DNA from: Armatimonadetes bacterium UBA1398
GTDB lineage: Bacteria; Armatimonadota; Zipacnadia; UBA1398
DNA: 64,000 nt
NCBI GenBank assembly: GCA_002305165.1
Contig: DBQI01000025.1
Span: 79,590-143,589 of the forward strand
Direction: 5' to 3'
The notes below the pieces were generated by a model, which had not been told where the DNA came from, made no database searches, and saw nothing but the letters and a program-made list of their open reading frames with translations. This document shows, one piece after another, positions 1-64,000 of this stretch; the stretch's first letter is position 1; each line of letters begins with the position of its first letter. Position numbers and translations under genes: made by a program.

Positions 1-1311
1 CTGACGCAGTTTCGCGAGGCGTCCGACGCGGGACGCTTCGACCTGCTGGAACTCGCCACGGCCCCTTCGAACGCGCCGGATCAGGTGCGGGTGGATGGCG
101 TCTGGCCTTACCTGCAGAGGGTTGCCAACCTGCCCGAGCAGCAAGCACGGGTCCTGCAGCAAGCGATGGAGCGGGAACCGGGGCTGCGACCCGCTACGAT
201 CCGATCGATGCGGGTGGCCTTCGGATTCGCCAGACCTGCTTCGCCCGAGACGCGAAGGGCCGCGAGCGGCCTCCTGGCTGGCCTTGCCGCGGAGACGGTC
301 GGCCGCATGGAGTACAGCACTCCGGCGCGAGGTGGGGGCGACACCTGCCCCGCCTGCCGTCGCCCTTTGAGGCCGGGCGCCTCGAGCTGTCTCGCGTGCG
401 GGTACGTGATGCCGCCCGAGGACGCTGCGCTGTTCCAGCCGATAGAGGAGCCAAGCCCCGCCCAGACTACGGCGCGAGTCGAGGGCATCGAACTCGCGGA
501 CGAGCCCCAACGCCCAGCGCCGGCGGCTGCGCCCGAGGCCCAGGGTCGTCGCGCTCCGTCCCGTCTTCCCCTCCACGCCGACCCCCTGGCGGAGGTGGAG
601 GCGACGACCGCCATCCACACCGGCGACAAGCGGGTCGACTTCTTCGTGACCCAGGGCGACCGGAACCTTGCGGCGGGTCGCCACGATGACGCCCTACAGA
701 GCTATCGATCGGCCGCAGGCGACACGCCCGCCTCGGCCCTGGCCCACAACCGCGCCGGCGACGTGTTGGCAATGCTTAGGCGGTACCGAGAGGCGCAGCG
801 CCACTACGAGCGGGCCATCGCCCTCAACCCAGGCGACTACGACGCACGCCATGACTTGGGCCGAGTCCTGCTCACCCGGGGCGACCTCCACGGGGCTGCC
901 GGCCATCTCCGGGCCGTCGTTGAGGCAGACCCCTCGCCCGAGCTACGGCTCTCGGCGCTCACGCATCTGGGGTCAGCCTGCTGTGCCCAGGGGGATCTCG
1001 AGCAGGCCATCGAGGCGTGGTCTCGGGTGGTCCGCGAGGGTCCGCCCAACGCGCCGGTTCGTTACTCTCTGGGCGTGGCTCTGGCGCGTCTGGGACGGCA
1101 GGAAGAAGCGAAAACCCAGTGGCGCGCCGCCCTCACCGACGACCCCAATCACGCGGAGAGCCGTGCCGCCCTGACCCAGGCCGAGTCCGCGTACGGCAGC
1201 GACTTCATGCGCGTGCAGCGGATGCCCGACGGCCCAGGGCGGGGTGCGTCACTGCTCACCGGCGCCCTGGACATCCTCGGTTCGCTCCTGGGACCCCGCC
1301 GCATCTACTGA
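1..1311 (+). CDS. Zinc-ribbon + TPR-repeat protein, 5' end outside the window; the first ~40 aa resemble the C-terminal lobe of a Ser/Thr protein kinase
   Basis: The frame of ORF 85..1311 is open back to nt 1 (LTQFREASDAGRFDLLELATAPS...), so the gene probably starts upstream. Zinc-ribbon motif CPACRRPL-x8-CLACGY. The C-terminal half has TPR-like repeats (YERAIALNPGDYDARHDLG, WRAALTDDPNHAES). VLQQAMEREPGLRPATIRSM looks like the kinase subdomain XI region. Confidence 0.6.
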   Translation: MTQFREASDAGRFDLLELATAPSNAPDQVRVDGVWPYLQRVANLPEQQARVLQQAMEREPGLRPATIRSMRVAFGFARPASPETRRAASGLLAGLAAETVGRMEYSTPARGGGDTCPACRRPLRPGASSCLACGYVMPPEDAALFQPIEEPSPAQTTARVEGIELADEPQRPAPAAAPEAQGRRAPSRLPLHADPLAEVEATTAIHTGDKRVDFFVTQGDRNLAAGRHDDALQSYRSAAGDTPASALAHNRAGDVLAMLRRYREAQRHYERAIALNPGDYDARHDLGRVLLTRGDLHGAAGHLRAVVEADPSPELRLSALTHLGSACCAQGDLEQAIEAWSRVVREGPPNAPVRYSLGVALARLGRQEEAKTQWRAALTDDPNHAESRAALTQAESAYGSDFMRVQRMPDGPGRGASLLTGALDILGSLLGPRRIY

Positions 1312-2063
1312 CTCGGAGTATGGAAGGGCGGCTCCCCCTGTACGCTGTCGACGATGGCCCGGCAGCGGTCGAGCGTCGCCTCATCGCCCCACGCCAGGAA
1401 CCACGTCGCTCCCTCCGCCCCATTGATGCCGCCGGCGGCCATGGGCAACGCCTCCACTCCGGCCAGCACCGCCAGGGCCTCGATCTCGGTGATGATGCGG
1501 CCCTGGGAGATCCACAGCTGCGGGATGTCGCTCAAGGCGGGCTCCTGGTCGTTCACTCGCCCAGCAATCTCCCACAAGTCGCCCGCGATGGTCTTCTCGA
1601 GTCCCACGGGCGTTAGCTGGAGCGCGTTCTTGCCGATGACGTGGCCCGCGGTATTACCGACGGTGCCGCCCGTACGGTCACCGACTAGCACCCCCGCCAT
1701 CCGACGGTCGGGCGACAGGGCGTTGGCCCCCTTGATGAGCACATCGCCGGGGCCCAGATCGGCCGCCGCAGCGATCGCGGAGACCCCCTCCAAGGGGACT
1801 CCGGCGCGAAGGACTACATCGGGAACCCGCTCGGCGGTCATCGGCGAGGCGCCGCGCACGGGCTGGGTGTTGCCCGTGAGGTAGGTTGGCTTGTCGATAG
1901 TCCGGCCCAACACCTCCTCGACGATGTAGGCGTTTGTCGATCCCTTGCAGATGATCACCGTCCCAGTCTCAAGCCCCTTGCGAACCTCGGGCAGCGCGGC
2001 GACGGCTCGCGCAATGAGCCGCTTGCCCTCGCTTACCGTCAGGTGAAAGGCGATCTTGGCCAT
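1305..2063 (-). CDS. Conserved hypothetical protein (252 aa), family not recognised
   Basis: Long ORF with protein-like composition (MAKIAFHLTVSEGKRLIARAV...GSTNAYIVEEVLG...VLIKGANAL). It fills the gap between neighbours and overlaps the upstream convergent gene by 7 nt tail-to-tail. Confidence 0.55.
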   Translation of the reverse strand: MAKIAFHLTVSEGKRLIARAVAALPEVRKGLETGTVIICKGSTNAYIVEEVLGRTIDKPTYLTGNTQPVRGASPMTAERVPDVVLRAGVPLEGVSAIAAAADLGPGDVLIKGANALSPDRRMAGVLVGDRTGGTVGNTAGHVIGKNALQLTPVGLEKTIAGDLWEIAGRVNDQEPALSDIPQLWISQGRIITEIEALAVLAGVEALPMAAGGINGAEGATWFLAWGDEATLDRCRAIVDSVQGEPPFHTPSQ

Positions 2064-2198
2064 GGATGTGACCCTCCATCCGTGCGTGATGGGATGGTTA
2101 GGGGTTCGGCGGCATTGCCTTCGAGCCCTGGTGGCAAGGGACTGATGGCGGTGAGGGCGAATCCGGTGCTCTCAAGCCATCGAAGAGGGAATGCTGCT

Positions 2199-5100
2199 AT
2201 GAAGCGCGACTTGATCCAGCGGTTCGAGAACCCCGGCGCCGAGTACCGGGGAAAGCCTTTCTGGAGTTGGAACGGTAAGCTCGAGGCCGAGGAGCTCCTC
2301 CGCCAGATCGGCGTGTGCCGTGATATGGGCTTCGGTGGGTTCTTTATGCACTCGCGGACGGGACTCCGGACCGAGTATCTCGGTGATGAATGGTTCGATC
2401 TGATCAACCTTTGCGCCGATGAAGGAGAGCGGCTGGGGCTGGAGGCGTGGCTCTATGACGAGGACCGCTGGCCCAGTGGCTCCGCCGGCGGCATGGCCAC
2501 CGAGGATCCCCAGTACCGGATGAAGTACCTGCGTCTCACACCCCGCCCCGCGGACGAGTTCGCGTGGGATGACTCCTTCGTCGCCGCCTTCGCCTGCGAC
2601 CTCGATGGGATCGACTATCGCGGCGCCGTGCGTCTGAGCTCTGATACTCCGGCCGCGGAGATCGCCGGGCGAACGGTGCTCTGCTTCACGGTTGAGGAGA
2701 TGGCGTCCAGCACCTTCTACCAGGGGAATACCTACCTGGACACCATGAACCGAGAGGCAACGGAGCATTTCCTGCAGCTCACCCACGAGCGCTACAAGGC
2801 TAAGTGCGGGGACCGGCTGGGCCGGTCCATCAAGGGCATCTTCACCGATGAGCCCCATCGGGGCATGGTGATGTGCGGCTCGGGCATCCCGAACCAGGAC
2901 TCCGCCTGGCTTGTGCCGTGGACCCCCAAGCTCCCTGACCGCTTCCAGGAATGGTTCGGGTACGATCTCCGGGACCGTCTGCCCGAGGTCTTCCTGCGTC
3001 CGAACGGGGAGCGCCTCTCCCCCGTGAAGTGGCAGTTCATGGAGTGTCTGCAGCGATTGTTCCTCGAGAACTGGGCCGTGCCGTGCGATGAGTGGTGCCG
3101 ACGGAACGGGCTGATCCTGACGGGCCACATCCTCCACGAGGACACCCTGGGCGCTCAGGCCGTGCCGTGCGGCTCGGTGATGCGGTACTACGAGCACATG
3201 GAGTACCCCGGCGTGGATGTCCTGACCGAGGGCAACCGAGCGTTCTGGATTGTGAAGCAATGCGCGTCCGTGTGTCGTCAGCTCGGTCGGCCTTGGCTCC
3301 TCTCGGAGCTCTACGGTTGCACGGGATGGCAGATGCCTCTCGAGGCGCATAAGTCAGTGGGCGACTGGCAGTCGCTGCTCGGCGTGACCCTCCGGTGCCC
3401 CCACCTGAGCTGGTACACCATGGAGGCCGAAGCCAAGCGCGACTTCCCGGCCAGCATCTTCCACCAGTCCGCCTGGTACACAGACTACCCCTATGTGGAG
3501 GACTACTTCTCGCGGATGCATGTGGTCCTGGCTCATGGGAAGCCTCGGTGCGATGTCCTCGTCGTGAATCCAGTGGAGAGTGCCTGGGCTCAGATCCATG
3601 TGGACTGGGCACGCTGGCTGGACTCCATCGATCCCCTCGTCAAGGAGCTCGACAGCGCGTACAGGGACCTCTTCCACTGGCTGTGCGATGCGCAGATCGA
3701 GTTCGACTACGGAGACGAGGACCACATTGGGCGGTGGGGCAAGGTCTTGGAGACGTCGGGGAGGCCTCGCTTCCAGCTCGGCGAGATGGCGTACAGCACG
3801 ATCATCGTGTCGGGTATGGAGACGATCCGCTCCAGCACGGTTGCCAAGCTCAAGGAGTTTATGTCGGCGGGCGGGCAGGTCATCTTCGCCGGCGAGCCCC
3901 CCACCCATCAGGATGGCGAGGCGTCCGAGGCCCCGGCCAAGCTGGCGCAGAAGGCGCTCCGGTCCTCCTTTGACCGGAGCGCTGTGGTGACTGCGGTGAA
4001 GGTCGCCGCGCCGACCACCGTTGAGGTGGTGCACCGTGAGACGGGCATGCCGCTGACCGATGTCTTCGTTCAGGTGCGAGACAGCGACGCGGGGACAATG
4101 ATCCTCGCCGTCAATGTCAACCGCGAGCATCCGACTCCCGAGGCCACGCTCCGCATGCGCGGCTCGGGTGCAGTCGAGGAGTGGGACCTGGTCACAGGAG
4201 GACGCCAGCGGGTTGCGGCCCAGTCGGCCGACGGCTGGCTCAAGGTGGACCTTTCGCTCCCGGCCTCTGGCCAGGCTCTCTTCTGGGTGGGGGATCAGGA
4301 TGATCCCTCCCTACCACGCCGACAAGCCCTGGCTGAGTCGGACTCCACCCCTCTCGAGGGTCCCTACGCGTACGAACTCGATGAGCCGAACGTTCTCGTT
4401 CTGGATCGGGCGCGCTTCAGCCTGGACGGCGGGGAGTGGAGCGCGGGCCTCGAGATTCTCAAGGCCGATCAACGCATCCGGGACACGCTGGGTATACCTC
4501 GCAGGGGCGGTGAGATGCTCCAGCCGTGGTTCACCGCCAAGCACGTCCCGCCGGTCAGAGCCCAGCTCGCGTTGGAGTTCACCTTTGCCGTGGACCGGCT
4601 CCCCGAGGGACCCGTCGAACTGGTCATGGAGCACCCCGAGCGGTTCGTCGTGGCGGTCAACGGGACAATACTCGATACGGCTACCGACAACGGCTGGTGG
4701 TGTGATCCTTGCTTCCGCCGCCTGACCCTACCCGACGGCGCTCTGATCGAGGGAGACAATGTGGTCAGGCTGGAGGTTGGCTTCCACGAGCTCATCGACC
4801 TGGAGTCTCTCTACCTGCAGGGAGGCTTTGGGGTGCGCATCGACGGCACGCGCCGAGCGATGGTCGAGATGCCGGAGACCCTGCGCGTTGGGGATCTCGT
4901 CGAGCAGGGGCTGCCCTTCTATACGGGCCGCGTGCGCTACCTCATGCCGGCCGTTCCTTGTGGCGAGGGGAGAGCCTTCCTCGTGATCGACGAGTTCGAG
5001 GGCGCTCTCGTCCGGGTCGAGGCGGATGGCGGGGTCGCTCAGCCCATCGCCTGGCAGCCCTACGAGACCGAGATCACCGGCCTGCTCCCCACCGACCGGC

Positions 5101-5288
5101 TGGTAGTGGAGACGGTCCTCACCCGTCGGAACGTCTTTGGACCACTGCACCAAGTGCCGAAGCTCACAGCCGGGTACGGGCCGGGGAACTGGATCAGTGA
5201 GGGCAAGTCGTTCTCCGAGGGGTATCAGCTCATACCCTCGGGGCTGCTGACGCCGCCGCGCGTGAGCTGGCGCGCACCCGTGGAGTGA
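2199..5288 (+). CDS. Large cytoplasmic glycoside hydrolase, candidate alpha-L-rhamnosidase-like (GH106-like) enzyme; paralog of 20550..23654
   Basis: ATG at 2199 (MKRDLIQRFENPGAEYRGKPFWSWNGKLEAEELLRQIGVCRDMGFGGFFMHSRTGL) avoids overlap with 1305..2063. The N-terminal F-x-N-P...PFW-x-WNG...GfGGf motif is typical of this hydrolase group. It shares blocks with the rhaT-linked paralog (WxYDEDRWPSG vs WIFDERWWPSG). No signal peptide. Confidence 0.7.
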   Translation: MKRDLIQRFENPGAEYRGKPFWSWNGKLEAEELLRQIGVCRDMGFGGFFMHSRTGLRTEYLGDEWFDLINLCADEGERLGLEAWLYDEDRWPSGSAGGMATEDPQYRMKYLRLTPRPADEFAWDDSFVAAFACDLDGIDYRGAVRLSSDTPAAEIAGRTVLCFTVEEMASSTFYQGNTYLDTMNREATEHFLQLTHERYKAKCGDRLGRSIKGIFTDEPHRGMVMCGSGIPNQDSAWLVPWTPKLPDRFQEWFGYDLRDRLPEVFLRPNGERLSPVKWQFMECLQRLFLENWAVPCDEWCRRNGLILTGHILHEDTLGAQAVPCGSVMRYYEHMEYPGVDVLTEGNRAFWIVKQCASVCRQLGRPWLLSELYGCTGWQMPLEAHKSVGDWQSLLGVTLRCPHLSWYTMEAEAKRDFPASIFHQSAWYTDYPYVEDYFSRMHVVLAHGKPRCDVLVVNPVESAWAQIHVDWARWLDSIDPLVKELDSAYRDLFHWLCDAQIEFDYGDEDHIGRWGKVLETSGRPRFQLGEMAYSTIIVSGMETIRSSTVAKLKEFMSAGGQVIFAGEPPTHQDGEASEAPAKLAQKALRSSFDRSAVVTAVKVAAPTTVEVVHRETGMPLTDVFVQVRDSDAGTMILAVNVNREHPTPEATLRMRGSGAVEEWDLVTGGRQRVAAQSADGWLKVDLSLPASGQALFWVGDQDDPSLPRRQALAESDSTPLEGPYAYELDEPNVLVLDRARFSLDGGEWSAGLEILKADQRIRDTLGIPRRGGEMLQPWFTAKHVPPVRAQLALEFTFAVDRLPEGPVELVMEHPERFVVAVNGTILDTATDNGWWCDPCFRRLTLPDGALIEGDNVVRLEVGFHELIDLESLYLQGGFGVRIDGTRRAMVEMPETLRVGDLVEQGLPFYTGRVRYLMPAVPCGEGRAFLVIDEFEGALVRVEADGGVAQPIAWQPYETEITGLLPTDRLVVETVLTRRNVFGPLHQVPKLTAGYGPGNWISEGKSFSEGYQLIPSGLLTPPRVSWRAPVE

Positions 5289-5292
5289 TGAT

Positions 5293-5324
5293 GGCTTGGG
5301 GCGGGGATACCCTCGCCCCAAGCC
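5293..5324 (+). terminator. Stem-loop directly after the hydrolase stop codon (terminator-like, no U-tract)
   Basis: GGCTTGGGGCG (5293-5303) pairs with CGCCCCAAGCC (5314-5324). A second imperfect palindrome follows (CCTCACGCCCTCG atg CGAGGGTGAGG). The stop codon is at 5286-5288. Confidence 0.4.
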
Positions 5325-5512
5325 TCACGCCCTCGATGCGAGGGTGAGGGCGGCAAAGCTGCCCAGGTCGGGGTCCTCCAGCCCCTGGCCGTACGTGATC
5401 GAACGCCGAAGCACAGCAGCCATACCCCCCCGGGCAGCGACGCCATGTGAGACCTTTGGCGGCGACTCGTGTCCTATGGTCTGGTGACATCCTAGATTGC
5501 GAGTGAGACCCA

Positions 5513-6583
5513 ATGGTACGCTGGATCGTAGCTGCGGCGGCCACCATGCTGTTGGCCGCGTCTGCCTGGAGCCAGCCACAGGAAGGCGATGAGGCCGTCG
5601 CGCCCGTCGATGCGGTCGTTGCGACGGCTCCGGCGCCGGTTGAGGCCGTGACCTTCGACTTCCCTGGCGGCGGAATTGCTGATCTCTGCGCTGCTCGCCA
5701 GGCGCTGTTAGGCGTTCGCACGGTCCCTCTACGCCCCTATGGACGTGTGTTGCAGGCAGTCTCGTGGACGTCCGGAGGCGATGAGCAGGCCTCGCCTGTG
5801 CCGCTCCCGGTCACGTCCGACGCGCTGCAGGTCGCTGAGGGGGCCCTCGTCCACGCGCCCGCGCTGGACCTCCACCTTGCCCAGACGCTCTGGCTTGGGG
5901 TGCGACCGGGGTGGCTTCTCGAACCGAAGGGAAGCCCGGAGGTCGCTCCCCCGCGTCCGATACGCCCAACGCGCGATGGCGAGACCATCGCCTTCATCGA
6001 CTTCCGCGCCAACCCCATCGGCCTACCGGAGTTGCGCCAGCAGCTTGCCGCCTACTCGCGCCTCCCCATTCTGCTCGCTGAAGGCTCGCAGCTGCGGGAT
6101 GAGCGCCTCCCCATCTATGCCCAGGGCATCACTGTCGCTGACGCCATCCGAGCGCTGGCCCAGGCCTCAGGCCTCGAAGCCGTGCCCGTCGATGTCGCCT
6201 TCGATCTGGAGTCCGACTTGGCCGACTACCTCGCGTGCGTCTCAGACAGCGAGGTCATCGAACAGACCCAGCTTCTGACCGTGTGGGATAGCCTCAGCGG
6301 CGAGGAGAAGCAGAGACTCCTCGACTCGATCCTGAGTCAATACAAGCGGCTGCCCGACGAGCGGCGCGCGGAGGTCCGGCGGACGATGTTCTCCATGATC
6401 GAGAGCATCCAGGCACGACTCGAGCAGCTCGGACCTCAGGCGGCCGAGGGGGTATCGGCCTCCCTAGCTCGCCTCTACGGGGACCTCGTTCAATGGTATT
6501 CGGGCCTGGAGCCCGGCGATCGGGGAGAGCTCTCCGGACTGTTCGGCACCATGAACAGCCTCTTCGGGGGAGCGCACCCCTAG
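5513..6583 (+). CDS. Secreted hypothetical protein (356 aa)
   Basis: Signal-peptide-like N-terminus MVRWIVAAAATMLLAASAWSQP. Long ORF with a 224-nt upstream intergenic region. No recognisable family. Confidence 0.6.
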   Translation: MVRWIVAAAATMLLAASAWSQPQEGDEAVAPVDAVVATAPAPVEAVTFDFPGGGIADLCAARQALLGVRTVPLRPYGRVLQAVSWTSGGDEQASPVPLPVTSDALQVAEGALVHAPALDLHLAQTLWLGVRPGWLLEPKGSPEVAPPRPIRPTRDGETIAFIDFRANPIGLPELRQQLAAYSRLPILLAEGSQLRDERLPIYAQGITVADAIRALAQASGLEAVPVDVAFDLESDLADYLACVSDSEVIEQTQLLTVWDSLSGEEKQRLLDSILSQYKRLPDERRAEVRRTMFSMIESIQARLEQLGPQAAEGVSASLARLYGDLVQWYSGLEPGDRGELSGLFGTMNSLFGGAHP

Positions 6584-6591
6584 GCGACCGC

Positions 6592-7263
6592 CTACTGCAG
6601 ACGAGTCTCGTTGATGTACAGCCCGAAGTCGCAGCCTAGGTGGTTCGCGGCCGTGCGGCACATGATCATGCGCTCCAGGAAGATCTCGAAGTACTCCATC
6701 ACAGACCCCTTGCTCGTATCGATCACGATCTCGAGATCGATCTTACGAGCGTCTGCCACGACACGCAGGAAGGACGACTTCGCGGCATCGTTGATTCGGT
6801 CGTGAATATCGAAGTCCGCCTTGGCGCGCACCCGGGTGCAGTGGACATCGGCCTTGTCGGCCAGGACCAATGCGGCGGCGATGTCGAGCGTGGGTACCAG
6901 ATCCAGGGTCTCGTGGTGGGCGATGGAGGTGCAGATGTCCGCGACCTCATCGGCGGCCATGCCTCTACGACTCAGCAGCTCGAAGGCCATGATGGCGCCG
7001 GAGAGGGTGTGGCCGTGCCGGCCCATGAAGTTGCCCACATCGTGCAGCAGACCGGCGATTCGAGCCAGCTCGCACCGTCGCGGCGGCGCGCCCAGCCCCT
7101 CCAGGATGGAGCCCGCGCCGTGGGACACCACCTTGGTGTGCCTCATCCCATGCTCCGTGTAGCCGATCTGCTCCATGAGCGTGTCGGCCTTCTCGATATA
7201 GGTTCTGACCTCAGGGTCCTGGACCAGATCTTCAGCGGTGAGTTCCTCGCTCGACTCAGGCAT
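6592..7263 (-). CDS. HD-domain metal-dependent phosphohydrolase
   Basis: HGMRHTKVVSH...LLHDVGNFMGRHGH (H...HD...) motifs. Start moved to the ATG at 7261-7263 (MPESSEEL), which overlaps the tgt stop by 1 nt (ATGA). Confidence 0.8.
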   Translation of the reverse strand: MPESSEELTAEDLVQDPEVRTYIEKADTLMEQIGYTEHGMRHTKVVSHGAGSILEGLGAPPRRCELARIAGLLHDVGNFMGRHGHTLSGAIMAFELLSRRGMAADEVADICTSIAHHETLDLVPTLDIAAALVLADKADVHCTRVRAKADFDIHDRINDAAKSSFLRVVADARKIDLEIVIDTSKGSVMEYFEIFLERMIMCRTAANHLGCDFGLYINETRLQ

Positions 7264-8396
7264 CACTCGACCTCCTCCTGCGGTGCTGGCCGGGCGTACG
7301 CCTCGACCATCTCGGGGAATGTCCCCTCGAGGATCGCTTGTCGTATCCCCAGCATCAGCCTGCGGTAGTGGTGGAGGTTGTGCACCGCCAGCAGCCGACA
7401 ACCCAGGATCTCCTTCGCTCGTACCAGGTGAGCTAGGTATGCCGCTGGGTAGCGGGTGCATGCCTCACATCCGCAGTCCGCGTCCAAAGGGGAGTCCTCC
7501 TGCTTCCAGCGGGCATTTCGGAGCTGCACGGTGCCCCGCCCGACAAAAGCGGTGCCGTGGCGCGCGAGACGGGTCGGCAGAACGCAGTCGAACATGTCGA
7601 CTCCCGCCGCGACGGCGGGCACGATGTCATGAGGCGTCCCCACTCCCATGAGGTACCGCGGCCGGTCCGCCGGTAGCGCTGCGGCGCACTCCGGCAGCAG
7701 CCGTCCCGTCACCTCGGGTGGCTCGCCGAAGGACAGCCCACCGATGGCATATCCGTCGAAGGGCAGCTCGGAGATCCGCCGAGAGCTGAGCAGACGGAGT
7801 TCGCGATCGAAGCCACCTTGCTGGATGCCGAAGAGCATCCGCCCGGGGGCCTCCAGCCGTCGTCTGGCGCGGGCCTCGCAGGCCTGGATGGCCCAGCGGT
7901 CCGAGCGGTCGGTGGCGTCGGCGGTCCGTTCGCGCGTTGCCCCCCATGGCACGGGTTGGTCGAGGGGCATCATGATGTCCGACCCTAGGTTGGCCTGTAT
8001 TTCGATCACGCGATCCGGTGTAAGGCGCACCTCGTCGCCCGTAGCAGGATCGTGGAAGGTTACCCCCTCGTCATCGACTCGGCGCCGCGTCTCCAGGCTG
8101 AATACCTGGTAGCCGCCCGAGTCGGTGAGGATCGAGCCATCCCATCCCATGAAGGCGTGGAGGCCCCCCAGTCTCGCCACCAAGGTATCGCCGGGGCGGA
8201 CGGAGAGATGGTAGGCGTTACCGAGAATAAGCCGGTAGCCCAGTTCGTTTAGCTCACCCACCGTGACAGCCTTGACGGTGCCCAGGGTGCCAACGGGCAT
8301 GAATACGGGGGTGGGCACATCGCCGCGCGGCAGCCTCAGAGTGCCCGCCCGGGCCGCGGTCCGCGAACAAGTGCCGCCTACCTCGAAGGCCGTCAC
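7263..8396 (-). CDS. tgt: Queuine tRNA-ribosyltransferase (tRNA-guanine transglycosylase)
   Basis: TPVFMPVGTLGTVKAV, LGNAYHL, MGWDGSILTDSGGYQVFSL, LPFDGYAIGGLSFGE and the C-terminal C-x-C-x2-C zinc motif (CGCEAC). Likely GTG start at 8396 (VTAFEV...), giving a GTGA overlap with the rluD stop. The ORF track start is 8462. Confidence 0.9.
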   Translation of the reverse strand: MTAFEVGGTCSRTAARAGTLRLPRGDVPTPVFMPVGTLGTVKAVTVGELNELGYRLILGNAYHLSVRPGDTLVARLGGLHAFMGWDGSILTDSGGYQVFSLETRRRVDDEGVTFHDPATGDEVRLTPDRVIEIQANLGSDIMMPLDQPVPWGATRERTADATDRSDRWAIQACEARARRRLEAPGRMLFGIQQGGFDRELRLLSSRRISELPFDGYAIGGLSFGEPPEVTGRLLPECAAALPADRPRYLMGVGTPHDIVPAVAAGVDMFDCVLPTRLARHGTAFVGRGTVQLRNARWKQEDSPLDADCGCEACTRYPAAYLAHLVRAKEILGCRLLAVHNLHHYRRLMLGIRQAILEGTFPEMVEAYARPAPQEEVE

Positions 8397-9397
8397 GCCG
8401 GCCCCAACTCCCTGGTGAGCTCCCGCAGGGCCTCGACGAGCTCCTTGAAGTGGTCCTTCCATGGCGCCTCGAAGGTCATGATCTCCTCGGACCTTGGGTG
8501 GCGGAAGGTCAGCCGGTACGCGTGCAGGGCCTGCCCAGGGATCCGCTCCACCACGTCTCCGACGCCCGAGTCCCAGTCCCGAGGCTGGATCTCCGAGGGC
8601 CGGGCCTTCCCCCGACCGTACTGCGGATCCCCTACGACGGAGTGACCGATGTGGTTGAGGTGCACCCGGATCTGGTGCGTCCGCCCCGTCTCGATATCGA
8701 CCTCAAGTAGAGCCATCCCGGGGTAGGTCTCCAGAGTACGGTACCGTGATAGGGCGTGCCGGCCGCGGCGCGACTCCTCGATGACGGCCATCTTCTTGCG
8801 GTCCACGGGGTGGCGCCCGATCGGCGCGTTGATGACCCCCTCCGACGGATCGGGCAGGCCGTAGCAGACGGCATGGTAGGTCTTGTCAACTTGCCGTAGC
8901 CGAATCTGCTCCGAGAGCTCCATGTGAGCCGATTCACTCTTGGCGACGACGATGACCCCCGTGGTGTCCTTGTCCAGCCGGTGCACCAAGCCCGGGCGAC
9001 CGATGACGCCCGTGCTCTTCATCGCCGGGCAGTGGGCGACCAGGCCGTTCACCAGGGTGCCTCGGCTGATGCCCGGCGCGGGGTGGACGATTAGCCCAGC
9101 CTGCTTGTTGAGGACGATGAGATCCTCGTCCTCGTAGAGGATATCCAGGGGGATGTCATCAGGGACGATATCCGTCTCGACTTCGGTCTCGGGCCCGATC
9201 TCGACCCGCACCACGTCGCCGCGCCGAAGCCGGTAGGAGGCCCTCTCAAGCGAGCCGTGGACGGTGATCTCGCCCGTCTCTATAGCCCGCTGGATCCGGC
9301 TACGGGAGATGTGGGGCATGAGCTGGCTGACGAACTTGTCCAGCCGCTCCCCCGCCGCCTCTCGGACCGCCAACTCAAGAGACGCGGTCGGTTCCAT
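8393..9397 (-). CDS. rluD: RluA/RluD-family 23S rRNA pseudouridine synthase with N-terminal S4 domain
   Basis: HRLDKDTTGVIVVAKS catalytic motif, RTHQIRVHL, and S4-like N-terminus (ERLDKFVSQLMPHISRSRIQRAIETGEITVHG). ATG at 9395-9397 (MEPTASLE). The ORF track start is 9484. Confidence 0.85.
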   Translation of the reverse strand: MEPTASLELAVREAAGERLDKFVSQLMPHISRSRIQRAIETGEITVHGSLERASYRLRRGDVVRVEIGPETEVETDIVPDDIPLDILYEDEDLIVLNKQAGLIVHPAPGISRGTLVNGLVAHCPAMKSTGVIGRPGLVHRLDKDTTGVIVVAKSESAHMELSEQIRLRQVDKTYHAVCYGLPDPSEGVINAPIGRHPVDRKKMAVIEESRRGRHALSRYRTLETYPGMALLEVDIETGRTHQIRVHLNHIGHSVVGDPQYGRGKARPSEIQPRDWDSGVGDVVERIPGQALHAYRLTFRHPRSEEIMTFEAPWKDHFKELVEALRELTRELGPA

Positions 9398-10574
9398 CCT
9401 GGTCACCTTCGGTGTTCCCCGGAGAGGTTCCGGACGCGTGCGTCTCGTGGCTCGAGCCGGAGGGACCGCCTTCGGCAGTGTCATCCCAGTACGTCACGCC
9501 CCCCAGGGGGCTCCCTCGGCGCGCCTCCTCCTCACTGAAGGAGAACCGTCGGGCCACTGCGGGATAGCCGAAGACCGCGACCAGTATGCCGAGCGCGTAG
9601 AGGGTGACGCTCATTGCCGAGACGCCGCCCTGCCGGGACTGCCAGTAGAAGGCGAAGGCCATGACCGGCAGGCTACCCAAGGCGAAGGCGGGCACGACGC
9701 GGAGGTCGACGCGCTCCGTGAAGGTGCACCGCCGGCACGCGATGAGCGCGATGACGGCTGCCACGATGGCGGCCGCCGAGCCAAGTTGCGCTTGGGTCAC
9801 CGCCCCGATGACGGGGATACCTGTCATCCCGGGCACGGCCTCCGCAGTGGACCAAGCGGGCACCGGCTCGTAGTAGCGGAACCAGTCCGTGATGATGCGG
9901 GTGATCGAGTACAGGATTATCCACCATAGGAGGATCTGCCCGTTCCACCGCCGGTGCTTTAGGAAAGCCTGGAGGAGCACTGCTGCTACCACGAGGTTCA
10001 GTATCAGATCATAGATCTGCACTGGGTGGCTCGGCGGGGTGAGCACGTTGAGGTCTCCCGAGCGCACGGGGAACTGGCATGCCCATGGCAGCCCTTCGGC
10101 GGGGTGGCCGTGGCAGCAGCCATTGAGGAAGCACCCGATCTTGGTGATCGCGTAGCCCAGGGCCAGGAGGGGCACCAGGTGGTCGGCAAGGGCGCCGTAG
10201 GAGATGCGCAGTTTGCGGCAGCAGATGAGGGAGCCGAGCATGGCGCCGATCACACCGCCATGGAAGGCGAGACCTCCCTCCCAGATGTAGAGGGCCTCGA
10301 TGGGGCTGGCCTCGGCGTTACCGAAGTAGGCTCCCCAGTTCAGGACCACATGCAGGAGCCGCGCCCCAAGCACGCCGGAGAGCAGGACGACGAGAACCAC
10401 ATCGATGGACCGATCGGGCGGGATCAGCTTCGTGCGAGACGTCAGCTTCCAGAGGCCGAAGAAGGCGACGATGAAGGCGAGAGCCAGCATGGTCCCGTAG
10501 GCATGCACGGGAAAGGGCCCAAGGCTGATGGGGCCGAGGTGGAAGCCCGGTATCTTGAAGAGCACAGAGTGCAT
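9375..10574 (-). CDS. lgt: Phosphatidylglycerol-prolipoprotein diacylglyceryl transferase with a ~110-aa C-terminal extension
   Basis: FPVHAYGTMLALAF, GARLLHVV, IWEGGLAFHGGVIGA and GCFLNGCCHG motifs. The stop of lspA abuts its start with no gap. Confidence 0.85.
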   Translation of the reverse strand: MHSVLFKIPGFHLGPISLGPFPVHAYGTMLALAFIVAFFGLWKLTSRTKLIPPDRSIDVVLVVLLSGVLGARLLHVVLNWGAYFGNAEASPIEALYIWEGGLAFHGGVIGAMLGSLICCRKLRISYGALADHLVPLLALGYAITKIGCFLNGCCHGHPAEGLPWACQFPVRSGDLNVLTPPSHPVQIYDLILNLVVAAVLLQAFLKHRRWNGQILLWWIILYSITRIITDWFRYYEPVPAWSTAEAVPGMTGIPVIGAVTQAQLGSAAAIVAAVIALIACRRCTFTERVDLRVVPAFALGSLPVMAFAFYWQSRQGGVSAMSVTLYALGILVAVFGYPAVARRFSFSEEEARRGSPLGGVTYWDDTAEGGPSGSSHETHASGTSPGNTEGDQDGTDRVS

Positions 10575-11264
10575 TCACTGGTCCCCTTGGCTGGCGGAGT
10601 CCAACGCGGCGGCGCCATCGTTCGGAGGTGCTGCGAGCTCCGCCACCTTCGTCTCGATCAGTCTCTCCTCAATGCGGGAGGCTCGCAGGATAGCATAGCC
10701 CACCAGGATGGCGCCGACCACTACCTCGGCGTCGGCCAGGTTGAACTGCGGCCACCACCCGACATCGATGAAATCCAACACGCCCCTTGGGCGCACGAGT
10801 CGGTCGAAGAGGTTGCCGAGTGCTCCCCCTACCACCAAGGCGAGCCCGATGATGTACACCGGCCAACTGAAACGCCCACAGGTGGCCGCGATGATCACGA
10901 TGGAGACCGTCAGCACCGCGACGCCGGCCACCCATGAGGGGTGCTCGGCGAACATGCCCCACGCGATGCCTGGATTGTACACGTGGGAGAGCCACAAGTA
11001 ACCGTCCAGGACGGCCACGGTCTGTCGGCCCTCCGGCACCCCTCGAGCCACCATCTCCTTCGTGACTTGGTCCGCCACTAAGGCGATGAGCCCCAGGCTC
11101 GCGAAGATGATGATCCGCTGCCAGCGCGCGAGGGGCTCGAAGACTGCGCGGTGCTCGCCCAGGACGTGCCTGCGGATGTCCTCGGCGACGGCCGCCGGCG
11201 GCCGTGTGCGGGCCGCCGGCTTCGGACCCTCGGGCTGGGGAGCGGACGGAGTGTCGGTCGCCAA
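10575..11264 (-). CDS. lspA: Lipoprotein signal peptidase II
   Basis: VADQVTKEMV, NPGIAWGMF and FNLADAEVVVGAILV motifs, downstream of ileS as in many bacteria. TTG start at 11264 is uncertain because the N-terminal ~45 aa are low complexity. Confidence 0.85.
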   Translation of the reverse strand: MATDTPSAPQPEGPKPAARTRPPAAVAEDIRRHVLGEHRAVFEPLARWQRIIIFASLGLIALVADQVTKEMVARGVPEGRQTVAVLDGYLWLSHVYNPGIAWGMFAEHPSWVAGVAVLTVSIVIIAATCGRFSWPVYIIGLALVVGGALGNLFDRLVRPRGVLDFIDVGWWPQFNLADAEVVVGAILVGYAILRASRIEERLIETKVAELAAPPNDGAAALDSASQGDQ

Positions 11265-11332
11265 TGCGCGCTACTCGTTTCCCATGGGCGCGCCCAGCCG
11301 AGAGGCCCGCACACGGTGTGTTGGATGGCGTT

Positions 11333-14191
11333 CTACGGCTCTGGGACGCCCGTTACGGCGGCGACGCAGCGGGAACAAAGCTCCGGGTGCTCCTCGTCCT
11401 GGCCCACAGTGGCCTCCACGTGCCAGCAGCGCGGGCATTTGGACCCTTCAGCCAGTCCGATAACGAAGTCGACTACGAAGTCGACTCCACCGAGTTCATC
11501 GGTGCTCAAGGTCACGGCTTCCGCGGCGCGTCCCCCCCGGACCTGGGCGCCAGACACGATCAGGAACTCCGCTAGCGATGAGCCATCGGCCTCGGTGCGC
11601 TGGATGATCTCGACGACGTTCTCGGGCGCGTAGATCGTGACCTGAGCGTCCAGGGGCTTCTTGAACATCCCCTCGCCGCGGCACTTCTCGATGGCCCGGT
11701 ACGCCTCGGTGCGCAGGGTACTGAGCACATCGAAGCGGCCGAGCAACTCGTCGTTCATCCACTCCGTGCGGGCCGAGGGCCAGTCCGCAAGTTGCACGGT
11801 CGGCAGCTCCTCGGTCTGGAAGCGGTGGCTCCAGATCTCCTCACAGGTAAAGGTTAGCACGGGCGCCAGAAGGAGGGTCAGGCTCCGCAGGATGTGGTGC
11901 ATCGCGGTCTGGGCTGACCTACGCGCTCGCCAGTCAGCGGCTGAGGCGTAGAGCCGGTCCTTGGTCATGTCCAGGTAGAGGGCCGACAGGTCAGTCTCGC
12001 AGAAGGCATAGATCGCCTGCATGGCGTGGTGGAAGTCCCACTCCTCCATGCGCCGACTCGCGGACACGATCAGCCCGCCGAGGCGACCCAAAGCCCACTG
12101 GTCGAGAGGCAGCATGTCGGCGTACGGGACCTCGTCGGTCTCTGGATCGAAGCCGCTCAGGTTGCCCAGTAGGAACCGGCAGGTGTTTCGGATCGACCGG
12201 TACACCTTCGACACCTGCTCGAACAGGTCATCGGAGCAGTGAAGGTCTCGCTTGAAGTCCACCGTGGCCACCCAGAGCCGGATGATGTCGGCCCCTCGCG
12301 TCGACGCCACTGTCTGGGGGTCGATGACGTTGCCGATGGACTTGGACATCTTCCGGCCGAGCTCATCCACCACGAAGCCGTGGGTGACACATGTCTTGTA
12401 CGGCGGGGTCTCGCGGGTCGCCATGCCCGTCAAGAGGGAGCTCTGGAACCATCCCCGGTGCTGATCCGAACCCTCGATGTAGAGGTCGCAGGGGAAGCCC
12501 AGCTCCTCTCTGCGCTCGAGCACACCCGCCCAGCTTGTGCCCGAGTCGAACCAAACGTCCATGATGTCGGTCTCTTTGCGCAGCTGCTCCGCGCCGCAGC
12601 CGCATGCGGGACAGACGAAGCCTTGGGGCAGCAGCTCGGGGGCCGAGAGGGCGAACCAGGCATCGGAGCCTCCCTCGCGAACCTTGGCGACGACGGACTC
12701 GATCGTCTCCTGGGTGTAGATGATCTCGCCGCAACCCTCGCAGTAGAAGATAGGGATGGGCACGCCCCACACGCGCTGGCGCGAGATGCACCAGTCGGGG
12801 CGACTCTCCATCATGCCCGCGATCCGCTGCTGGCTCTCGGCAGGCACCCATTTGACCCGATCGAGGGCCTCGAGCGCGGGCTCACGCAGCTTCGCCATGT
12901 CAATGAACCACTGCTCGGTGCATCTGAAGAGGACTGGGTCCTTGCCACGCCAGCAGTGGGGGTATGAGTGCCGCAGCCTCTCCTGCCGCAGTAGGTAGCC
13001 GTTCTCCCGGAGCCACTGGGGGATGACCTCGTTGGCCTTCTCCCAGTGGAGGCCCGCGAAGATCCCTGCCTCATCGGTCAGGCAGCCGTCGTCGCCCATG
13101 GGCGAGATGATGGGCAGGCCGTACTCCCGGCCCACCAGGAAGTCCTCCTCGCCGTGGCCTGGCGCAGTATGAACACAACCCGTGCCATCCTCCATCGTGA
13201 CATGCCCGCCGAGAATGATGGGGGACTTGCGGTCCATGAAGGGGTGCCGGGTCTGCCGGCCTTCGAGCTCCTCGCCACGGAAGCGTGCGATGACCTCGAA
13301 GATCTCGTACCCGAGCCCATCGCGGAGGGCCTCGTAGCGTCCCTCGCCGATGACCAGGTACTCGCCCTGCTCGGGGCATCCGTCGACCGCGCCCTTGGCG
13401 AAGACGAGACAGTAGGTCGCCGTGGGATGGAGACAGACCGCAAGGTTGCCTGGCAGCGTCCACGGGGTGGTCGTCCAGATGGGAACCGACACCTGGTCGG
13501 AGTCGCTCAGCCCGCCGGAGAGGGCGGCGAGGCTATCGGCCCACGGAAACCGGACGGTGATGGCGGGAGACTCGATGTCGTAGTACTCGATCTCGGCGTC
13601 GGCGAGGGCCGTGCCGCTGAGCACCGACCAGTAGACCGGCCGGAAACCGCGGTAGATCATGCCCTTCAGGGCGATCTCCCCGAAGACCTGGAGCTGCCGG
13701 GCCTCATATTCGGGATCCAGAGTGACATAGCGGTTCGACCAGTCACCACGGACTCCCATGCGGCGGAACTGGGCGGTCTGCTTCTCCACATACTGCAACG
13801 CGAAGTCCCGGCAGAGACCCCGCCACTCCACCGGGTCCATCTGCCCCCGATCCAGGCCCGTTTCGATCATCACCCGATGCTCCAGAGGGAGCCCGTGGGT
13901 GTCGAAGCCCGGGACGTAAGGGCAGTCGTAGCCCCGCATGGTCCGGAACTTGACGACGATATCCTTCAGGATCTTGTTCTGCGCGGTGCCAATGTGGATG
14001 TCGCCATTGCTGTAGGGCGGTCCGTCGTGGAGGACATAGCGGGGCCGTCCCCGTCCTCGCTCCCGCACCAGCCGGTAGACATCGAGCTTGTCCCATTGCT
14101 CAATGATTCGCGGCTCACGCTCCGGAAGGTTCGCCCGCATGGGGAAGTCGGTCTGGGGTAGATTCAGTGTGCTCTGGTAGTCCTGGGACAT
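11333..14191 (-). CDS. ileS: Isoleucine-tRNA ligase
   Basis: [19 protein letters not shown] (HIGH), KMSKSIGN (KMSKS), the CP1 editing region, and a C-terminal Cys cluster (CPRCW...CSRC). ATG at 14189-14191 ([22 protein letters not shown]) is preceded by GGAGAGGAGGA. Confidence 0.95.
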
Positions 14192-14500
14192 TCGGGTCCT
14201 CCTCTCCGGCGTTCGCCGCGAAAACCGGGCCAATCAGACACACGAATGGGAGCCCGCCATGCGGCTTGGCTCCCGCTTTGAGCGTCCGATGCCTCGGAGG
14301 GCAATATACGCCCGGCATGGCCCTCGGTCAACTTCGCTCAGACCACCAGGGCTGTCACCGTTCTGGCGATTCGTGCAGGGTCCGATGGGCCCTTGGACGC
14401 GTACTCATCCTCGATACACCGGGGCCGCGAGTCACTTCCTAGCGACCAGCGAGGCGTTCCTCGGCGAGGACCCCGCCGCGGGACGTCAGACTCAGTGGAG
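14192..14500 (-). promoter_or_regulatory. Structured ileS 5' leader with attenuator-like hairpin; possible T-box-type element
   Basis: About 300 nt are non-coding upstream of ileS. On the minus strand: GAUGAGUA (K-turn-like), GAAUCG containing the Ile codon AUC, CCCUGGUGGUCUGAGCG (GGUGGU at 14342-14347, like the T-box core GGUGGUACCGCG), then hairpin GGGAGCC...GGCUCCC (14248-14274) followed by AUUCGUGUGUCUGAUU, about 55 nt before the start codon. Confidence 0.35.
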
Positions 14501-14558
14501 GTGACGGTCGACGCCGCAGGCAATACCCCCCGTGTTCGTCCGACGGGAGGGCGCGACA

Positions 14559-14804
14559 ATGGTCTGTCGATCCGCGATACTGTTCTCCGCGCTCGGGGGC
14601 TTGGCGGTAGGCGCCAGCGCCGAGCCGCTGGATATGTCCCGCGAGATTGCCCTGAACCGGCTCTGGGAGGAGATAACCTTCGGCCGGGCGGAGGCCTCAG
14701 GTTCTGCGCTGACCCTAGTTGCGGAGGAGGGACCAGGCGATACCAAGGTCAACCGCTGCGCCGCCGGCGGCCCCCTGCGCCTGGGCGATCGCGTCTACGA
14801 CTGA
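14559..14804 (+). CDS. N-terminal fragment (signal peptide + start of NPCBM domain) of the NPCBM/GH36-like gene, ended by an in-frame TGA
   Basis: ATG at 14559 preceded by GGGAGG. MVCRSAILFSALGGLAVGASA signal peptide. Same reading frame as 14814..17075, and the sequence aligns across the TGA (14802-14804) with paralog 18031..20508. Confidence 0.5.
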   Translation: MVCRSAILFSALGGLAVGASAEPLDMSREIALNRLWEEITFGRAEASGSALTLVAEEGPGDTKVNRCAAGGPLRLGDRVYD

Positions 14805-14813
14805 GGGATCGGC

Positions 14814-17075
14814 GTGAACTCCACCTGCGAGCTGCGCGTCGCCCTGGCGGCGCCCGGGGAGCGCCTGCGTGCGATCGTCGGGCTGGATCGAAACGTGGAT
14901 GGCACCGCAGGCTCGGTCCGTTTCCACGTGCGCGCCGGTGAGCACAGCCTGCTCTCGACAGAAGTGATCCGCGCCGGAGACCCGCCTCAGGCGATCGATG
15001 TGCCGCTGAGTGGCGCGCGGGAGGTCTCCCTGATCGTGGACGACGGGGGAGACGGCAGAGGCTGGGATCAGGGCGACTGGGCTGAGGCACGGGTGGAGCT
15101 GGAGGACGGCACCGAGTTGTGGCTCGATGAGCTTGCACGTGAGACACGACACTCAGGCGGGCCGCCCTTCTCCTTCGTCTACGGCGGCGTGCCCTCGTCC
15201 GAGCTGCTCCCTACCTGGCAGAGCGAGGAGACGCTCGACGCCACGGACCCGGGTCAGACGGTTCGCCGGTTGACCTACCGCGACCCGGACACGGGGCTCG
15301 AGTTGGTCGCCACAAGCACCGTGTACACCGATTGCCCCGGCGTCGACTGGGTGCTCACGATCACGAACCGCGGAACCACGGATAGCCCAGTCATCGAGGC
15401 TCTCCAGGCGCTGGACACGTCACTCCACCCTTCCTTGGCTGGCGATGTGGTCGTCCATCGCCTCAATGGTTCCCCCTGCCTCGCCGACGACTGGATACCC
15501 TTCGATGAGCGGGTGGGCACCCAATCCAGCCTGGAGATCGCCGCGACGAGGGGGCGCTCGTCCAACGTCTCTCCCTTCTTCAATGTCCAGTGGGAGGGCG
15601 GAGGAGTGATCACGGCCATCGGCTGGTCGGGGCAGTGGGCTGCCGCCGTCGAGAGGTCTCAGGGCGCGCTCACCCTTCGCGCGCGGCAGGAGGATCTCCG
15701 CACCGTTCTCCATCCCGGCGAGAGCATCCGATCGCCCCGTATCCTGCAGCTCTGGTGGGAGGGTGATGACCCGTGGCGCGGCTACAACCTCTTCCGCCGA
15801 ACCCTCCGCGCCCATGTCGTCCCTCGGATGGACGGAGAGGTCATCTTCCCCCCCATCGCACACCTGAGCACGTCCTTCTACGAACTCAACGCCAGCAATG
15901 AGGAGAACGTACTCTCACACCTCAAGTCGCTCGATGGGTTGGGGTTCGAGGTCTTCTGGCTCGACGCGTACTGGACGGGTCCCGGGGGATTCCCGAGCGC
16001 AATGGGCAACTACGGCCTGCCGCTGTCCACCGTTGAGCCACCCGACCGCTTCCCGAGGGGGCTCTCTCACATCGGCGACGCCGTGCGGAACGCGGGCATG
16101 GACTTCCTGCTGTGGTTCGAGCCCGAACGAGTGGCGCCGGGTACCCGCATCGCCACGGAGCACCCCGAGTGGGTCATCTCGCTCGCCGGCGATGGCAGCG
16201 GCCTGCTCGACCTGGGCAACCCGGAGGCGTGGGAGCACATCCGAGCGTACTTGGACACGGCCATCCGTGAATACGACCTGACTTGGCTCCGCATCGACTA
16301 CAACATCGATCCCCTTGACTACTGGCGGCATGCGGACTCCCAGCAGACCGATCGCGGCGGCATGACGGAGATGCGGTACGTCGAGGGGCTCTACCGCCTG
16401 TGGGACGCGCTTCGGGCTGCCCACCCCACGCTGGCCATCGACACATGCGCCTCGGGCGGCCGGCGGATCGATCTAGAGACGTGCGCGCGAGCCATACCCC
16501 TCTGGCGGAGTGATAACACGTGCGACATGGTGGGTGACGACCCCGAGGTGATCCTGCAGGCGGCGATCAAGAACCAGGTGATGAGCGCCGGCCTGAACCG
16601 CTACCTGCCCTTGAGCACCGTAGGGCAAATGGGGGCGGATCCCTACCGGTTCCGGAGCGGCTTCAACGGGGGGATTGCCTTCGCTGAGGATGTGCGCGGC
16701 GACGACTACCCCCGGGACCTTCTCCGCGAGGCCATTGAGGAGGGAAAGCGGCTAAGGCCTTACTGGCTCGGCGACTTCTACGCCCTGTCCGAGGTCACCA
16801 TGAGTCCGCGCGACTGGTGCGTGCTTCAGTACCATCGTCCGGAGCGTGATGACGGCATTGTGCTCGCCTTCCGCCGGCACGGTTCACCCTATGTTGTGTA
16901 TGACTGCGCCCTGCGCGGCATCGAGCCATTGGCGGTTTACCGGGTGACCTTCTCGCCGACCTATGAGCGAGGCGAGTCAGTGGAACTGCCGGGTTCGGAC
17001 CTGGCACGACTCTCCCTGCAGGTCACGGAGCGGCCAGGCTCTCTCCTGGTCGAGTACCAGCGCATTGAGAGGTAG
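14814..17075 (+). CDS. NPCBM-domain + GH36-like (clan GH-D, alpha-galactosidase-like) glycoside hydrolase, main body; N-terminus cut off by the in-frame stop
   Basis: NPCBM-like GSVRFHVRAG...DDGGDGRGWDQGDWAEARVEL. Catalytic-core motifs FWLDAYW, WFEPERV, HPEW, LRIDYNIDP, DTCASGGRRIDLE, WRSDN. About 45% similar throughout to 18031..20508. Confidence 0.8.
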   Translation: MNSTCELRVALAAPGERLRAIVGLDRNVDGTAGSVRFHVRAGEHSLLSTEVIRAGDPPQAIDVPLSGAREVSLIVDDGGDGRGWDQGDWAEARVELEDGTELWLDELARETRHSGGPPFSFVYGGVPSSELLPTWQSEETLDATDPGQTVRRLTYRDPDTGLELVATSTVYTDCPGVDWVLTITNRGTTDSPVIEALQALDTSLHPSLAGDVVVHRLNGSPCLADDWIPFDERVGTQSSLEIAATRGRSSNVSPFFNVQWEGGGVITAIGWSGQWAAAVERSQGALTLRARQEDLRTVLHPGESIRSPRILQLWWEGDDPWRGYNLFRRTLRAHVVPRMDGEVIFPPIAHLSTSFYELNASNEENVLSHLKSLDGLGFEVFWLDAYWTGPGGFPSAMGNYGLPLSTVEPPDRFPRGLSHIGDAVRNAGMDFLLWFEPERVAPGTRIATEHPEWVISLAGDGSGLLDLGNPEAWEHIRAYLDTAIREYDLTWLRIDYNIDPLDYWRHADSQQTDRGGMTEMRYVEGLYRLWDALRAAHPTLAIDTCASGGRRIDLETCARAIPLWRSDNTCDMVGDDPEVILQAAIKNQVMSAGLNRYLPLSTVGQMGADPYRFRSGFNGGIAFAEDVRGDDYPRDLLREAIEEGKRLRPYWLGDFYALSEVTMSPRDWCVLQYHRPERDDGIVLAFRRHGSPYVVYDCALRGIEPLAVYRVTFSPTYERGESVELPGSDLARLSLQVTERPGSLLVEYQRIER

Positions 17076-17086
17076 AGGCCGGACCA

Positions 17087-17117
17087 GCCGGGGTGGCCCG
17101 ATGAGGACCACCCCGGC
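17087..17117. terminator. Bidirectional stem-loop between the convergent GH36-like gene and aqpZ
   Basis: GCCGGGGTGG (17087-17096) pairs with CCACCCCGGC (17108-17117), a 10-bp GC stem with an 11-nt loop, in a 48-nt convergent gap. Confidence 0.55.
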
Positions 17118-17123
17118 CGTCGA

Positions 17124-17828
17124 TCACTTCGTTTCGCCGTCCCCGGCAACCATCCGGTAGATGGGGCCGGCGATGGCCGCGCCGATGATCGGCGCCACCC
17201 AGAACAGCCACAACTGCGAAGTAGCCCACGCGGGGCCGAAGAGCGCCACGCCCGTGCTCCGCGCCGGGTTCACCGAGGTGTTCGTGACGGGGATGGAGAT
17301 GAGGTGGATCAGGGTCAGGCAGAGGCCGATGGCGATGGGGGCGAACCCCGCCGGCGCCCGCTTGTCGGTTGCGCCCAAGATCACGATCAGGAAGATGAAG
17401 GTCATCACGACCTCCACGAGCAGGCCGGCCCTCAGACCATAGCCACACGGGGAGCCTTCGCGGTAGCCGTTGCAGGCGAAGGTGGCCATCCCGTTCTTGC
17501 CTACCGTGTTGCCCGCGATGATGAAGAGCACGAGCCCAGCTACAATGGCACCAATCACCTGGCCGACGATGTAAGGGAAGATGTCCTTCGCCGGAAATCG
17601 CTTCCCGGCCCAGAGTCCGATGGTGACCGCGGGGTTGAGGTGACAGCCTGAGATGTGCCCGATGGCGTAGGCCATCGTGAGCACCGTGAGTCCGAAAGCC
17701 AGAGCCACTCCAGCGAAACCGATGCCTGCATCGGGGACACCTGCGGCGAGGATCGCACTCCCGCAGCCACCCAACACGAGCCAGAACGTCCCAAGGGTTT
17801 CCGCAGCTACGCGCCGTGATAAGGGCAT
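17124..17828 (-). CDS. aqpZ: Aquaporin Z (MIP-family water channel)
   Basis: Two NPA boxes ([14 protein letters not shown]; [11 protein letters not shown]). N-terminus [18 protein letters not shown] is typical of AqpZ. Confidence 0.9.
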
Positions 17829-18030
17829 ACAGGAACCACCTTTCCGGGCGGTCGCTCCCTCGCGGTTGCGAGGGCGTGATCGCTCTTACGACGACGGGCT
17901 TACCTACCAGTCACTGCTGTGTGGGCAGTATTCCGTGCCGTCGTGCCAGGACCCTGCGCCCGTGGCCTGGAATGCTCTCCCATGCCGGGCGGCGAACTAC
18001 GCGTCACCGGCTTCAGGGGGCTTCACTGCC

Positions 18031-20508
18031 ATGCAACCGAGCAACCTCTCGTGGACCGTGCTCCTATTCGGCCTCGTCCTCATCGCGGCGGCCCATGCCG
18101 TTGCGCCCTCCGCGAGTGAGTTGGCCCAAGCTCGCCGCTGGGCCGCCCAGAACCTGGGGCGGGTCGGTCCGCCACCTGCTCCAGCGGCCGTTCCGGCTGA
18201 GACGGCGGCGTGTCTCACGGTGAACGCGAACCACGATGATGTGCTGCTCAACGGGCGGCCCGATGGCAGGCCGCTCCAGATCGGTGCTGACACCTACGAG
18301 CATGGGCTGCTCTGCCACGCCCCGAGCGAGCTCGTGGTGCGACTCCCGGGGCCCGGTCGGGCGTTCACCGCGATGATCGGCATAGACGCCAACGCGGGCG
18401 GGGGCAGCGTGGTCTTCTCCGTAGCGGTGGAAGGGACCGAGGCGTTCGACTCAGGTGTGGTCCGACATGGGGACCCCGTGGCGCCGATCTCCCTGGAACT
18501 CCACGGCGCTCGGACGCTCACCCTCGCCGCCAGCGACGCAGGAGACGGGATCGCCTGCGACCATGCGGTTTGGGCAGAAGCGGCCGTCGCGCTCGAGGAC
18601 GGCACAACGGTCCGTCTGAGTGACCTGCCACTCCGGTACCCCATGCCGCCCGGACGGGTCGGCGAGACGCCGCCCTTCGTGTTCACCTACGGCGGTCGAC
18701 ATTCCGACGAACTGCTGCCCGGCTGGGAGTTCACTGAGGCTTCCAAGGCCATCGGCGAGGGCCGAACCCGCTGGACACGCGCCTACTCGGACCCCGGCAC
18801 TGGGCTCGAGGTGCGGTGCGTGAGCGTCACCTATGCTGACTTCCCTGTGGTCGAGTGGACGGTCACCCTGAGGAACGCCGGCACGACGGACACGCCTCTC
18901 ATCGAGGGCTTGCAGGGGCTCGATTCCCGCTTCGGACCGCGCGTCCAGGATGGATTCGTTCTGCACCACAATGTGGGCAGCCCCTGCCAGCCGAACGACT
19001 ATCAGCCCCTCGAGACGCCGTTGGGACCTGTGGTCCACAAGCGGATCGGCGCCGCCGGCGGGCGGCCGACGAACGGCGATCTCTGCTACTTCAACCTCGA
19101 ATGGCCTGGGGCGGGCGTCATCATCGCTCTCGGCTGGCCAGGACAGTGGGCGGCGCACTTCCTGAGGGAGGATGGCGCTGGCGTACGGGTGGTGGCGGGG
19201 CAGGAGCAGACCCGCTTCGTGCTTCACCCAGGCGAGCAGGTGCGCACGCCGCTCGTCGTGCTCCTCTTCTGGGAGGGTGGCGACTGGATCCGGGCTCAGA
19301 ACCTCTGGCGGAGATGGATGATGGCCCACAGCATGCCCGATGTGGGTGGGAAGCCCATCGAGACCCACTACGGCGTCTGCTTCTCGAACCTCCAGCCTCT
19401 CGCGGACGAGGAACTCCTGGGCTTGGCGACGGTGGCGGAACGCGAGCTGCCCATCGAGTACTACTTCCTGGACGCGGGATGGTATCCCGATCGAGGGGGT
19501 TGGTGGAACACGGGCACGTGGGAGGTCGACCGCGAGCGTTTCCCCAACGGGGTCAGAGAGGTAATGGACCGCGCTCATGCCGGTGGCATGAAGACCGTAT
19601 TGTGGTTCGAGCCGGAGCGGTGTGTGTCCGGAACGTGGCTCACCGAGAACCATCCTGAGTGGGTCCTCGGCGGAGCGGACGGAGGCCTCCTGAACCTCGG
19701 CAATGCCGAGGCGTGGGCCTGGGCGGTGGAGCGGTTCAGCGGACTCATCGAGAGCGAGGGCATCGACGTCTACCGCCAGGATTACAACATCGACCCGCTC
19801 TCCTACTGGCGAGCGAACGACGCCGAGAACCGCCAAGGCATCACCGAGAACCACTACGTGACAGGCTATCTGGCCTACTGGGACGAGCTGCGGCGACGGC
19901 AACCGGGCATGTACATCGACTCATGCGCGAGCGGCGGCCGACGAAACGACCTCGAGACCCTGCGCCGGGCGGTCCCGCTGCTCCGCTCGGACTACTTCGT
20001 CGATCCGACCACCCAGCAGGCGCAGACGATGGGCATCGCGCTATGGATGCCCTACTTCGGGTCAGGCCAGGGGCCTGAGGACGAGTACTTCATCCGGAGT
20101 GGGTACTTCCCCGCCTCGCGCACGGGCTGGAATCCGAACGACCCGCCGGCGAGCTTCGACGTGCTCCGTCGGCTCATCGGTGAGTGCGCCGAGGTCCAGC
20201 GGTGCATGGATGGCGACTTCTACCCCCTGACGCCGTGGAGCCTGGAGGAGACGGTGTGGGCGGCCTGGCAGTGGCACCGGTCGGGAACGGAGGAGGGCGC
20301 GGTTCAGGCCTTCCGGCGCGCGGAATGCCCCGAGCAGTCCCTCGTGCTGAAGCTCCGGGGCCTCGACCCGGGACGCGTGTACCTCATTCGGAACGCCGAC
20401 GGCGGCCCGGACGCGGAGTGTACCGGCCAGGAGCTGATGGAGACGGGCATACGGGTCGTCGCCCCGAGACCGCGGCAAGCCGTTGTGCTGATGTACTCGG
20501 CCAAGTAG
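18031..20508 (+). CDS. Secreted NPCBM-domain + GH36-like glycoside hydrolase (intact paralog)
   Basis: ATG at 18031 (MQPSNLSWTVLLFGLVLIAAAHAVAPSA signal peptide) avoids the 150-nt antisense overlap with aqpZ implied by ORF start 17677. NPCBM region (TYEHGLLCHAPSELVVRL...GSVVFSV...DAGDGIACDHAVWAEA). Core motifs WFEPERC, HPEW, YRQDYNIDP, DSCASGGRRNDLE, LRSDY. Confidence 0.85.
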   Translation: MQPSNLSWTVLLFGLVLIAAAHAVAPSASELAQARRWAAQNLGRVGPPPAPAAVPAETAACLTVNANHDDVLLNGRPDGRPLQIGADTYEHGLLCHAPSELVVRLPGPGRAFTAMIGIDANAGGGSVVFSVAVEGTEAFDSGVVRHGDPVAPISLELHGARTLTLAASDAGDGIACDHAVWAEAAVALEDGTTVRLSDLPLRYPMPPGRVGETPPFVFTYGGRHSDELLPGWEFTEASKAIGEGRTRWTRAYSDPGTGLEVRCVSVTYADFPVVEWTVTLRNAGTTDTPLIEGLQGLDSRFGPRVQDGFVLHHNVGSPCQPNDYQPLETPLGPVVHKRIGAAGGRPTNGDLCYFNLEWPGAGVIIALGWPGQWAAHFLREDGAGVRVVAGQEQTRFVLHPGEQVRTPLVVLLFWEGGDWIRAQNLWRRWMMAHSMPDVGGKPIETHYGVCFSNLQPLADEELLGLATVAERELPIEYYFLDAGWYPDRGGWWNTGTWEVDRERFPNGVREVMDRAHAGGMKTVLWFEPERCVSGTWLTENHPEWVLGGADGGLLNLGNAEAWAWAVERFSGLIESEGIDVYRQDYNIDPLSYWRANDAENRQGITENHYVTGYLAYWDELRRRQPGMYIDSCASGGRRNDLETLRRAVPLLRSDYFVDPTTQQAQTMGIALWMPYFGSGQGPEDEYFIRSGYFPASRTGWNPNDPPASFDVLRRLIGECAEVQRCMDGDFYPLTPWSLEETVWAAWQWHRSGTEEGAVQAFRRAECPEQSLVLKLRGLDPGRVYLIRNADGGPDAECTGQELMETGIRVVAPRPRQAVVLMYSAK

Positions 20509-20549
20509 GGAGCTGGACGACTGCGGCCCAGGGGCTCTGGTTGGGCTCC

Positions 20550-23500
20550 CTACTCTTCGCCGTAACCTATAGCCTCGGGCGCCGGACCTGCCACGGCCCC
20601 AGCGCCCGGCGCCACGGCGACGAGCCGCGCCGCCGTGGGGGCGAGAGGCTCCAGCCGCAGGTGGTTCCTCCCCGCGGTCAGTAGCCGAGTGATGTCGAGC
20701 CGGTAGGGCTGACCGATGAACCCGCCCGCGTCGACTCCGTTGACCGTCACCCGAGCCGCTCGCTCGCGGGGGATCGGGCCCGTGACAAGGAACACGCGCC
20801 AGCCAGAGGCAAGGCACCGCGCGGGAACGGAAACCGTACCCTCGTAGGGGTCGGGCCGCTCGATGGGGCTCAGGGTGAGCCCGCCTCCGCCGGCGCCCCA
20901 TGGGCCTATGCCGTACGCGCCGATCACCCGAACAGGGGTCCAGGCGCCGTCGCCGTCATCGGCCGGCGCCTCCGAGGAGACCCAACTGCCGTCGGTGTGA
21001 ACCTCGATCCCATCGCCCGAGGCGAGCCGCCCAGATAGTCTCGCGATAATGCCCGCGGGGTTGGGGCCGGTGCCGCCGTTCGTGGCGAGGATCGAGATCT
21101 CGTTCTCGCCCGCATGGAGCAGCCGGGCGACGTCGTAGGAGTCCGGCCGCTCCCAGGCCTCGCCCGAGCCGACGGGTGTGCCGTTGACGGAGACCCGGTA
21201 CCCATTGTCAGCCGCGATGGTCAGACGGGCCTCTGCGGGAGCCGCAGGCAGGTGGAACCGGCCCAGGAAGCTTCGGCTACAGGGCAGGACTTCATGAGGA
21301 TCGGCGGCATGCCAGACCCATGAGGCGTCGTGTAGGGACAGGGCCTCGTGGATGGAGGGCGGGACGACGGGCTGGGCCGGCGGCAGGTCGATGCGGCGGA
21401 TCGGCATCTCGACCAGCGGCGCCCCGCAGTCAGGCTCTATCCGCCGCGGCAAGGCACGCCGCTGGGGATTGAAGACGAGCAGGGCGCCCTCCCCGCCGGC
21501 GAGGGTCAGCGGCAGCGTCACGGAGTCACCGGCACGACGGAAGGGCACTGACGTGATCTCGCCGCGCATCGCGTCCCAGACCTCGGGGTAGCCGGCGGCA
21601 GTCGCACGGAGGCTGAAGCGCCGGATCTCCTGATCGTTGTTCATGTTGGTCAGGAAGAAGATGTCGCGGTCGTCCTTCTGGCGGTGAAGGACGTGGAGCC
21701 AGTCGCCCGTGTCGCCCTTCAGGACCTCCAGGGTCGGGCGCACTCCGGCGTCTCCGGCCAGGACCGTCTGAATGTCAGCTACGGAGGGACGCTCGGGCAG
21801 GAAGTACGACCGGCCTCCTGAGGGCAGCTCCCGGCAGGGTCGCAGACTGGGGCCGGAGGGAGAGCCCCAGATCGCTTCCGCAAGCGCTTGCGCGGCACCG
21901 GAACCCGCACCGAAAGTGGCTGAACGCGAGGGGAGCCGACCGTATCCCACCACAATGCCGCCCGCCTGGAGGTACTTCAGGGCCTTCTCCAAAGTGGCTA
22001 CCGGGAGAGCCTCGACAGCGGGCACGATCAGCACTCGGTAGCGCTCGTCCCGCAACTCGAGGGTGTTGCCCTGGATGCGCATGTCGCCCTCGAACACCTC
22101 GTAGGGGATCCAGTCGCAGTCGTACAGGGCGTCCTGGAGGGCTGTGGTCATCTCCTCGGGCGGGGTGGTCGCACCGACGTGGTAGCTGTTCCCGAGGTAG
22201 AGCAGGGCGACCGGGCAGACGTGCCGCCCTCCCGTCAGCATCAGGCTGAGGCGAGTGGTGTAGTCGGCGTAGACTCGGTACAGCGGCCAGCGTGGCTCAT
22301 AGCCGCCGTTGTAGAAGTAGGGTGGGCAATCGGTATCGTAGGGGCCCCGAGGGTTGAAGGCATGAGGGATGTGGAAGTTGATCCCCGAGGCGTGCATGTG
22401 GTCGGCCCACCACTTCATCTCGGGGTAGCTGAGGTCCTGGCCGCGGGCTCCGAAGATCTCCACCATGGCGCGGTCATCAGTCTTACCGTAGGCGTGGCTG
22501 ACGGAGCTGCCCAGCTTCGGCGTTTGGTACGTGTTGTCGTCCTTTCGGCCGGGGACGAACTGGGTGAAGACGGCGTCGATGGCCCCCATTTCGGAGTACT
22601 TCAGCATCTGGAACACGTTCCCCCCGCAAAGCCGGGGGTGCAGGTACTCTCTCCCGTGCTCCAGCCAGTGACCGATGGAGCTGACGGATCGCTCGTTGCA
22701 CCACTCGGTCAGGCCGCCGTACAGCGTTCGACCCCACGCCTCGGCGAAGCCGTCGTGGTAAGCGTAGCGCGCGGCGATCTGCTCATCCTGGTCCGCGAGT
22801 TGGAACTTCCAGGCGACGAGAGCCCGCTTCCAGTCGCCGCTCCGCTCCTCGATGGTGGGGATCACCTCCGTGCCCCAGTCACCCCATGTCTCGGGCTCGT
22901 CGTAGAAGAAGCCTCGGATGAGGTTGCCGAACTCGTGGCCGAAGTGAGTGTAGTGGGGCTGGTACACCGTCTGAATGTACCAGTCCACGGCATCCTGGCT
23001 GGCGCCATCGACCAGTAAGTTGCCGGCCCGGCCCTCACTGAGCCGCCAGGTGAAGACCATCACGCGCCACGGGCCATCGGGCGCCTGCCACTCCAGCGTA
23101 TCCTGCTCGATTCTAGGAGTGAGGTCGATGAGGCTGCTGCCATCGATGGCATCACCCTTCACACGGCCCGCTAGGATAGCGATGAGGTGGCCCTGATCGA
23201 TGGGCAGGCGCACGGTGTCGCCGGATGCGACGAGGATCGCCTCTGCCTCCAGCCACTTGCTCCCGTACTGAGGGGGCACCCTGCCGGCGACCTCGCCGCT
23301 GGGCCACCACCTCTCGTCGAAGATCCACATCCTCAGGCCCAGCCGGCGGGCCTCGGAGAGGCAGACCTGCAGGTCCCGGTACCATCCGAAGCCGAGCCAG
23401 TCGCTGTGTGGCCGGGATTCGGCGGTGAAGCTCCCGTTGCCGCCCTCGGCGACCTTTCGCAGCGTGCCGCGGAGGCGATCCGAGCTCTCATCCCCGTGGA

Positions 23501-23654
23501 GCCAGAAGAGGGGCCCCGTCCACTGTCGGTCCTCCATGGTCGGCCGTAGGAAGCGTTCTTCCAGGTCATCCGCGTTCGCCGGAGCGATCAGAACGCCGGC
23601 GACAAGACAGAGGAGCGCCCATCCCAGGCGCGCGCAGGTGTCGGAGCGGATCAT
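20550..23654 (-). CDS. Secreted large glycoside hydrolase, candidate alpha-L-rhamnosidase-like (GH106-like); paralog of 2199..5288, co-oriented 26 nt downstream of rhaT
   Basis: MIRSDTCARLGWALLCLVAGVLIAPANA signal peptide (ATG 23652-23654, RBS GGAAGGGA). GPLFWLHGDES...GNGSFTAESRPH, WIFDERWWPSG. C-terminal beta-sandwich-like repeats. The adjacent rhaT suggests a rhamnoside substrate. Confidence 0.7.
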   Translation of the reverse strand: MIRSDTCARLGWALLCLVAGVLIAPANADDLEERFLRPTMEDRQWTGPLFWLHGDESSDRLRGTLRKVAEGGNGSFTAESRPHSDWLGFGWYRDLQVCLSEARRLGLRMWIFDERWWPSGEVAGRVPPQYGSKWLEAEAILVASGDTVRLPIDQGHLIAILAGRVKGDAIDGSSLIDLTPRIEQDTLEWQAPDGPWRVMVFTWRLSEGRAGNLLVDGASQDAVDWYIQTVYQPHYTHFGHEFGNLIRGFFYDEPETWGDWGTEVIPTIEERSGDWKRALVAWKFQLADQDEQIAARYAYHDGFAEAWGRTLYGGLTEWCNERSVSSIGHWLEHGREYLHPRLCGGNVFQMLKYSEMGAIDAVFTQFVPGRKDDNTYQTPKLGSSVSHAYGKTDDRAMVEIFGARGQDLSYPEMKWWADHMHASGINFHIPHAFNPRGPYDTDCPPYFYNGGYEPRWPLYRVYADYTTRLSLMLTGGRHVCPVALLYLGNSYHVGATTPPEEMTTALQDALYDCDWIPYEVFEGDMRIQGNTLELRDERYRVLIVPAVEALPVATLEKALKYLQAGGIVVGYGRLPSRSATFGAGSGAAQALAEAIWGSPSGPSLRPCRELPSGGRSYFLPERPSVADIQTVLAGDAGVRPTLEVLKGDTGDWLHVLHRQKDDRDIFFLTNMNNDQEIRRFSLRATAAGYPEVWDAMRGEITSVPFRRAGDSVTLPLTLAGGEGALLVFNPQRRALPRRIEPDCGAPLVEMPIRRIDLPPAQPVVPPSIHEALSLHDASWVWHAADPHEVLPCSRSFLGRFHLPAAPAEARLTIAADNGYRVSVNGTPVGSGEAWERPDSYDVARLLHAGENEISILATNGGTGPNPAGIIARLSGRLASGDGIEVHTDGSWVSSEAPADDGDGAWTPVRVIGAYGIGPWGAGGGGLTLSPIERPDPYEGTVSVPARCLASGWRVFLVTGPIPRERAARVTVNGVDAGGFIGQPYRLDITRLLTAGRNHLRLEPLAPTAARLVAVAPGAGAVAGPAPEAIGYGEE

Positions 23655-23680
23655 GAGAGGATTCCCTTCCATCCCGTCGA

Positions 23681-24745
23681 TCAGGCCTTAGCGGCGAGGT
23701 AGTTCCCATAGCCGATGACCACGGTGGAGAGGATCAGCACGGCCAGCCCGATGGCGATCCAGGCATGGGTGCGTCGGCTGGTGCCGCGCCACTCCCGAAG
23801 GGCGATGCCCCAGAGGGTGCTGAAAGTGATGATGGCGGCCATGTGGATCGTCCAACTGGAGAAGTCATACCGGCCCATCTGGGTGGTCCCCATGCTGTAG
23901 AAGAAGAACTGGAGGTACCAAGTGACCCCCGCCAAGGCGCAGAGGACGTAGTTGGCGAGTAAGGGCACCCGCTCGCCATCGACGACGGCGCGGGTGTAGT
24001 CGCCCATGGTACCGTTGCGGACCATCAGGATGAGGCACCATACGGCGTTCGTTGTGAGGCCACCGAGGAAGGCGATGATGAGAACGGGGAGGTTCTGCCA
24101 GAGCTCGGGCGCCCCCGCAGCCAGGGCCGCCTCGCTGATGGGCTTCCCCGCCTGGAATGCGTATGCCATGCTCGCGCTCATGATGCCCGAGAAGATGGCG
24201 ACGGTGAGGCCCTTGGCGAAGCTGAACTCACTGATCGCCTCGGTCTTCTGATCCTCGGGAAGCTCGCGCTCCTTGGAGATACCGGCCACGCCGCTGAAAG
24301 CGATGCCCAGGAGGCACAGGCCGACGCCGCCGAGCATGATCTGGCCCGAGGTCTCCCGCGCCGTGCTGATGAGCTCGCCGCTCACCAACGGCGGGATGAG
24401 GGTCCCGAAGGCGGCGCAGAGGCCGAGGGCGATGGCGTACCCGAGGGCGATCCCGAGATACCGCATGGAGAGGCCGAAGGTGAGGCCGCCCACGCCCCAG
24501 AGCACGCCGAAGAGGAAAGTGAAGCCCAGGGCCCTTGCCGGGGCGGCCATGAGCACCTCCGGCGTGGCGGGCACGATGAGGAGAGCAAGGGCGATGGGCG
24601 CCACCACCCAACTGAAGATGCCGCCCGCGAGCCAGTAGTTCTCCCAGGCCCAGCCCTTCACGCGCTTGTAGGGGATGTAGAAGCTCGCAGCCGCCAGCCC
24701 ACCGATGGCATGGAGAAGAACGCCGAGGAACGGGTTCGCCGACAT
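23681..24745 (-). CDS. rhaT: L-rhamnose-proton symporter
   Basis: MSANPFLGVLLHAIGGLAAASFYIPYKRVKGWAWENYWLAGGIFSWVVAP closely parallels the E. coli RhaT N-terminus (...[37 protein letters not shown]...). ATG 24743-24745 is preceded by GGGAGGG. The ORF track start at 24940 adds a non-homologous extension. Confidence 0.85.
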   Translation of the reverse strand: MSANPFLGVLLHAIGGLAAASFYIPYKRVKGWAWENYWLAGGIFSWVVAPIALALLIVPATPEVLMAAPARALGFTFLFGVLWGVGGLTFGLSMRYLGIALGYAIALGLCAAFGTLIPPLVSGELISTARETSGQIMLGGVGLCLLGIAFSGVAGISKERELPEDQKTEAISEFSFAKGLTVAIFSGIMSASMAYAFQAGKPISEAALAAGAPELWQNLPVLIIAFLGGLTTNAVWCLILMVRNGTMGDYTRAVVDGERVPLLANYVLCALAGVTWYLQFFFYSMGTTQMGRYDFSSWTIHMAAIITFSTLWGIALREWRGTSRRTHAWIAIGLAVLILSTVVIGYGNYLAAKA

Positions 24746-24853
24746 GGGGAAGCCCTCCCGAGCCGGAATGATCTGGCTGGCGCCTACTTTCCGTGCCCAT
24801 GAAGGGCGCACCTTGTGGAGGGTCTGAACGAGGGTACCGGAGAGTGCGCGTTG

Positions 24854-25060
24854 ATGCCCGGCGAGCCGAGGAGACAACCCACCGACGCCGAGGTCGTTGG
24901 CGACCACATCGCCCGGCTGGCCGAGCTCGCCAGAGCGCATGGGGCGCGGATCATCGTCTGGGGCGACTACACACTCTATGTCCGCTGTGACGAAATCCGC
25001 TTCTCCGTCGTCGAGCGGCTCGTGGCGACGAACGACCCCGACTGGACGCCATCAGGCTAG
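24854..25060 (+). CDS. Small orphan ORF (68 aa), hypothetical
   Basis: Sits in an otherwise empty 310-nt gap between two minus-strand genes. Third codon positions are strongly G/C as in genuine genes here. Protein-like sequence (HIARLAELARAHGARIIVWGDYTLYVRCDEIRFSVVERLV). No family recognised and the start is uncertain. Confidence 0.3.
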   Translation: MPGEPRRQPTDAEVVGDHIARLAELARAHGARIIVWGDYTLYVRCDEIRFSVVERLVATNDPDWTPSG

Positions 25061-27807
25061 TAGCGAGCCACCAGTCTGATGGGCTGGCCGTCTACGGGCA
25101 GGACGATTCGCTCGCCTTCGAAGCGGCGCCACGGCGATCCGTTGAGGGACACGCCGCGTATCATCCTTCCCTCGGGATGGCGCAGATGCAGGATCAGTGC
25201 CTGGGGCGTCGAGCGGCGCGGCGGGTCGACGGCGACCCGAATCTCATCGGCGGCCACGGAGGACTCCAGCCGCAGGCTCAGGGGGCCATCGGCCGTAGCC
25301 GCCCCCTCGACCTCGATCACCTTGCCCTCCTCGAGCCAGTGGCGGGGCACGCCGCTGAGGAGATGCACCTCGCCGTCGTACTCATCCACCAGCATGGCGC
25401 GGAGCATCATGAGCTGCTGGGTCCCCGAGTAGAGGTGGGGAAGGGTCATGTAGTTCTCACCCGTCTTGTGCATCGTCACCTCAACGGATGAGAAGGTCTC
25501 ACGCGTCATGCCGTAGGCGAGGGCGGTCCAAACCCCGAGGATGTACTCCTCCGGGTAGCCCGCCCGCAGCCGGCGCAGCATGTACCCGAGTCCGTAGGCG
25601 TGGTCGATGCCGCCCATGAACTCGGCCGTCCCAAGTTGGATCCCCCCATGCTCGCGGAGGAAGGTCTCGTAGGCCTCGGCCTGCGGCGAACCCCGCGGCG
25701 GCACGTCGCACTCGAGCATGGTGGAGGCGACCAGACCGTAGTAGTCGGTGCTGCGATGGCCACTATCGCGCAGGAGACGCTGGGTGTCCGGCTCGAGGGG
25801 GATGACGCTGCGCCCGTTGATGTCCAGGGCGGCAGCGTCCATGGAGGCGAGCACATCGCGCCGGTAGCGCTCCGCCTCGCGGCTGATACGGTCGGCCTCG
25901 TTGGGCAGCCCGGCGTCGGCCAGGATCGCACCAACCCGGCCCATCCCGTCGGCGCAGTAGGCGTTGTGGAGGTAGCCATAGACGGGCGTGGGGTAGTCGC
26001 AGTAGGATCGAAACTGGATGAGTCCTCGCACGACTCGGGGCTTGCCTGCGGAGCCCGCCGCCCGCTCCTCGTCACGCGCCCGGATCAGCCAGTCACAGGC
26101 GCGCACAGCGGCAGGGGCGACCTCTTGCCACCAGGTCACATCGTCGGTCATGCGGTAGTGCTCCGCCAGGGCGATGAGCAGGGCCCCTGTATCGGTCAGC
26201 CCGAAGTTCCAGGAGAGCAGCCCGTCCTCGGTCTGGGCGGCCATGAGCGTGCTGAGGTACGCCTCCGCCTCCTCGTGCCGGCCCCACTGGTCCAGAACCT
26301 GGGCATAGCGCGCGGCGCTGTAGCCATATACCTCCTCATAGAAGTGCGAGCCGTCGTGGGGCTCCAGATACTCCCCCACCTTGTCCACGTTGATGCCGTT
26401 GTACGCCAGCCACGCTCGGTGGGCATCCATCATCCGCGCATCGGGAACTCGAATCTGCATCCCCCGGGAGAGGTCCTCGCGCCAGAAGTCGCGGACCTCG
26501 GCGAGGGCGGCCTCGAACCCAGCGGCATCGATGATCTGTGCTGCTGACGGTTCGGCGAGGGAAACCGTGAGGTGCGCCGGCTCGCTCCTGGAGACGTGAG
26601 CGGTCGCGAGGCGCTGGCCCGAGCCTGCGGGCAGTTCGAAGGCCACCTCAGCGGGCTCGCCCGAGAGCAGCTTGAGGCGCACGGTGGCTGTGGCCGGGGC
26701 GTCAGGGCTCATCCCCTCCGACCACGCGGCCACCGTCTGCTCCCAGCGGCGGCCCTCGTGCTCCCACTCCGCGATGACGACCGGCAGGTGGCCCTCCAGG
26801 AGGCGCTTGGCCGGCCGCGACGGGCCTTCGCCGAAGGGTGCCCGCGCCTCGCCGATGAGCCACCGCCCGAGGACGCCGGGGAGCTCCAGCGCGCCCCACT
26901 CATTGATGCCGACCTCGTCCGGGTGGCCCTTTACTCCGATCGCCTCTCGCACATGCCGCATGGGCGGGTAGAGGGCGGCCACCTGCTCATAGGTCGGGTC
27001 GCCGGGCAGGTCCAGGATGGCGGCGCCGTCCGCGTCGCCCATCGCGCGTGCCTCGCCAGGCTGCAACCTCAGCAGCGACCGCGGGGTAGGTTCCACCATC
27101 ACGCCCTCGACGAGCGCCTCTGACATGGGGCCCAGGTCGGCGTAGCTGTTGTCCAGGTCGGGCGCGGGGTAGTCCTCACCGGGCTCCCGGCCCGGTCCTC
27201 CGAAGCCCTTGCCGACGATGAGAAGCCTTGGGGGCCCCGCCATCTCGGCCGGCCGCTCGATGACCCGGGCCACGGCCCAGCCGCGCTCTCCCGCACGGCG
27301 CGTGAAGTACCGGATGCAGTCCTCGCCCAGTTGCACCCGCAGCCACGTGTAGGAGAGGCGGTCGCACGGCACGAGCGGGGCCTCCAGGGGCAGGCGCTCA
27401 CCGGTACGCTCAGCCGTGTAGATCATGCCGCCGCCATGGTCCACTACGGCGAGCATCGCCCAGACGTCCTCGGCCCAGTAGAGAAACACGCCACATGCCC
27501 AGCTGACACCTGCCGGATCGCCGGGGCGTACCCGGGCCGAGGCCGTAACGTTGTCGGTACCGAGGGGACGCTCAATGTGAGCGTAGGCGTTCAGCGGCGC
27601 GGCGATCCGCAGAGCTCCGTCCGCCACCGTGACCGTGGCGCTCGGGGCCGCGTCCACCGTCCAGCCGGGCTCCAGAGAGCCTCCCTCGAATGTGTCGATG
27701 AAGCGCTCGCCCGCGGCGGACGGGGGGACCGCTAAGCCAAGAACCAGAGCGATGAGAGTGGGGATGCGCACGGCCAAGGCCTCCAGGACAGTTCTCTGAT
27801 ACGGCAC
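25057..27807 (-). CDS. Secreted 916-aa protein: N-terminal LamG/ConA-like beta-sandwich + C-terminal (alpha/alpha)6-barrel-like domain; putative novel glycoside hydrolase or lyase
   Basis: Signal peptide (RIPTLIALVLGLAVPPSAAG). FIDTFEGGSLEPGWTVD...GALRIAAP resembles LamG/DUF1080-type domains. The C-terminal helical repeats (DGLLSWNFGLTDTGALLIALAEHYRMTDDVTWWQE...ACDWLI) resemble six-hairpin glycosidases. The domain calls are tentative. Confidence 0.65.
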   Translation of the reverse strand: MPYQRTVLEALAVRIPTLIALVLGLAVPPSAAGERFIDTFEGGSLEPGWTVDAAPSATVTVADGALRIAAPLNAYAHIERPLGTDNVTASARVRPGDPAGVSWACGVFLYWAEDVWAMLAVVDHGGGMIYTAERTGERLPLEAPLVPCDRLSYTWLRVQLGEDCIRYFTRRAGERGWAVARVIERPAEMAGPPRLLIVGKGFGGPGREPGEDYPAPDLDNSYADLGPMSEALVEGVMVEPTPRSLLRLQPGEARAMGDADGAAILDLPGDPTYEQVAALYPPMRHVREAIGVKGHPDEVGINEWGALELPGVLGRWLIGEARAPFGEGPSRPAKRLLEGHLPVVIAEWEHEGRRWEQTVAAWSEGMSPDAPATATVRLKLLSGEPAEVAFELPAGSGQRLATAHVSRSEPAHLTVSLAEPSAAQIIDAAGFEAALAEVRDFWREDLSRGMQIRVPDARMMDAHRAWLAYNGINVDKVGEYLEPHDGSHFYEEVYGYSAARYAQVLDQWGRHEEAEAYLSTLMAAQTEDGLLSWNFGLTDTGALLIALAEHYRMTDDVTWWQEVAPAAVRACDWLIRARDEERAAGSAGKPRVVRGLIQFRSYCDYPTPVYGYLHNAYCADGMGRVGAILADAGLPNEADRISREAERYRRDVLASMDAAALDINGRSVIPLEPDTQRLLRDSGHRSTDYYGLVASTMLECDVPPRGSPQAEAYETFLREHGGIQLGTAEFMGGIDHAYGLGYMLRRLRAGYPEEYILGVWTALAYGMTRETFSSVEVTMHKTGENYMTLPHLYSGTQQLMMLRAMLVDEYDGEVHLLSGVPRHWLEEGKVIEVEGAATADGPLSLRLESSVAADEIRVAVDPPRRSTPQALILHLRHPEGRMIRGVSLNGSPWRRFEGERIVLPVDGQPIRLVARY

Positions 27808-27900
27808 GCGCCCCTATTCGGGGTTCGCCGGGCCGCGCCTGCAGAGCGTGCGTGGCCTCAGTGGTGGTTGCGGCACGCCGAGGGGTAGGGATAGGATGGC

Positions 27901-28380
27901 TTGGGGGCTGCACGGGCTAGCCATCGCGTCAGGAGTGCCACGTTGAGCGTGTCTGGCACAGCGAACGAAAGGAAGCGCAAGCAACCCGATAAGGGTAAGC
28001 CCCTGGGCAGTTGGGCCTTGTGGCTGCTTCCGCTCGGCTGGATGGCCCTCATCTTCGCGGCCTCTCACACGCCAGCCTCCGATATCCCCTCCCTGTGGTT
28101 CTGGACGCTCCCCGAGTCGGACAAGATCGCCCACTCCATCCTCTACTTCATCCTCTGCCTGACCTTATACGTCCCGCTGAGCCGCCGCGGCCTGCGCGCT
28201 CGCCCGGGCGCCGCAGCGTGGGTGGCGGCCGGCCTAGCGGTTCTATACGGCGTGTCAGACGAGCTACACCAGTACGCGGTGCCAGGGCGCACGCCCTCCC
28301 TGGGAGACCTCGGCGCCGACTTCGTGGGGGCCTCGCTGGCGGCTCTCCTGGCCCAGGCCCTGCCCGGCCGCCGACGCTGA
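27901..28380 (+). CDS. VanZ-family membrane protein
   Basis: LLPLGWMALIFAASHTPASD...DKIAHSILYFILCL...YGVSDELHQYAVPGRTPSLGDLGADFVGA is the VanZ-like pattern. The TTG start is uncertain. Confidence 0.7.
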   Translation: MGAARASHRVRSATLSVSGTANERKRKQPDKGKPLGSWALWLLPLGWMALIFAASHTPASDIPSLWFWTLPESDKIAHSILYFILCLTLYVPLSRRGLRARPGAAAWVAAGLAVLYGVSDELHQYAVPGRTPSLGDLGADFVGASLAALLAQALPGRRR

Positions 28381-28474
28381 CCCGGCCACACGACGCAGGA
28401 ACGGGCTTTCGTCTGACGTATCTTCCCCCCTACGGCCCTGTTGCCGCACCACCACACGACGAGGATGCTGCCCC

Positions 28475-31400
28475 ATGCCGTACTACCGCAGGCAGAAACG
28501 CCACACCCTTCGCGAGGTCGAGCGCCGCCTCCGGGACGCGATGTACTCTCCGGTAGGCGAGTTGACCGTCGAGGCGTGGGTCACCCAGGAGCCGGTTCCC
28601 TTCGAGGAGCGGCAATCCGGCAAGCACCTGGAGCTGAAGCCGGGTGACAAGTGGGGCGGTCTCTTCGACTGCGCCTGGTTCCGCTTCACCGGCGCCGTGC
28701 CCCCGGAGACTGCTGGCAGGGAGGTCGTGCTGCTCCTCGACGTCAATGGTGAGATGCTCGTCGTCGACCCCCAGGGGAACCCGTGGCAGGGCCTCACCAG
28801 CGTCACCTCGGGCTATGACTACAGTCTCGGGGCTCCGGGCAAGCGTGTCCTGGACCTGGTGGGTCCCATCGCCTCCGGTGATGTCATTGAAGTCTGGGCC
28901 GATGCCGGCTGCAATGACCTCTTCGGGGTGCTTCAGGAGGACGGCCGGGTCAAGGAGGCCGCGGTTGCCGTGCGCAACACGGAGATTCGGGCCCTCCACT
29001 ACGACTTCGAGGTGCTCCGCGAGTTGATGGAGCAGCTTCCCGAGGATTCGCCCAGATGGCATCAGATCTGGTCGGCGCTGGACCAAGTGGTACTTATGGC
29101 GGCGGAGCCGACGGAGGAGATAGCGGCTGAGGCTCGGCGGGTGCTCGCGCCGCTGCTGGCGGCCAAGGGTGGCGATCCTTCGCTCACCATCAGCGCTATC
29201 GGTCACGCGCACATGGATCTGGCCTGGCTGTGGCCGATTCGTGAGACGATCCGAAAGGGCGCCCGCACCTTCACTACGGCGCTGCGGATGATGGAGCGGT
29301 ACCCCGACTACGTCTTCGGCGCGAGCCAACCCCAGCTCTATCAGTGGATGAAGGACTACTATCCGAGCCTCTACGACGAGGTGAAGGCGCGCTACGCCGA
29401 GGGCCGGTGGGAGGTCCAGGGCGCCATGTGGGTGGAGTCGGACACCAACGTGCCGAGCGGCGAGTCGCTGGTGCGCCAACTGCTCTACGGCAAGCGGTTC
29501 TACCGGGACGAGTTCGGCAAGGAGGTCACAAACCTGTGGCTGCCCGACGTCTTCGGGTACTCTGCCGCGCTGCCGCAGATCCTCCGTAAGGCGGGCGTCG
29601 AAACCTTCATGACTCAGAAACTGTCGTGGAGCATCGTCAACGACTTCCCGCACCACACATTCTGGTGGGAGGGCATCGACGGCAGCCGAGTGCTCGCCCA
29701 TATGCTGCCCGAGGACACCTACAACAGCTCCGCGGCGCCGAGGGCGCTGACGAAGGCGGCGAAGCAGTACAAGGACAAGGACGTCTCGGCCAACTGCCTG
29801 CTGCTCTTCGGCATCGGCGACGGCGGCGGCGGGCCAGGGATGGAGCATCTGGAGCGGTTGGCTCGCGAGAAGGACCTGGACGGCCTGCCGCCCGTGGTAC
29901 AGGAGACCGCGGAGCGGTTCTTCAATCGGATCCGCGACGGGCAGAGCTACCGGCGCTGGGTAGGCGAGCTCTACCTCGAGCGTCACCAAGGCACCTACAC
30001 GACCCAGGCGCGGAACAAGCGGTACAACCGCAAGCTGGAGCTAGCCTTGCGCGATGCCGAGATGCTCCAGGCACTGGCGGCCTGGCTCGGCGATCTGGAG
30101 TACCCCGTCGCGGAGTTCGAGGAGATCTGGCGCGAGGTGCTCCTCTACCAGTTCCACGACATCCTCCCCGGCTCGTCCATCACCCGGGTATACGAGGAGT
30201 CGCTGGAGCGCTACGCAGTTCTCCTGGATCGGGTGAACGCGCTCGCCAGCCAGGCTCAAGCGGTCCTGCTGGGTTATCTCAGTCCCGGCGACGCCGAGGA
30301 TCCCGTCGTCGTCATCAACACTCTGTCATGGCCCAGGGCCGAGTGGGTGCGGTCCGGTGAGCGGTGGATGAAGGCCGAGGTGCCGCCCATGGGCTTCGCC
30401 GTGGTGGACCGCGCCGCGGCGTCGTGGACGGGTTCGAGCCCCAAGGTGGAGCCCCGTCTCCTCGACAATGGCCTGCTCCGCGTCGAGTTGGCTGCGGACG
30501 GCTCGATCGCGTCCATCGTAGACAAACGTCACAACCGCCAAGTGCTCCAGCCGGGCGAGGCGGGGAACGCCCTGGCGGTCTACTTCGACCCGGGCGACGC
30601 CTGGGACTTCGCGATGGATTACGACGAGCGGGAGCCCGAGCGCTTCGTGCTCGTCTCCGCCGAGCCCTTCGAGGACGGACCCGTGGCGGGTATCCGGCAG
30701 GTCTACCACTACGAGCAGGACGGCAGAGTGTCGGTGCTTACCCAGGAGATCCGGCTCACGGCGGGGAGCCCTCGCCTGGACTTCGTGACCCATGTCGACT
30801 GGAAGGCGTCCGCGAGGATGCTCCGCACGAGCTTTCCTGTGGATGTGCACGCCAATGAGGCGACGTGCGAGGTCCAGTTCGGGTGGATCAAGCGGCCTAC
30901 CCACGAGAACACGACCTGGGACCTGGCGCGGTACGAGGTGTGCGCCCAGCGCTGGGTGGACCTCTCCGAGCGCGGCTACGGTGTCGCGCTTCTCAACGAC
31001 TGCAAGTACGGCCATCAGCTACGGGGCAGCGTGCTGGACCTGAACCTGCTGCGTTCCCCCCACTCCCCGGACCCTGTCGCGGATCGGGCGGAGCATGAGT
31101 TCACGTACTCGCTCTACCCCCACGCCGGCGACCACATCGCGGGCGGAGTGCTGCGCGCGGCGGCGGCGCTGAACACGCCACTGAGGGTCGCGGAGCTCGT
31201 CGGAGCGGGGGCCGCGCCGCTCCCCCAGGGCTCCATCGTCTCCATTGACGTGCCGAACGTGGTCATCGAGGCTATGAAGCGCGCGGAGGACGGCCCGGGG
31301 CTTCTCATCAGGATGTACGAAACGGACGGCGCCCGCGCTCAGGCGAGGGTGAGGGTGGCAGTGGACTTCGCGGCGGCGGCGCTGGTGGATCTCATGGAGG

Positions 31401-31495
31401 AGAACCCCGTGCCATTGACTATGGTCGACGGCACGGTGACGGTTTCCTTCGGGCCCCATGAGATTCAGACGCTGCGCCTATGTCCGGGCGTCTGA
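28475..31495 (+). CDS. GH38 alpha-mannosidase (cytoplasmic, MngB-like)
   Basis: ISAIGHAHMDLAWLWPIRET (the GH38 HxH.D.aWlW signature), WVESDTNVPSGESLVRQLLYGKRF, LPDVFGYSAALPQIL, FGIGDGGGGP, YLERHQGTYTTQA. Length 1006 aa. Confidence 0.9.
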   Translation: MPYYRRQKRHTLREVERRLRDAMYSPVGELTVEAWVTQEPVPFEERQSGKHLELKPGDKWGGLFDCAWFRFTGAVPPETAGREVVLLLDVNGEMLVVDPQGNPWQGLTSVTSGYDYSLGAPGKRVLDLVGPIASGDVIEVWADAGCNDLFGVLQEDGRVKEAAVAVRNTEIRALHYDFEVLRELMEQLPEDSPRWHQIWSALDQVVLMAAEPTEEIAAEARRVLAPLLAAKGGDPSLTISAIGHAHMDLAWLWPIRETIRKGARTFTTALRMMERYPDYVFGASQPQLYQWMKDYYPSLYDEVKARYAEGRWEVQGAMWVESDTNVPSGESLVRQLLYGKRFYRDEFGKEVTNLWLPDVFGYSAALPQILRKAGVETFMTQKLSWSIVNDFPHHTFWWEGIDGSRVLAHMLPEDTYNSSAAPRALTKAAKQYKDKDVSANCLLLFGIGDGGGGPGMEHLERLAREKDLDGLPPVVQETAERFFNRIRDGQSYRRWVGELYLERHQGTYTTQARNKRYNRKLELALRDAEMLQALAAWLGDLEYPVAEFEEIWREVLLYQFHDILPGSSITRVYEESLERYAVLLDRVNALASQAQAVLLGYLSPGDAEDPVVVINTLSWPRAEWVRSGERWMKAEVPPMGFAVVDRAAASWTGSSPKVEPRLLDNGLLRVELAADGSIASIVDKRHNRQVLQPGEAGNALAVYFDPGDAWDFAMDYDEREPERFVLVSAEPFEDGPVAGIRQVYHYEQDGRVSVLTQEIRLTAGSPRLDFVTHVDWKASARMLRTSFPVDVHANEATCEVQFGWIKRPTHENTTWDLARYEVCAQRWVDLSERGYGVALLNDCKYGHQLRGSVLDLNLLRSPHSPDPVADRAEHEFTYSLYPHAGDHIAGGVLRAAAALNTPLRVAELVGAGAAPLPQGSIVSIDVPNVVIEAMKRAEDGPGLLIRMYETDGARAQARVRVAVDFAAAALVDLMEENPVPLTMVDGTVTVSFGPHEIQTLRLCPGV

Positions 31496-31609
31496 CGAGC
31501 TAGCGGTTGCGCCAGGAGCGAGTCGGCTCGAAGCCGAGGAGCTCCTGGCATGGCCGCAGGGCCCAGAGGGTGGGAAGTGGGTTCGCTTCGAGGGATCCGC
31601 TTTCACGGA

Positions 31610-32206
31610 CTACGTTTCCGGCCCCGCCAGCGACGAGAACCCTCGCACCGAGTCCTTCTTCACACGCAATCGCCGCTCCGCACACCGCAGGGCGGCGAGG
31701 ATCCTGACATCGACCATCTCGCCCTGAGCCATTCGGTCCATTACGAAGTCCTCGAGCCCATCGAGGGGCACCCAGTGGGTCTCGATGGGGAAGATCTCGT
31801 CCCCCGTTACTCCCTCGACGGGCTCGAGATCCATCAACAGGTAGAAGTCGAGGAGCGTGGAGGCGGCTCCCTGAGAAGCGGGTGCACGCATGAGATGCTC
31901 GACGCGATGGGCCGTGAACCCGCACTCCTCCTCAAGTTCACGGATGGCCGTGCGCTCCATCGGCTCGGGAGTGTCGCACAACCCTGCGGGAAGCTCCCAC
32001 ACCTCGGACTGCACGGGCGCCCGGTACTGCCTCACCAAGGGCACGCGGCCCTGGGCGTCGATCGCGAACATGAGGACGACGCCCTGTACACCGACGCGCT
32101 CGGCGTACTCCCAGACGCCGCCGGGCACCGTTCGACGCACGAGACGGAGGAAGCGGCCCTCGCAGAGGACCTCAGGAGGACCCAGGGGCTGGGACATGTA
32201 TTTCAT
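31610..32206 (-). CDS. NUDIX hydrolase (ADP-ribose pyrophosphatase-like)
   Basis: NUDIX box ELPAGLCDTPEPMERTAIRELEEECGF. Confidence 0.85.
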   Translation of the reverse strand: MKYMSQPLGPPEVLCEGRFLRLVRRTVPGGVWEYAERVGVQGVVLMFAIDAQGRVPLVRQYRAPVQSEVWELPAGLCDTPEPMERTAIRELEEECGFTAHRVEHLMRAPASQGAASTLLDFYLLMDLEPVEGVTGDEIFPIETHWVPLDGLEDFVMDRMAQGEMVDVRILAALRCAERRLRVKKDSVRGFSSLAGPET

Positions 32207-32310
32207 CCTTTCGGAGCATCATCTTCCGCTGCCGAACGTCAGAACCTCCGGCGCCGCTCTGCAGGCGGTTTGGAGGGGCTGAGCGAAACATGTGTGAGGG
32301 AGTGAAGCCC

Positions 32311-33240
32311 ATGACCAAGCGAGAACGCGTGATGGCGGCCTTGGCCGGCGCAGATACCGACCGGGTGCCCTTCAGCTTCTGGTACCACTTCCCGGGCGGC
32401 GACCGAGCGGATGAGGCCTTCGTACGGAACGAGGTCGAGTTCGCCCAGCGCTATGACATGGATCTCCTGAAGGTGATGCACGACGCGCCCTACGACCTGC
32501 CAGGCGGGGCTCTGACCGTGGAGAGCGCTCAGGCCTTCGCCGAGCTCCCCGTGATCGATCCCACGGCCGGCAACTTCGGGAAGCACCTGGAGGCCCTCAA
32601 GGCCATCCGGGAGCGGCTGCCCGATGACCGGCCCATGGTCGACACCCTCTTCGACCCCTTCGCCTACGGCGACAAGATCGTTGGCCGCAAGCTCGTCGAG
32701 CTGCTCCGCACCCATCCCGAGGAAACCAAGGCGGGGCTAGAGTCGGTCACGCAGTCGCTGATCCGCTGGGCCGATTGCTGCCTGGACGTCGTTGATGGGC
32801 TGTTCCTGGCGTGCGGCGCCGCGAGCGCCGACGTTCTGGACGCCGAGACCTATGAGGAGTTCATCCTGCCTCTGGATATACGCATCATGGAGGCAGCGGC
32901 ACCTAAAGGCACGGTGAACTCTCTGCATGTGCATGGCAAGGGACATCTCCACTTCGACCTCCTCGCCCGATGCCCCGTCCATCTGGTGAACTGGAGCGAC
33001 CGGACGACCGATGTATCCTTGGCGGATGGCCGCGCCGCCCTGCCTCATACTTGCCTGGCGGGTGGCATCGACGAGGTCACTGCGGGAGACGTGGCCCCCG
33101 AGGAGATCGCGGAACAGGTGCGGGACGCTGTCGCTCAGCTCGACGGCAGAGGTATGCTGGTTGCCTGCGGGTGCGCGGTTCCCACAGACACGCCGGCGGA
33201 GAACCTCCTGATCGTCAAGGCCACCCTCGAGTCCCTGTGA
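32311..33240 (+). CDS. Uroporphyrinogen decarboxylase (URO-D) family protein (methyltransferase/decarboxylase-like)
   Basis: MTKRERVMAALAGADTDRVPFSFW N-terminus, LHVHGKG...LVNWSD, and a C-terminal GCAVPTDTPAENL pattern typical of URO-D/MtaA-like proteins. ATG 32311 is preceded by GAGGGAG. Confidence 0.7.
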   Translation: MTKRERVMAALAGADTDRVPFSFWYHFPGGDRADEAFVRNEVEFAQRYDMDLLKVMHDAPYDLPGGALTVESAQAFAELPVIDPTAGNFGKHLEALKAIRERLPDDRPMVDTLFDPFAYGDKIVGRKLVELLRTHPEETKAGLESVTQSLIRWADCCLDVVDGLFLACGAASADVLDAETYEEFILPLDIRIMEAAAPKGTVNSLHVHGKGHLHFDLLARCPVHLVNWSDRTTDVSLADGRAALPHTCLAGGIDEVTAGDVAPEEIAEQVRDAVAQLDGRGMLVACGCAVPTDTPAENLLIVKATLESL

Positions 33241-33268
33241 TGGGGGCCGGAAAGGACGCTATCACCAG

Positions 33269-34264
33269 ATGAACAGAACTGAGGGTATCGCCGTGCTGCT
33301 CGCGGCCGCTGCCGCGATCGGCCTTCTATGGTGCGCAGGATGCGCGGGAGGCGACTCCGGGCTGAGCCTCGACACGGTCATCGGCCAGGTCAACGGTGGC
33401 ATCACCGGCAGCACGCAGGACATAATCCTGTACATCTCCGTGCGCACGGGCACCGGCGAGGTGTGGGCCGTGAACGCCTCGGGGCTGGAGGAGCCGTTCC
33501 GGCTGACCGCATCGGGCGCCCAGGCTCAGACGCCGGCATGGTCGCCCGATGGGCGGCAGTTCGTCTTCTCCCTGAGCTACATCACTACCGCGCCACTCTA
33601 CCGGGTCCGGGTTGACAACCAGACCCTGACCGACTCCGAGGGCAAGGCAGTGTACTTCCGGGAGTTCGACAGCAGCGAGGGGTCGAACTTCAGCCCGAGT
33701 TGGTCCGTGAATGACCGCATCGCCTTCCACACCGACCGGGATGACGGCGAGTTCGAGATCTACACCTGCGATCTGAATGGCAACGACCTGATCCGCCTCA
33801 CGGACAACGAGTGGTCAGATAACTCACCGCGGTGGTCTCCCGACGGCACCAAGATCGTCTTCAGCTCGAACCGCGACGATGACACGCCGGATGTCTACAT
33901 CATGAATGAGGATGGCGGCAACGTCCGCCAGATCACCGACTCGGCCGAAGGCTGGGCCTCCCTGGCGCCGGAGATCAGCCCCGACGGCACCCAGATCGTC
34001 TACGTCCTTCAGGATCCCGAAGGCGATCGCGACATCTACGTGATGGATACCAACGGCGGCAGCCAGCGGCGGCTCACCGATGATGGCTGGGGCCACCATC
34101 ACCCCACCTGGTCGCCCGATGGCACGATGATCGCCTATGAGCGGTTCGCGAAGGAGCCCGTGCCTGACGTCTGGGTCATGAACGCCGATGGCACGGACAA
34201 GCGCCAGCTCACCCATCACAACGACTACGAGGCCCAGCCCGCTTGGTCGCCGATGACCCTGTAG
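33269..34264 (+). CDS. TolB-like WD40-like beta-propeller lipoprotein
   Basis: Lipobox-like LLWCAGCAG. Repeated PxWSPDG blades (PAWSPDGRQFVFS, PRWSPDGTKIVFSS, ISPDGTQIVYV, PTWSPDGTMIAYE, PAWSP). Confidence 0.8.
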   Translation: MNRTEGIAVLLAAAAAIGLLWCAGCAGGDSGLSLDTVIGQVNGGITGSTQDIILYISVRTGTGEVWAVNASGLEEPFRLTASGAQAQTPAWSPDGRQFVFSLSYITTAPLYRVRVDNQTLTDSEGKAVYFREFDSSEGSNFSPSWSVNDRIAFHTDRDDGEFEIYTCDLNGNDLIRLTDNEWSDNSPRWSPDGTKIVFSSNRDDDTPDVYIMNEDGGNVRQITDSAEGWASLAPEISPDGTQIVYVLQDPEGDRDIYVMDTNGGSQRRLTDDGWGHHHPTWSPDGTMIAYERFAKEPVPDVWVMNADGTDKRQLTHHNDYEAQPAWSPMTL

Positions 34265-34288
34265 CGGCCTCGGCCACGGCGGTAGCTA

Positions 34289-34326
34289 AGACAAGCGGCG
34301 GGGCCCGTGGACCCCGCCGCTTGTCT
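34289..34326 (+). terminator. Strong intrinsic-terminator-like hairpin after the TolB-like gene
   Basis: Perfect 15-bp inverted repeat AGACAAGCGGCGGGG (34289-34303) / CCCCGCCGCTTGTCT (34312-34326) with an 8-nt loop, followed by TCTGTCT. Confidence 0.7.
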
Positions 34327-34343
34327 TCTGTCTGGAGGATGCC

Positions 34344-34991
34344 TTGGACAGCCTGGAGCAACGCAAGAAGCGAGCCCGAAGTGTGCTGACAACCCTGATG
34401 AAGCGGACCCCAGATGCCCGCACGGCCCTGCGCCACCGGGATGCCTTCGAGCTGCTCATCGCCACCATCCTGTCGGCCCAGTGCACCGACAAGAAGGTGA
34501 ATGAGGTCACGGAGGGGCTGTTCGAACGCTACCCGGGACCGGCGGAACTCGCGTCGGCGGATCCCGAGGAACTCCAGGCGATCCTCAGACCGACGGGGTT
34601 CTTCCGACAGAAGTCGAAGAGTGTTCAGGCGACCAGTATCGCCCTCCTGGAACGCTTCGGGGGCCAGGTGCCCGATACGATGGAGGCCCTTACGAGCCTG
34701 CCCGGCGTGGCGCGGAAGACGGCGAATGTGGTGCTCGGCCAGTGGTTCGGCAAGCCCGAGGGCGTAGTTGTCGACACCCATGTCCGGCGGCTCAGCCAGC
34801 GCTTGGGCTTCACGGAGCACGACGAACCCGAGAAGATCGAGGCGGACTTGATGTCCCTCTTCCCGAAGTCGAAGTGGATCCCCCTCGGCAGCGTGCTCAT
34901 CCTCCACGGTCGGGAGATCTGCGCCGCCCGCAAGCCTGCCTGCGGCGAGTGCCCCGTGGCCGACCGTTGTCTCCGCATGGGGGTTAGCTGA
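34344..34991 (+). CDS. nth: Endonuclease III (DNA-(apurinic or apyrimidinic site) lyase)
   Basis: FELLIATILSAQCTDKKVN, HhH-GPD LPGVARKTANVVLG, and the C-terminal 4Fe-4S cluster C-x6-C-x2-C-x5-C (CAARKPACGECPVADRC). TTG start is 4 nt after GGAGGA and aligns with the E. coli Nth N-terminus. Confidence 0.9.
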   Translation: MDSLEQRKKRARSVLTTLMKRTPDARTALRHRDAFELLIATILSAQCTDKKVNEVTEGLFERYPGPAELASADPEELQAILRPTGFFRQKSKSVQATSIALLERFGGQVPDTMEALTSLPGVARKTANVVLGQWFGKPEGVVVDTHVRRLSQRLGFTEHDEPEKIEADLMSLFPKSKWIPLGSVLILHGREICAARKPACGECPVADRCLRMGVS

Positions 34992-35134
34992 GCGGAGGGC
35001 CGAGGGGTCCCAACGTCAGCGCGGGGGACTTGGTTCAAGGTTCGCCTTGACATTATATGTCTCGCTGTGACAAACTGGCGCTCATCGGCGTTCCCGGCTC
35101 CGGGAGCGGCAACTCCGGTCGGAGGTGCACGCGG

Positions 35135-35992
35135 ATGAAGGTGCGCGCCATGCTCGTCACGTTCACGGTGATGCTACTGGTGGGGGGCCAACTGGCGGCC
35201 CTGGCGGAGGGGCCCGAGGCGAGGCTCCCCGAGCACGAGTCCGATGCGCTGCTGCTCGCGATGCCAGCGGGCAACCTGCCCACGCCCCCGGCCCTTCGGA
35301 CCGGCGCGGCTCCCGATGTCTCCAGCGAGCATTGGACCGTCCCCACTCCCTCTGACGCCATGTCCGCGGGGCTCCTCGGCCTGCGCGATGACGGGCGTTT
35401 CCATGCGGGCTCCTTCGTGACCCGCCAGGAGCTATCCGCCGCCGCCACGCGGTTGCTCGTGAAGGCTAGGGCCGAGTGGCCCAAGCGGGCGCGCACGCCC
35501 AACGCCGCGGCACGGGCGGCCTTCTCGGGCGCGGGTCCCGCCGGTGACCTGGCGAGCCGCGCCGACCTCGCTCGGGTGCTCGCCGGGGTGCTCTGCAACT
35601 TCGAGCCCGCCGCCACTCGCCTGGCCGACGCCATGGATGCGGGCACCGAGATCTTCTTCGATGTGCCGGAGGGCGATCCGAGGTTCGCCGCCATCGTCGC
35701 CATCCGGGACCTCGGGCTGGTGCGGGGCTACCACGATGGTGGGTACCATCCCGCCGAGCCCGTGCTCCGCATGGAACTGGCGGAGTCCCTGGTCTGGGCC
35801 TGGCGCTATCTGGCGTCCCTCCCCGACCCCGCTCCGAGCATGGTCGGCGGCAGTGCCAGGCCCCCCGCCCCGCCTGCGGAGATGGTGCCCCAGCCGCCAG
35901 TCAAGCAGGGCGAGCACTGGACGACCGACCCCGCCGAGGGCCCGGATCCCATGCCAGGGGGCAATACGGTCCGGCCTGCCGATGGCCTGTAG
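35135..35992 (+). CDS. Secreted SLH (S-layer homology) domain protein
   Basis: ATG 35135 gives signal peptide MKVRAMLVTFTVMLLVGGQLAALA. SLH-like segments (HWTVPTPSDAMSAGLLGLRDDGRFHAGSFVTRQELSAAATRLL; FFDVPEGDPRFAAIVAIRDLGLVRGYHDGGYHPAEPVLRMELAESL). Pro-rich C-terminus. Confidence 0.6.
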   Translation: MKVRAMLVTFTVMLLVGGQLAALAEGPEARLPEHESDALLLAMPAGNLPTPPALRTGAAPDVSSEHWTVPTPSDAMSAGLLGLRDDGRFHAGSFVTRQELSAAATRLLVKARAEWPKRARTPNAAARAAFSGAGPAGDLASRADLARVLAGVLCNFEPAATRLADAMDAGTEIFFDVPEGDPRFAAIVAIRDLGLVRGYHDGGYHPAEPVLRMELAESLVWAWRYLASLPDPAPSMVGGSARPPAPPAEMVPQPPVKQGEHWTTDPAEGPDPMPGGNTVRPADGL

Positions 35993-36093
35993 AGCGCTTC
36001 TCAGAAGGGTTCTCGGGGGAAAGAGCGGGGAGTTCCCAGGAGGCTCGGCGGAAGGGGATAATGCGTGTCAGTGAGGGGGCACCGGGAACTGCT

Positions 36094-36384
36094 CTACGAC
36101 CCGCCGTCGGCTGACAGGAACGGGTCATCCCAGCTCTCGTCGAACACATCGCAGCCGCACAGCAGCTCCGCCTGCTCGATGGGCGTCAGGTCTGGCGTGA
36201 TCTCCGACTCGCCGGGGTCGCCTACCGAGGTGTGGGACCAGATGAAGAGTAGGGGCCTGCCATCGCCTACTACCTGGCCGTGGAGGTCAGCGAGGACTAC
36301 CCAGCCCACCTGCGCATTGCCGGTAGCGTCCTGATAGCGCACCAAGTCACCGCGCTTCAGTTGCTTCGCCTCTTGCATCGTCAT
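36094..36384 (-). CDS. Small hypothetical protein (96 aa) 140 nt downstream of recD
   Basis: ATG at 36382-36384 (MTMQEAKQLKRGDLVRYQDATGNAQVGWVV...), with an acidic C-terminus. No family recognised. Same strand as recCBD. Confidence 0.4.
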   Translation of the reverse strand: MTMQEAKQLKRGDLVRYQDATGNAQVGWVVLADLHGQVVGDGRPLLFIWSHTSVGDPGESEITPDLTPIEQAELLCGCDVFDESWDDPFLSADGGS

Positions 36385-36523
36385 TTGGGCACCCCCCTGG
36401 CCTCGTCCCCCGGGCGCTCCGGCGACCCTCACGCCGCCGCTCGCCCCGCTAACACCGGCCACTCACAGACGTCGTCAGTCTACCACACCCGCCGAGCACG
36501 GCCGCTTCGATTCGCGCGACTCA

Positions 36524-38542
36524 TTACAGTAGTCCGATGCCCGTGTCCCGCTCGATGTGCCGGCCAAGGGCGGCCACGAGGGGCGGCGCCTGGGAGTGGA
36601 CCGCGACGAGGCGCTTGGCTCGCGTTAGCGCCGTGTAGACCATCTCCCTGCTGAGGAGCCGCTCCCCGCCCTCGGGAGGGACGACGAGGAGCACCCGGTC
36701 GTACTCCGAGCCCTGGGCCTTGTGGACGGTCATCGCGTAAGCGGGGCTCCATGGCGGCAGGTCTCGCTCGGGGTAGGCGCGGATCCCCTCAGGCTTACGG
36801 AAGAGGGCTAGGAGCCGCCGCCGACGATCCCGCACGATAACGCCCACGTCGCCGTTCCATAGGCCCATCACCCCATCATTGCGGGTCACGAGCACGGGCA
36901 TCCCCGGGTAGGCCCGCCCCCACTGGCCCCCGTGGGAGGCGACGAGGCGCCGGTTGACGCCCTCGGCCCCGTGGGGCCCTCGCCGCAGCAAGGTAAGGAT
37001 GCGGCCGCGCTCGACGCTGGCGAGGAGCGCCTCGGCGCACTCCCGCAGCTCTGGATCCTCCAGCACAGTCGGCAGGACGACGCCGCTGGCGCCTCTGAGG
37101 AGGCGGCCGAACTCCCCGTCGGCGGCCAGGTAGCCTGCCACCCATCGCTCCGCGCACTCGCCGAAGGTGATGGCGCCCTCGGGGATGAGGAAGCAGCCGT
37201 CGGCCCTCGCCCGTGACAGCCACTCGAGCAGCGCCTCGGCCGCGGCGGGCGCCGAAGGCAGGGCCTGCACGATCTCCTCGGGCGGATCGCCGGCAGTGAC
37301 ACGTTCGGCGATGTGGCGAATCCCGCTGCCGGAGCGGTGGTTCGTGGTAAGAATCGCCACCGCATCGCGGGTCGTCGCCGTCTCGCATCCCGCCGGCAAC
37401 TCGGGCTCCGACACCCCCACCGCACGGCAGCACTCGGTGATGAGGTCGCGGACCTCTTCGGAGAGCGTCGAGCCCGACCCGTCGGGGATGAGGTCGGAGA
37501 GGACGGCCCCGGACTCCACGGAGGGGAGTTGGTCCTTGTCACCGAGGAGCAGCAGCTTCGCGTCGGGCGGTGTCGCCTCCACGAGATGCCGCATGAGCTC
37601 GGCATCGACCATGGACACCTCATCGATGACGACGACCCGTGCCTCGATGGGGTCATCCGGCCCCCGCCAGAAGCCCCCGGTGCGCGGGTTGTAGCCCAGG
37701 AGCCGGTGGAGGGTGGACCCAGCGGTCGAGAGGAGGCTCCGGTCACCCTCGGAGGGAGCGCCGATCGAGCCGATGCCCGCGTGAAGGGCCTCTGTCATCC
37801 GCTGGGCGGCCCGGCCCGAGGGGGCCGCGAGGGCGATGTCGTCGGCTCGCATGCCCGCCCGAACGAGGCAGCGGAGGAGGGCGCAGATGGTGGACGTCTT
37901 TCCCGTTCCAGGTCCTCCCGAGATGACCACGAACTGCCGGGACAGCGCCAGGGCCAGGGCCGCGACCTGATCAGCGCTGGGAACCTGTGGTTCTCCGCTC
38001 GATAGGCGTTGGGGCGCCTCGCGCACGACCTCGCGCAGGATCCTTGGCCAGTCGCCCTGGATCGACGGCTGAGCGTCGTTCAGTCGCTCCTGCACTCGCT
38101 CACGGAGTTGGCTCGCGGCGAGGTAGTAGCGCTGGAAGTAGACGTACCGCTTGGGCCCGACGGTCACGTCGATCAGTGGCCGGGTAACATCGTCGGGCGA
38201 GCCGTAAAACCGTGCCTCCTCCGGAAGCTCCACGAGCCGCTGGGCGATGCGCCCCGCCCATGGCTTCGCCTCCCCGTCCGCCAGGACCGGCTCCAGCCGC
38301 CGCTCCAAGGCATCGGGCGCCACGCGCACGCAGAGGCTCCCCCCATCGCGCGCCACAAGCAGGGACAGCACGAGGGCTTGGTCGGCGGGATGGCGCTCGC
38401 CAGCGATGTCGCACAGATCGCCGATGAGCCGATAGTCCGAGTAGGTGAGGGGCCACTCTCCCGTCTCACCAGGAGGGCGCAGGGCTCTCACCAGCTCGTC
38501 GTCCAACCCGCTCGTGCGCCAGTCCACAGCGTCAGCGGCCAT
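36524..38542 (-). CDS. recD: Exodeoxyribonuclease V alpha subunit (RecD, SF1B helicase)
   Basis: Walker A VISGGPGTGKTSTI, VIDEVSMVD, LLGDKDQLPSVESG, AMTVHKAQGSEYDRV. The ATG at 38540-38542 overlaps the recB stop by 11 nt. Confidence 0.85.
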   Translation of the reverse strand: MAADAVDWRTSGLDDELVRALRPPGETGEWPLTYSDYRLIGDLCDIAGERHPADQALVLSLLVARDGGSLCVRVAPDALERRLEPVLADGEAKPWAGRIAQRLVELPEEARFYGSPDDVTRPLIDVTVGPKRYVYFQRYYLAASQLRERVQERLNDAQPSIQGDWPRILREVVREAPQRLSSGEPQVPSADQVAALALALSRQFVVISGGPGTGKTSTICALLRCLVRAGMRADDIALAAPSGRAAQRMTEALHAGIGSIGAPSEGDRSLLSTAGSTLHRLLGYNPRTGGFWRGPDDPIEARVVVIDEVSMVDAELMRHLVEATPPDAKLLLLGDKDQLPSVESGAVLSDLIPDGSGSTLSEEVRDLITECCRAVGVSEPELPAGCETATTRDAVAILTTNHRSGSGIRHIAERVTAGDPPEEIVQALPSAPAAAEALLEWLSRARADGCFLIPEGAITFGECAERWVAGYLAADGEFGRLLRGASGVVLPTVLEDPELRECAEALLASVERGRILTLLRRGPHGAEGVNRRLVASHGGQWGRAYPGMPVLVTRNDGVMGLWNGDVGVIVRDRRRRLLALFRKPEGIRAYPERDLPPWSPAYAMTVHKAQGSEYDRVLLVVPPEGGERLLSREMVYTALTRAKRLVAVHSQAPPLVAALGRHIERDTGIGLL

Positions 38543-41500
38543 GGGCGTCACCCCCGACGTACTCTTCGATGAGCCCGGGCAGCTTGCCGCTGGCCCACTC
38601 CGTCGGCCTGATGTCCGACCCATCGCGGACGTAGACGCCCCGCTGCCCATCCTCGGTCAGCCCGCGGATGAACACATAGAGGACGCCGCCCAGGTGGCGC
38701 CGCGGGTCATAAGTCTGCCCAAGCCGTGCCCGCAGCCAGCGGTCCAGAGCGACGGTGTAGAGGGTGTACTGGAGGTGGTAGTCGTTGGCGTCCATGGCCT
38801 GATTCAGCCCGTCGGGGCCATAGTCGGCGAGCCGGTTGGACTTCCAGTCCAGGATGTAGTACCGCTCGTCCTTCCTCGCCACCAGGTCGATGACACCGAC
38901 GAGGAGGCCCGAGTGGACACGCGTCCCCGGCGCTCCGTCGGGGAAGAGCTCGACCGGGTAGAGGAAGGGCAGCTCGGGCAGGACGTCACGCGCTCCCAGG
39001 CCAGCGATGGGGCCGAGGCCGGGGAGATCCGCCGTCAGAGCCCGACGGATGAGCTCCAGTGACGCCGCGATGAAGCCGTCGTTCAGCCAACGCGCAGGCA
39101 CCCAGTTCCGGGCGATGGTCATCAGGGTAGCCGGTAGGCCGGCATCCTCGAGCGAGGCGGGGATGTCTCCGGTGAGAACCAGCGCCTCGAGGGCCTTGTG
39201 GAAGAACTGGCCAACACCGGCGCCGCCGGGCAGGTCCGTCTGGACGTACCCCTCGTCACGGTCATCATCGAGGCGGAGCCAGGAACCCTCGGCTGACGCG
39301 CCGCGGGCGTGGCGGTCAACGAGGCTCGTGTAGGAGGCCGTGGGCACAGTGAGGCGTTGGAGGTTCGTTGGTGGCCGGCGTATGCCGCCTACCAACGCGG
39401 GACCTTCGCCGGGGCCGTGCTGAACTGCCCCCCTCCCCTCTTCGGGACCCTCCGCCACGGCTTCATACGGGAGGGAGGGACGTGGGCGATAGAGGCCTCT
39501 GTCCGGCCAATCGATCTCGCGCACCGAGTCGGGCACGCCTGCCGCGCGGGCACGCTCTAGGCGCTCCCCTACGATCCACACCAGGGGACCGCTCGAGTGC
39601 ATCGATCTCCCGCCCGGGGTGTAGACGGGGATATGCACCTGCACCGCGGCGCGGGTGATCGCGACGTAGTAGAGCCGCCGAAGCTCCGCTTCGGCGTCCG
39701 CGTCCGTGTCCTTGCCATTGGCCGTGAGGTCGATCACCCAGTGCCCATCGCCCCCGTCGGAGCGCTCATACCGACGCCGGACGGGCATGCCCGCCGGCCG
39801 CATGGTGAACCCTCCCCCAACGAACACGAAGGGGAACTCCAGACCCTTGCAGGCGTGCATCGTCATGATCTGGACCTTGGGCTCACTCGTCTCGATGCGC
39901 AGGAGGTTCTCGTCCTCGCTCACCTGGGTGGCGCTCCGCCGGTCCGCGATGGCCGCTAGGAGGTCGAAGAGGTCCCATCCTCCCCGCGTCGCCTCACTCT
40001 CGAGGATCTGGCAAAGGTGGCGGTAGTTCGTGAGCCGCCGCTCCCATTCCATAGGCGCCTCGTCCATGTCATCGAGGAGGATCGGCGAGGCGTCCAGGAT
40101 CTGGCGGAAGAGCGAGGGCCAGTCCCGGCGCTCGGCGCAGTTCACCCAGTCGTTGAACACTCGGCGCGCAGGATGGGTATCGGGACACTCGGCGAGGGCT
40201 ACCGCCTCCGCCGGCGTGGCCGAGACGAATCTCGAGATGAGAGCGGAACGCCACAACTCCACGTCGGCGGGATCGGCGAGAGCGCGGAACAGGGCGTGGA
40301 GCTGAAGCGCTTCGTCGGAAGCCCAGAGGCCGGGCTCCTTGTAGAAGGTGAAGGGGATACCCTTGTCTCGGAGCGCCTCGATGTAGAACCGCGCCTCCCG
40401 CCGAGTGCGGACCAGAATGCAGAAGTCGGAGTAGTCCACGGGCCGCGCGGCCCCACTGCGGAAGGTGATGGTCGGCCGCCCGGTCGCGTCGCGGGGGCAG
40501 AGGGCATCGACCCGCTCGGCCACATACCGCGCGTACGCTCTCCGCGCGGGGCTGGCGCTCTCTGGGGCCAGCTTCACGAGCACCATCCCCGCGCCATCGA
40601 CGGGCTCGCCCACGGCCTGGATCTTCGCGGCGGGCCCGGCGTCGCTGATCGTCACCGGCCACTTCGGATCGAACCAGTCGCTCCGCCCGAACAGCCAGTT
40701 GCAGGCTTCGATGACGGCCGGCCGGGCCCGGTAGTTGGTGCCGAGAGAGTGGCCAACAGCGCCGCAGTGCTCCAGCAGATGCTCGCATGCGGCCATATAG
40801 GAGTGGATATCGGCGCCCCGGAAGCCGTAGATGGCTTGCTTGGGATCACCCACGATGTAGACCCTGAGGGCCGGCTCGTAACCGCTGAGGAGGGCGGTCT
40901 GGAGGATCTCCCACTGGAGCCGGTCGGTGTCCTGGAACTCATCGACGATCACGAAGTCGAGGCTCTCCCGCAGGGCCGTCGCGAGAGGACCCTTCGGCCC
41001 GCCCCGGGCGATGCCATCGTGGACTTCGGCGATCATCCGGGAGAAGGTCATGATCCCTCGTTCCCGGCACCGCGTCTTCAGCGCCTCATGCAGGTCGCGG
41101 ATCGTGTTCGAGGCGAGGCTCGCGATGGCCTGGCCGCTGAGGTACTCGTCCATCCTCGCGAGCTCGTCCGCGATCTCCTCCAGCTTGAGCCCTCGCTCGC
41201 GCCAGCCGTCCTTGAGCCGCCCGTGCAGCTGGTCGAAGGGCCGGTCGATGAAGTCGGCCAGGTTCTTGTTCTTCGTTGTCTCGCTGCGGATCCCGGAGAG
41301 GAGCGCTTGGGCTCCCTCCACGAGTTCCATCGGCTCCCCGGGGCGGCTCGCCAGAAGGCTCAGCAGTGGGTGCACATACCAGTTGAGGAGGGACTTGACC
41401 CGGGTGGGACCCCTGTCTCCGATCTGATCCAACGCTTGGCTTAGGGGGTGGACCTGGGGCTCCGCCGCGGGGTCCACATCCTCAGGGAGCAACCCCCGGA

Positions 41501-42158
41501 TCGCCTCCAGATGGCCCCGCACCGTCTTCGCAATCGCCCTGATCTGATCGGCGGCGGCTTGTGCGTCCTCCTCGGGCGCCGGCACGAGCCGATCCCCGGC
41601 CTCGGGGGTGTAGAGGGCAGCCTGACGCGTCACGGTACCCAGCCAGTCGCGGACATTGCCCGCCCACCTGGGCCGAACCGAGGAGCGGAGCAGGAACTCC
41701 AGGAGTTGCTCATCGAGGCTCCCCCAGCGCCGGATGAGTCCGGTGGCGAGTTCCTCGAGAAGAGCTGCCTCGTCCTCGATGGCCGTGGAGAGGAGCTGGC
41801 CGCCCTCGAAGGCATGCTCCTGAAGCAGCCGGCCACAGAAGGAGTGGATCGTGGAGATCCGCGCCTGTCCGAAGCTGTCGAGGGCATCCAGGATTCGCTG
41901 ACGCTCCGGCGAGCCCTGGGCCGCCGCGCCGAGCGCGCGCTCGAGTTCCACGCGGAGGCGATGGCGCATCTCGCCCGCCGCTTTCTCGGTGAATGTGATC
42001 ATCAGTAGGCGGTCGATGGGTGTAGTCGTGGTTCGGAGGATCCGCACTGCCAGCGCCACGATGGTGTAGGTCTTGCCCGTGCCGGCGGACGCCTGGATCA
42101 CCCCGTGGCGGGCGAGGTCGATGCTCTCGATGGAGGAGACGGGGCTCATCGTCGTCAT
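38532..42158 (-). CDS. recB: Exodeoxyribonuclease V beta subunit (RecB, UvrD-type helicase + PD-(D/E)XK nuclease)
   Basis: IQASAGTGKTYTIVAL (compare E. coli IEASAGTGKTFTIAAL), VDEFQDTD, YIVGDPKQAIYGFRGAD, TMHACKGLEFPFVF, and a C-terminal nuclease GVIDLVARKDERYYILDWKSN...Y..QY..Y. Confidence 0.85.
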   Translation of the reverse strand: MTTMSPVSSIESIDLARHGVIQASAGTGKTYTIVALAVRILRTTTTPIDRLLMITFTEKAAGEMRHRLRVELERALGAAAQGSPERQRILDALDSFGQARISTIHSFCGRLLQEHAFEGGQLLSTAIEDEAALLEELATGLIRRWGSLDEQLLEFLLRSSVRPRWAGNVRDWLGTVTRQAALYTPEAGDRLVPAPEEDAQAAADQIRAIAKTVRGHLEAIRGLLPEDVDPAAEPQVHPLSQALDQIGDRGPTRVKSLLNWYVHPLLSLLASRPGEPMELVEGAQALLSGIRSETTKNKNLADFIDRPFDQLHGRLKDGWRERGLKLEEIADELARMDEYLSGQAIASLASNTIRDLHEALKTRCRERGIMTFSRMIAEVHDGIARGGPKGPLATALRESLDFVIVDEFQDTDRLQWEILQTALLSGYEPALRVYIVGDPKQAIYGFRGADIHSYMAACEHLLEHCGAVGHSLGTNYRARPAVIEACNWLFGRSDWFDPKWPVTISDAGPAAKIQAVGEPVDGAGMVLVKLAPESASPARRAYARYVAERVDALCPRDATGRPTITFRSGAARPVDYSDFCILVRTRREARFYIEALRDKGIPFTFYKEPGLWASDEALQLHALFRALADPADVELWRSALISRFVSATPAEAVALAECPDTHPARRVFNDWVNCAERRDWPSLFRQILDASPILLDDMDEAPMEWERRLTNYRHLCQILESEATRGGWDLFDLLAAIADRRSATQVSEDENLLRIETSEPKVQIMTMHACKGLEFPFVFVGGGFTMRPAGMPVRRRYERSDGGDGHWVIDLTANGKDTDADAEAELRRLYYVAITRAAVQVHIPVYTPGGRSMHSSGPLVWIVGERLERARAAGVPDSVREIDWPDRGLYRPRPSLPYEAVAEGPEEGRGAVQHGPGEGPALVGGIRRPPTNLQRLTVPTASYTSLVDRHARGASAEGSWLRLDDDRDEGYVQTDLPGGAGVGQFFHKALEALVLTGDIPASLEDAGLPATLMTIARNWVPARWLNDGFIAASLELIRRALTADLPGLGPIAGLGARDVLPELPFLYPVELFPDGAPGTRVHSGLLVGVIDLVARKDERYYILDWKSNRLADYGPDGLNQAMDANDYHLQYTLYTVALDRWLRARLGQTYDPRRHLGGVLYVFIRGLTEDGQRGVYVRDGSDIRPTEWASGKLPGLIEEYVGGDAHGR

Positions 42159-42161
42159 CGG

Positions 42162-45100
42162 TCACTCACCCTCCTTCACGAGCGCCTCCAGGATGGGCCC
42201 GAAACGGCTTCGGAGCACGGCGAGAGGATCATCCGGCACGAATGCCAGGAGGTCCCTGAGCAAGCGCACCCGCTCGGGCATCCGCCATCTGGTCGGCTGT
42301 CTTTCCTGATCCTCCTCGATCACAGCCAGGATCAGGTCGCGGTAGCCCGAAGCCTCCTCTCCGTCCACCACCTTGGACCAGGCATCGTGATCGTCTGCGA
42401 TGGGAGTGAAGGGCAGAAGCTGGAAACAGGTGGGATCCAGAAAGTCCCGGCACAGGTCTCGCAGGTGCGAGGCTGTCCGGTCCCTGTCCAGGGGTCCGAA
42501 ACCGTAGGAGATGATGCCCCTCGTGTTCTCTCCCCCGGGGCTCGGCAGGATGTCTACGAAGAGGACCTTGCCCTCGATGCGTGCCCGCGCCTCCGGATCA
42601 TCGTTCACCAGAAGGGCCGACGCCATCAGGAACGGCAGGAAGACGGTGCGGGGGAACACCGGGATGAGGTTCCCCTTGGGTCCGATCTGGGTCCTGGGCG
42701 CTTGGCTTCGGGTGATGCACAGGGCGTGGACCTCATTGTGACCGAACCACCAGTGCTCGACGCTCCCACGAAGCTCGGCGAGACGCCCGTCCTCGAGGGG
42801 CAGGCATGTCGCGGGTACGCGGACGCCGGGGACCTCCCGTGACTGCGCGCCGCCCAGTATGAGGCGAGGGGCGTACTCGGCCTTGCTGAGTCCCGCCAGA
42901 TACTCCTCGGCCCACTCGCCCGGTTCCTTCAGTTGGGATAGGGCATGGTCTAGGTCCACCTTGCCGATGGGCCCCTCGGGAAGCCGTCCCCGCCGGGCGC
43001 CGCTGAGGTAGTCCTGCTGGGCGATCTCCGCGAGAGTGACCGCCGCCCCCTCCCCCGCCCGCTTCTGGACGTAGGTGGAGAGGGCGCCGACGTGGAGGTT
43101 GTAGTTCTCCGGGAAGGCGGCCTGGAGCGGTTCGCGGTCCTCTACCGCGGCGCCATCAGAGGGATCCTCCTTGATGCGCAGATGCCGCCTCAGAGCCTCC
43201 GCGAGAGGCTCCTCCAGGAACTTGCTCAAACGTCCCAGGGGAACCCGTTCTCGCTCCCGTTCCCGCCCTGGCATAGCGAGGTCGGAGTCGAGACGGCGCA
43301 CTGCGAGCCGCTCCTCGGCCGCCAGTCGCACCTCCTGAGCCAGGGGCGGCGCTAGGTCCGCTCCCTCGCGTTGCGCTCGCCAGCGCCAGCCTAGGATCTG
43401 GTCCCACGAGGAGTAGGTCCTGGAGGGGGAGGCGTCATCGAGGCACTCGCGGCTCGACGCGTGGAGAGGAACCTGCACGGAGAGCGACGCCGGCAGCTCC
43501 CCGTCGGCGTCGAGCCAGCCCATGAGCCGCATGAGCTGCGCGAGCATGGGGCTTGGGAAGTGCTCCTCGTCCTTCTGAAGATCGCGTCCGAGGGTGCTGA
43601 TGCGGAGCGCGTCCCCTGCGCGGAGGCACGCCTCCAGGCCCAGGTGCCGATGGTGGTCCGGCGGCCAGAGCTGACGAATGTCGTCGCGGCCGCGCGTTCG
43701 GCGAAGGTTGAGCGGCATCCGAGGGACGCTTCCGGGGAAGGCGAGCTCGTTGAACCCCGCGAGGTAGATAACGCGGAAAGGCGGCAGGCAGAGCGGCATG
43801 GCGAGCCGCGCGATGGTGACGCCCTCCAGGGGCCGTCCTGCGGGGGCCGCAGCTGTGCCCAGGCGCGCTAGAAGAGCATCGCTCACGAGGGAGAGGCCGA
43901 CGGCGGCGTCGCCCAGATGCTCGGCGATCGCCAGCAGTCCCTCGCGCGCCGCGGCGACGACGCTCTCCTCCAGGGGCCGATCGGGCGGTACGGCGAGGTA
44001 GGTGTCCAGAAGGCGCAGCAGGTCCGCGGTCCACTCGGCCGCGGGTCGTTCGAGACCCTCCCGCGACCAGCTCGCGACGGAGCGCAACAGGCCCTCGACG
44101 GTGCGGTCAAAGGCGGCCACCGCCTCCCGGTCGCCGGATTCCAGGTCGCGGAAGGGGGGCACCTCGGCGAAGGCGCCCTCGTCCAGAGCGGATTCGTCCA
44201 TCACCTGTCCGAGCCGAAGGCGCCGGAGCCCCTGCCGCCAGGTGAAGCGATCTGATGCCCCGAAGCCCCGCTCCCCCCGGATGCTCGCATCCCACGAGTG
44301 GTAGACGGAGAGGCTCTCCGCCCATGACCGCCAGGTGGTGACGTCCGCGCGGCCGAAGCCGCCTGCCGCGAGGAAACAGGGGTTCCCGAGGAGGCTGAAG
44401 ACGGCGCCCCGGTCGAGGTGCCCGCTGGCCATCTGGAGCAAGGCCTCCACCGCTTGGGCGTAGGCGCTGGAGCCGCCGGGATCCAGGCCCGAGAGGTTGT
44501 GCGGGATGGGCGGCGAGGCGGCCGAGAAGACGGATCGGGCGGCGACGGCGTACTCCTCGGGGTCGGCCACGAGCACCGCGATGTCATCGAGGATCAGGCT
44601 GGCATCGCCCTCGATGCCCTGCAGGATGTCGTCCCGGATCGCCTCCATCTCGCGCACGGCGCTGCTCGAGCTCAGAACCCGGAAGGAGCCATCGCCGGCG
44701 GGCGCGCCGCCATCGTGGCGACCCGTGAGGGCCCGCTGGATGCGGCGGAGATCGGAGGTCTCCCCCGCCTCACTACAAGCCATCGGAAGTGGGGTGTGCT
44801 TGAAGAGGCCTGGATCAAGGAGCCGCTCCTGGAGCTGAGCCCAGGTCGCCCGGGTGGTGCGGCTCCACTGGTCGATGATCCGTGCGGCGTCATCGTGGGC
44901 GGACCACGCTGAGGGGCCGAGGGGCACCGGGGGCGCGTAGTAGATGAGGACCTCGATGTGGCGAGCCACTGCGGCCAGGATGCTGAGTTGGAGGCGGGAG
45001 AAGAGGCTGAGGCCGAAGACGTAGAGCCGGGGGACTGGCTCACGGGGCGGCAGGAGGCGGCCCAAGGCGTGACGGGCGTAGCCCGCCAGGGAGAGCCGGG

Positions 45101-45644
45101 ACGCCTCGGGGCGAGGTAGGGCGCGACGGTACAGCTCCGCCTGGGCGCGCTCGGTGGGATCCTCGGGATCCAGGAGACGCCCCTCCACCCAGGCATCCGC
45201 GAGTTCAGGCATATGCTGCTCGTAGTCGAGGAAACTCTCGGAGAGCTGCTGGCTGAGCTGCCAGACACGGCGCCAGTAACGGGGACCCCGCGGGCCGCAG
45301 TACTCGAGGAGGGGCTCAAGGTCGACGTCGTCGGGGCCTGCGGTCAGGAGAACCAGAGCGATGAGCAGCTCCAACTCCGGCCGGTCAATGGGGCGGACCG
45401 AGGCGGCCTGGGGGTCGAGGCTCGCAAGGGCGCGCCAGAAGCCGTGGCCCGGGTAGTCGCCGCGGAGGTTCATCACCACGCCCACCTGTTGGGCGATGCG
45501 GCGCTTCAGCCACGCATCGGTCAGGGGATGCGGAACGATGATGTGGATCGGTTGGAGAGGATCGGCAACCTCCTGTTGGAGGTCTTTGGCGAGCCGATCC
45601 GCGAGCGCGCCCAGGTCGCCGCACGTGTATAGGACGCCGCCCAT
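42162..45644 (-). CDS. recC: Exodeoxyribonuclease V gamma subunit (RecC)
   Basis: About 1160 aa directly upstream of recB. The N-terminus MGGVLYTCGDLGALADRLAKDL...PLQPIHIIVPHPLTDAWLKRRIAQQVGVVMNL parallels E. coli RecC (MLRVYHSNRLDVL...PEMILVQSTGMAQWLQMTLSQKFGIAAN). The ATG at 45644 is preferred over the in-frame GTG at 45785. Confidence 0.8.
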   Translation of the reverse strand: MGGVLYTCGDLGALADRLAKDLQQEVADPLQPIHIIVPHPLTDAWLKRRIAQQVGVVMNLRGDYPGHGFWRALASLDPQAASVRPIDRPELELLIALVLLTAGPDDVDLEPLLEYCGPRGPRYWRRVWQLSQQLSESFLDYEQHMPELADAWVEGRLLDPEDPTERAQAELYRRALPRPEASRLSLAGYARHALGRLLPPREPVPRLYVFGLSLFSRLQLSILAAVARHIEVLIYYAPPVPLGPSAWSAHDDAARIIDQWSRTTRATWAQLQERLLDPGLFKHTPLPMACSEAGETSDLRRIQRALTGRHDGGAPAGDGSFRVLSSSSAVREMEAIRDDILQGIEGDASLILDDIAVLVADPEEYAVAARSVFSAASPPIPHNLSGLDPGGSSAYAQAVEALLQMASGHLDRGAVFSLLGNPCFLAAGGFGRADVTTWRSWAESLSVYHSWDASIRGERGFGASDRFTWRQGLRRLRLGQVMDESALDEGAFAEVPPFRDLESGDREAVAAFDRTVEGLLRSVASWSREGLERPAAEWTADLLRLLDTYLAVPPDRPLEESVVAAAREGLLAIAEHLGDAAVGLSLVSDALLARLGTAAAPAGRPLEGVTIARLAMPLCLPPFRVIYLAGFNELAFPGSVPRMPLNLRRTRGRDDIRQLWPPDHHRHLGLEACLRAGDALRISTLGRDLQKDEEHFPSPMLAQLMRLMGWLDADGELPASLSVQVPLHASSRECLDDASPSRTYSSWDQILGWRWRAQREGADLAPPLAQEVRLAAEERLAVRRLDSDLAMPGRERERERVPLGRLSKFLEEPLAEALRRHLRIKEDPSDGAAVEDREPLQAAFPENYNLHVGALSTYVQKRAGEGAAVTLAEIAQQDYLSGARRGRLPEGPIGKVDLDHALSQLKEPGEWAEEYLAGLSKAEYAPRLILGGAQSREVPGVRVPATCLPLEDGRLAELRGSVEHWWFGHNEVHALCITRSQAPRTQIGPKGNLIPVFPRTVFLPFLMASALLVNDDPEARARIEGKVLFVDILPSPGGENTRGIISYGFGPLDRDRTASHLRDLCRDFLDPTCFQLLPFTPIADDHDAWSKVVDGEEASGYRDLILAVIEEDQERQPTRWRMPERVRLLRDLLAFVPDDPLAVLRSRFGPILEALVKEGE

Positions 45645-45888
45645 TGTCACCCCTTCTACTCCCCTGCCGCCTGGAGGGGCGGCCCTGGTGCGGACGTTTT
45701 CACCCGAGACGTCCGAGTACCCTGCGCGTTGCGCCTCCGACAGAGGGCAGCCGGAGCGGGCCTCAGCCTCCAGAGGCGTCGACACTCGGCTCCCGCCGCG
45801 TCCGGTCTCCTGCTTGGAGGGGAGGACCCGTGCCTGCAGCGCGTGGAGCGCGACGCTCTGCTGGTCGACGCCATGCCCGGCCTCGCGG

Positions 45889-46311
45889 TCACGGATAGCG
45901 GTAGTTGACGGTATACAGCTCGGGACTATCGCCGTAGGGGTGGATCACCTGCCCGTCGCGCTCCAGCCAGGCATGGGCGAGGATTCCCTTCTTCGGATCG
46001 AGCCGTACGCCTACGACGAGCTCCGACGGGCAGCCCGCCTGGCGCAGCAGCCGGTAGAGCACCAGGGACCGCATGAGGCAGCGCCGTCGTCTGATCGCGA
46101 GGAGGCCCAGGTCCGTGGCCGCCGCCAGCTCCTCAGGATCCCACCGCCTGCGCCCGAGGGGTCGGGTCCACCGCTCCATGAAGGCGGCGAAGTTCATGCG
46201 CCTGATGACCAGTCGTGCATGGGTGGCGCATCCCAGAACTCGTAGTAGCAGCGCGAGCTTGCGGGGTGAGAGGAGCCAACGGGAGTACTTGAGAGCGCGG
46301 CGGAGGGCCAT
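45889..46311 (-). CDS. Lasso-peptide B2-type transglutaminase-like cysteine protease homolog
   Basis: RRCLMRSLVLYRLLRQAGCPSELVVGVRLDPKKGILAHAWLERDGQVI matches the McjB/B2 pattern (catalytic Cys...AHAW...D). ATG at 46309-46311 (MALRRALKY) overlaps the upstream stop as ATGA. Confidence 0.8.
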   Translation of the reverse strand: MALRRALKYSRWLLSPRKLALLLRVLGCATHARLVIRRMNFAAFMERWTRPLGRRRWDPEELAAATDLGLLAIRRRRCLMRSLVLYRLLRQAGCPSELVVGVRLDPKKGILAHAWLERDGQVIHPYGDSPELYTVNYRYP

Positions 46312-47288
46312 CAAGAGGCGAGGTGGGCCTCCAGGAGGTCCGGAAGCCCCCCGGCGAGGACGTCCTGGCCGGCATGGAGATCCAGGCACTCACACTGGAG
46401 GACGAGCTGCTGGAGGATCGCCAGGTGTTCTTCAGCCTGCCGTCCCGCCGCGAGAACCATGGGACTGTGTTTGACCATGCGCCGAAGGGCCTCGCCGCGT
46501 GTCACTGGGCTCAGCGTGGAGGTGGGGTTCGGCGCTATCTGGGTGAAGATGATGTGGTTGGGATGGACGGGCGTGGAGTCATCGGCGGCGCTCAGAAAAG
46601 ATGGATCCATGGCGTAACGTCCGTCGAGTCGGACGTGCCCCACCCGGTCGTCGAGACCGAAGGCGGCGCGGGTGACCTCGCCAACGTTGAAGTCCTCGCG
46701 CCAGCCTTGCCCCCCGATCCCGCGATCGGTCACCCGAAGGTACAGCAGGTCATCGGTGACATATCCCCAGTTGCCCAGAGCCATGGCGATGGTTGCGGTG
46801 CTCTTCCCGTGGCGCTGGCCGCCGCAGAAGAGGAGGCAATCGTCCCCCTTCGCGACGCAGCCGGCATGGAGTTGGTAGAGGCCCAGCTGCCGGAAGAGCT
46901 CGATGATCGCCACGATGAGGGTCCGATGGTAGCCTTCGGGGGTGTCGCGCATCGTCTCATCGACCCATGCCCTGGCCTCAGTGGATCCCTCGGGGAGCTG
47001 GATGACCGCGCCGTCATCCACCAGCCAGAGGTTTCCGTCGAGGGAGTAGCCCTCGGTGCCGAAGTGCAGGAAACGCTGCTCGGCGTCGCGCCGGACCGAC
47101 TCGAAGAGCTCGGGCTCCTCCGGGTGGGAGGTGACCAGGATGCTCGCCGTGGGGCCGGAGAAACCGACAGGGCGCGCAAGCATGGGCCCCAGCACGGGCT
47201 GAAGCCCGTCTACCAGCCATGATTGGTCTGCCCGGAGATCCAGGCCCACATCGTGGAAGCGGTACCGTGCCGAATAGGGCGCGTTCAT
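46311..47288 (-). CDS. HPr-kinase-related P-loop protein (HprK-related kinase of RiPP-like neighbourhoods)
   Basis: LHAGCVAKGDDCLLFCGGQRHGKSTATIAMAL is an HPr-kinase-like P-loop (G-x-x-G-x-GKS/T), followed by YVTDDLLYL. Flanked by and translationally coupled to PqqD and B2 homologs. Confidence 0.7.
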   Translation of the reverse strand: MNAPYSARYRFHDVGLDLRADQSWLVDGLQPVLGPMLARPVGFSGPTASILVTSHPEEPELFESVRRDAEQRFLHFGTEGYSLDGNLWLVDDGAVIQLPEGSTEARAWVDETMRDTPEGYHRTLIVAIIELFRQLGLYQLHAGCVAKGDDCLLFCGGQRHGKSTATIAMALGNWGYVTDDLLYLRVTDRGIGGQGWREDFNVGEVTRAAFGLDDRVGHVRLDGRYAMDPSFLSAADDSTPVHPNHIIFTQIAPNPTSTLSPVTRGEALRRMVKHSPMVLAAGRQAEEHLAILQQLVLQCECLDLHAGQDVLAGGLPDLLEAHLAS

Positions 47289-47599
47289 CAGTCCTCTGTC
47301 GGCTCAGGCTCGGGCGTGGATGGCGTCACGAGGCCCTCGGCTAACAGCTCCTCACATAGGCTGATGACGGCTTCGCGCGCGTCATCGCCCTCGACATCGT
47401 ACTCGGCGGACAGATTGGCCGCGATGTCCCCCACACTGGCGCCCACCTGCATCATCTGCCAGACGCGCAGGCCCGTCTCGTTGAGACCGTAGTACTTACG
47501 CGTGCCCAGATGCAGGAGAACCGCCTCGTCCTCCATCGCCGTGAATACCACATCGGCGGCCCCGCTCAGACGGGTCGTTTCCGTCACAGATGCTCCCAT
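47288..47599 (-). CDS. PqqD-family protein (RiPP recognition element / lasso B1-like peptide chaperone)
   Basis: 103 aa. VVFTAMEDEAVLLHLGTRKYYGLNETGLRVWQMMQVGASVGDIAANLSAEYDV...AREAVISLCEELLAEGLV is the canonical PqqD pattern. RBS AAGGGG. The stop overlaps the next start (ATGA at 47286-47290). Confidence 0.8.
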   Translation of the reverse strand: MGASVTETTRLSGAADVVFTAMEDEAVLLHLGTRKYYGLNETGLRVWQMMQVGASVGDIAANLSAEYDVEGDDAREAVISLCEELLAEGLVTPSTPEPEPTED

Positions 47600-47690
47600 G
47601 CCCTTGGCCCCTTAGTGATGGCAGCCCAGACACCCTCGCTGCCATCGCGCTTATCCCTTACGACGCTATCCGACGCTTCGGACCCGTCAC

Positions 47691-48881
47691 TCACTCTAGC
47701 CACCGCAGTCCATCGGATGGCTTCGAGACGACGGAGAAGCACGCGCCCGCGTACTTCGGCACCGCCCGCTGGTACTCGGCTACCGCCCACGCACCCGCCT
47801 CCTCCGCTCCGGCTGGGTCGCAGATGCCGGCTGCGAACCCCCCAAAACCACCGCCACAGAACCTCGCCCCATAGACGCCTGGGGCGTGGTTCAGTATCCG
47901 TCCCAGGATCTGCTGCTCTTCGTTGCCCGTCTCGTAGTTGCCGATACTGCTCTCCAGAGACTGGCGGGCGCACTCTCCGAAGGCCTGGAGGTCCCTCGCG
48001 CGCCAAGCAGTAATGGCTCTCTCTACTCTTTCGGTCTCCGTCAGGAAATGCCTTGCTCTCCCGCGGTAGGGATGGGGCAGTTTCTCGAGTTCAGCCGCCA
48101 GTAGGTCCCGGGGTAGGTCGCCGAGGGCATGGATCTCCTCCCGCGGGGCGAAGCCCGTTCGCTCGGCGAGAAGCTTGGCGGCCTCACGACACTCATCGGT
48201 GCGGCTGTTGAAGCCGGTTGCCGCCAGTCGGCGGGGGATGCCCGAGTAGACGGCCACGATCGCCACATCGGGCCCGGGCTCCACGGTGACCTCGTTCGTC
48301 GCGCAGTCGAGGGTGACCATGTGTCCGGCCTTGGCGTTGACGATGATCGTTGGGTCAAGCAGCCCACAGTTGACGCCCACGTACTCGTTCTCCACGCGCA
48401 TCGCCGCCTCGGCGAGGGCGGGACGCTCCCACACCCTGCCGTTCACGTCGGCCAGGGCGCTGAGGAGGGCGAGGGAGAAGGCCGCGGACGAGCTCAGGCC
48501 CCCCGACGGGAGGCTCCCGGCCTCCACGCCATCGAAGCCCCGCTGCCGGTGCCCGAAGATCCGGGCCGCTCCTAGGAGGAAGAGCGACCAGTCGTGGCTG
48601 TCGCCCGCTCGCGAGACCGCGTCATCGGGGTGGAGGTGGGCGATGCTCGCATCGGTGGCGTCCCGGAGCCGCATGTTGGGCTCGGCCGTCGGCTTGTAGC
48701 CGAGGACGATGCCATGGTCGAGGGCGAAGCCGGTGACTTTGCCCCCCTGATGGTCGACGTGGGCGCCCACGAGGCAGGCACGGTAGGGCGAGAGCAGAAC
48801 GCGCCCCAGTCGCCGGTAGTGGGCTACGATGTTGCGCTGCTCGGGCGCATAGACGAAGCTGTCTTGGGTTGCTGTTGTCAT
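47691..48881 (-). CDS. GHMP-family sugar kinase (galactokinase-like)
   Basis: SPYRACLVGAHVDHQGGKV (compare the GalK signature PGRVNLIGEHTDY..G) and GHMP motif GSLPSGGLSSSAAFSLALLSAL. ATG at 48879-48881 follows AGGAA. The ORF track GTG start is 48914. Confidence 0.8.
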   Translation of the reverse strand: MTTATQDSFVYAPEQRNIVAHYRRLGRVLLSPYRACLVGAHVDHQGGKVTGFALDHGIVLGYKPTAEPNMRLRDATDASIAHLHPDDAVSRAGDSHDWSLFLLGAARIFGHRQRGFDGVEAGSLPSGGLSSSAAFSLALLSALADVNGRVWERPALAEAAMRVENEYVGVNCGLLDPTIIVNAKAGHMVTLDCATNEVTVEPGPDVAIVAVYSGIPRRLAATGFNSRTDECREAAKLLAERTGFAPREEIHALGDLPRDLLAAELEKLPHPYRGRARHFLTETERVERAITAWRARDLQAFGECARQSLESSIGNYETGNEEQQILGRILNHAPGVYGARFCGGGFGGFAAGICDPAGAEEAGAWAVAEYQRAVPKYAGACFSVVSKPSDGLRWLE

Positions 48882-49138
48882 GGTGGATATCAGTTCCTGT
48901 GGGGTAGTTCGCACTATCGGGCCAAAGGCCTCTCACGGACGGCGCCGTTCTGCGGACTCCCCGATCATACCCGAGTGATGCGCAGCAGGGTCTTCAGAAT
49001 CACTGCGAGGTCACTCAGCACCGTCGCGCGCGCCGTAGCGGGCGGAAGCACTGCCGTCCGCTCTACGCGGCGAGGGGACTGGGGTGGCAGGGACACGTGC
49101 CGCGGTCGCGGAACCATCGCCCACTCAAGGAGGCACCG

Positions 49139-50032
49139 ATGCAGACCGCGACCCTCACCGCCGCTCTTCCGTTCGTCGTCCTCGGCTCCGCATGGGCTCA
49201 GGGAAGCCCCGTTGCCGAGGGGGCCGTGCCCGAGGTGGCCGCCTCGGGATTCGCCTTCACCGAGGGGCCGGCGTGCGACGCCGATGGCGCTGTCGCCTTC
49301 ACCGATCAGCCCAACGACCGGATCCTGCGCTGGACGGCGGAGGATGGCGTCACGGTGCTGCTCGAACCCTCGGGCCGAAGCAATGGCCTGTGCTACGACG
49401 ACGAGGGGAACCTTTGGGCCTGCGCCGACGAGCGTAACGAGATATGGATCATCCGGCCCGACGGCTCCCACAGCGTCGTCATCAGCGGCTATGGCGGGAA
49501 GTTGCTCAACGGTCCGAACGATGTCTGGCTCGCGCCCGAGGGCGGCACTTACTTCACCGACCCCTACTATGAGCGCGACTACTGGGACCGAGGTCCTATG
49601 GAGCAGGAGACCCAGGGCGTCTATTGGCTCCCGCCGGGCGAGAGGGAGCCCGTGCTCGCTGATGGGGACTTGGTGCAGTCCAACGGCATCATCGGCGCCC
49701 CTGACGGGCGGACGCTCTACGTCGCGGACATCGGCGCGGGCCGGACCTATGCGTACGACATCGGCGTGGACGGCGCCCTGGTGAACAAGCGGCTGTTCTG
49801 CGAGATGGGCTCCGACGGGATGACCGTCGACGATGAGGGCAACGTCTACCTGACGGGCAAGGGGGTCACTGCATTCAACCGCGATGGGGAACAGGTCGCG
49901 CACATAGCGATCCCCGAGCCGTGGACCGCGAACGTCTGCTTCGGCGGCCCCGATCGACGGACGCTGTTCATCACAGCGGGCGAGCGGGTGTATACCCTCG
50001 CGATGCGGACCCGAGGGGTTGGGAGCCAGTGA
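49139..50032 (+). CDS. Secreted SMP-30/gluconolactonase/LRE-family beta-propeller
   Basis: Signal peptide MQTATLTAALPFVVLGSAWA (ATG 49139 after AGGAGG). FTEGPACD, NGLCYDDEGNLWAC, NGPNDVWLAPEGGTYFTDP, SNGIIGAPDGRTLYVAD, DGMTVDDEGNVYL. Confidence 0.85.
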   Translation: MQTATLTAALPFVVLGSAWAQGSPVAEGAVPEVAASGFAFTEGPACDADGAVAFTDQPNDRILRWTAEDGVTVLLEPSGRSNGLCYDDEGNLWACADERNEIWIIRPDGSHSVVISGYGGKLLNGPNDVWLAPEGGTYFTDPYYERDYWDRGPMEQETQGVYWLPPGEREPVLADGDLVQSNGIIGAPDGRTLYVADIGAGRTYAYDIGVDGALVNKRLFCEMGSDGMTVDDEGNVYLTGKGVTAFNRDGEQVAHIAIPEPWTANVCFGGPDRRTLFITAGERVYTLAMRTRGVGSQ

Positions 50033-50182
50033 GGGCTGGGGTGGGTGGTGGGTGGCTGGCAGGCATACGAGCGAGAAATGAGGCGCGAAGGGAGCGGGGC
50101 GACGGGAGGGGTGTGCGGGATGGTAGTATCATGCCAAGTGCGGGGGTGCGATCCCTCGCCGTCCGAGGGAGGATGACTGGAC

Positions 50183-50434
50183 ATGGCGAGGCTCACCATG
50201 GAGCTGCCTCCAGAGGTCTTCTCGGCCATCAGGCGTGGCCCCGAGGAGTTCCTCCGCGAGATGCGCTTGGCGGCAGCCGTGAAGTGGTACGAGTTGGGCG
50301 AGATCTCCCAGGAGAAGGCGGCGGCGGTCGCTGGCTTGAGGCGGGCGGAGTTCATCGACGCTCTGGGCCGCTACCGTGTCTCACCTTTCCAGTACACCGG
50401 GGAGGATATCGCGCGGGAATTGGGCGATGGGTGA
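50183..50434 (+). CDS. UPF0175-family antitoxin
   Basis: 83 aa. LREMRLAAAVKWYELGEISQEKAAAVAGLRRAEFIDALGRYRVSPFQYT is the UPF0175 pattern. RBS GGAGG. Overlaps the downstream PIN gene by 8 nt. Confidence 0.75.
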   Translation: MARLTMELPPEVFSAIRRGPEEFLREMRLAAAVKWYELGEISQEKAAAVAGLRRAEFIDALGRYRVSPFQYTGEDIARELGDG

Positions 50435-50909
50435 GCACTGGATCGTCAACGCATCGCCTCTGATCGTGCTCGCTAAGGTAGGCATGGCCGAGTTCCTGAT
50501 CGCTATGCCCGACTCATTGGTGACGTCGCAGGTTGTCGCCGATGAGATCCTGCGTGGGCCTGCCGAGGACCCCGCTGCACGGTTGGTGGCCTCGGGAGCG
50601 ATAGCCATAGTGGATGCCCCGCCGCCACCCGCGTTCCTCGTAGGCTGGGATCTCGGACCCGGAGAAACTTCCGTGCTCGCCCTGGCCTCCATGGAGCCCA
50701 GCCGCATCGCTGTGGTCGACGATGCGGCCGCCCGTCGGTGCGCGAACTCCCTCGGCGTCCCCACACGAGGCACCCTCAGTGTGTTGGTTCAGGCGAAGCG
50801 CTCCGGTCTGCTGGCGGAGATTGCTCCTGTACTCTCGCGGGTTCGGGCAGCCGGCCTGTATCTGTCCGATCGGCTCGTCAAAGAAGTGCTCGAACAGGCG
50901 CGGGAGTAG
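50427..50909 (+). CDS. DUF3368-type PIN-domain toxin (predicted RNase)
   Basis: MGEHWIVNASPLIVLAKVG...GPGETSVLALA...VVDDAAARRCANSLGVPTRGTLSVLVQAKRSGL is the typical partner of UPF0175 antitoxins. ATG at 50427. Confidence 0.75.
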   Translation: MGEHWIVNASPLIVLAKVGMAEFLIAMPDSLVTSQVVADEILRGPAEDPAARLVASGAIAIVDAPPPPAFLVGWDLGPGETSVLALASMEPSRIAVVDDAAARRCANSLGVPTRGTLSVLVQAKRSGLLAEIAPVLSRVRAAGLYLSDRLVKEVLEQARE

Positions 50910-50911
50910 GG

Positions 50912-51520
50912 CGCTGGCGAACAGCGGGCCGGACAGGCGGGACGCCTGGTGTGCTGGCCCAGGCGCACGAGGTATCCTTCGCCCGCATCTCGGGCACCTC
51001 TTTCCTTGCGCCGGCTGGAGGTTCGCCCACATCTGCTCCACGGGGTTGAGCCCGGGCGCGTAGGGCGGCAGGGACTCGACCCGGAGCCAATGTGTATGGT
51101 CGGTGATGTACGCACACACCAGCTTGCTGCGATGGGCGGCGAGGCGATCCCAGATCACCGACACCCGCTTCCAGTTCATGTGATCGGTGATGACGGGGGT
51201 GCATCCTCGAGGCGCCCAGGTGGAGCGGACCGACGGCTTCTGGGAGAACCCACTCTCGTCCACGAACACCACGGTCCCGCCGCGTCTCAGAGCCCCCCTT
51301 TTGTCCGAGGCTAATCCTCGCGAACCCATTGGCCGACGACACGCTGACCCAAAGTCGGCCAGCGACCTCGGTCGGATCAAGGCCCTCCTCGAATAGCGCC
51401 CCCGCCCGAAGACGCTGCTTCTCCAACTCCGACTGGCTCGATGGCTCCCGTGCCTCTGCTTGTCCCATGAACACTATTGCGAACCAGATCACCATTTCCC
51501 CTTTTTGCTCGCCATCTCAT
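50912..51520 (-). mobile_element. Decayed IS630-family transposase remnant (frameshifted, internally deleted); boundaries approximate
   Basis: The HTH part lies in one frame from ATG 51468 (MGQAEAREPSSQSELEKQRLRAGALFEEGLDPTEVAGRL). The DDE part lies in another frame (VVFVDESGFSQKPSVRSTWAPRGCTPV...NWKRVSVIWDRLAAHRSK...LPPYAPGLNPVEQMW), with the usual ~60 aa between NWKR and WDRL missing. The total is only ~180 codons versus ~340 for an intact IS630 transposase. AT-rich right end. Confidence 0.65.
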
Positions 51521-51540
51521 TTGAGAAGGACTCATTAGGG

Positions 51541-53136
51541 CTACGGCGCCACTACCAGCACTCGCTTCCCGCCCCGCCGCACGATGCGCACCGCCGAGAA
51601 GTCGGTCTCGTCGAGGGCCCAAGGGATGAGTAGCTGAGGGGACCCATCCCTCGCGCGGACGATGCTGCCCTCGAGTCGCCACCAGATCTCGCGGCCGTCG
51701 GTGGTTCGCCCGATCGGTTCGGTGTCACCCTCGCCTATCTCCGTTTCGTGCTCGCTGATCCACTCCACGTCGCCTGGCTTCCGGATGCGCATGACGGTGG
51801 TGTCCGGCTCCAGGAGTTCCTGAGGGGAGCGCGCGAGCATCTCGTCGAACTCTCTCTGGCTAAGCTCGGTGTACGCCAACTCGCCTCGTCCACGCCCTTT
51901 GTGCATCCACATCCCCAGGTACTCTTGCGGGGCGTCGGGCACGTACGACGGGCCGCCGCCATCCATCGCGCACTCGCGCATGGGAACCTCCAACAGGGGC
52001 CCTACGCGGATCTCAAGCACGTTGCGCGGATCGCTGTCGGCGTAGACCTGGATCGACTGCTCTACCGTCTGTCGGTCGGGTGCGTAGACGGTGACCGTCG
52101 CCCGCCCTGCCTGGGCCTCCCGGGTGATCCAGAGCCCGCCATCCGTCGCGTGGCGGTCCGTTGTATACCCGCATACATTCACGCTAGCCTCCGAGAGGTC
52201 GAAGCCCGGATCATCCTTAGGAGGCAGCAGGCGAACCCGGACGGTCGACAGCCGTTCTGGGCAGAAGGGCAGGAAGGCCAGGATCCGCACCGTGCCTACG
52301 GCTCCAGAGGGCAGCTCCAGGGCTTGCTGGACGAGGCTTACCACCCGCACGCAGTCACTCAGCCGGTCGTCGGGAAGCGGGGCGATACCGCCCCTGTTTT
52401 GGACAATGGCTGCCATGGGGAGGAGCGCCACCACCTCGTCCCACGAGACGGCATCCATCGTTCCCGCCAGGGTTCTCAGCTCCGAACTCCTGCGGGTCTC
52501 CTGAAGCGTTCCATCCGGCATCAGAACCCTATCGCCTACCCATGCGTAGGTGACGCACTCACGGAATGGCCCGGCGGGGCCGCTGTCTGCGCTCTGGTCG
52601 AGGAGCAGGGCGTCTGACTCCGTCGTCGCGGTCGCGGCGGGGTCTACGGCGGGCGCCGACTCCGTCGTACTCAGGGCACCGTTGAGCGCGGGAAGGTCGT
52701 AGAGCGCGCGGTACAGCTCGGGGTCCTCGATGACCGGCGGGGCTGGCGGCTCCTGGGGTAGCCGGATCTCGAGCGCGTACGGTACGGATATCCCCCGGTC
52801 GGGATCCGAGGGCAGCACCACGAAGCCCGGAGGCGACTCGGCCCGCGAGTCGATCACGCTCACGAGAGTGCTCCCGCTGGGCAGCGCGAGCACATCCACC
52901 CAGGCTGGGTACAGTGGGTGCCCGTCCGTTCGCACAACGCGAACCTGGGTGACCCGCCCCCCGAGTTCGATGTGGATCGTCCCATCGTGCTGGGTCATCC
53001 CACGGGCGCGCATAAGCCCCACCGCGCCTGGGACGCTTGTCACGGTTGGCGGAAGGGGCACGGGCGGAGGAGGCGCGGGCTTCGAGCATCCGAGGCCGAG
53101 CATGCAGAGAAGGAGTAGCGGCGCATACCGGATCAT
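51541..53136 (-). CDS. Hypothetical lipoprotein (531 aa)
   Basis: MIRYAPLLLLCMLGLGCSKPAPPPP is a lipobox (LGLGC). Long ORF, no recognisable family. Confidence 0.6.
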   Translation of the reverse strand: MIRYAPLLLLCMLGLGCSKPAPPPPVPLPPTVTSVPGAVGLMRARGMTQHDGTIHIELGGRVTQVRVVRTDGHPLYPAWVDVLALPSGSTLVSVIDSRAESPPGFVVLPSDPDRGISVPYALEIRLPQEPPAPPVIEDPELYRALYDLPALNGALSTTESAPAVDPAATATTESDALLLDQSADSGPAGPFRECVTYAWVGDRVLMPDGTLQETRRSSELRTLAGTMDAVSWDEVVALLPMAAIVQNRGGIAPLPDDRLSDCVRVVSLVQQALELPSGAVGTVRILAFLPFCPERLSTVRVRLLPPKDDPGFDLSEASVNVCGYTTDRHATDGGLWITREAQAGRATVTVYAPDRQTVEQSIQVYADSDPRNVLEIRVGPLLEVPMRECAMDGGGPSYVPDAPQEYLGMWMHKGRGRGELAYTELSQREFDEMLARSPQELLEPDTTVMRIRKPGDVEWISEHETEIGEGDTEPIGRTTDGREIWWRLEGSIVRARDGSPQLLIPWALDETDFSAVRIVRRGGKRVLVVAP

Positions 53137-53483
53137 GAGAGTCTCCCTTCGGGCAGCTTCCGCACGTCAGGGCGCTCCAGACCATGGCGTTCCGGCAGAA
53201 CCCCTCGACGGTGTATCCGTCCTGGATCACCGCGCGCATCTCCGCTGTGAGGGTGCCCGCGGAGGCTATGACGGCGGGGGTGGCGGCACCCGAAGCCTCT
53301 CCCAGAGCACGCACTGGGCCAGCGAGTAGGCCACGCGGGCGCAGGCGAGCACATGCACGGGGCGATGGTGCTCGATCTGCCAGAGGAGTTGGGGAAGGCC
53401 CGCCGGAGGGAGGCTTCGTCGGACAGGAGGGCCTCGGGGAGGCGCGAGCCGGGGCGTGCGCCCTTCAGGGGGGGACGGGTGGC

Positions 53484-54692
53484 CTACCTCATCGCTTCGC
53501 GCATGGTGGCGCGGAGGGCCTCGATGGTGCGGTCCATTTCGGCAGGCCCGAGGGTGGGGTGGACCAGGAGCATCATGCTCGTCTCGCCCAGCTCCCTTGC
53601 GACGGGCAGCCGCTCCGTCGGGCCGAAACCGTCGAAGGCCTTTTCCAGGTAGATCTCGGGGCAGGAGCCGGTGAAGCAGGGCACCCCGCACCGGTTCACT
53701 TCGGCGATGATGCGGTCGCGGGACCAGTCGCTTCGCAGAGCGTCGGGCACGATGTCGAGATAGTACTTATAGTAGCTGTGATGGATGTGCGCCGGCGGGA
53801 TGGAGACGCGAAGCCCGGGGAGGGCGCCCAGGCCTTCATGGAGCATGGCGGCGTTGGCCCGCCGCTTGGCGACCCACTCGGGCAGATGCTGGAGCATGAG
53901 GCGTCCGATGGCGGCCTGCATCTCGGTGAGCCGGTAGTTGGTGCCGGGAGTCTCGCGCACCCAGCGGAAGGCGGAGGACCAGTTCGTGTCGCCGCCCGTC
54001 TCCGTGGCACGCTTGCCGTGGTCCTTGTAGGCCCACATGGACTCCCAGAGGTCACGCCGGGCCGTGGTGACCATGCCGCCCTCGCCGCCGGTGGTCAGGA
54101 TCTTGTCCTGGCAGAAGGAGAAGCTGCCGATGACTCCCATGCTGCCGACGGGCCGGCCCCGGTAGAGGGCGCCGTGGGCTTGGGCGCAGTCCTCGATGAC
54201 CGCAAGGCCTCGGTCTTCGGCGAGGGCGAGGATGCCGTCCATCTCGCAGGGCCAGCCAGCGAGGTGCACGAGGACAATCGCCTTGGTCCGATCGCTGAGC
54301 ACCGGCGCGATTGTCTCGGCAGTCAGGTTCTGGCTATCGCGGTCGACGTCGGCGAAGACGGGCGTGGCGCCTCGAAGGAGCACGCAGCTCGCTGAAGCGA
54401 TGAAGCTCCGTGGGGTGACGACGACCTCATCCTCGGCCCCGATGTGCAGGGCATGGAGGGCCATGTCGAGGGTGACGGTCCCGTTCGCCGCGGCAATAGC
54501 GTAATCGACGCCGACGTGAGCGGCGTACTCGGCCTCGAACTGCCGCCCCTCGTTGCCGGTCCAGTAGTTGATCCTGCCCGACCGCAGGACGGTGGAAACG
54601 GCGTCCACCATCTCCTCATCGAGCACCGGCCACGAGGGGAAGGGCTCGACGGCTGGCCTGTCGTCGATCGATTCATGCGTCCGCGAGCTCAT
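53484..54692 (-). CDS. DegT/DnrJ/EryC1/StrS-family PLP-dependent sugar aminotransferase
   Basis: EAEYAAHVGVDYAIAAANGTVTLDMALHAL, VIEDCAQAHGA, and SFSFCQDKILTTGGEGGMV (PLP lysine). Confidence 0.9.
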   Translation of the reverse strand: MSSRTHESIDDRPAVEPFPSWPVLDEEMVDAVSTVLRSGRINYWTGNEGRQFEAEYAAHVGVDYAIAAANGTVTLDMALHALHIGAEDEVVVTPRSFIASASCVLLRGATPVFADVDRDSQNLTAETIAPVLSDRTKAIVLVHLAGWPCEMDGILALAEDRGLAVIEDCAQAHGALYRGRPVGSMGVIGSFSFCQDKILTTGGEGGMVTTARRDLWESMWAYKDHGKRATETGGDTNWSSAFRWVRETPGTNYRLTEMQAAIGRLMLQHLPEWVAKRRANAAMLHEGLGALPGLRVSIPPAHIHHSYYKYYLDIVPDALRSDWSRDRIIAEVNRCGVPCFTGSCPEIYLEKAFDGFGPTERLPVARELGETSMMLLVHPTLGPAEMDRTIEALRATMREAMR

Positions 54693-54818
54693 CGCACACC
54701 CCGTTCACACTCTGTTGGTTCGCCCACCGAGGCTCGCCGCCCTGCCCGATTCAGAGGCGCGGCAGGCCCTCGAAGCGCTCTGCCGGGGATTGCTCGACCG
54801 GCACTCCTAGCCTGACGC

Positions 54819-56075
54819 CTAACTCCAGATGCCCCGGGTGTCGACAACGACCTTGCCTGCGTAGGCGCTGGGAGCCACCTCGCGGAACTGCCGGTGGTCC
54901 ACCAGCAGCACCAGGATGTCCGCTTCCGCAAGAGCCGCCTCCAGCGTAGCGGCCACTACCCCCAAAGCCGTCAGCTTCGACGGCAGGGACGACACGTACG
55001 GCTCCACCGCCAGGATCCGGCCTACGCCCTCCTCGACAAGCCGCGCCGTGATCGCCACTGCAGGCGACTCCCGTAGGTCGTCCACATCCGCCTTGAACGC
55101 CAGCCCCAGGCATGCGATGACCGGATCTTCCAGCCGCGCCGCCTCCCTCTTCACCCGCTCCACCACCACCCCGGGCTTGCCGTCATTCACCTCCCGCGCT
55201 TGACGCATGAGCTTCGTCTGCTCCGGCGCCGACGATACGATGAACCACGGATCGATGGCGATGCAGTGGCCGCCCACCCCAGGGCCCGGCTTCAGGATGT
55301 TCACTCGAGGGTGCCGGTTCGCGAAGCTGATGAGCTGCCACACATCGATGTCGAACCGCTCGCACACCAAGGACAGCTCGTTCGCGAAGGCGATATTCAC
55401 ATCACGGTAGGCGTTCTCGCAGAGCTTGCAGAGCTCCGCCGTGCGGCAGTCGGTCGCGAGGATGGCGCCCTGGCAGAACCGCTGGTAGAGGGCGACGGCG
55501 GCCTCGGTGGAGGCCTCGTCGACGCCGCCGACGACCCGGTCGTTCCCCACGAGCTCCTTCATGATCTGCCCAGGCAGGACGCGCTCGGGACAGTGGGCGA
55601 CGAAGATCCGGTCCTCGCCGACGGACTCGGGATCCGCTCCACGGGTAGGCACGGCGAGGTCGGGCCGCTCCTCGGCGATCCACCGGCAAACCGCCTCGGT
55701 GGCGCCTACGGGGATGGTGGACTCGACGACCACCAGGTTGCCCGGACGGAGGACGGGGGCGATGGCACGCGCGGCGGACTCGACGTAGCTGAGGTCGGGC
55801 CGATGGTCGGGGGTCATGGGCGTCGGGACGGCGAGGACGAAGGCGTCGGCGGGCTGGGGCTCGGTGAAGGCGAGGAGGTTCCCCTGCGCGACCGCGTCAC
55901 GGACCGCGACATCGAGATCGGGCTCGTGGATGTGGATCCGGCCCTCGTTGATGGTCCGGACCGCGTCGGCGTTCGTGTCGACACCGAGCACCTTCATCCC
56001 GTTGGCGGCCAGGACGCTCGCCGTCGGCAGACCGATATAACCTAAACCTACCACGCACACGCTATCGAATGACAT
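54819..56075 (-). CDS. wecC: UDP-N-acetyl-D-mannosamine dehydrogenase-like nucleotide-sugar dehydrogenase
   Basis: MSFDSVCVVGLGYIGLPTASVLAANGMKVLGVDTNADAVRTINEGRIHIHEPDL is near-collinear with E. coli WecC (MSFATISVIGLGYIGLPTAAAFASRQKQVIGVDINQHAVDTINRGEIHIVEPDL). GPGVGGHCI catalytic Cys motif. Confidence 0.85.
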   Translation of the reverse strand: MSFDSVCVVGLGYIGLPTASVLAANGMKVLGVDTNADAVRTINEGRIHIHEPDLDVAVRDAVAQGNLLAFTEPQPADAFVLAVPTPMTPDHRPDLSYVESAARAIAPVLRPGNLVVVESTIPVGATEAVCRWIAEERPDLAVPTRGADPESVGEDRIFVAHCPERVLPGQIMKELVGNDRVVGGVDEASTEAAVALYQRFCQGAILATDCRTAELCKLCENAYRDVNIAFANELSLVCERFDIDVWQLISFANRHPRVNILKPGPGVGGHCIAIDPWFIVSSAPEQTKLMRQAREVNDGKPGVVVERVKREAARLEDPVIACLGLAFKADVDDLRESPAVAITARLVEEGVGRILAVEPYVSSLPSKLTALGVVAATLEAALAEADILVLLVDHRQFREVAPSAYAGKVVVDTRGIWS

Positions 56076-56256
56076 CAGCTGAGTTGCTCCTTCTCGCTAG
56101 TTCCCAAACTCATTGTAGCGTACGCACCCATCCACGACCTGGAACCCACGGGAGGTGGCACCGGTTCGAGCGGTGGCGCACCGTCAGAAAGGGACCGTCG
56201 GCTGCGCGAGGCCTGTGTCGAATCTATGCGTAGGAAGGTTCCGAAGGAGGTCTGAC

Positions 56257-56764
56257 ACGGCCACCGAGAAGCGGATCGCGGCGAACTGCTGCAACGCGCA
56301 GCGGTCCATGGGCCCAAGGACACCGGCGGGGAAGGCTAGGTCGAGTCGCAACGCGCTCAAACACGGGATCCTCAGTCGGGATCTCATCGAGAAGGGCGAG
56401 TCGGCCGAGGAACTGGCCCACGGGCGAACTCGAGCGCTGGTTCCTGGACCGCATCGCCGGCTCGCTGTGGCAGCTGCGCCGAGTATACGTCATCGAGGCG
56501 GGCCTTTACGAGAACCAGACGCTGAGTTTCGGAGACGGCCGCCCGAAGATCGAGGCTTGCCGGCCGGAGACCCAGGGGATTCCGGCGAGACCCTTCGGCA
56601 ATGAGTGCGGCAACGGCGTAGCGGTGAACCAGTTCCATATGTACGAGAGCGCGGTGGAACGGAGTCTCTACCGGGCGCTGCACGAACTGCAGCGGCTGCA
56701 GGCGGCTCGGGGCGTACGACGGAGCGCGCCGCCGGCGGTGGATGTGACGCTGGAGGTGCGGTGA
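56257..56764 (+). pseudogene. Frameshifted, start-less copy of a small conserved hypothetical gene (RIAAN..NAQ.S.GPRT..GKA.SS.NA.KHG family)
   Basis: The N-terminal homology (TEKRIAANCCNAQRSMGPRTPAGKARSSRNALKHGILS) is in one frame. The C-terminal homology (RWFLDRIAGSLWQLRRVYVIEAGLYEN...MYESAVERSLYRALHELQRLQAAR, stop 56762-56764) is in the +1 frame. GAAGGAGG lies 6 nt before an ACG (56257) where an ATG would be expected. Family recognition is from memory only. Confidence 0.4.
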
Positions 56765-57215
56765 GTGGAGAGTGGAGGGTGGTGAGTGAGCACTGACGAG
56801 TGAGCAGACAGGAGCGAGGATGGGGCCGGGCCGTTTCAGTGCCCCCCTCCCTGGCCTTCGGCCGTCCCTCCCCCGCGGCGATGCACGCAGGAGAGGGGCA
56901 GAGCTTAGCAGGACCGTGTCGGTGGAACAGGCCGACTAACGAGAACCTGCGGGCCGGATAGCGACCCACCGGCCGTCGGGCTTCGCTGCGCTGCGCCCTG
57001 GCATGACGCCCTGACAAGCTGCACGCGAGGGAGGGGGCAGGAGAGCGCGGGGTATGCCAGGGCGTTGGGCTCGACAAGGCCGTGGCAAGCTGCACGCGAA
57101 CGAGCATGGGGTTCACGAGCAAGACCGCGCCGCTGGATACACCCCGGCCTCGGGCCCAGCGGCTGCGAAGGTAGCCCCCGTGGCATGGCTTCAGATGTGC
57201 GCGGCGACGCGGCTG

Positions 57216-57896
57216 TCACTGCCACTCGATATGGGCCTCCAGGATGCCTCGCAGCGCAGCGAGGGAGGGGCTTTCATGGTCGACGTCGTCTCCGCTGTGC
57301 ACAGATTCATGCAGCGAGCCCTCACGACGCACCCGGACGGTTAGCCAGCCGAGTGCCTTGGGGCCGGCGAAGTCTTTCCCCGGGTTGTCGGCGACGTACA
57401 GACACTGCGATCCAGAAGCGGCCAGCGCATCCTGGACGAGGACGAAGGCCGCTGGACTGGGCTTGCTGTTGCCGGGCCCGAGTTCGGCTGTGCAGACTAT
57501 AGGGTCCAGGAGCCCGACAAGGCCAAGGGCGTGCGCTTTGCGCTGCTGACTCGCTGCTGGCCCATCCGTTATCGCCGCGAGGGGCAGGTGGGGCCGCAAC
57601 CATGCAAGGGTGTCGGCTGCATCCGGCAGCAAGGTAATGTGAGGTGTGTGCTCGCGGTAATAGTCAACCATGGCAGGCACCTGGGCCTGCAGATCGCCCC
57701 GCCCGAGAGCCGCAAGCGTCAGATCGAAGACGTTTCCCCGCCTCCCGGAGAGGAACAGAGCCCAGGCCGCGTCGGCGAAGCCGTCCACCCCCCACTCAGA
57801 TTCCATCCAGGCTCCAACAGCCTTGAAGCCGCTGTGTACGTAGTCACGCTCCAGGTACAGCGTGTCATCTATATCGAAGACCGCGCATTGGATCAC
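57216..57896 (-). CDS. HAD-superfamily hydrolase
   Basis: Motif I AVFDIDDTLY. Later ITDGPAASQ and VADNPGKDF motifs. GTGA overlap with the upstream ATP-grasp stop. Confidence 0.8.
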   Translation of the reverse strand: MIQCAVFDIDDTLYLERDYVHSGFKAVGAWMESEWGVDGFADAAWALFLSGRRGNVFDLTLAALGRGDLQAQVPAMVDYYREHTPHITLLPDAADTLAWLRPHLPLAAITDGPAASQQRKAHALGLVGLLDPIVCTAELGPGNSKPSPAAFVLVQDALAASGSQCLYVADNPGKDFAGPKALGWLTVRVRREGSLHESVHSGDDVDHESPSLAALRGILEAHIEWQ

Positions 57897-58918
57897 TCGG
57901 AGAGGCCCGCCTCCGCACCATCAACGAACACGGCCTCGTCGTACCGAAGCATCACTAGGCCGGGTCGCCAGCGGTCCCAGAACCGCGGAATGGGCCGGCC
58001 CAACGCCTCATCGATGAGCCACGCCGGGAAGTCGGCTCCCGCCGCACGACTTAGCGGGTATCCGCCGCCGAACCGCGGGTTGATCTCGATGACTCTCATC
58101 TCGTCGGTGGCATCGTCTACGAAGACCTGCACGTTCAGCGGGCCGCGCGGATCGGGCAGTAACGATGCGATGCTTCTGACTAGCTGCTGGAGCGCATCAT
58201 GGCGCACTGTGACTGCCTTGCTAACCTCGCCGGAGCGAACCTCCAACCTACGGCGGGGTACGGTGCAGACACAATCCCCGGCACGGCTCACGAAGGCGTC
58301 TACCGTAAACTCCGCGCCGCGTGCGATCGACTGCACTAGGTACCCGGACTCCCCAGCGTCGCCTGCTCGTCCTTGGGGTCGGGCCTGCTCGGGGATCCCG
58401 TGGAGGTCGGATGGACAACCAGCGAGACGAACACCCAGTGAGCCACTTCCGCGCCTGGGCTTCACGATGACCGGGTAGTCGAGTCCGTCCGCAGAGGCCT
58501 GAGCCTCCGCGAGTGTCCACTGCGCCACGGTCGGGAAGCCGTGGGCGACCAGCCAGTCGTGGGTGGTCTGTTTGTCGGCCCCAATGCTCACCGTCGCTGT
58601 GCTGCTGCAGCAGATCCTAGTGCCAGCAGCTTCGAACATGGGGTGATGGGCAGCATAGACGGGCAGTTCGGGGTCGATGGTGGGGACCAGCAGGTCTACG
58701 GCGGTGCGGCGGCAGATCTCCATGACGGCGTCCACGAACTCGTCTGAACTGCACGGAGGAACGATGTAGCGTTCGTCGGCAGCATGCCATGCAGGGGCCA
58801 GCGGGGAGGCGTCCAAGCCGACTAGGTGGGGCTCAGCGATGCCCGCCTTCGCCATGGCGTCAGTAAAGGCGTGGGCCAGGGCAACGCGACGCCCGGCCGA
58901 CGAGAGTGCTACACACAT
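57893..58918 (-). CDS. ATP-grasp domain enzyme (carboxylate-amine ligase-like)
   Basis: YPVIVKPRRGSGSLGV, TVDAFV, and LNVQVFVDDATDEMRVIEINPRFGGGYPLS (ATP-grasp Mg/ATP site). ATG at 58916-58918 (MCVALSSAGRRV). The ORF track TTG start is 58939. Confidence 0.8.
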   Translation of the reverse strand: MCVALSSAGRRVALAHAFTDAMAKAGIAEPHLVGLDASPLAPAWHAADERYIVPPCSSDEFVDAVMEICRRTAVDLLVPTIDPELPVYAAHHPMFEAAGTRICCSSTATVSIGADKQTTHDWLVAHGFPTVAQWTLAEAQASADGLDYPVIVKPRRGSGSLGVRLAGCPSDLHGIPEQARPQGRAGDAGESGYLVQSIARGAEFTVDAFVSRAGDCVCTVPRRRLEVRSGEVSKAVTVRHDALQQLVRSIASLLPDPRGPLNVQVFVDDATDEMRVIEINPRFGGGYPLSRAAGADFPAWLIDEALGRPIPRFWDRWRPGLVMLRYDEAVFVDGAEAGLSE

Positions 58919-58998
58919 CCGCTTCGGGGGAGAATGCAAGGTCTTCCACTACCTTCCTGACGGGGCGCGTAGGGGGCGCACAAGCTGACGACCCCAGA

Positions 58999-59204
58999 TC
59001 AGCGGTGGCCGAGGAACTCCGGCATTGTCGCCTCGCCGTCCGCGCTGATCCCCTCTCGCCGGGCTACTCTCCAGAGGGTCAGTAGTATGATCCAGATGTC
59101 CAGGCCGAGCGACCAGTGGTCCACATACCAGACGTCCAGCCTGAACCGTTCATCCCAACACACCGCGTTGCGACCATTCACCTGGGCCCAGCCGATTAGG
59201 CGGG
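58999..59204 (-). pseudogene. Relic 3' fragment (last ~65 codons) of a second polyprenyl-phosphate sugar transferase
   Basis: LIGWAQVNGRNAVCWDERFRLDVWYVDHWSLGLDIWIILLTLWRVARREGISADGEATMPEFLGHR aligns with the C-terminus of the intact transferase at 60852..61469 (LSAVNGRNAQSWSDKLAWDIAYVERQSLWLDLSILGRTVLTVISRRGASDVAPMPEFLG). No N-terminal TM or catalytic part is present. It begins right at the PIG-L gene stop. Confidence 0.6.
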
Positions 59205-59207
59205 GGC

Positions 59208-59876
59208 TCAGGCGACGACCTGCCTCAGTAGCATGAAGGCTTCAGCCGCGCGGAGCCCCACGGTAGCACCGCGGAGTCGAGCCAAGGCTTCGAGGGCCTC
59301 AACGGAGCGTTCATGCGGGAATGGCTGTACCTGCATCTCGAACGCACGGAAGGCCTCGAGCTTGGTACTCAGATGGTCGGTGATGTCCACGAAGACGTTG
59401 GGCTGGAACGCCGGCGTGATACCAGGCGCGTTCCAGTTGGTCTCGGAAAGGGTCTCGTAGGCGTAGACCACAGAGGGCGTGGACGCGCGGCAAGGGCGGA
59501 CAGCAACCATGGCCGATAGCGCAGCGAGCTGATGGTCCAGGTGGATGTCGCCCGCGAAGGGCAGGTACACCTGCTGAGGCCGAAGCTCGAGCATGAGCGC
59601 TCCGAGGGCGGAGTTCACTTCTGCGTGGGCAACCGTGTCGAGTCGCGCCGCAGGGAAGTCGAGGAACCGTGTCTCGGATACGCCGAGGATCTGGTGCGCA
59701 CGGAGATTGTGATCGCGATTCCTGAGCGTCCCTTCCTCCGCAAAGTCGGGGGGGTACCCACGAGTCAGCACCGCCACGATGACGGAACGCCCCTCACGAG
59801 CCAGACGAGCGATGGTCCCTCCGACGCCCAGAACCTCATCGTCGGGGTGTGGGGCGAGGACAAGAACGGGGCTCAT
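59208..59876 (-). CDS. PIG-L/LmbE-family N-acetyl-sugar deacetylase
   Basis: VLVLAPHPDDEVLGVGGTIARLAREGRSVIVAVLT signature (AHPDDE), plus a later HxDH motif (IHLDHQ). Confidence 0.85.
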   Translation of the reverse strand: MSPVLVLAPHPDDEVLGVGGTIARLAREGRSVIVAVLTRGYPPDFAEEGTLRNRDHNLRAHQILGVSETRFLDFPAARLDTVAHAEVNSALGALMLELRPQQVYLPFAGDIHLDHQLAALSAMVAVRPCRASTPSVVYAYETLSETNWNAPGITPAFQPNVFVDITDHLSTKLEAFRAFEMQVQPFPHERSVEALEALARLRGATVGLRAAEAFMLLRQVVA

Positions 59877-60859
59877 CGATGATCAGCCCCCTGTCTCGTC
59901 GACGTGCCGGGGCAGTCGGGAGGATCAACGGGTCCCGTCGGTCTCGCGAACCCCCCTGACTGAGGGAGCTCGCGTGCTGGCACGCCAGCAACCGTGGCGC
60001 CGTCCGGAACATCGTGCCTCACAAGGGCGCACATCCCCACGGTGGCGTTGCGCCCCACCCGAACGCGATGCATGACTGCGGCGTGCGACGCGATCCAGGT
60101 GCGTCGTCCCACGAAGCAGCTCCCCGAGAGGGCAACATGGGTAAGAATGACGGCGTGGGGCTCGATGTGGCAGTTGTGGGCGATCTGGGCGAGGTTGCCG
60201 ACTTTGGCTCCCTCTTCGATCACAGTGTCCCCCAGGCAGCCACGGTCGATGCATGCGTTGGCACCGATCTCCACGTCGTCGCCAATGGAAACGCCGCCAA
60301 TGTGGGGCCACTTCTCCCACTCGTCAGCCTCGGTCGGCTGGTAGCCAAAGCCGTCCATACCGATCACCGCGCCGGCCTGGATCGAGACACGGGTGCCGAT
60401 CCTTACGCGGTCGCCGATATGGTTATGCCCGTGAAGGATCGACTCGGCCCCCACTACTGAGTTCCCAACGAAGCAGAATGGGCCGATGTGAGCTGTGGGA
60501 TGGATACTGGCGGATCTGCTCACGCATGCCGTGGGATGAACACCCGGCTCAGGCGGCGGTGGGGCGAACCACTGCCGGAAGGCGCGGACGAAGGCCAGGC
60601 GCGGATCGCGGACAGCGATGAAGGTGGTTGCGTCACACGCTGATGGAACACTGACCTCGGAGCTGCAGATCACCGCGCCCGCGAGAGTGGACCGTAGCAT
60701 AGCGGCGGCTTCCTCTCCGCGCCGATCGCAGAAAGTGAGCACATGACTACCAGCCGCCTCCGTGATGGGGCCAACGGCTGACAGCTCACGCGATGGGTCA
60801 CCAGTAACGGCACCGGCATTGAGCCCTAGAAACCGCGCAATCTCGGATACTCTAACCAT
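59873..60859 (-). CDS. LpxD-like left-handed beta-helix N-acyltransferase
   Basis: LpxD-type N-terminal domain (MVRVSEIARFLGLNAGAVTGD...VLTFCDRRGEE). Hexapeptide repeats (IHPTAHIGPFCFVGNSVVGAESILHGHNHIGDRVRIGTRVSIQAGAVIGMDGFGY). ATG at 60859 overlaps the sugar transferase stop by 8 nt. Confidence 0.8.
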   Translation of the reverse strand: MVRVSEIARFLGLNAGAVTGDPSRELSAVGPITEAAGSHVLTFCDRRGEEAAAMLRSTLAGAVICSSEVSVPSACDATTFIAVRDPRLAFVRAFRQWFAPPPPEPGVHPTACVSRSASIHPTAHIGPFCFVGNSVVGAESILHGHNHIGDRVRIGTRVSIQAGAVIGMDGFGYQPTEADEWEKWPHIGGVSIGDDVEIGANACIDRGCLGDTVIEEGAKVGNLAQIAHNCHIEPHAVILTHVALSGSCFVGRRTWIASHAAVMHRVRVGRNATVGMCALVRHDVPDGATVAGVPARELPQSGGFARPTGPVDPPDCPGTSTRQGADHR

Positions 60860-61469
60860 CAGCTTCCTTCTCCGTACCAAGGAACTCAGGCATGGGGGCA
60901 ACGTCACTTGCGCCACGACGTGAGATGACCGTGAGGACCGTTCTGCCGAGGATGCTCAGGTCCAGCCACAGGCTTTGGCGTTCCACGTAGGCGATATCCC
61001 AAGCGAGTTTGTCGCTCCAGGACTGGGCATTCCTACCGTTCACGGCACTGAGAGTGGTGAGTCCGGGCTTTACATCGAGACGCCGGCGCTGTTCTGGGTT
61101 GTAGCGGTTGAGGTACTTGAGCGGGTGCGGTCTGGTGCCAACGAGGGACATCTCACCTTTGAGTACATTCCACAACTGGGGTAGCTCATCCAGACTCGTC
61201 GCCCGCAGGAGACCACCGATCCGCGTCGTGCGTTCGGCGTCAGGAAGCAGATGTCCATCAGCGTCTCGATCGTTCCTCATGGTTCGGAACTTCAGAACCG
61301 TGAATGGTCTGCCGTGCAGACCTAGTCGCTGCTGCCGAAAGAGCACCGGGCGGCCCATGGTGAGCCAGACGACGAGGGCAAGCAGAGCAAGCGTGGGGGC
61401 GAGACCGATAAGCGCAATGGCTGAGAAGAGAACATCGAGGCTGCGCTTGGCGGTGGCGTGAACGCTCAT
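60852..61469 (-). CDS. Small (PglC/WbaP-C-type) undecaprenyl-phosphate sugar phosphotransferase
   Basis: KRSLDVLFSAIALIGLAPTLALLALVVWLTMGRPVLFRQQRLGLHGRPFTVLKFRTM, DELPQLWNVLKGEMSLVGTRP. Confidence 0.9.
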   Translation of the reverse strand: MSVHATAKRSLDVLFSAIALIGLAPTLALLALVVWLTMGRPVLFRQQRLGLHGRPFTVLKFRTMRNDRDADGHLLPDAERTTRIGGLLRATSLDELPQLWNVLKGEMSLVGTRPHPLKYLNRYNPEQRRRLDVKPGLTTLSAVNGRNAQSWSDKLAWDIAYVERQSLWLDLSILGRTVLTVISRRGASDVAPMPEFLGTEKEADG

Positions 61470-62590
61470 CGGATCTCTGAACCCTGGGCAGCGTCTATCT
61501 CATACACGATGGTTGAGTCATCAAGACCCCGTAAGCCCGTGCAGTAGGCTACTAGATGGCGAGCACTGGGGTTGAGGCCTTCGGGAAACTCGACGCGCGG
61601 GAACTGCATGAGACCGTAGAGGCGTGGGGACAGAAGGCACATGGAGGAGATGGCATCGATAGGCAGGCTCGCACAGCGCTGCCACGTAGAGAGGTCCTCC
61701 GACCCCATCCAGATGTGAGCATGCCTGGTGTCGTTCTCGCCTCCCGGCTCCGCGGTGGTGGCGACGAAGAAGCGACTCCCGACTTGGCATACACCGAAGC
61801 AGGAGTTCTCCGCCTCCTGTACACGGTGGAGCCTCCCAGTGGCCTTGTCAATCACGGTGATGGCGTTGGCGGCATACGGCGTATCGGTTGCCGTGACGAG
61901 GGAGTCGGGTGTTGGTAGCAGACGGTAGAATCGGGATTCCTGATCGCCTCGGAGCACCTCGCGGACATCGCCGAAGTCGCTCGAAGCGTGCAACAGCCGA
62001 CATTCGCCGGGACAGTCTCCGGTGGCGATCCAGAAGCAGTCGGACCAACGGTCGTAGGCAATGGCATGAACGTGTTTTATGGCACCTGCTGGGAAGGTGT
62101 AAACCGGGTGCCAGGAGAGACCACTGTCAGCACTCCCGTAGATATGGACCTCGACCCGCTCAGGGTTGTTGAAGTACTCCCCAAAGCAGGCGAAGCCAGA
62201 GGGGGCAGAGGCGAGTGACACGGGCCGTGTGCCGCGCGTGATGTGCCGTACACGCGCGGCAGTCTGGGAGTCCGCTGTGACTCGGTAGATGCCCTTTCTG
62301 TAGACGAGCAGCCTGGTCAGGTCAGGGAGAATCGTCAGTCGGGAGATGGAGGCGCGAGTGAGGCGCCGACCCAACCGAGTAGCACCGGCCAGTCTCAGAC
62401 GTGGCGAGTGAATCTGTAGTGTGCAGTCATGGTGCAGCGTGCGGCCTAGGTCATCGGTGCGGAGGAGACGGGTGCCCCGTGCTAAGTAGAGGAGGCCGCC
62501 ATGGAACAACAGCGCCCGCGCCCCTCGGAGCACGCGCACGGGCTTCAGAGTCAGGGATAGCGGGCCGCCAGTAGCTGCCCTGGGAAGCAT
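61466..62590 (-). CDS. Hypothetical protein, beta-propeller-like with one Asp-box (BNR) motif
   Basis: 374-aa ORF, ATGA-coupled to the sugar transferase. SADSGLSW matches the S-x-D-x-G-x-x-W Asp-box. Otherwise unrecognised. Confidence 0.55.
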   Translation of the reverse strand: MLPRAATGGPLSLTLKPVRVLRGARALLFHGGLLYLARGTRLLRTDDLGRTLHHDCTLQIHSPRLRLAGATRLGRRLTRASISRLTILPDLTRLLVYRKGIYRVTADSQTAARVRHITRGTRPVSLASAPSGFACFGEYFNNPERVEVHIYGSADSGLSWHPVYTFPAGAIKHVHAIAYDRWSDCFWIATGDCPGECRLLHASSDFGDVREVLRGDQESRFYRLLPTPDSLVTATDTPYAANAITVIDKATGRLHRVQEAENSCFGVCQVGSRFFVATTAEPGGENDTRHAHIWMGSEDLSTWQRCASLPIDAISSMCLLSPRLYGLMQFPRVEFPEGLNPSARHLVAYCTGLRGLDDSTIVYEIDAAQGSEIR

Positions 62591-62610
62591 GTTTCCAGGG
62601 CAATGATCGG

Positions 62611-63849
62611 TCAGGATGGGTCTGGCAGCCCTTCTACCGGTGTCGCGGCATCTCTGAGTGCGCAGGCGAACGTCCGAGCCTGTTCGCGGCGCTCGAAGCG
62701 CGCTTCCACATAGCTCCGGGCGGAGCGACCCATACGGGCGGCCAATGCGGCATCGTCGCGCAGTCGCAGTACCGCCGCAGCAAGTGCCTGGGGATCGCGA
62801 GGCTGAACATACATCCCGCCGTCGGCCTCCTCCAGCACCGCCCGGATGACTCCGTCAATCGAAAACACGGTGGGTCGGGCCGCGGCCATGTAATCGAAGA
62901 CTTTGTTGGGATAGACGTTTGCGTAGATAGGGTTGGGCTTCAGCGTCGCGAGACACACATCAGCGGCGGCCAGCACGTCGGGCATCGCCGACTTCGGTTG
63001 GGCTCCAACACATCGGACGTTGGTCAGATGCCGCTCCACAATCGTCTCCTCGCAGGCCCTTCGTGTGTTGCCGTCGCCAACGAGCACAAAGACGATGTCG
63101 TGATGGGCGCGCAGAGTTTCGGCAGCATCGAGGATCACCGGAATATCGTTGGCAACGCTGATAGCGCCCGCGTACAGAGCGACAAACCTGCTCTGCAGGT
63201 CGTTGCTCTGCCGGAAGGCCTCCCCACGGGAGTCGGGGTCGAACTGGACCGTCTCGACGCCGTTCGGAACCACCGCTATTCGGTCGGGTTGCACGCCTTT
63301 GCGTTCCGCCAGATAGCCCTTGTACGCAGGCGAGTTGACGATGATGCGGCTGGCTCGCCGGTAGAGGAACCGCTCCAGGGCAAGGAACGCGCTGATCGCT
63401 AGACGGTTACGGAGCACCCCGCCCTGAACCAGGGTATCAGGCCACAGGTCACGGACCTCCAGCACGAAGGGGCGCCGTCGTATTGCCGATGCCAGCCAAG
63501 CGGACGCAGCCTGGAACATAGGGGGCGAAGTACCCATGAAGACGTCCACGTCTCTCGCCCGTAGGGCAGCCAGCAGAGACGACACAGTGAAGCCAATGAA
63601 CGCAACCAGACGCCAGAACACACTGCGATGGAGCGTGGCTGGGGTTCGAGCGCGTATGACCCGGATGCCCGGAGTACTGGCGGAGGTCGCAGCCTTCTCG
63701 AGCTTGCGTCCCGTCTTGTAGTTCACATCGCTGGCCACAACCGTGAACTGAAAACCCTCATCGACGCAGTGCGAGGCCAGCTCGTAATGCCTTGTGCCGC
63801 CGGGATCGTCGGGACCAGCATAGGCCTGATGTATGAGCAACACATGCAT
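62611..63849 (-). CDS. GT4-family (WcaI-like) glycosyltransferase
   Basis: MHVLLIHQAYAGPDDPGGTRHYELA N-terminus, the C-terminal half with the E-x7-E region (NVYPNKVFDYMAAARP), and LVGDG. ATG at 63847-63849. The ORF track start at 63999 adds a Cys-rich non-homologous extension. Confidence 0.85.
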   Translation of the reverse strand: MHVLLIHQAYAGPDDPGGTRHYELASHCVDEGFQFTVVASDVNYKTGRKLEKAATSASTPGIRVIRARTPATLHRSVFWRLVAFIGFTVSSLLAALRARDVDVFMGTSPPMFQAASAWLASAIRRRPFVLEVRDLWPDTLVQGGVLRNRLAISAFLALERFLYRRASRIIVNSPAYKGYLAERKGVQPDRIAVVPNGVETVQFDPDSRGEAFRQSNDLQSRFVALYAGAISVANDIPVILDAAETLRAHHDIVFVLVGDGNTRRACEETIVERHLTNVRCVGAQPKSAMPDVLAAADVCLATLKPNPIYANVYPNKVFDYMAAARPTVFSIDGVIRAVLEEADGGMYVQPRDPQALAAAVLRLRDDAALAARMGRSARSYVEARFERREQARTFACALRDAATPVEGLPDPS

Positions 63850-63854
63850 GGGGG

Positions 63855-64000
63855 TCAGTAGCCCTTCCCGCTGACAGGGGACACACGTACCCGTACACGG
63901 CTGAGCATCTGCCGCATGGTAGGATCGACGCTCCAGTGAACGGTGACAGTTCGATCCGCAAGATGGACACGCATCCAATCCCGCTCGAACGACACACATG
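63855..64000 (-). CDS. 3' end (47 codons) of an upstream gene that starts outside the window
   Basis: The frame is open from the window edge to TGA at 63855-63857 (…FERDWMRVHLADRTVTVHWSVDPTMRQMLSRVRVRVSPVSGKGY*), 5 nt before the GT4 start. Function unknown. Confidence 0.3.
   Translation of the reverse strand, partial: CVSFERDWMRVHLADRTVTVHWSVDPTMRQMLSRVRVRVSPVSGKGY

Follow-up and report, generated by a model that had tools for sequence, protein, structure and literature searches.

Lasso peptide clusters that contain a kinase, such as those of paeninodin (PadeK/ThcoK), Sphingobium (SyanK) and pseudomycoidin (PsmK/PsmN), are among the closest described systems to the locus reported here. The HPr-kinase homologues encoded in lasso clusters phosphorylate the linear precursor at its C-terminal Ser in an ATP-dependent manner, and a fusion of a nucleotidyltransferase to the B2 protein has been described for lasso clusters of Firmicutes (PMC8498205). 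B2 is a C96 leader peptidase that needs an RiPP recognition element (RRE) and a Thr at position -2; it has been described only for lasso peptides, in which cleavage and ring closure appear to be coupled (PMC10885120). Like these clusters, the present locus combines a PqqD-type B1 RRE, a B2 and an HPr-kinase homologue, and the leader motif YxxPxL...T-x is common to them and to its relatives. Unlike them, it has neither an Asn-synthetase-like cyclase nor a local precursor in the window, which is the whole 64-kb stretch of DNA that was analysed.

A second system, HPr-rel-A (TIGR04352 HprK_rel_A, TIGR04353 PqqD_rel_X and TIGR04355 HprK_rel_B), has been defined by comparative genomics only and also joins an HprK-related kinase to a PqqD-family chaperone. 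The earlier note on this DNA had pointed to it as a similar neighbourhood. Membership fails at the curated cutoffs (38.4 bits against 200 for TIGR04352 and 23.1 against 35 for TIGR04353), and the window has no second HprK-like gene corresponding to kinase B. A third system, SynChlorMet, consists of the HprK-like ScmC, the PqqD-like ScmD and the radical SAM enzymes ScmE/F. Distant relatives of the middle protein of our locus carry PF27840 (ScmC) and PF07475 (Hpr_kinase_C), its PqqD weakly matches the ScmD model TIGR04248 (26 bits against a cutoff of 100), and in two cyclase-less relatives (L064 and L022) radical SAM enzymes accompany a kinase-like gene and a leader peptide. However, no radical SAM gene occurs in the window, the middle protein itself has no ScmC match and a B2 is present; the ScmC and ScmD equivalogs and two radical SAM/SPASM enzymes that make up SynChlorMet are not found here. 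To our knowledge, a B2 protease is not part of the SynChlorMet definition.

Individual enzymes also offer comparisons for the middle protein. Its His...GxxGKS/T...DD core aligns with that of HPr kinase/phosphorylase, the whole model superposes on ATP-PEPCK, and kinases from related clusters weakly match the phosphonate-monophosphate kinase FomB. In contrast to HPr kinase/phosphorylase, it gives no equivalog match, its N-terminal domain and genomic context differ, and no feature of the locus points to HPr as a substrate. Literature searches on HprK-related kinase A, ScmC and cyclase-free B2 systems returned no publications.

Gene layout and protein families

Three open reading frames lie on the minus strand in the order PqqD, HprK-like middle protein and B2, with the boundaries first assigned to them. 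They encode a PqqD-family RRE resembling lasso B1 (47288..47599; 103 aa), an HprK/PEPCK-fold P-loop kinase-like protein of the ScmC/HprK-related superfamily (46311..47288; 325 aa), and a lasso-type B2 leader peptidase, a transglutaminase-like C96 cysteine protease (45889..46311; 140 aa from its ATG). The 5' neighbour of PqqD, also on the minus strand, is a galactokinase-like GHMP sugar kinase (47691..48914), and recC follows B2 with a probable ATG start at 45644. The intervening spacers of 91 nt (GHMP kinase to PqqD, 47600..47690) and 244 nt (B2 to recC, 45645..45888) agree with the distances given in the earlier note.

That note had placed the gene junctions correctly and had read them as 4-nt ATGA overlaps that imply obligate co-translation. 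Both are in fact 1-nt overlaps of the form TGATG, in which the TGA stop and the ATG start have one A in common: the ATG of the kinase-like gene overlaps the PqqD stop by one base, and the ATG of B2 overlaps the stop of the kinase-like gene in the same way. Mechanical ORF calling starts B2 further upstream, at the GTG of 46389; its relatives begin at the overlapping ATG. The start/stop overlaps are conserved among relatives and, as a sequence feature, favour translational coupling, for which "obligate" is an overstatement. The GHMP kinase–PqqD spacer contains no ORF, leader or structured RNA and is not conserved with relative L002. The B2–recC spacer carries only non-conserved Arg-rich ORFs and lacks a leader peptide, and its counterparts in L002 and L017 are 112-137 nt long and unalignable with it. 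Searches of both spacers for structured RNA, promoters and terminators gave nothing above chance.

Profile HMM searches bore out the proposed PqqD/RRE and B2 families. PqqD scores 66.7 bits with PF05402 (cutoff 23.4); its top NCBIfam model is lasso_PqqD_Bac, at 59 bits and under the cutoff of 80, and among solved structures it comes closest to those of the lasso B1 proteins TbiB1 (5v1u; E 4e-9), 9x90_B and TfuB1. B2 scores 58 bits with PF13471 and 55 bits with NF033537, "lasso peptide biosynthesis B2" (cutoff 33), and the catalytic Cys78 and His113 are invariant among 13 homologues. By these matches the locus possesses both the B1 PqqD-type RRE and the B2 leader peptidase of a lasso cluster. 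The acidic, Pro-rich C-terminal tail of PqqD was considered as a substrate and dropped, as the tail is not conserved among relatives.

The description of the middle protein as HPr-kinase-like stands as regards fold and catalytic core, and not as regards family models, since the protein has no Pfam match and falls below the TIGR04352 cutoff. Its conserved residues are His141, G161-K162-S/T163-T164 and D179-D180, which supply the Walker A motif, preceding His and following Asp-Asp of HprK/PEPCK-fold P-loop kinases. A profile matches the HPr kinase/phosphorylase structures 3tqf, 1jb1, 2qmh and 1ko7 (E ~1e-5) across this core. In the AF2 model (pLDDT 90.9) the protein adopts the PEPCK/HprK fold, with ATP-PEPCK as the top Foldseek match (E 1e-8, TMq 0.55). 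Relatives of the protein number 16,728 representatives at E<=1e-3; its own clade comprises only a handful. The family and fold assignments hold.

Cyclase-less loci and complete lasso clusters

The absence of a cyclase and a precursor, noted at the outset, was confirmed over the whole window. Pfam scans of all sizeable ORFs detected no Asn_synthase domain, and a profile of 72 lasso cyclases gave no match at E<0.1 in six frames. This larger profile was used because a 2-sequence profile missed the cyclases of L013, L069 and L092. The window therefore offers no cyclase within 45 kb of the locus on one side and 16 kb on the other, and the Asn-synthetase-like macrolactam cyclase of a lasso cluster is missing from it. 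With a leader profile, the window scores at most 7 bits, whereas true leaders score 35-42 bits. The profile alone is too strict, missing the leaders of L023, L084 and L064, and a permissive regular-expression scan was added. Strict and permissive scans found no credible leader in the window or in L001-L006, L016, L017, L103 and L104, and no precursor with a YxxPxL...T-x leader and an Asp/Glu at core positions 7-9 occurs in the window. When small ORFs of the window were compared with those of relatives by tblastn, every match lay inside a known gene, in another frame. With no local precursor in this clade, any peptide substrate of its enzymes would be encoded elsewhere and processed in trans.

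Loci without a cyclase were found in Armatimonadota, Gemmatimonadota, Acidobacteriota, Chloroflexota, Myxococcota and metagenomes. No cyclase was detected at E<0.1 in the window or, within +-10 kb of the locus, in L001-L007, L016-L018, L022, L023, L044, L052, L060, L064, L077 and L084. The group includes loci on Mb-scale contigs and chromosomes (L052, L064, L077 and L084). In trees of both the kinase-like protein and B2, all cyclase-less loci fall together and are set off from the complete PqqD-B2-kinase-cyclase-precursor clusters; the kinase and B2 of the window belong to this separate group. The trees are simple neighbour-joining trees (numpy NJ, 200 bootstraps) of divergent sequences, and the exact split was recovered in 124/200 replicates for the kinase, rising to 189/200 when up to one misplaced taxon was allowed; for B2 it was weak (39/200). 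The nearest B2 outgroups (L011, L013 and L015) and, in addition, ~70 genome loci are complete clusters with PqqD, B2, kinase, cyclase and leader. PqqD does not mark the cyclase-less group, as the PqqDs of cyclase-less loci resemble that of the window no more than those of cyclase-containing loci do.

Precursors adjoining cyclase-less loci retain the lasso leader motif Y/FxxPxL...T-x and differ in the core. An Asp/Glu at core positions 7-9, the ring acceptor, is present in 62/64 cores from cyclase-containing loci and in 0/6 from cyclase-less loci (Fisher p ~2e-7), the latter coming from few lineages and having predicted cleavage sites. The six cores belong to L007 (GSGTFGSFF), L018 (two), L023 (GGQSKGTTPPA), L064 and L084. 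Again unlike the described kinase-containing clusters, most of them lack the C-terminal Ser that characterised lasso kinases use. L007 forms a self-contained kinase-B2-precursor unit that ends in a terminator hairpin, and L052 carries a nucleotidyltransferase-B2 fusion, as do some kinase-containing lasso clusters. Judged by these sequence comparisons, the missing cyclase is a property of the clade and not a local accident.

Proposed function and competing explanations

We favour the explanation, with a probability of roughly 0.55, that the locus is functional and belongs to a separate, cyclase-independent branch of the lasso-type RiPP maturation machinery, which would make linear, probably phosphorylated peptides, in this case from an unlinked substrate. 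The PqqD-type RRE would bind a lasso-type leader (Y/F-x-x-P-x-L ... T-x), the kinase-like protein would transfer phosphate from ATP to a hydroxyl group, or to a phosphate already present, on a Ser/Thr-rich core, and B2 would cleave after the Thr(-2)-x site. The product would be a short linear peptide, probably phosphorylated, in which the macrolactam ring is absent. In the Armatimonadia clade the enzymes would act in trans, with the precursor encoded elsewhere. We infer the phosphorylation chemistry and the order of steps by analogy with paeninodin-type lasso kinases (PMC8498205), and a peptide substrate for the enzymes of the window is assumed. Counting against this explanation, no precursor was found in the 64-kb window or in the locus of any close relative, the B2 tree supports the split only weakly, and most cores from cyclase-less loci lack the terminal Ser on which characterised lasso kinases act.

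A broader and more tentative proposal, which we hold at clearly less than even odds, is that the kinase-B2 pair, usually alongside a PqqD RRE, marks a RiPP family that is phylogenetically widespread and so far undescribed, in which the lasso apparatus for binding and cleaving leaders is reused for short linear peptides that lack a macrolactam and threading. Its members may be phosphorylated and, in some lineages, modified by radical SAM enzymes or by sulfo or nucleotidyl groups. In Armatimonadia the RRE would be coupled to a galactokinase-like kinase, hinting at a phospho-glycosylated product from an unlinked precursor.

If there is a separate branch that retains RRE, protease, kinase and leader motif and lacks both cyclase and ring acceptor, the lasso "front end" would be a portable leader-handling module, and linear peptides of a new family, probably phosphorylated, would become accessible, for which the operons of L007, L018 and L023 could serve as test cases. 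Genome-mining tools that demand a cyclase beside B2 would miss such loci. The question would also arise of why an RRE is linked to a sugar kinase in Armatimonadia.

The most serious competing explanation, to which we give a minor though real share of belief, starts from that sugar kinase. It holds that no RiPP is made: the kinase-like protein and the B2-like protease would act on a protein or small molecule of envelope glycan metabolism, and PqqD would serve the GHMP kinase or a glycan cluster. The GHMP kinase matches GHMP_kinases_N, GHMP_kinases_C and GalKase_gal_bdg above their cutoffs and the galactokinase equivalogs below theirs. It adjoins PqqD in the window and in L002, L017, L103 and L104, although the genes on either side of the pair differ, and PqqD comes after it in every Armatimonadia locus seen. 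In the Armatimonadia MAG Bin_177, kinase-B2 occurs without PqqD in another context (L001) and GHMP-PqqD lies on a different contig (L103); in a second MAG (L104) the str operon comes after GHMP-PqqD. Scanning genome contigs with patterns from narrow alignments recovered a single Armatimonadia MAG. The genes had been presented as a triad; they resolve instead into two separable pairs, GHMP-PqqD and kinase-B2, and because PqqD segregates with the GHMP kinase in Armatimonadia, the three may not form one pathway. Of the neighbours that the note called unusual, the GHMP kinase is a conserved one, adjoining PqqD and not kinase-B2.

The GHMP kinase is a possible functional partner of PqqD. Glycan genes occur in this setting as well. 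In the window and in L002 the triad borders a glycan cluster, in L009 a ScmC-like kinase lies inside a Wzy/GT2/Bac_transf operon and has a PqqD gene close by, and in L015 DegT/Bac_transf/GT genes adjoin the cluster. The weak matches of related kinases to FomB, a small-molecule phosphate kinase, and the lack of a precursor fit this explanation too. Against it, PqqD is nearest to leader-binding lasso B1 proteins, B2 exceeds the lasso B2 cutoff, and related cyclase-less loci have adjacent leader-bearing peptides. We know of no case in which an RRE serves a GHMP kinase.

An ordinary split lasso cluster appears unlikely. In that case the genome would encode the cyclase (C) and precursor (A) at another site, and the product would be a normal lasso peptide that might be phosphorylated. 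The sequences of the three proteins are all of lasso type, and the absence of a local precursor in this clade requires that something be encoded elsewhere. Complete kinase-containing lasso clusters are common (PMC8498205), and "incomplete" lasso clusters are often annotation artefacts (PMC7533575). However, the clade-wide absence of a cyclase within +-10 kb, also in loci on Mb-scale contigs and chromosomes, together with adjacent precursors that lack the ring acceptor, argues against a split cluster, as does the cyclase-free sequence on both sides of the locus.

It is highly improbable that the locus has lost its function and is merely what remains of a lasso cluster in decay. The missing cyclase and precursor would fit such a remnant, as would the great rarity of the clade (7 homologues among 5.8 billion clusters). 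However, the ORFs remain unbroken in five lineages, with identity as low as 57%; the catalytic residues are invariant and the overlapping start/stop codons conserved. Values of dN/dS are 0.16-0.34 for the three genes (PqqD 0.16-0.25, kinase-like 0.22-0.30 and B2 0.17-0.34), also at unsaturated divergence, and are close to that of RecC (0.32). All three genes are complete and purifying selection acts on them, the dN/dS values argue against decay, and the idea of a remnant is already largely refuted.

PADLOC at E<=0.01 returned no matches for the three proteins of the locus, for the GHMP kinase or for two other neighbours, and identity as a defence system was rejected. A functional link to RecBCD in DNA repair or phage defence is the least probable explanation of all, since, although the locus lies directly upstream of recC-recB-recD on the same strand in the window, L002 and L017 with no terminator detected in the B2–recC spacer, synteny contradicts it: kinase-B2 in L001/L006 and all other cyclase-less loci have no recBCD neighbours, and in neither L103 nor L104 does recC come after GHMP-PqqD. 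The recCBD half of the unusual neighbourhood is limited to one sub-lineage, and its adjacency looks incidental.

Gene layout, families and folds

The three minus-strand ORFs of the earlier note are present where it placed them, namely a PqqD protein (47288-47599, 103 aa), a middle protein (46311-47288, 325 aa) and a B2 protein (45889-46311, 140 aa counted from ATG). Its 4-nt ATGA overlaps were not found; the PqqD/middle and middle/B2 junctions both read TGATG, a 1-nt overlap in which a stop codon base is common with the next ATG. This overlapping ATG was taken as the B2 start because the B2 proteins of relatives (138-145 aa) start at the same junction. The GHMP kinase lies 91 nt from PqqD, and 244 nt separate B2 from the probable recC ATG (45644). 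The mechanical recC ORF has 47 extra codons upstream to a GTG (45645-45785), which are probably untranslated because RecC proteins of relatives align from the ATG at 45644.

The PqqD protein passes Pfam PF05402 (66.7 bits, cutoff 23.4), and among solved structures only lasso B1 proteins match it (TbiB1, E 4e-9; 9x90_B; TfuB1). B2 scores above cutoff for Pfam PF13471 and for the curated NCBIfam model 'lasso peptide biosynthesis B2' (55 bits, cutoff 33), with Cys78 and His113 invariant among homologues. The middle protein has no Pfam match and scores 38 bits against TIGR04352 HprK_rel_A, below the cutoff of 200. Its homologues conserve His141, G161-K-S/T-T164 and D179-D180, its family profile aligns to solved HPr kinase/phosphorylases across precisely this His/P-loop/Asp-Asp core (E about 1e-5), and its AlphaFold model (pLDDT 90.9) superposes on ATP-dependent PEP carboxykinase (E 1e-8), which shares the HprK/P fold; the kinase assignment is therefore supported. 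Distant relatives carry PF27840 ScmC, a new Pfam family, and PF07475 Hpr_kinase_C. The superfamily is large at profile level (16,728 representatives at E<=1e-3, 205 at <=1e-30). The window's own clade is tiny: 7 of 5.8 billion clusters matched, and a search of 185,579 species genomes yielded a single MAG.

Related loci with and without a cyclase

The next-nearest B2 proteins (35-42% identity) sit in clusters where PqqD, kinase-like and B2 genes are joined by an Asn_synthase, a small ORF and often an NTP_transf_5 nucleotidyltransferase. The best NCBIfam match of the Asn_synthase is the lasso isopeptide cyclase, and the small ORFs bear the classical lasso leader Y-x-x-P-x-L-x3-G-x5-T-x. When 80 B2 loci from named genomes were sorted by local profiles, about 70 were complete PqqD-B2-kinase-cyclase-leader clusters, mostly from Solirubrobacterales. 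No cyclase was found within +-10 kb at loci from Longimicrobium (L044, L060), a Gemmatimonadales chromosome (L052), Pyrinomonadaceae (L064), Anaerolineae (L077) and Anaeromyxobacter (L084), and it was likewise absent from four metagenomic loci found via the kinase-like protein (L007, L018, L022, L023). In neighbor-joining trees built from 87 B2 and 60 kinase-like sequences, the cyclase-less loci all fall together, apart from all cyclase-containing loci. Bootstrap support was moderate for the kinase tree (split recovered exactly in 124/200 replicates, and with no more than one taxon out of place in 189/200) and weak for the B2 tree, which had a 132-column alignment (exact split in 39/200). As read from these trees, absence of the cyclase is a property of a clade. 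Three candidate exceptions (L013, L069, L092) were discarded once a broader profile showed cyclases in all of them.

A lasso ring closes at core positions 7-9. Asp or Glu occurs at these predicted positions in 62 of 64 strict-motif precursors of cyclase-containing loci and in none of the six precursors that adjoin cyclase-less loci (Fisher p about 2e-7; 5e-7 on distinct core types), the sequences being phylogenetically non-independent and the cleavage sites predicted. The six cores are GSGTFGSFF (L007), QPVRKQHQADV... and QSGNHGQILVHGTGHGNNNSMWG (L018), GGQSKGTTPPA (L023), FFQSATSGVTN (L064) and TSHQQGIGGSDG... (L084).

Cyclase-less loci vary in their contents. L007 is a compact kinase-B2-precursor unit with a strong terminator-like hairpin at its end. 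The two tandem precursors of L018 (2597-3010; metagenome Ga0315280_10025370) have leaders of lasso type that are almost the same, and cores of 23 aa beginning with Gln, which would allow pyroglutamate formation after the predicted cleavage. These precursors are convergent with kinase-B2, and on their flanks lie genes for an M42-peptidase-like protein, VanZ and two secreted or lipoproteins. Tailoring genes include a B12-radical SAM enzyme at L022 and a radical SAM enzyme and sulfotransferase at L064, where a single-strand SCM-like cassette (13437-17032; Pyrinomonadaceae MAG DATNCH010000109) encodes a leader peptide (…FVEPTISVPVDVLEATT preceding the core), an HprK/ScmC-like kinase, the radical SAM and sulfotransferase-like proteins and PqqD, with B2 about 3 kb past the PqqD end. 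A radical-SAM pathway has the lasso-type leader motif here too. In the Gemmatimonadota loci (L052, 8876-10240; L044; L060), NTP_transf_5 is the N-terminal domain of a B2 fusion (454-484 aa) and no leader peptide was found nearby; kinase-like and PqqD genes are on the opposite strand at L044 and L052, and L060 has B2 only.

Solirubrobacterales, represented by MAGs (L024-L102), abound in complete kinase-type lasso clusters, many loci having two kinase-like and two PqqD genes, and two core families recur (ACLGGSGGD…CKSxP and GxxxGESTD…TFSTP). We know of no characterised product of these Solirubrobacterales clusters.

Proposed cyclase-independent leader handling and its alternatives

The core reading of the earlier note was largely right; the finding is real, and is best described as lasso-type machinery without a lasso. 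We put at roughly 55% the probability that the window locus is a cyclase-independent lasso-type leader-handling module. The RRE would bind a Y/FxxPxL...T-x leader, the kinase-like protein would phosphorylate a Ser/Thr-rich core, and B2 would cut after T-x to release a short linear peptide, probably phosphorylated, from a precursor that would be unlinked in the window clade. The analysis establishes intact genes under selection, their families and folds, the lack of a nearby cyclase or leader, the clade structure and the core contrast; we infer this chemistry, its step order and a peptide substrate for the window clade, and hold the specific product with less confidence than the general statement. 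In a 2023 review of RiPP leader proteases (PMC10885120), lasso peptides are the sole entry for the C96 protease, and our literature search found no paper on cyclase-free use of a C96/B2 protease. Having no precursor, the window locus is difficult to use as a test case; the L007, L018 and L023 operons make the cyclase-independent reading directly testable.

A non-RiPP role linked to glycan is unlikely, and is to be weighed against the lasso B1 and B2 matches. The triad, previously described as one unit, is two pairs in Armatimonadia. The window and L016, L017 and L002 share the order GHMP-PqqD-kinase-B2-recC. In MAG Bin_177 (L001; also L006), kinase-B2 occurs without PqqD, preceded by Band_7 and a ribbon-helix-helix ORF and followed by a convergent heparinase, and a separate contig (L103) carries the GHMP kinase (81% identity), then PqqD (72%), then an unrelated ORF. 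In a second Armatimonadia MAG (CAZCER010000005; L104, 40-8458), GHMP (67%)-PqqD (64%) immediately precedes the str operon (rpsL-rpsG-fusA-tuf, rplC), and genome scans found no kinase-like or B2 match in this MAG. Therefore, GHMP-PqqD stays together although its neighbours on either side differ, and kinase-B2 can occur apart from it. The nearest precedent for an RRE-type protein with a galactokinase-like sugar kinase, by analogy only, is pseudomycoidin, in which a lasso kinase and a nucleotidyltransferase jointly install phospho-hexose (PMC8498205). A Wzy_C/GT2/Bac_transf exopolysaccharide operon at L009 (2199-9025) includes a translationally coupled ScmC-like kinase gene, and a PqqD gene lies about 5 kb upstream; this hints that HprK-like/PqqD proteins act in glycan contexts too.

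An ordinary lasso cluster that has been split is quite improbable; it would accommodate the local absences, and the clade structure and core contrast point away from it. That the window holds neither cyclase nor precursor, as had been claimed, agrees with every scan. Pfam scanning of all sizeable ORFs in the 64-kb window gave no Asn_synthase or radical SAM, and a 72-sequence cyclase profile (six frames, filters off) gave nothing at E<0.1. A profile trained on six genuine leaders, which it scores at 35-42 bits, gave nothing above 7 bits in the window, and strict and permissive leader motif scans returned only antisense or out-of-frame junk. Apart from the known genes, the window and its relatives have no conserved small ORF in common; the spacers flanking the triad are not alignable with those of relatives and hold neither an Rfam family nor an above-chance terminator.

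A remnant is very improbable. In relatives at 87%, 60%, 59% and 57% identity the frames are intact and the overlapping junctions kept, with dN/dS of 0.16-0.25 (PqqD), 0.22-0.30 (middle protein) and 0.17-0.34 (B2), compared with 0.32 for RecC and 0.10 for the GHMP kinase; an unsaturated pair (dS about 0.25-0.30) falls within the same range. Being intact and selected, the window's three genes are functional. A RecBCD-linked role is scarcely credible: only one sub-lineage has the recCBD adjacency, which is probably incidental, and PADLOC defence-system models gave no match at the locus.

Other features of the window

A toxin-antitoxin-like UPF0175/DUF3368 pair on the plus strand overlaps a minus-strand DDE_3 transposase ORF that matches in two fragments (50183-51380). 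This looks like a mobile-element scar, inserted between the SGL/GHMP genes and a glycan cluster; L002 does not have it at the corresponding position. Three large ORFs give a strong coding signal and match no Pfam family (2043-5288, 1081 aa; 25057-27807, 916 aa; 51541-53136, 531 aa, a probable lipoprotein). The envelope-glycan cluster (53484-63999) encodes a DegT aminotransferase, UDP-glucose dehydrogenase, HAD hydrolase, PylC-like ATP-grasp, PIG-L deacetylase, LpxD-like hexapeptide acyltransferase, Bac_transf, a 462-aa ORF without assignment and GT4, and its ATP-grasp/HAD/PIG-L trio suggests an amino-acid-decorated sugar.
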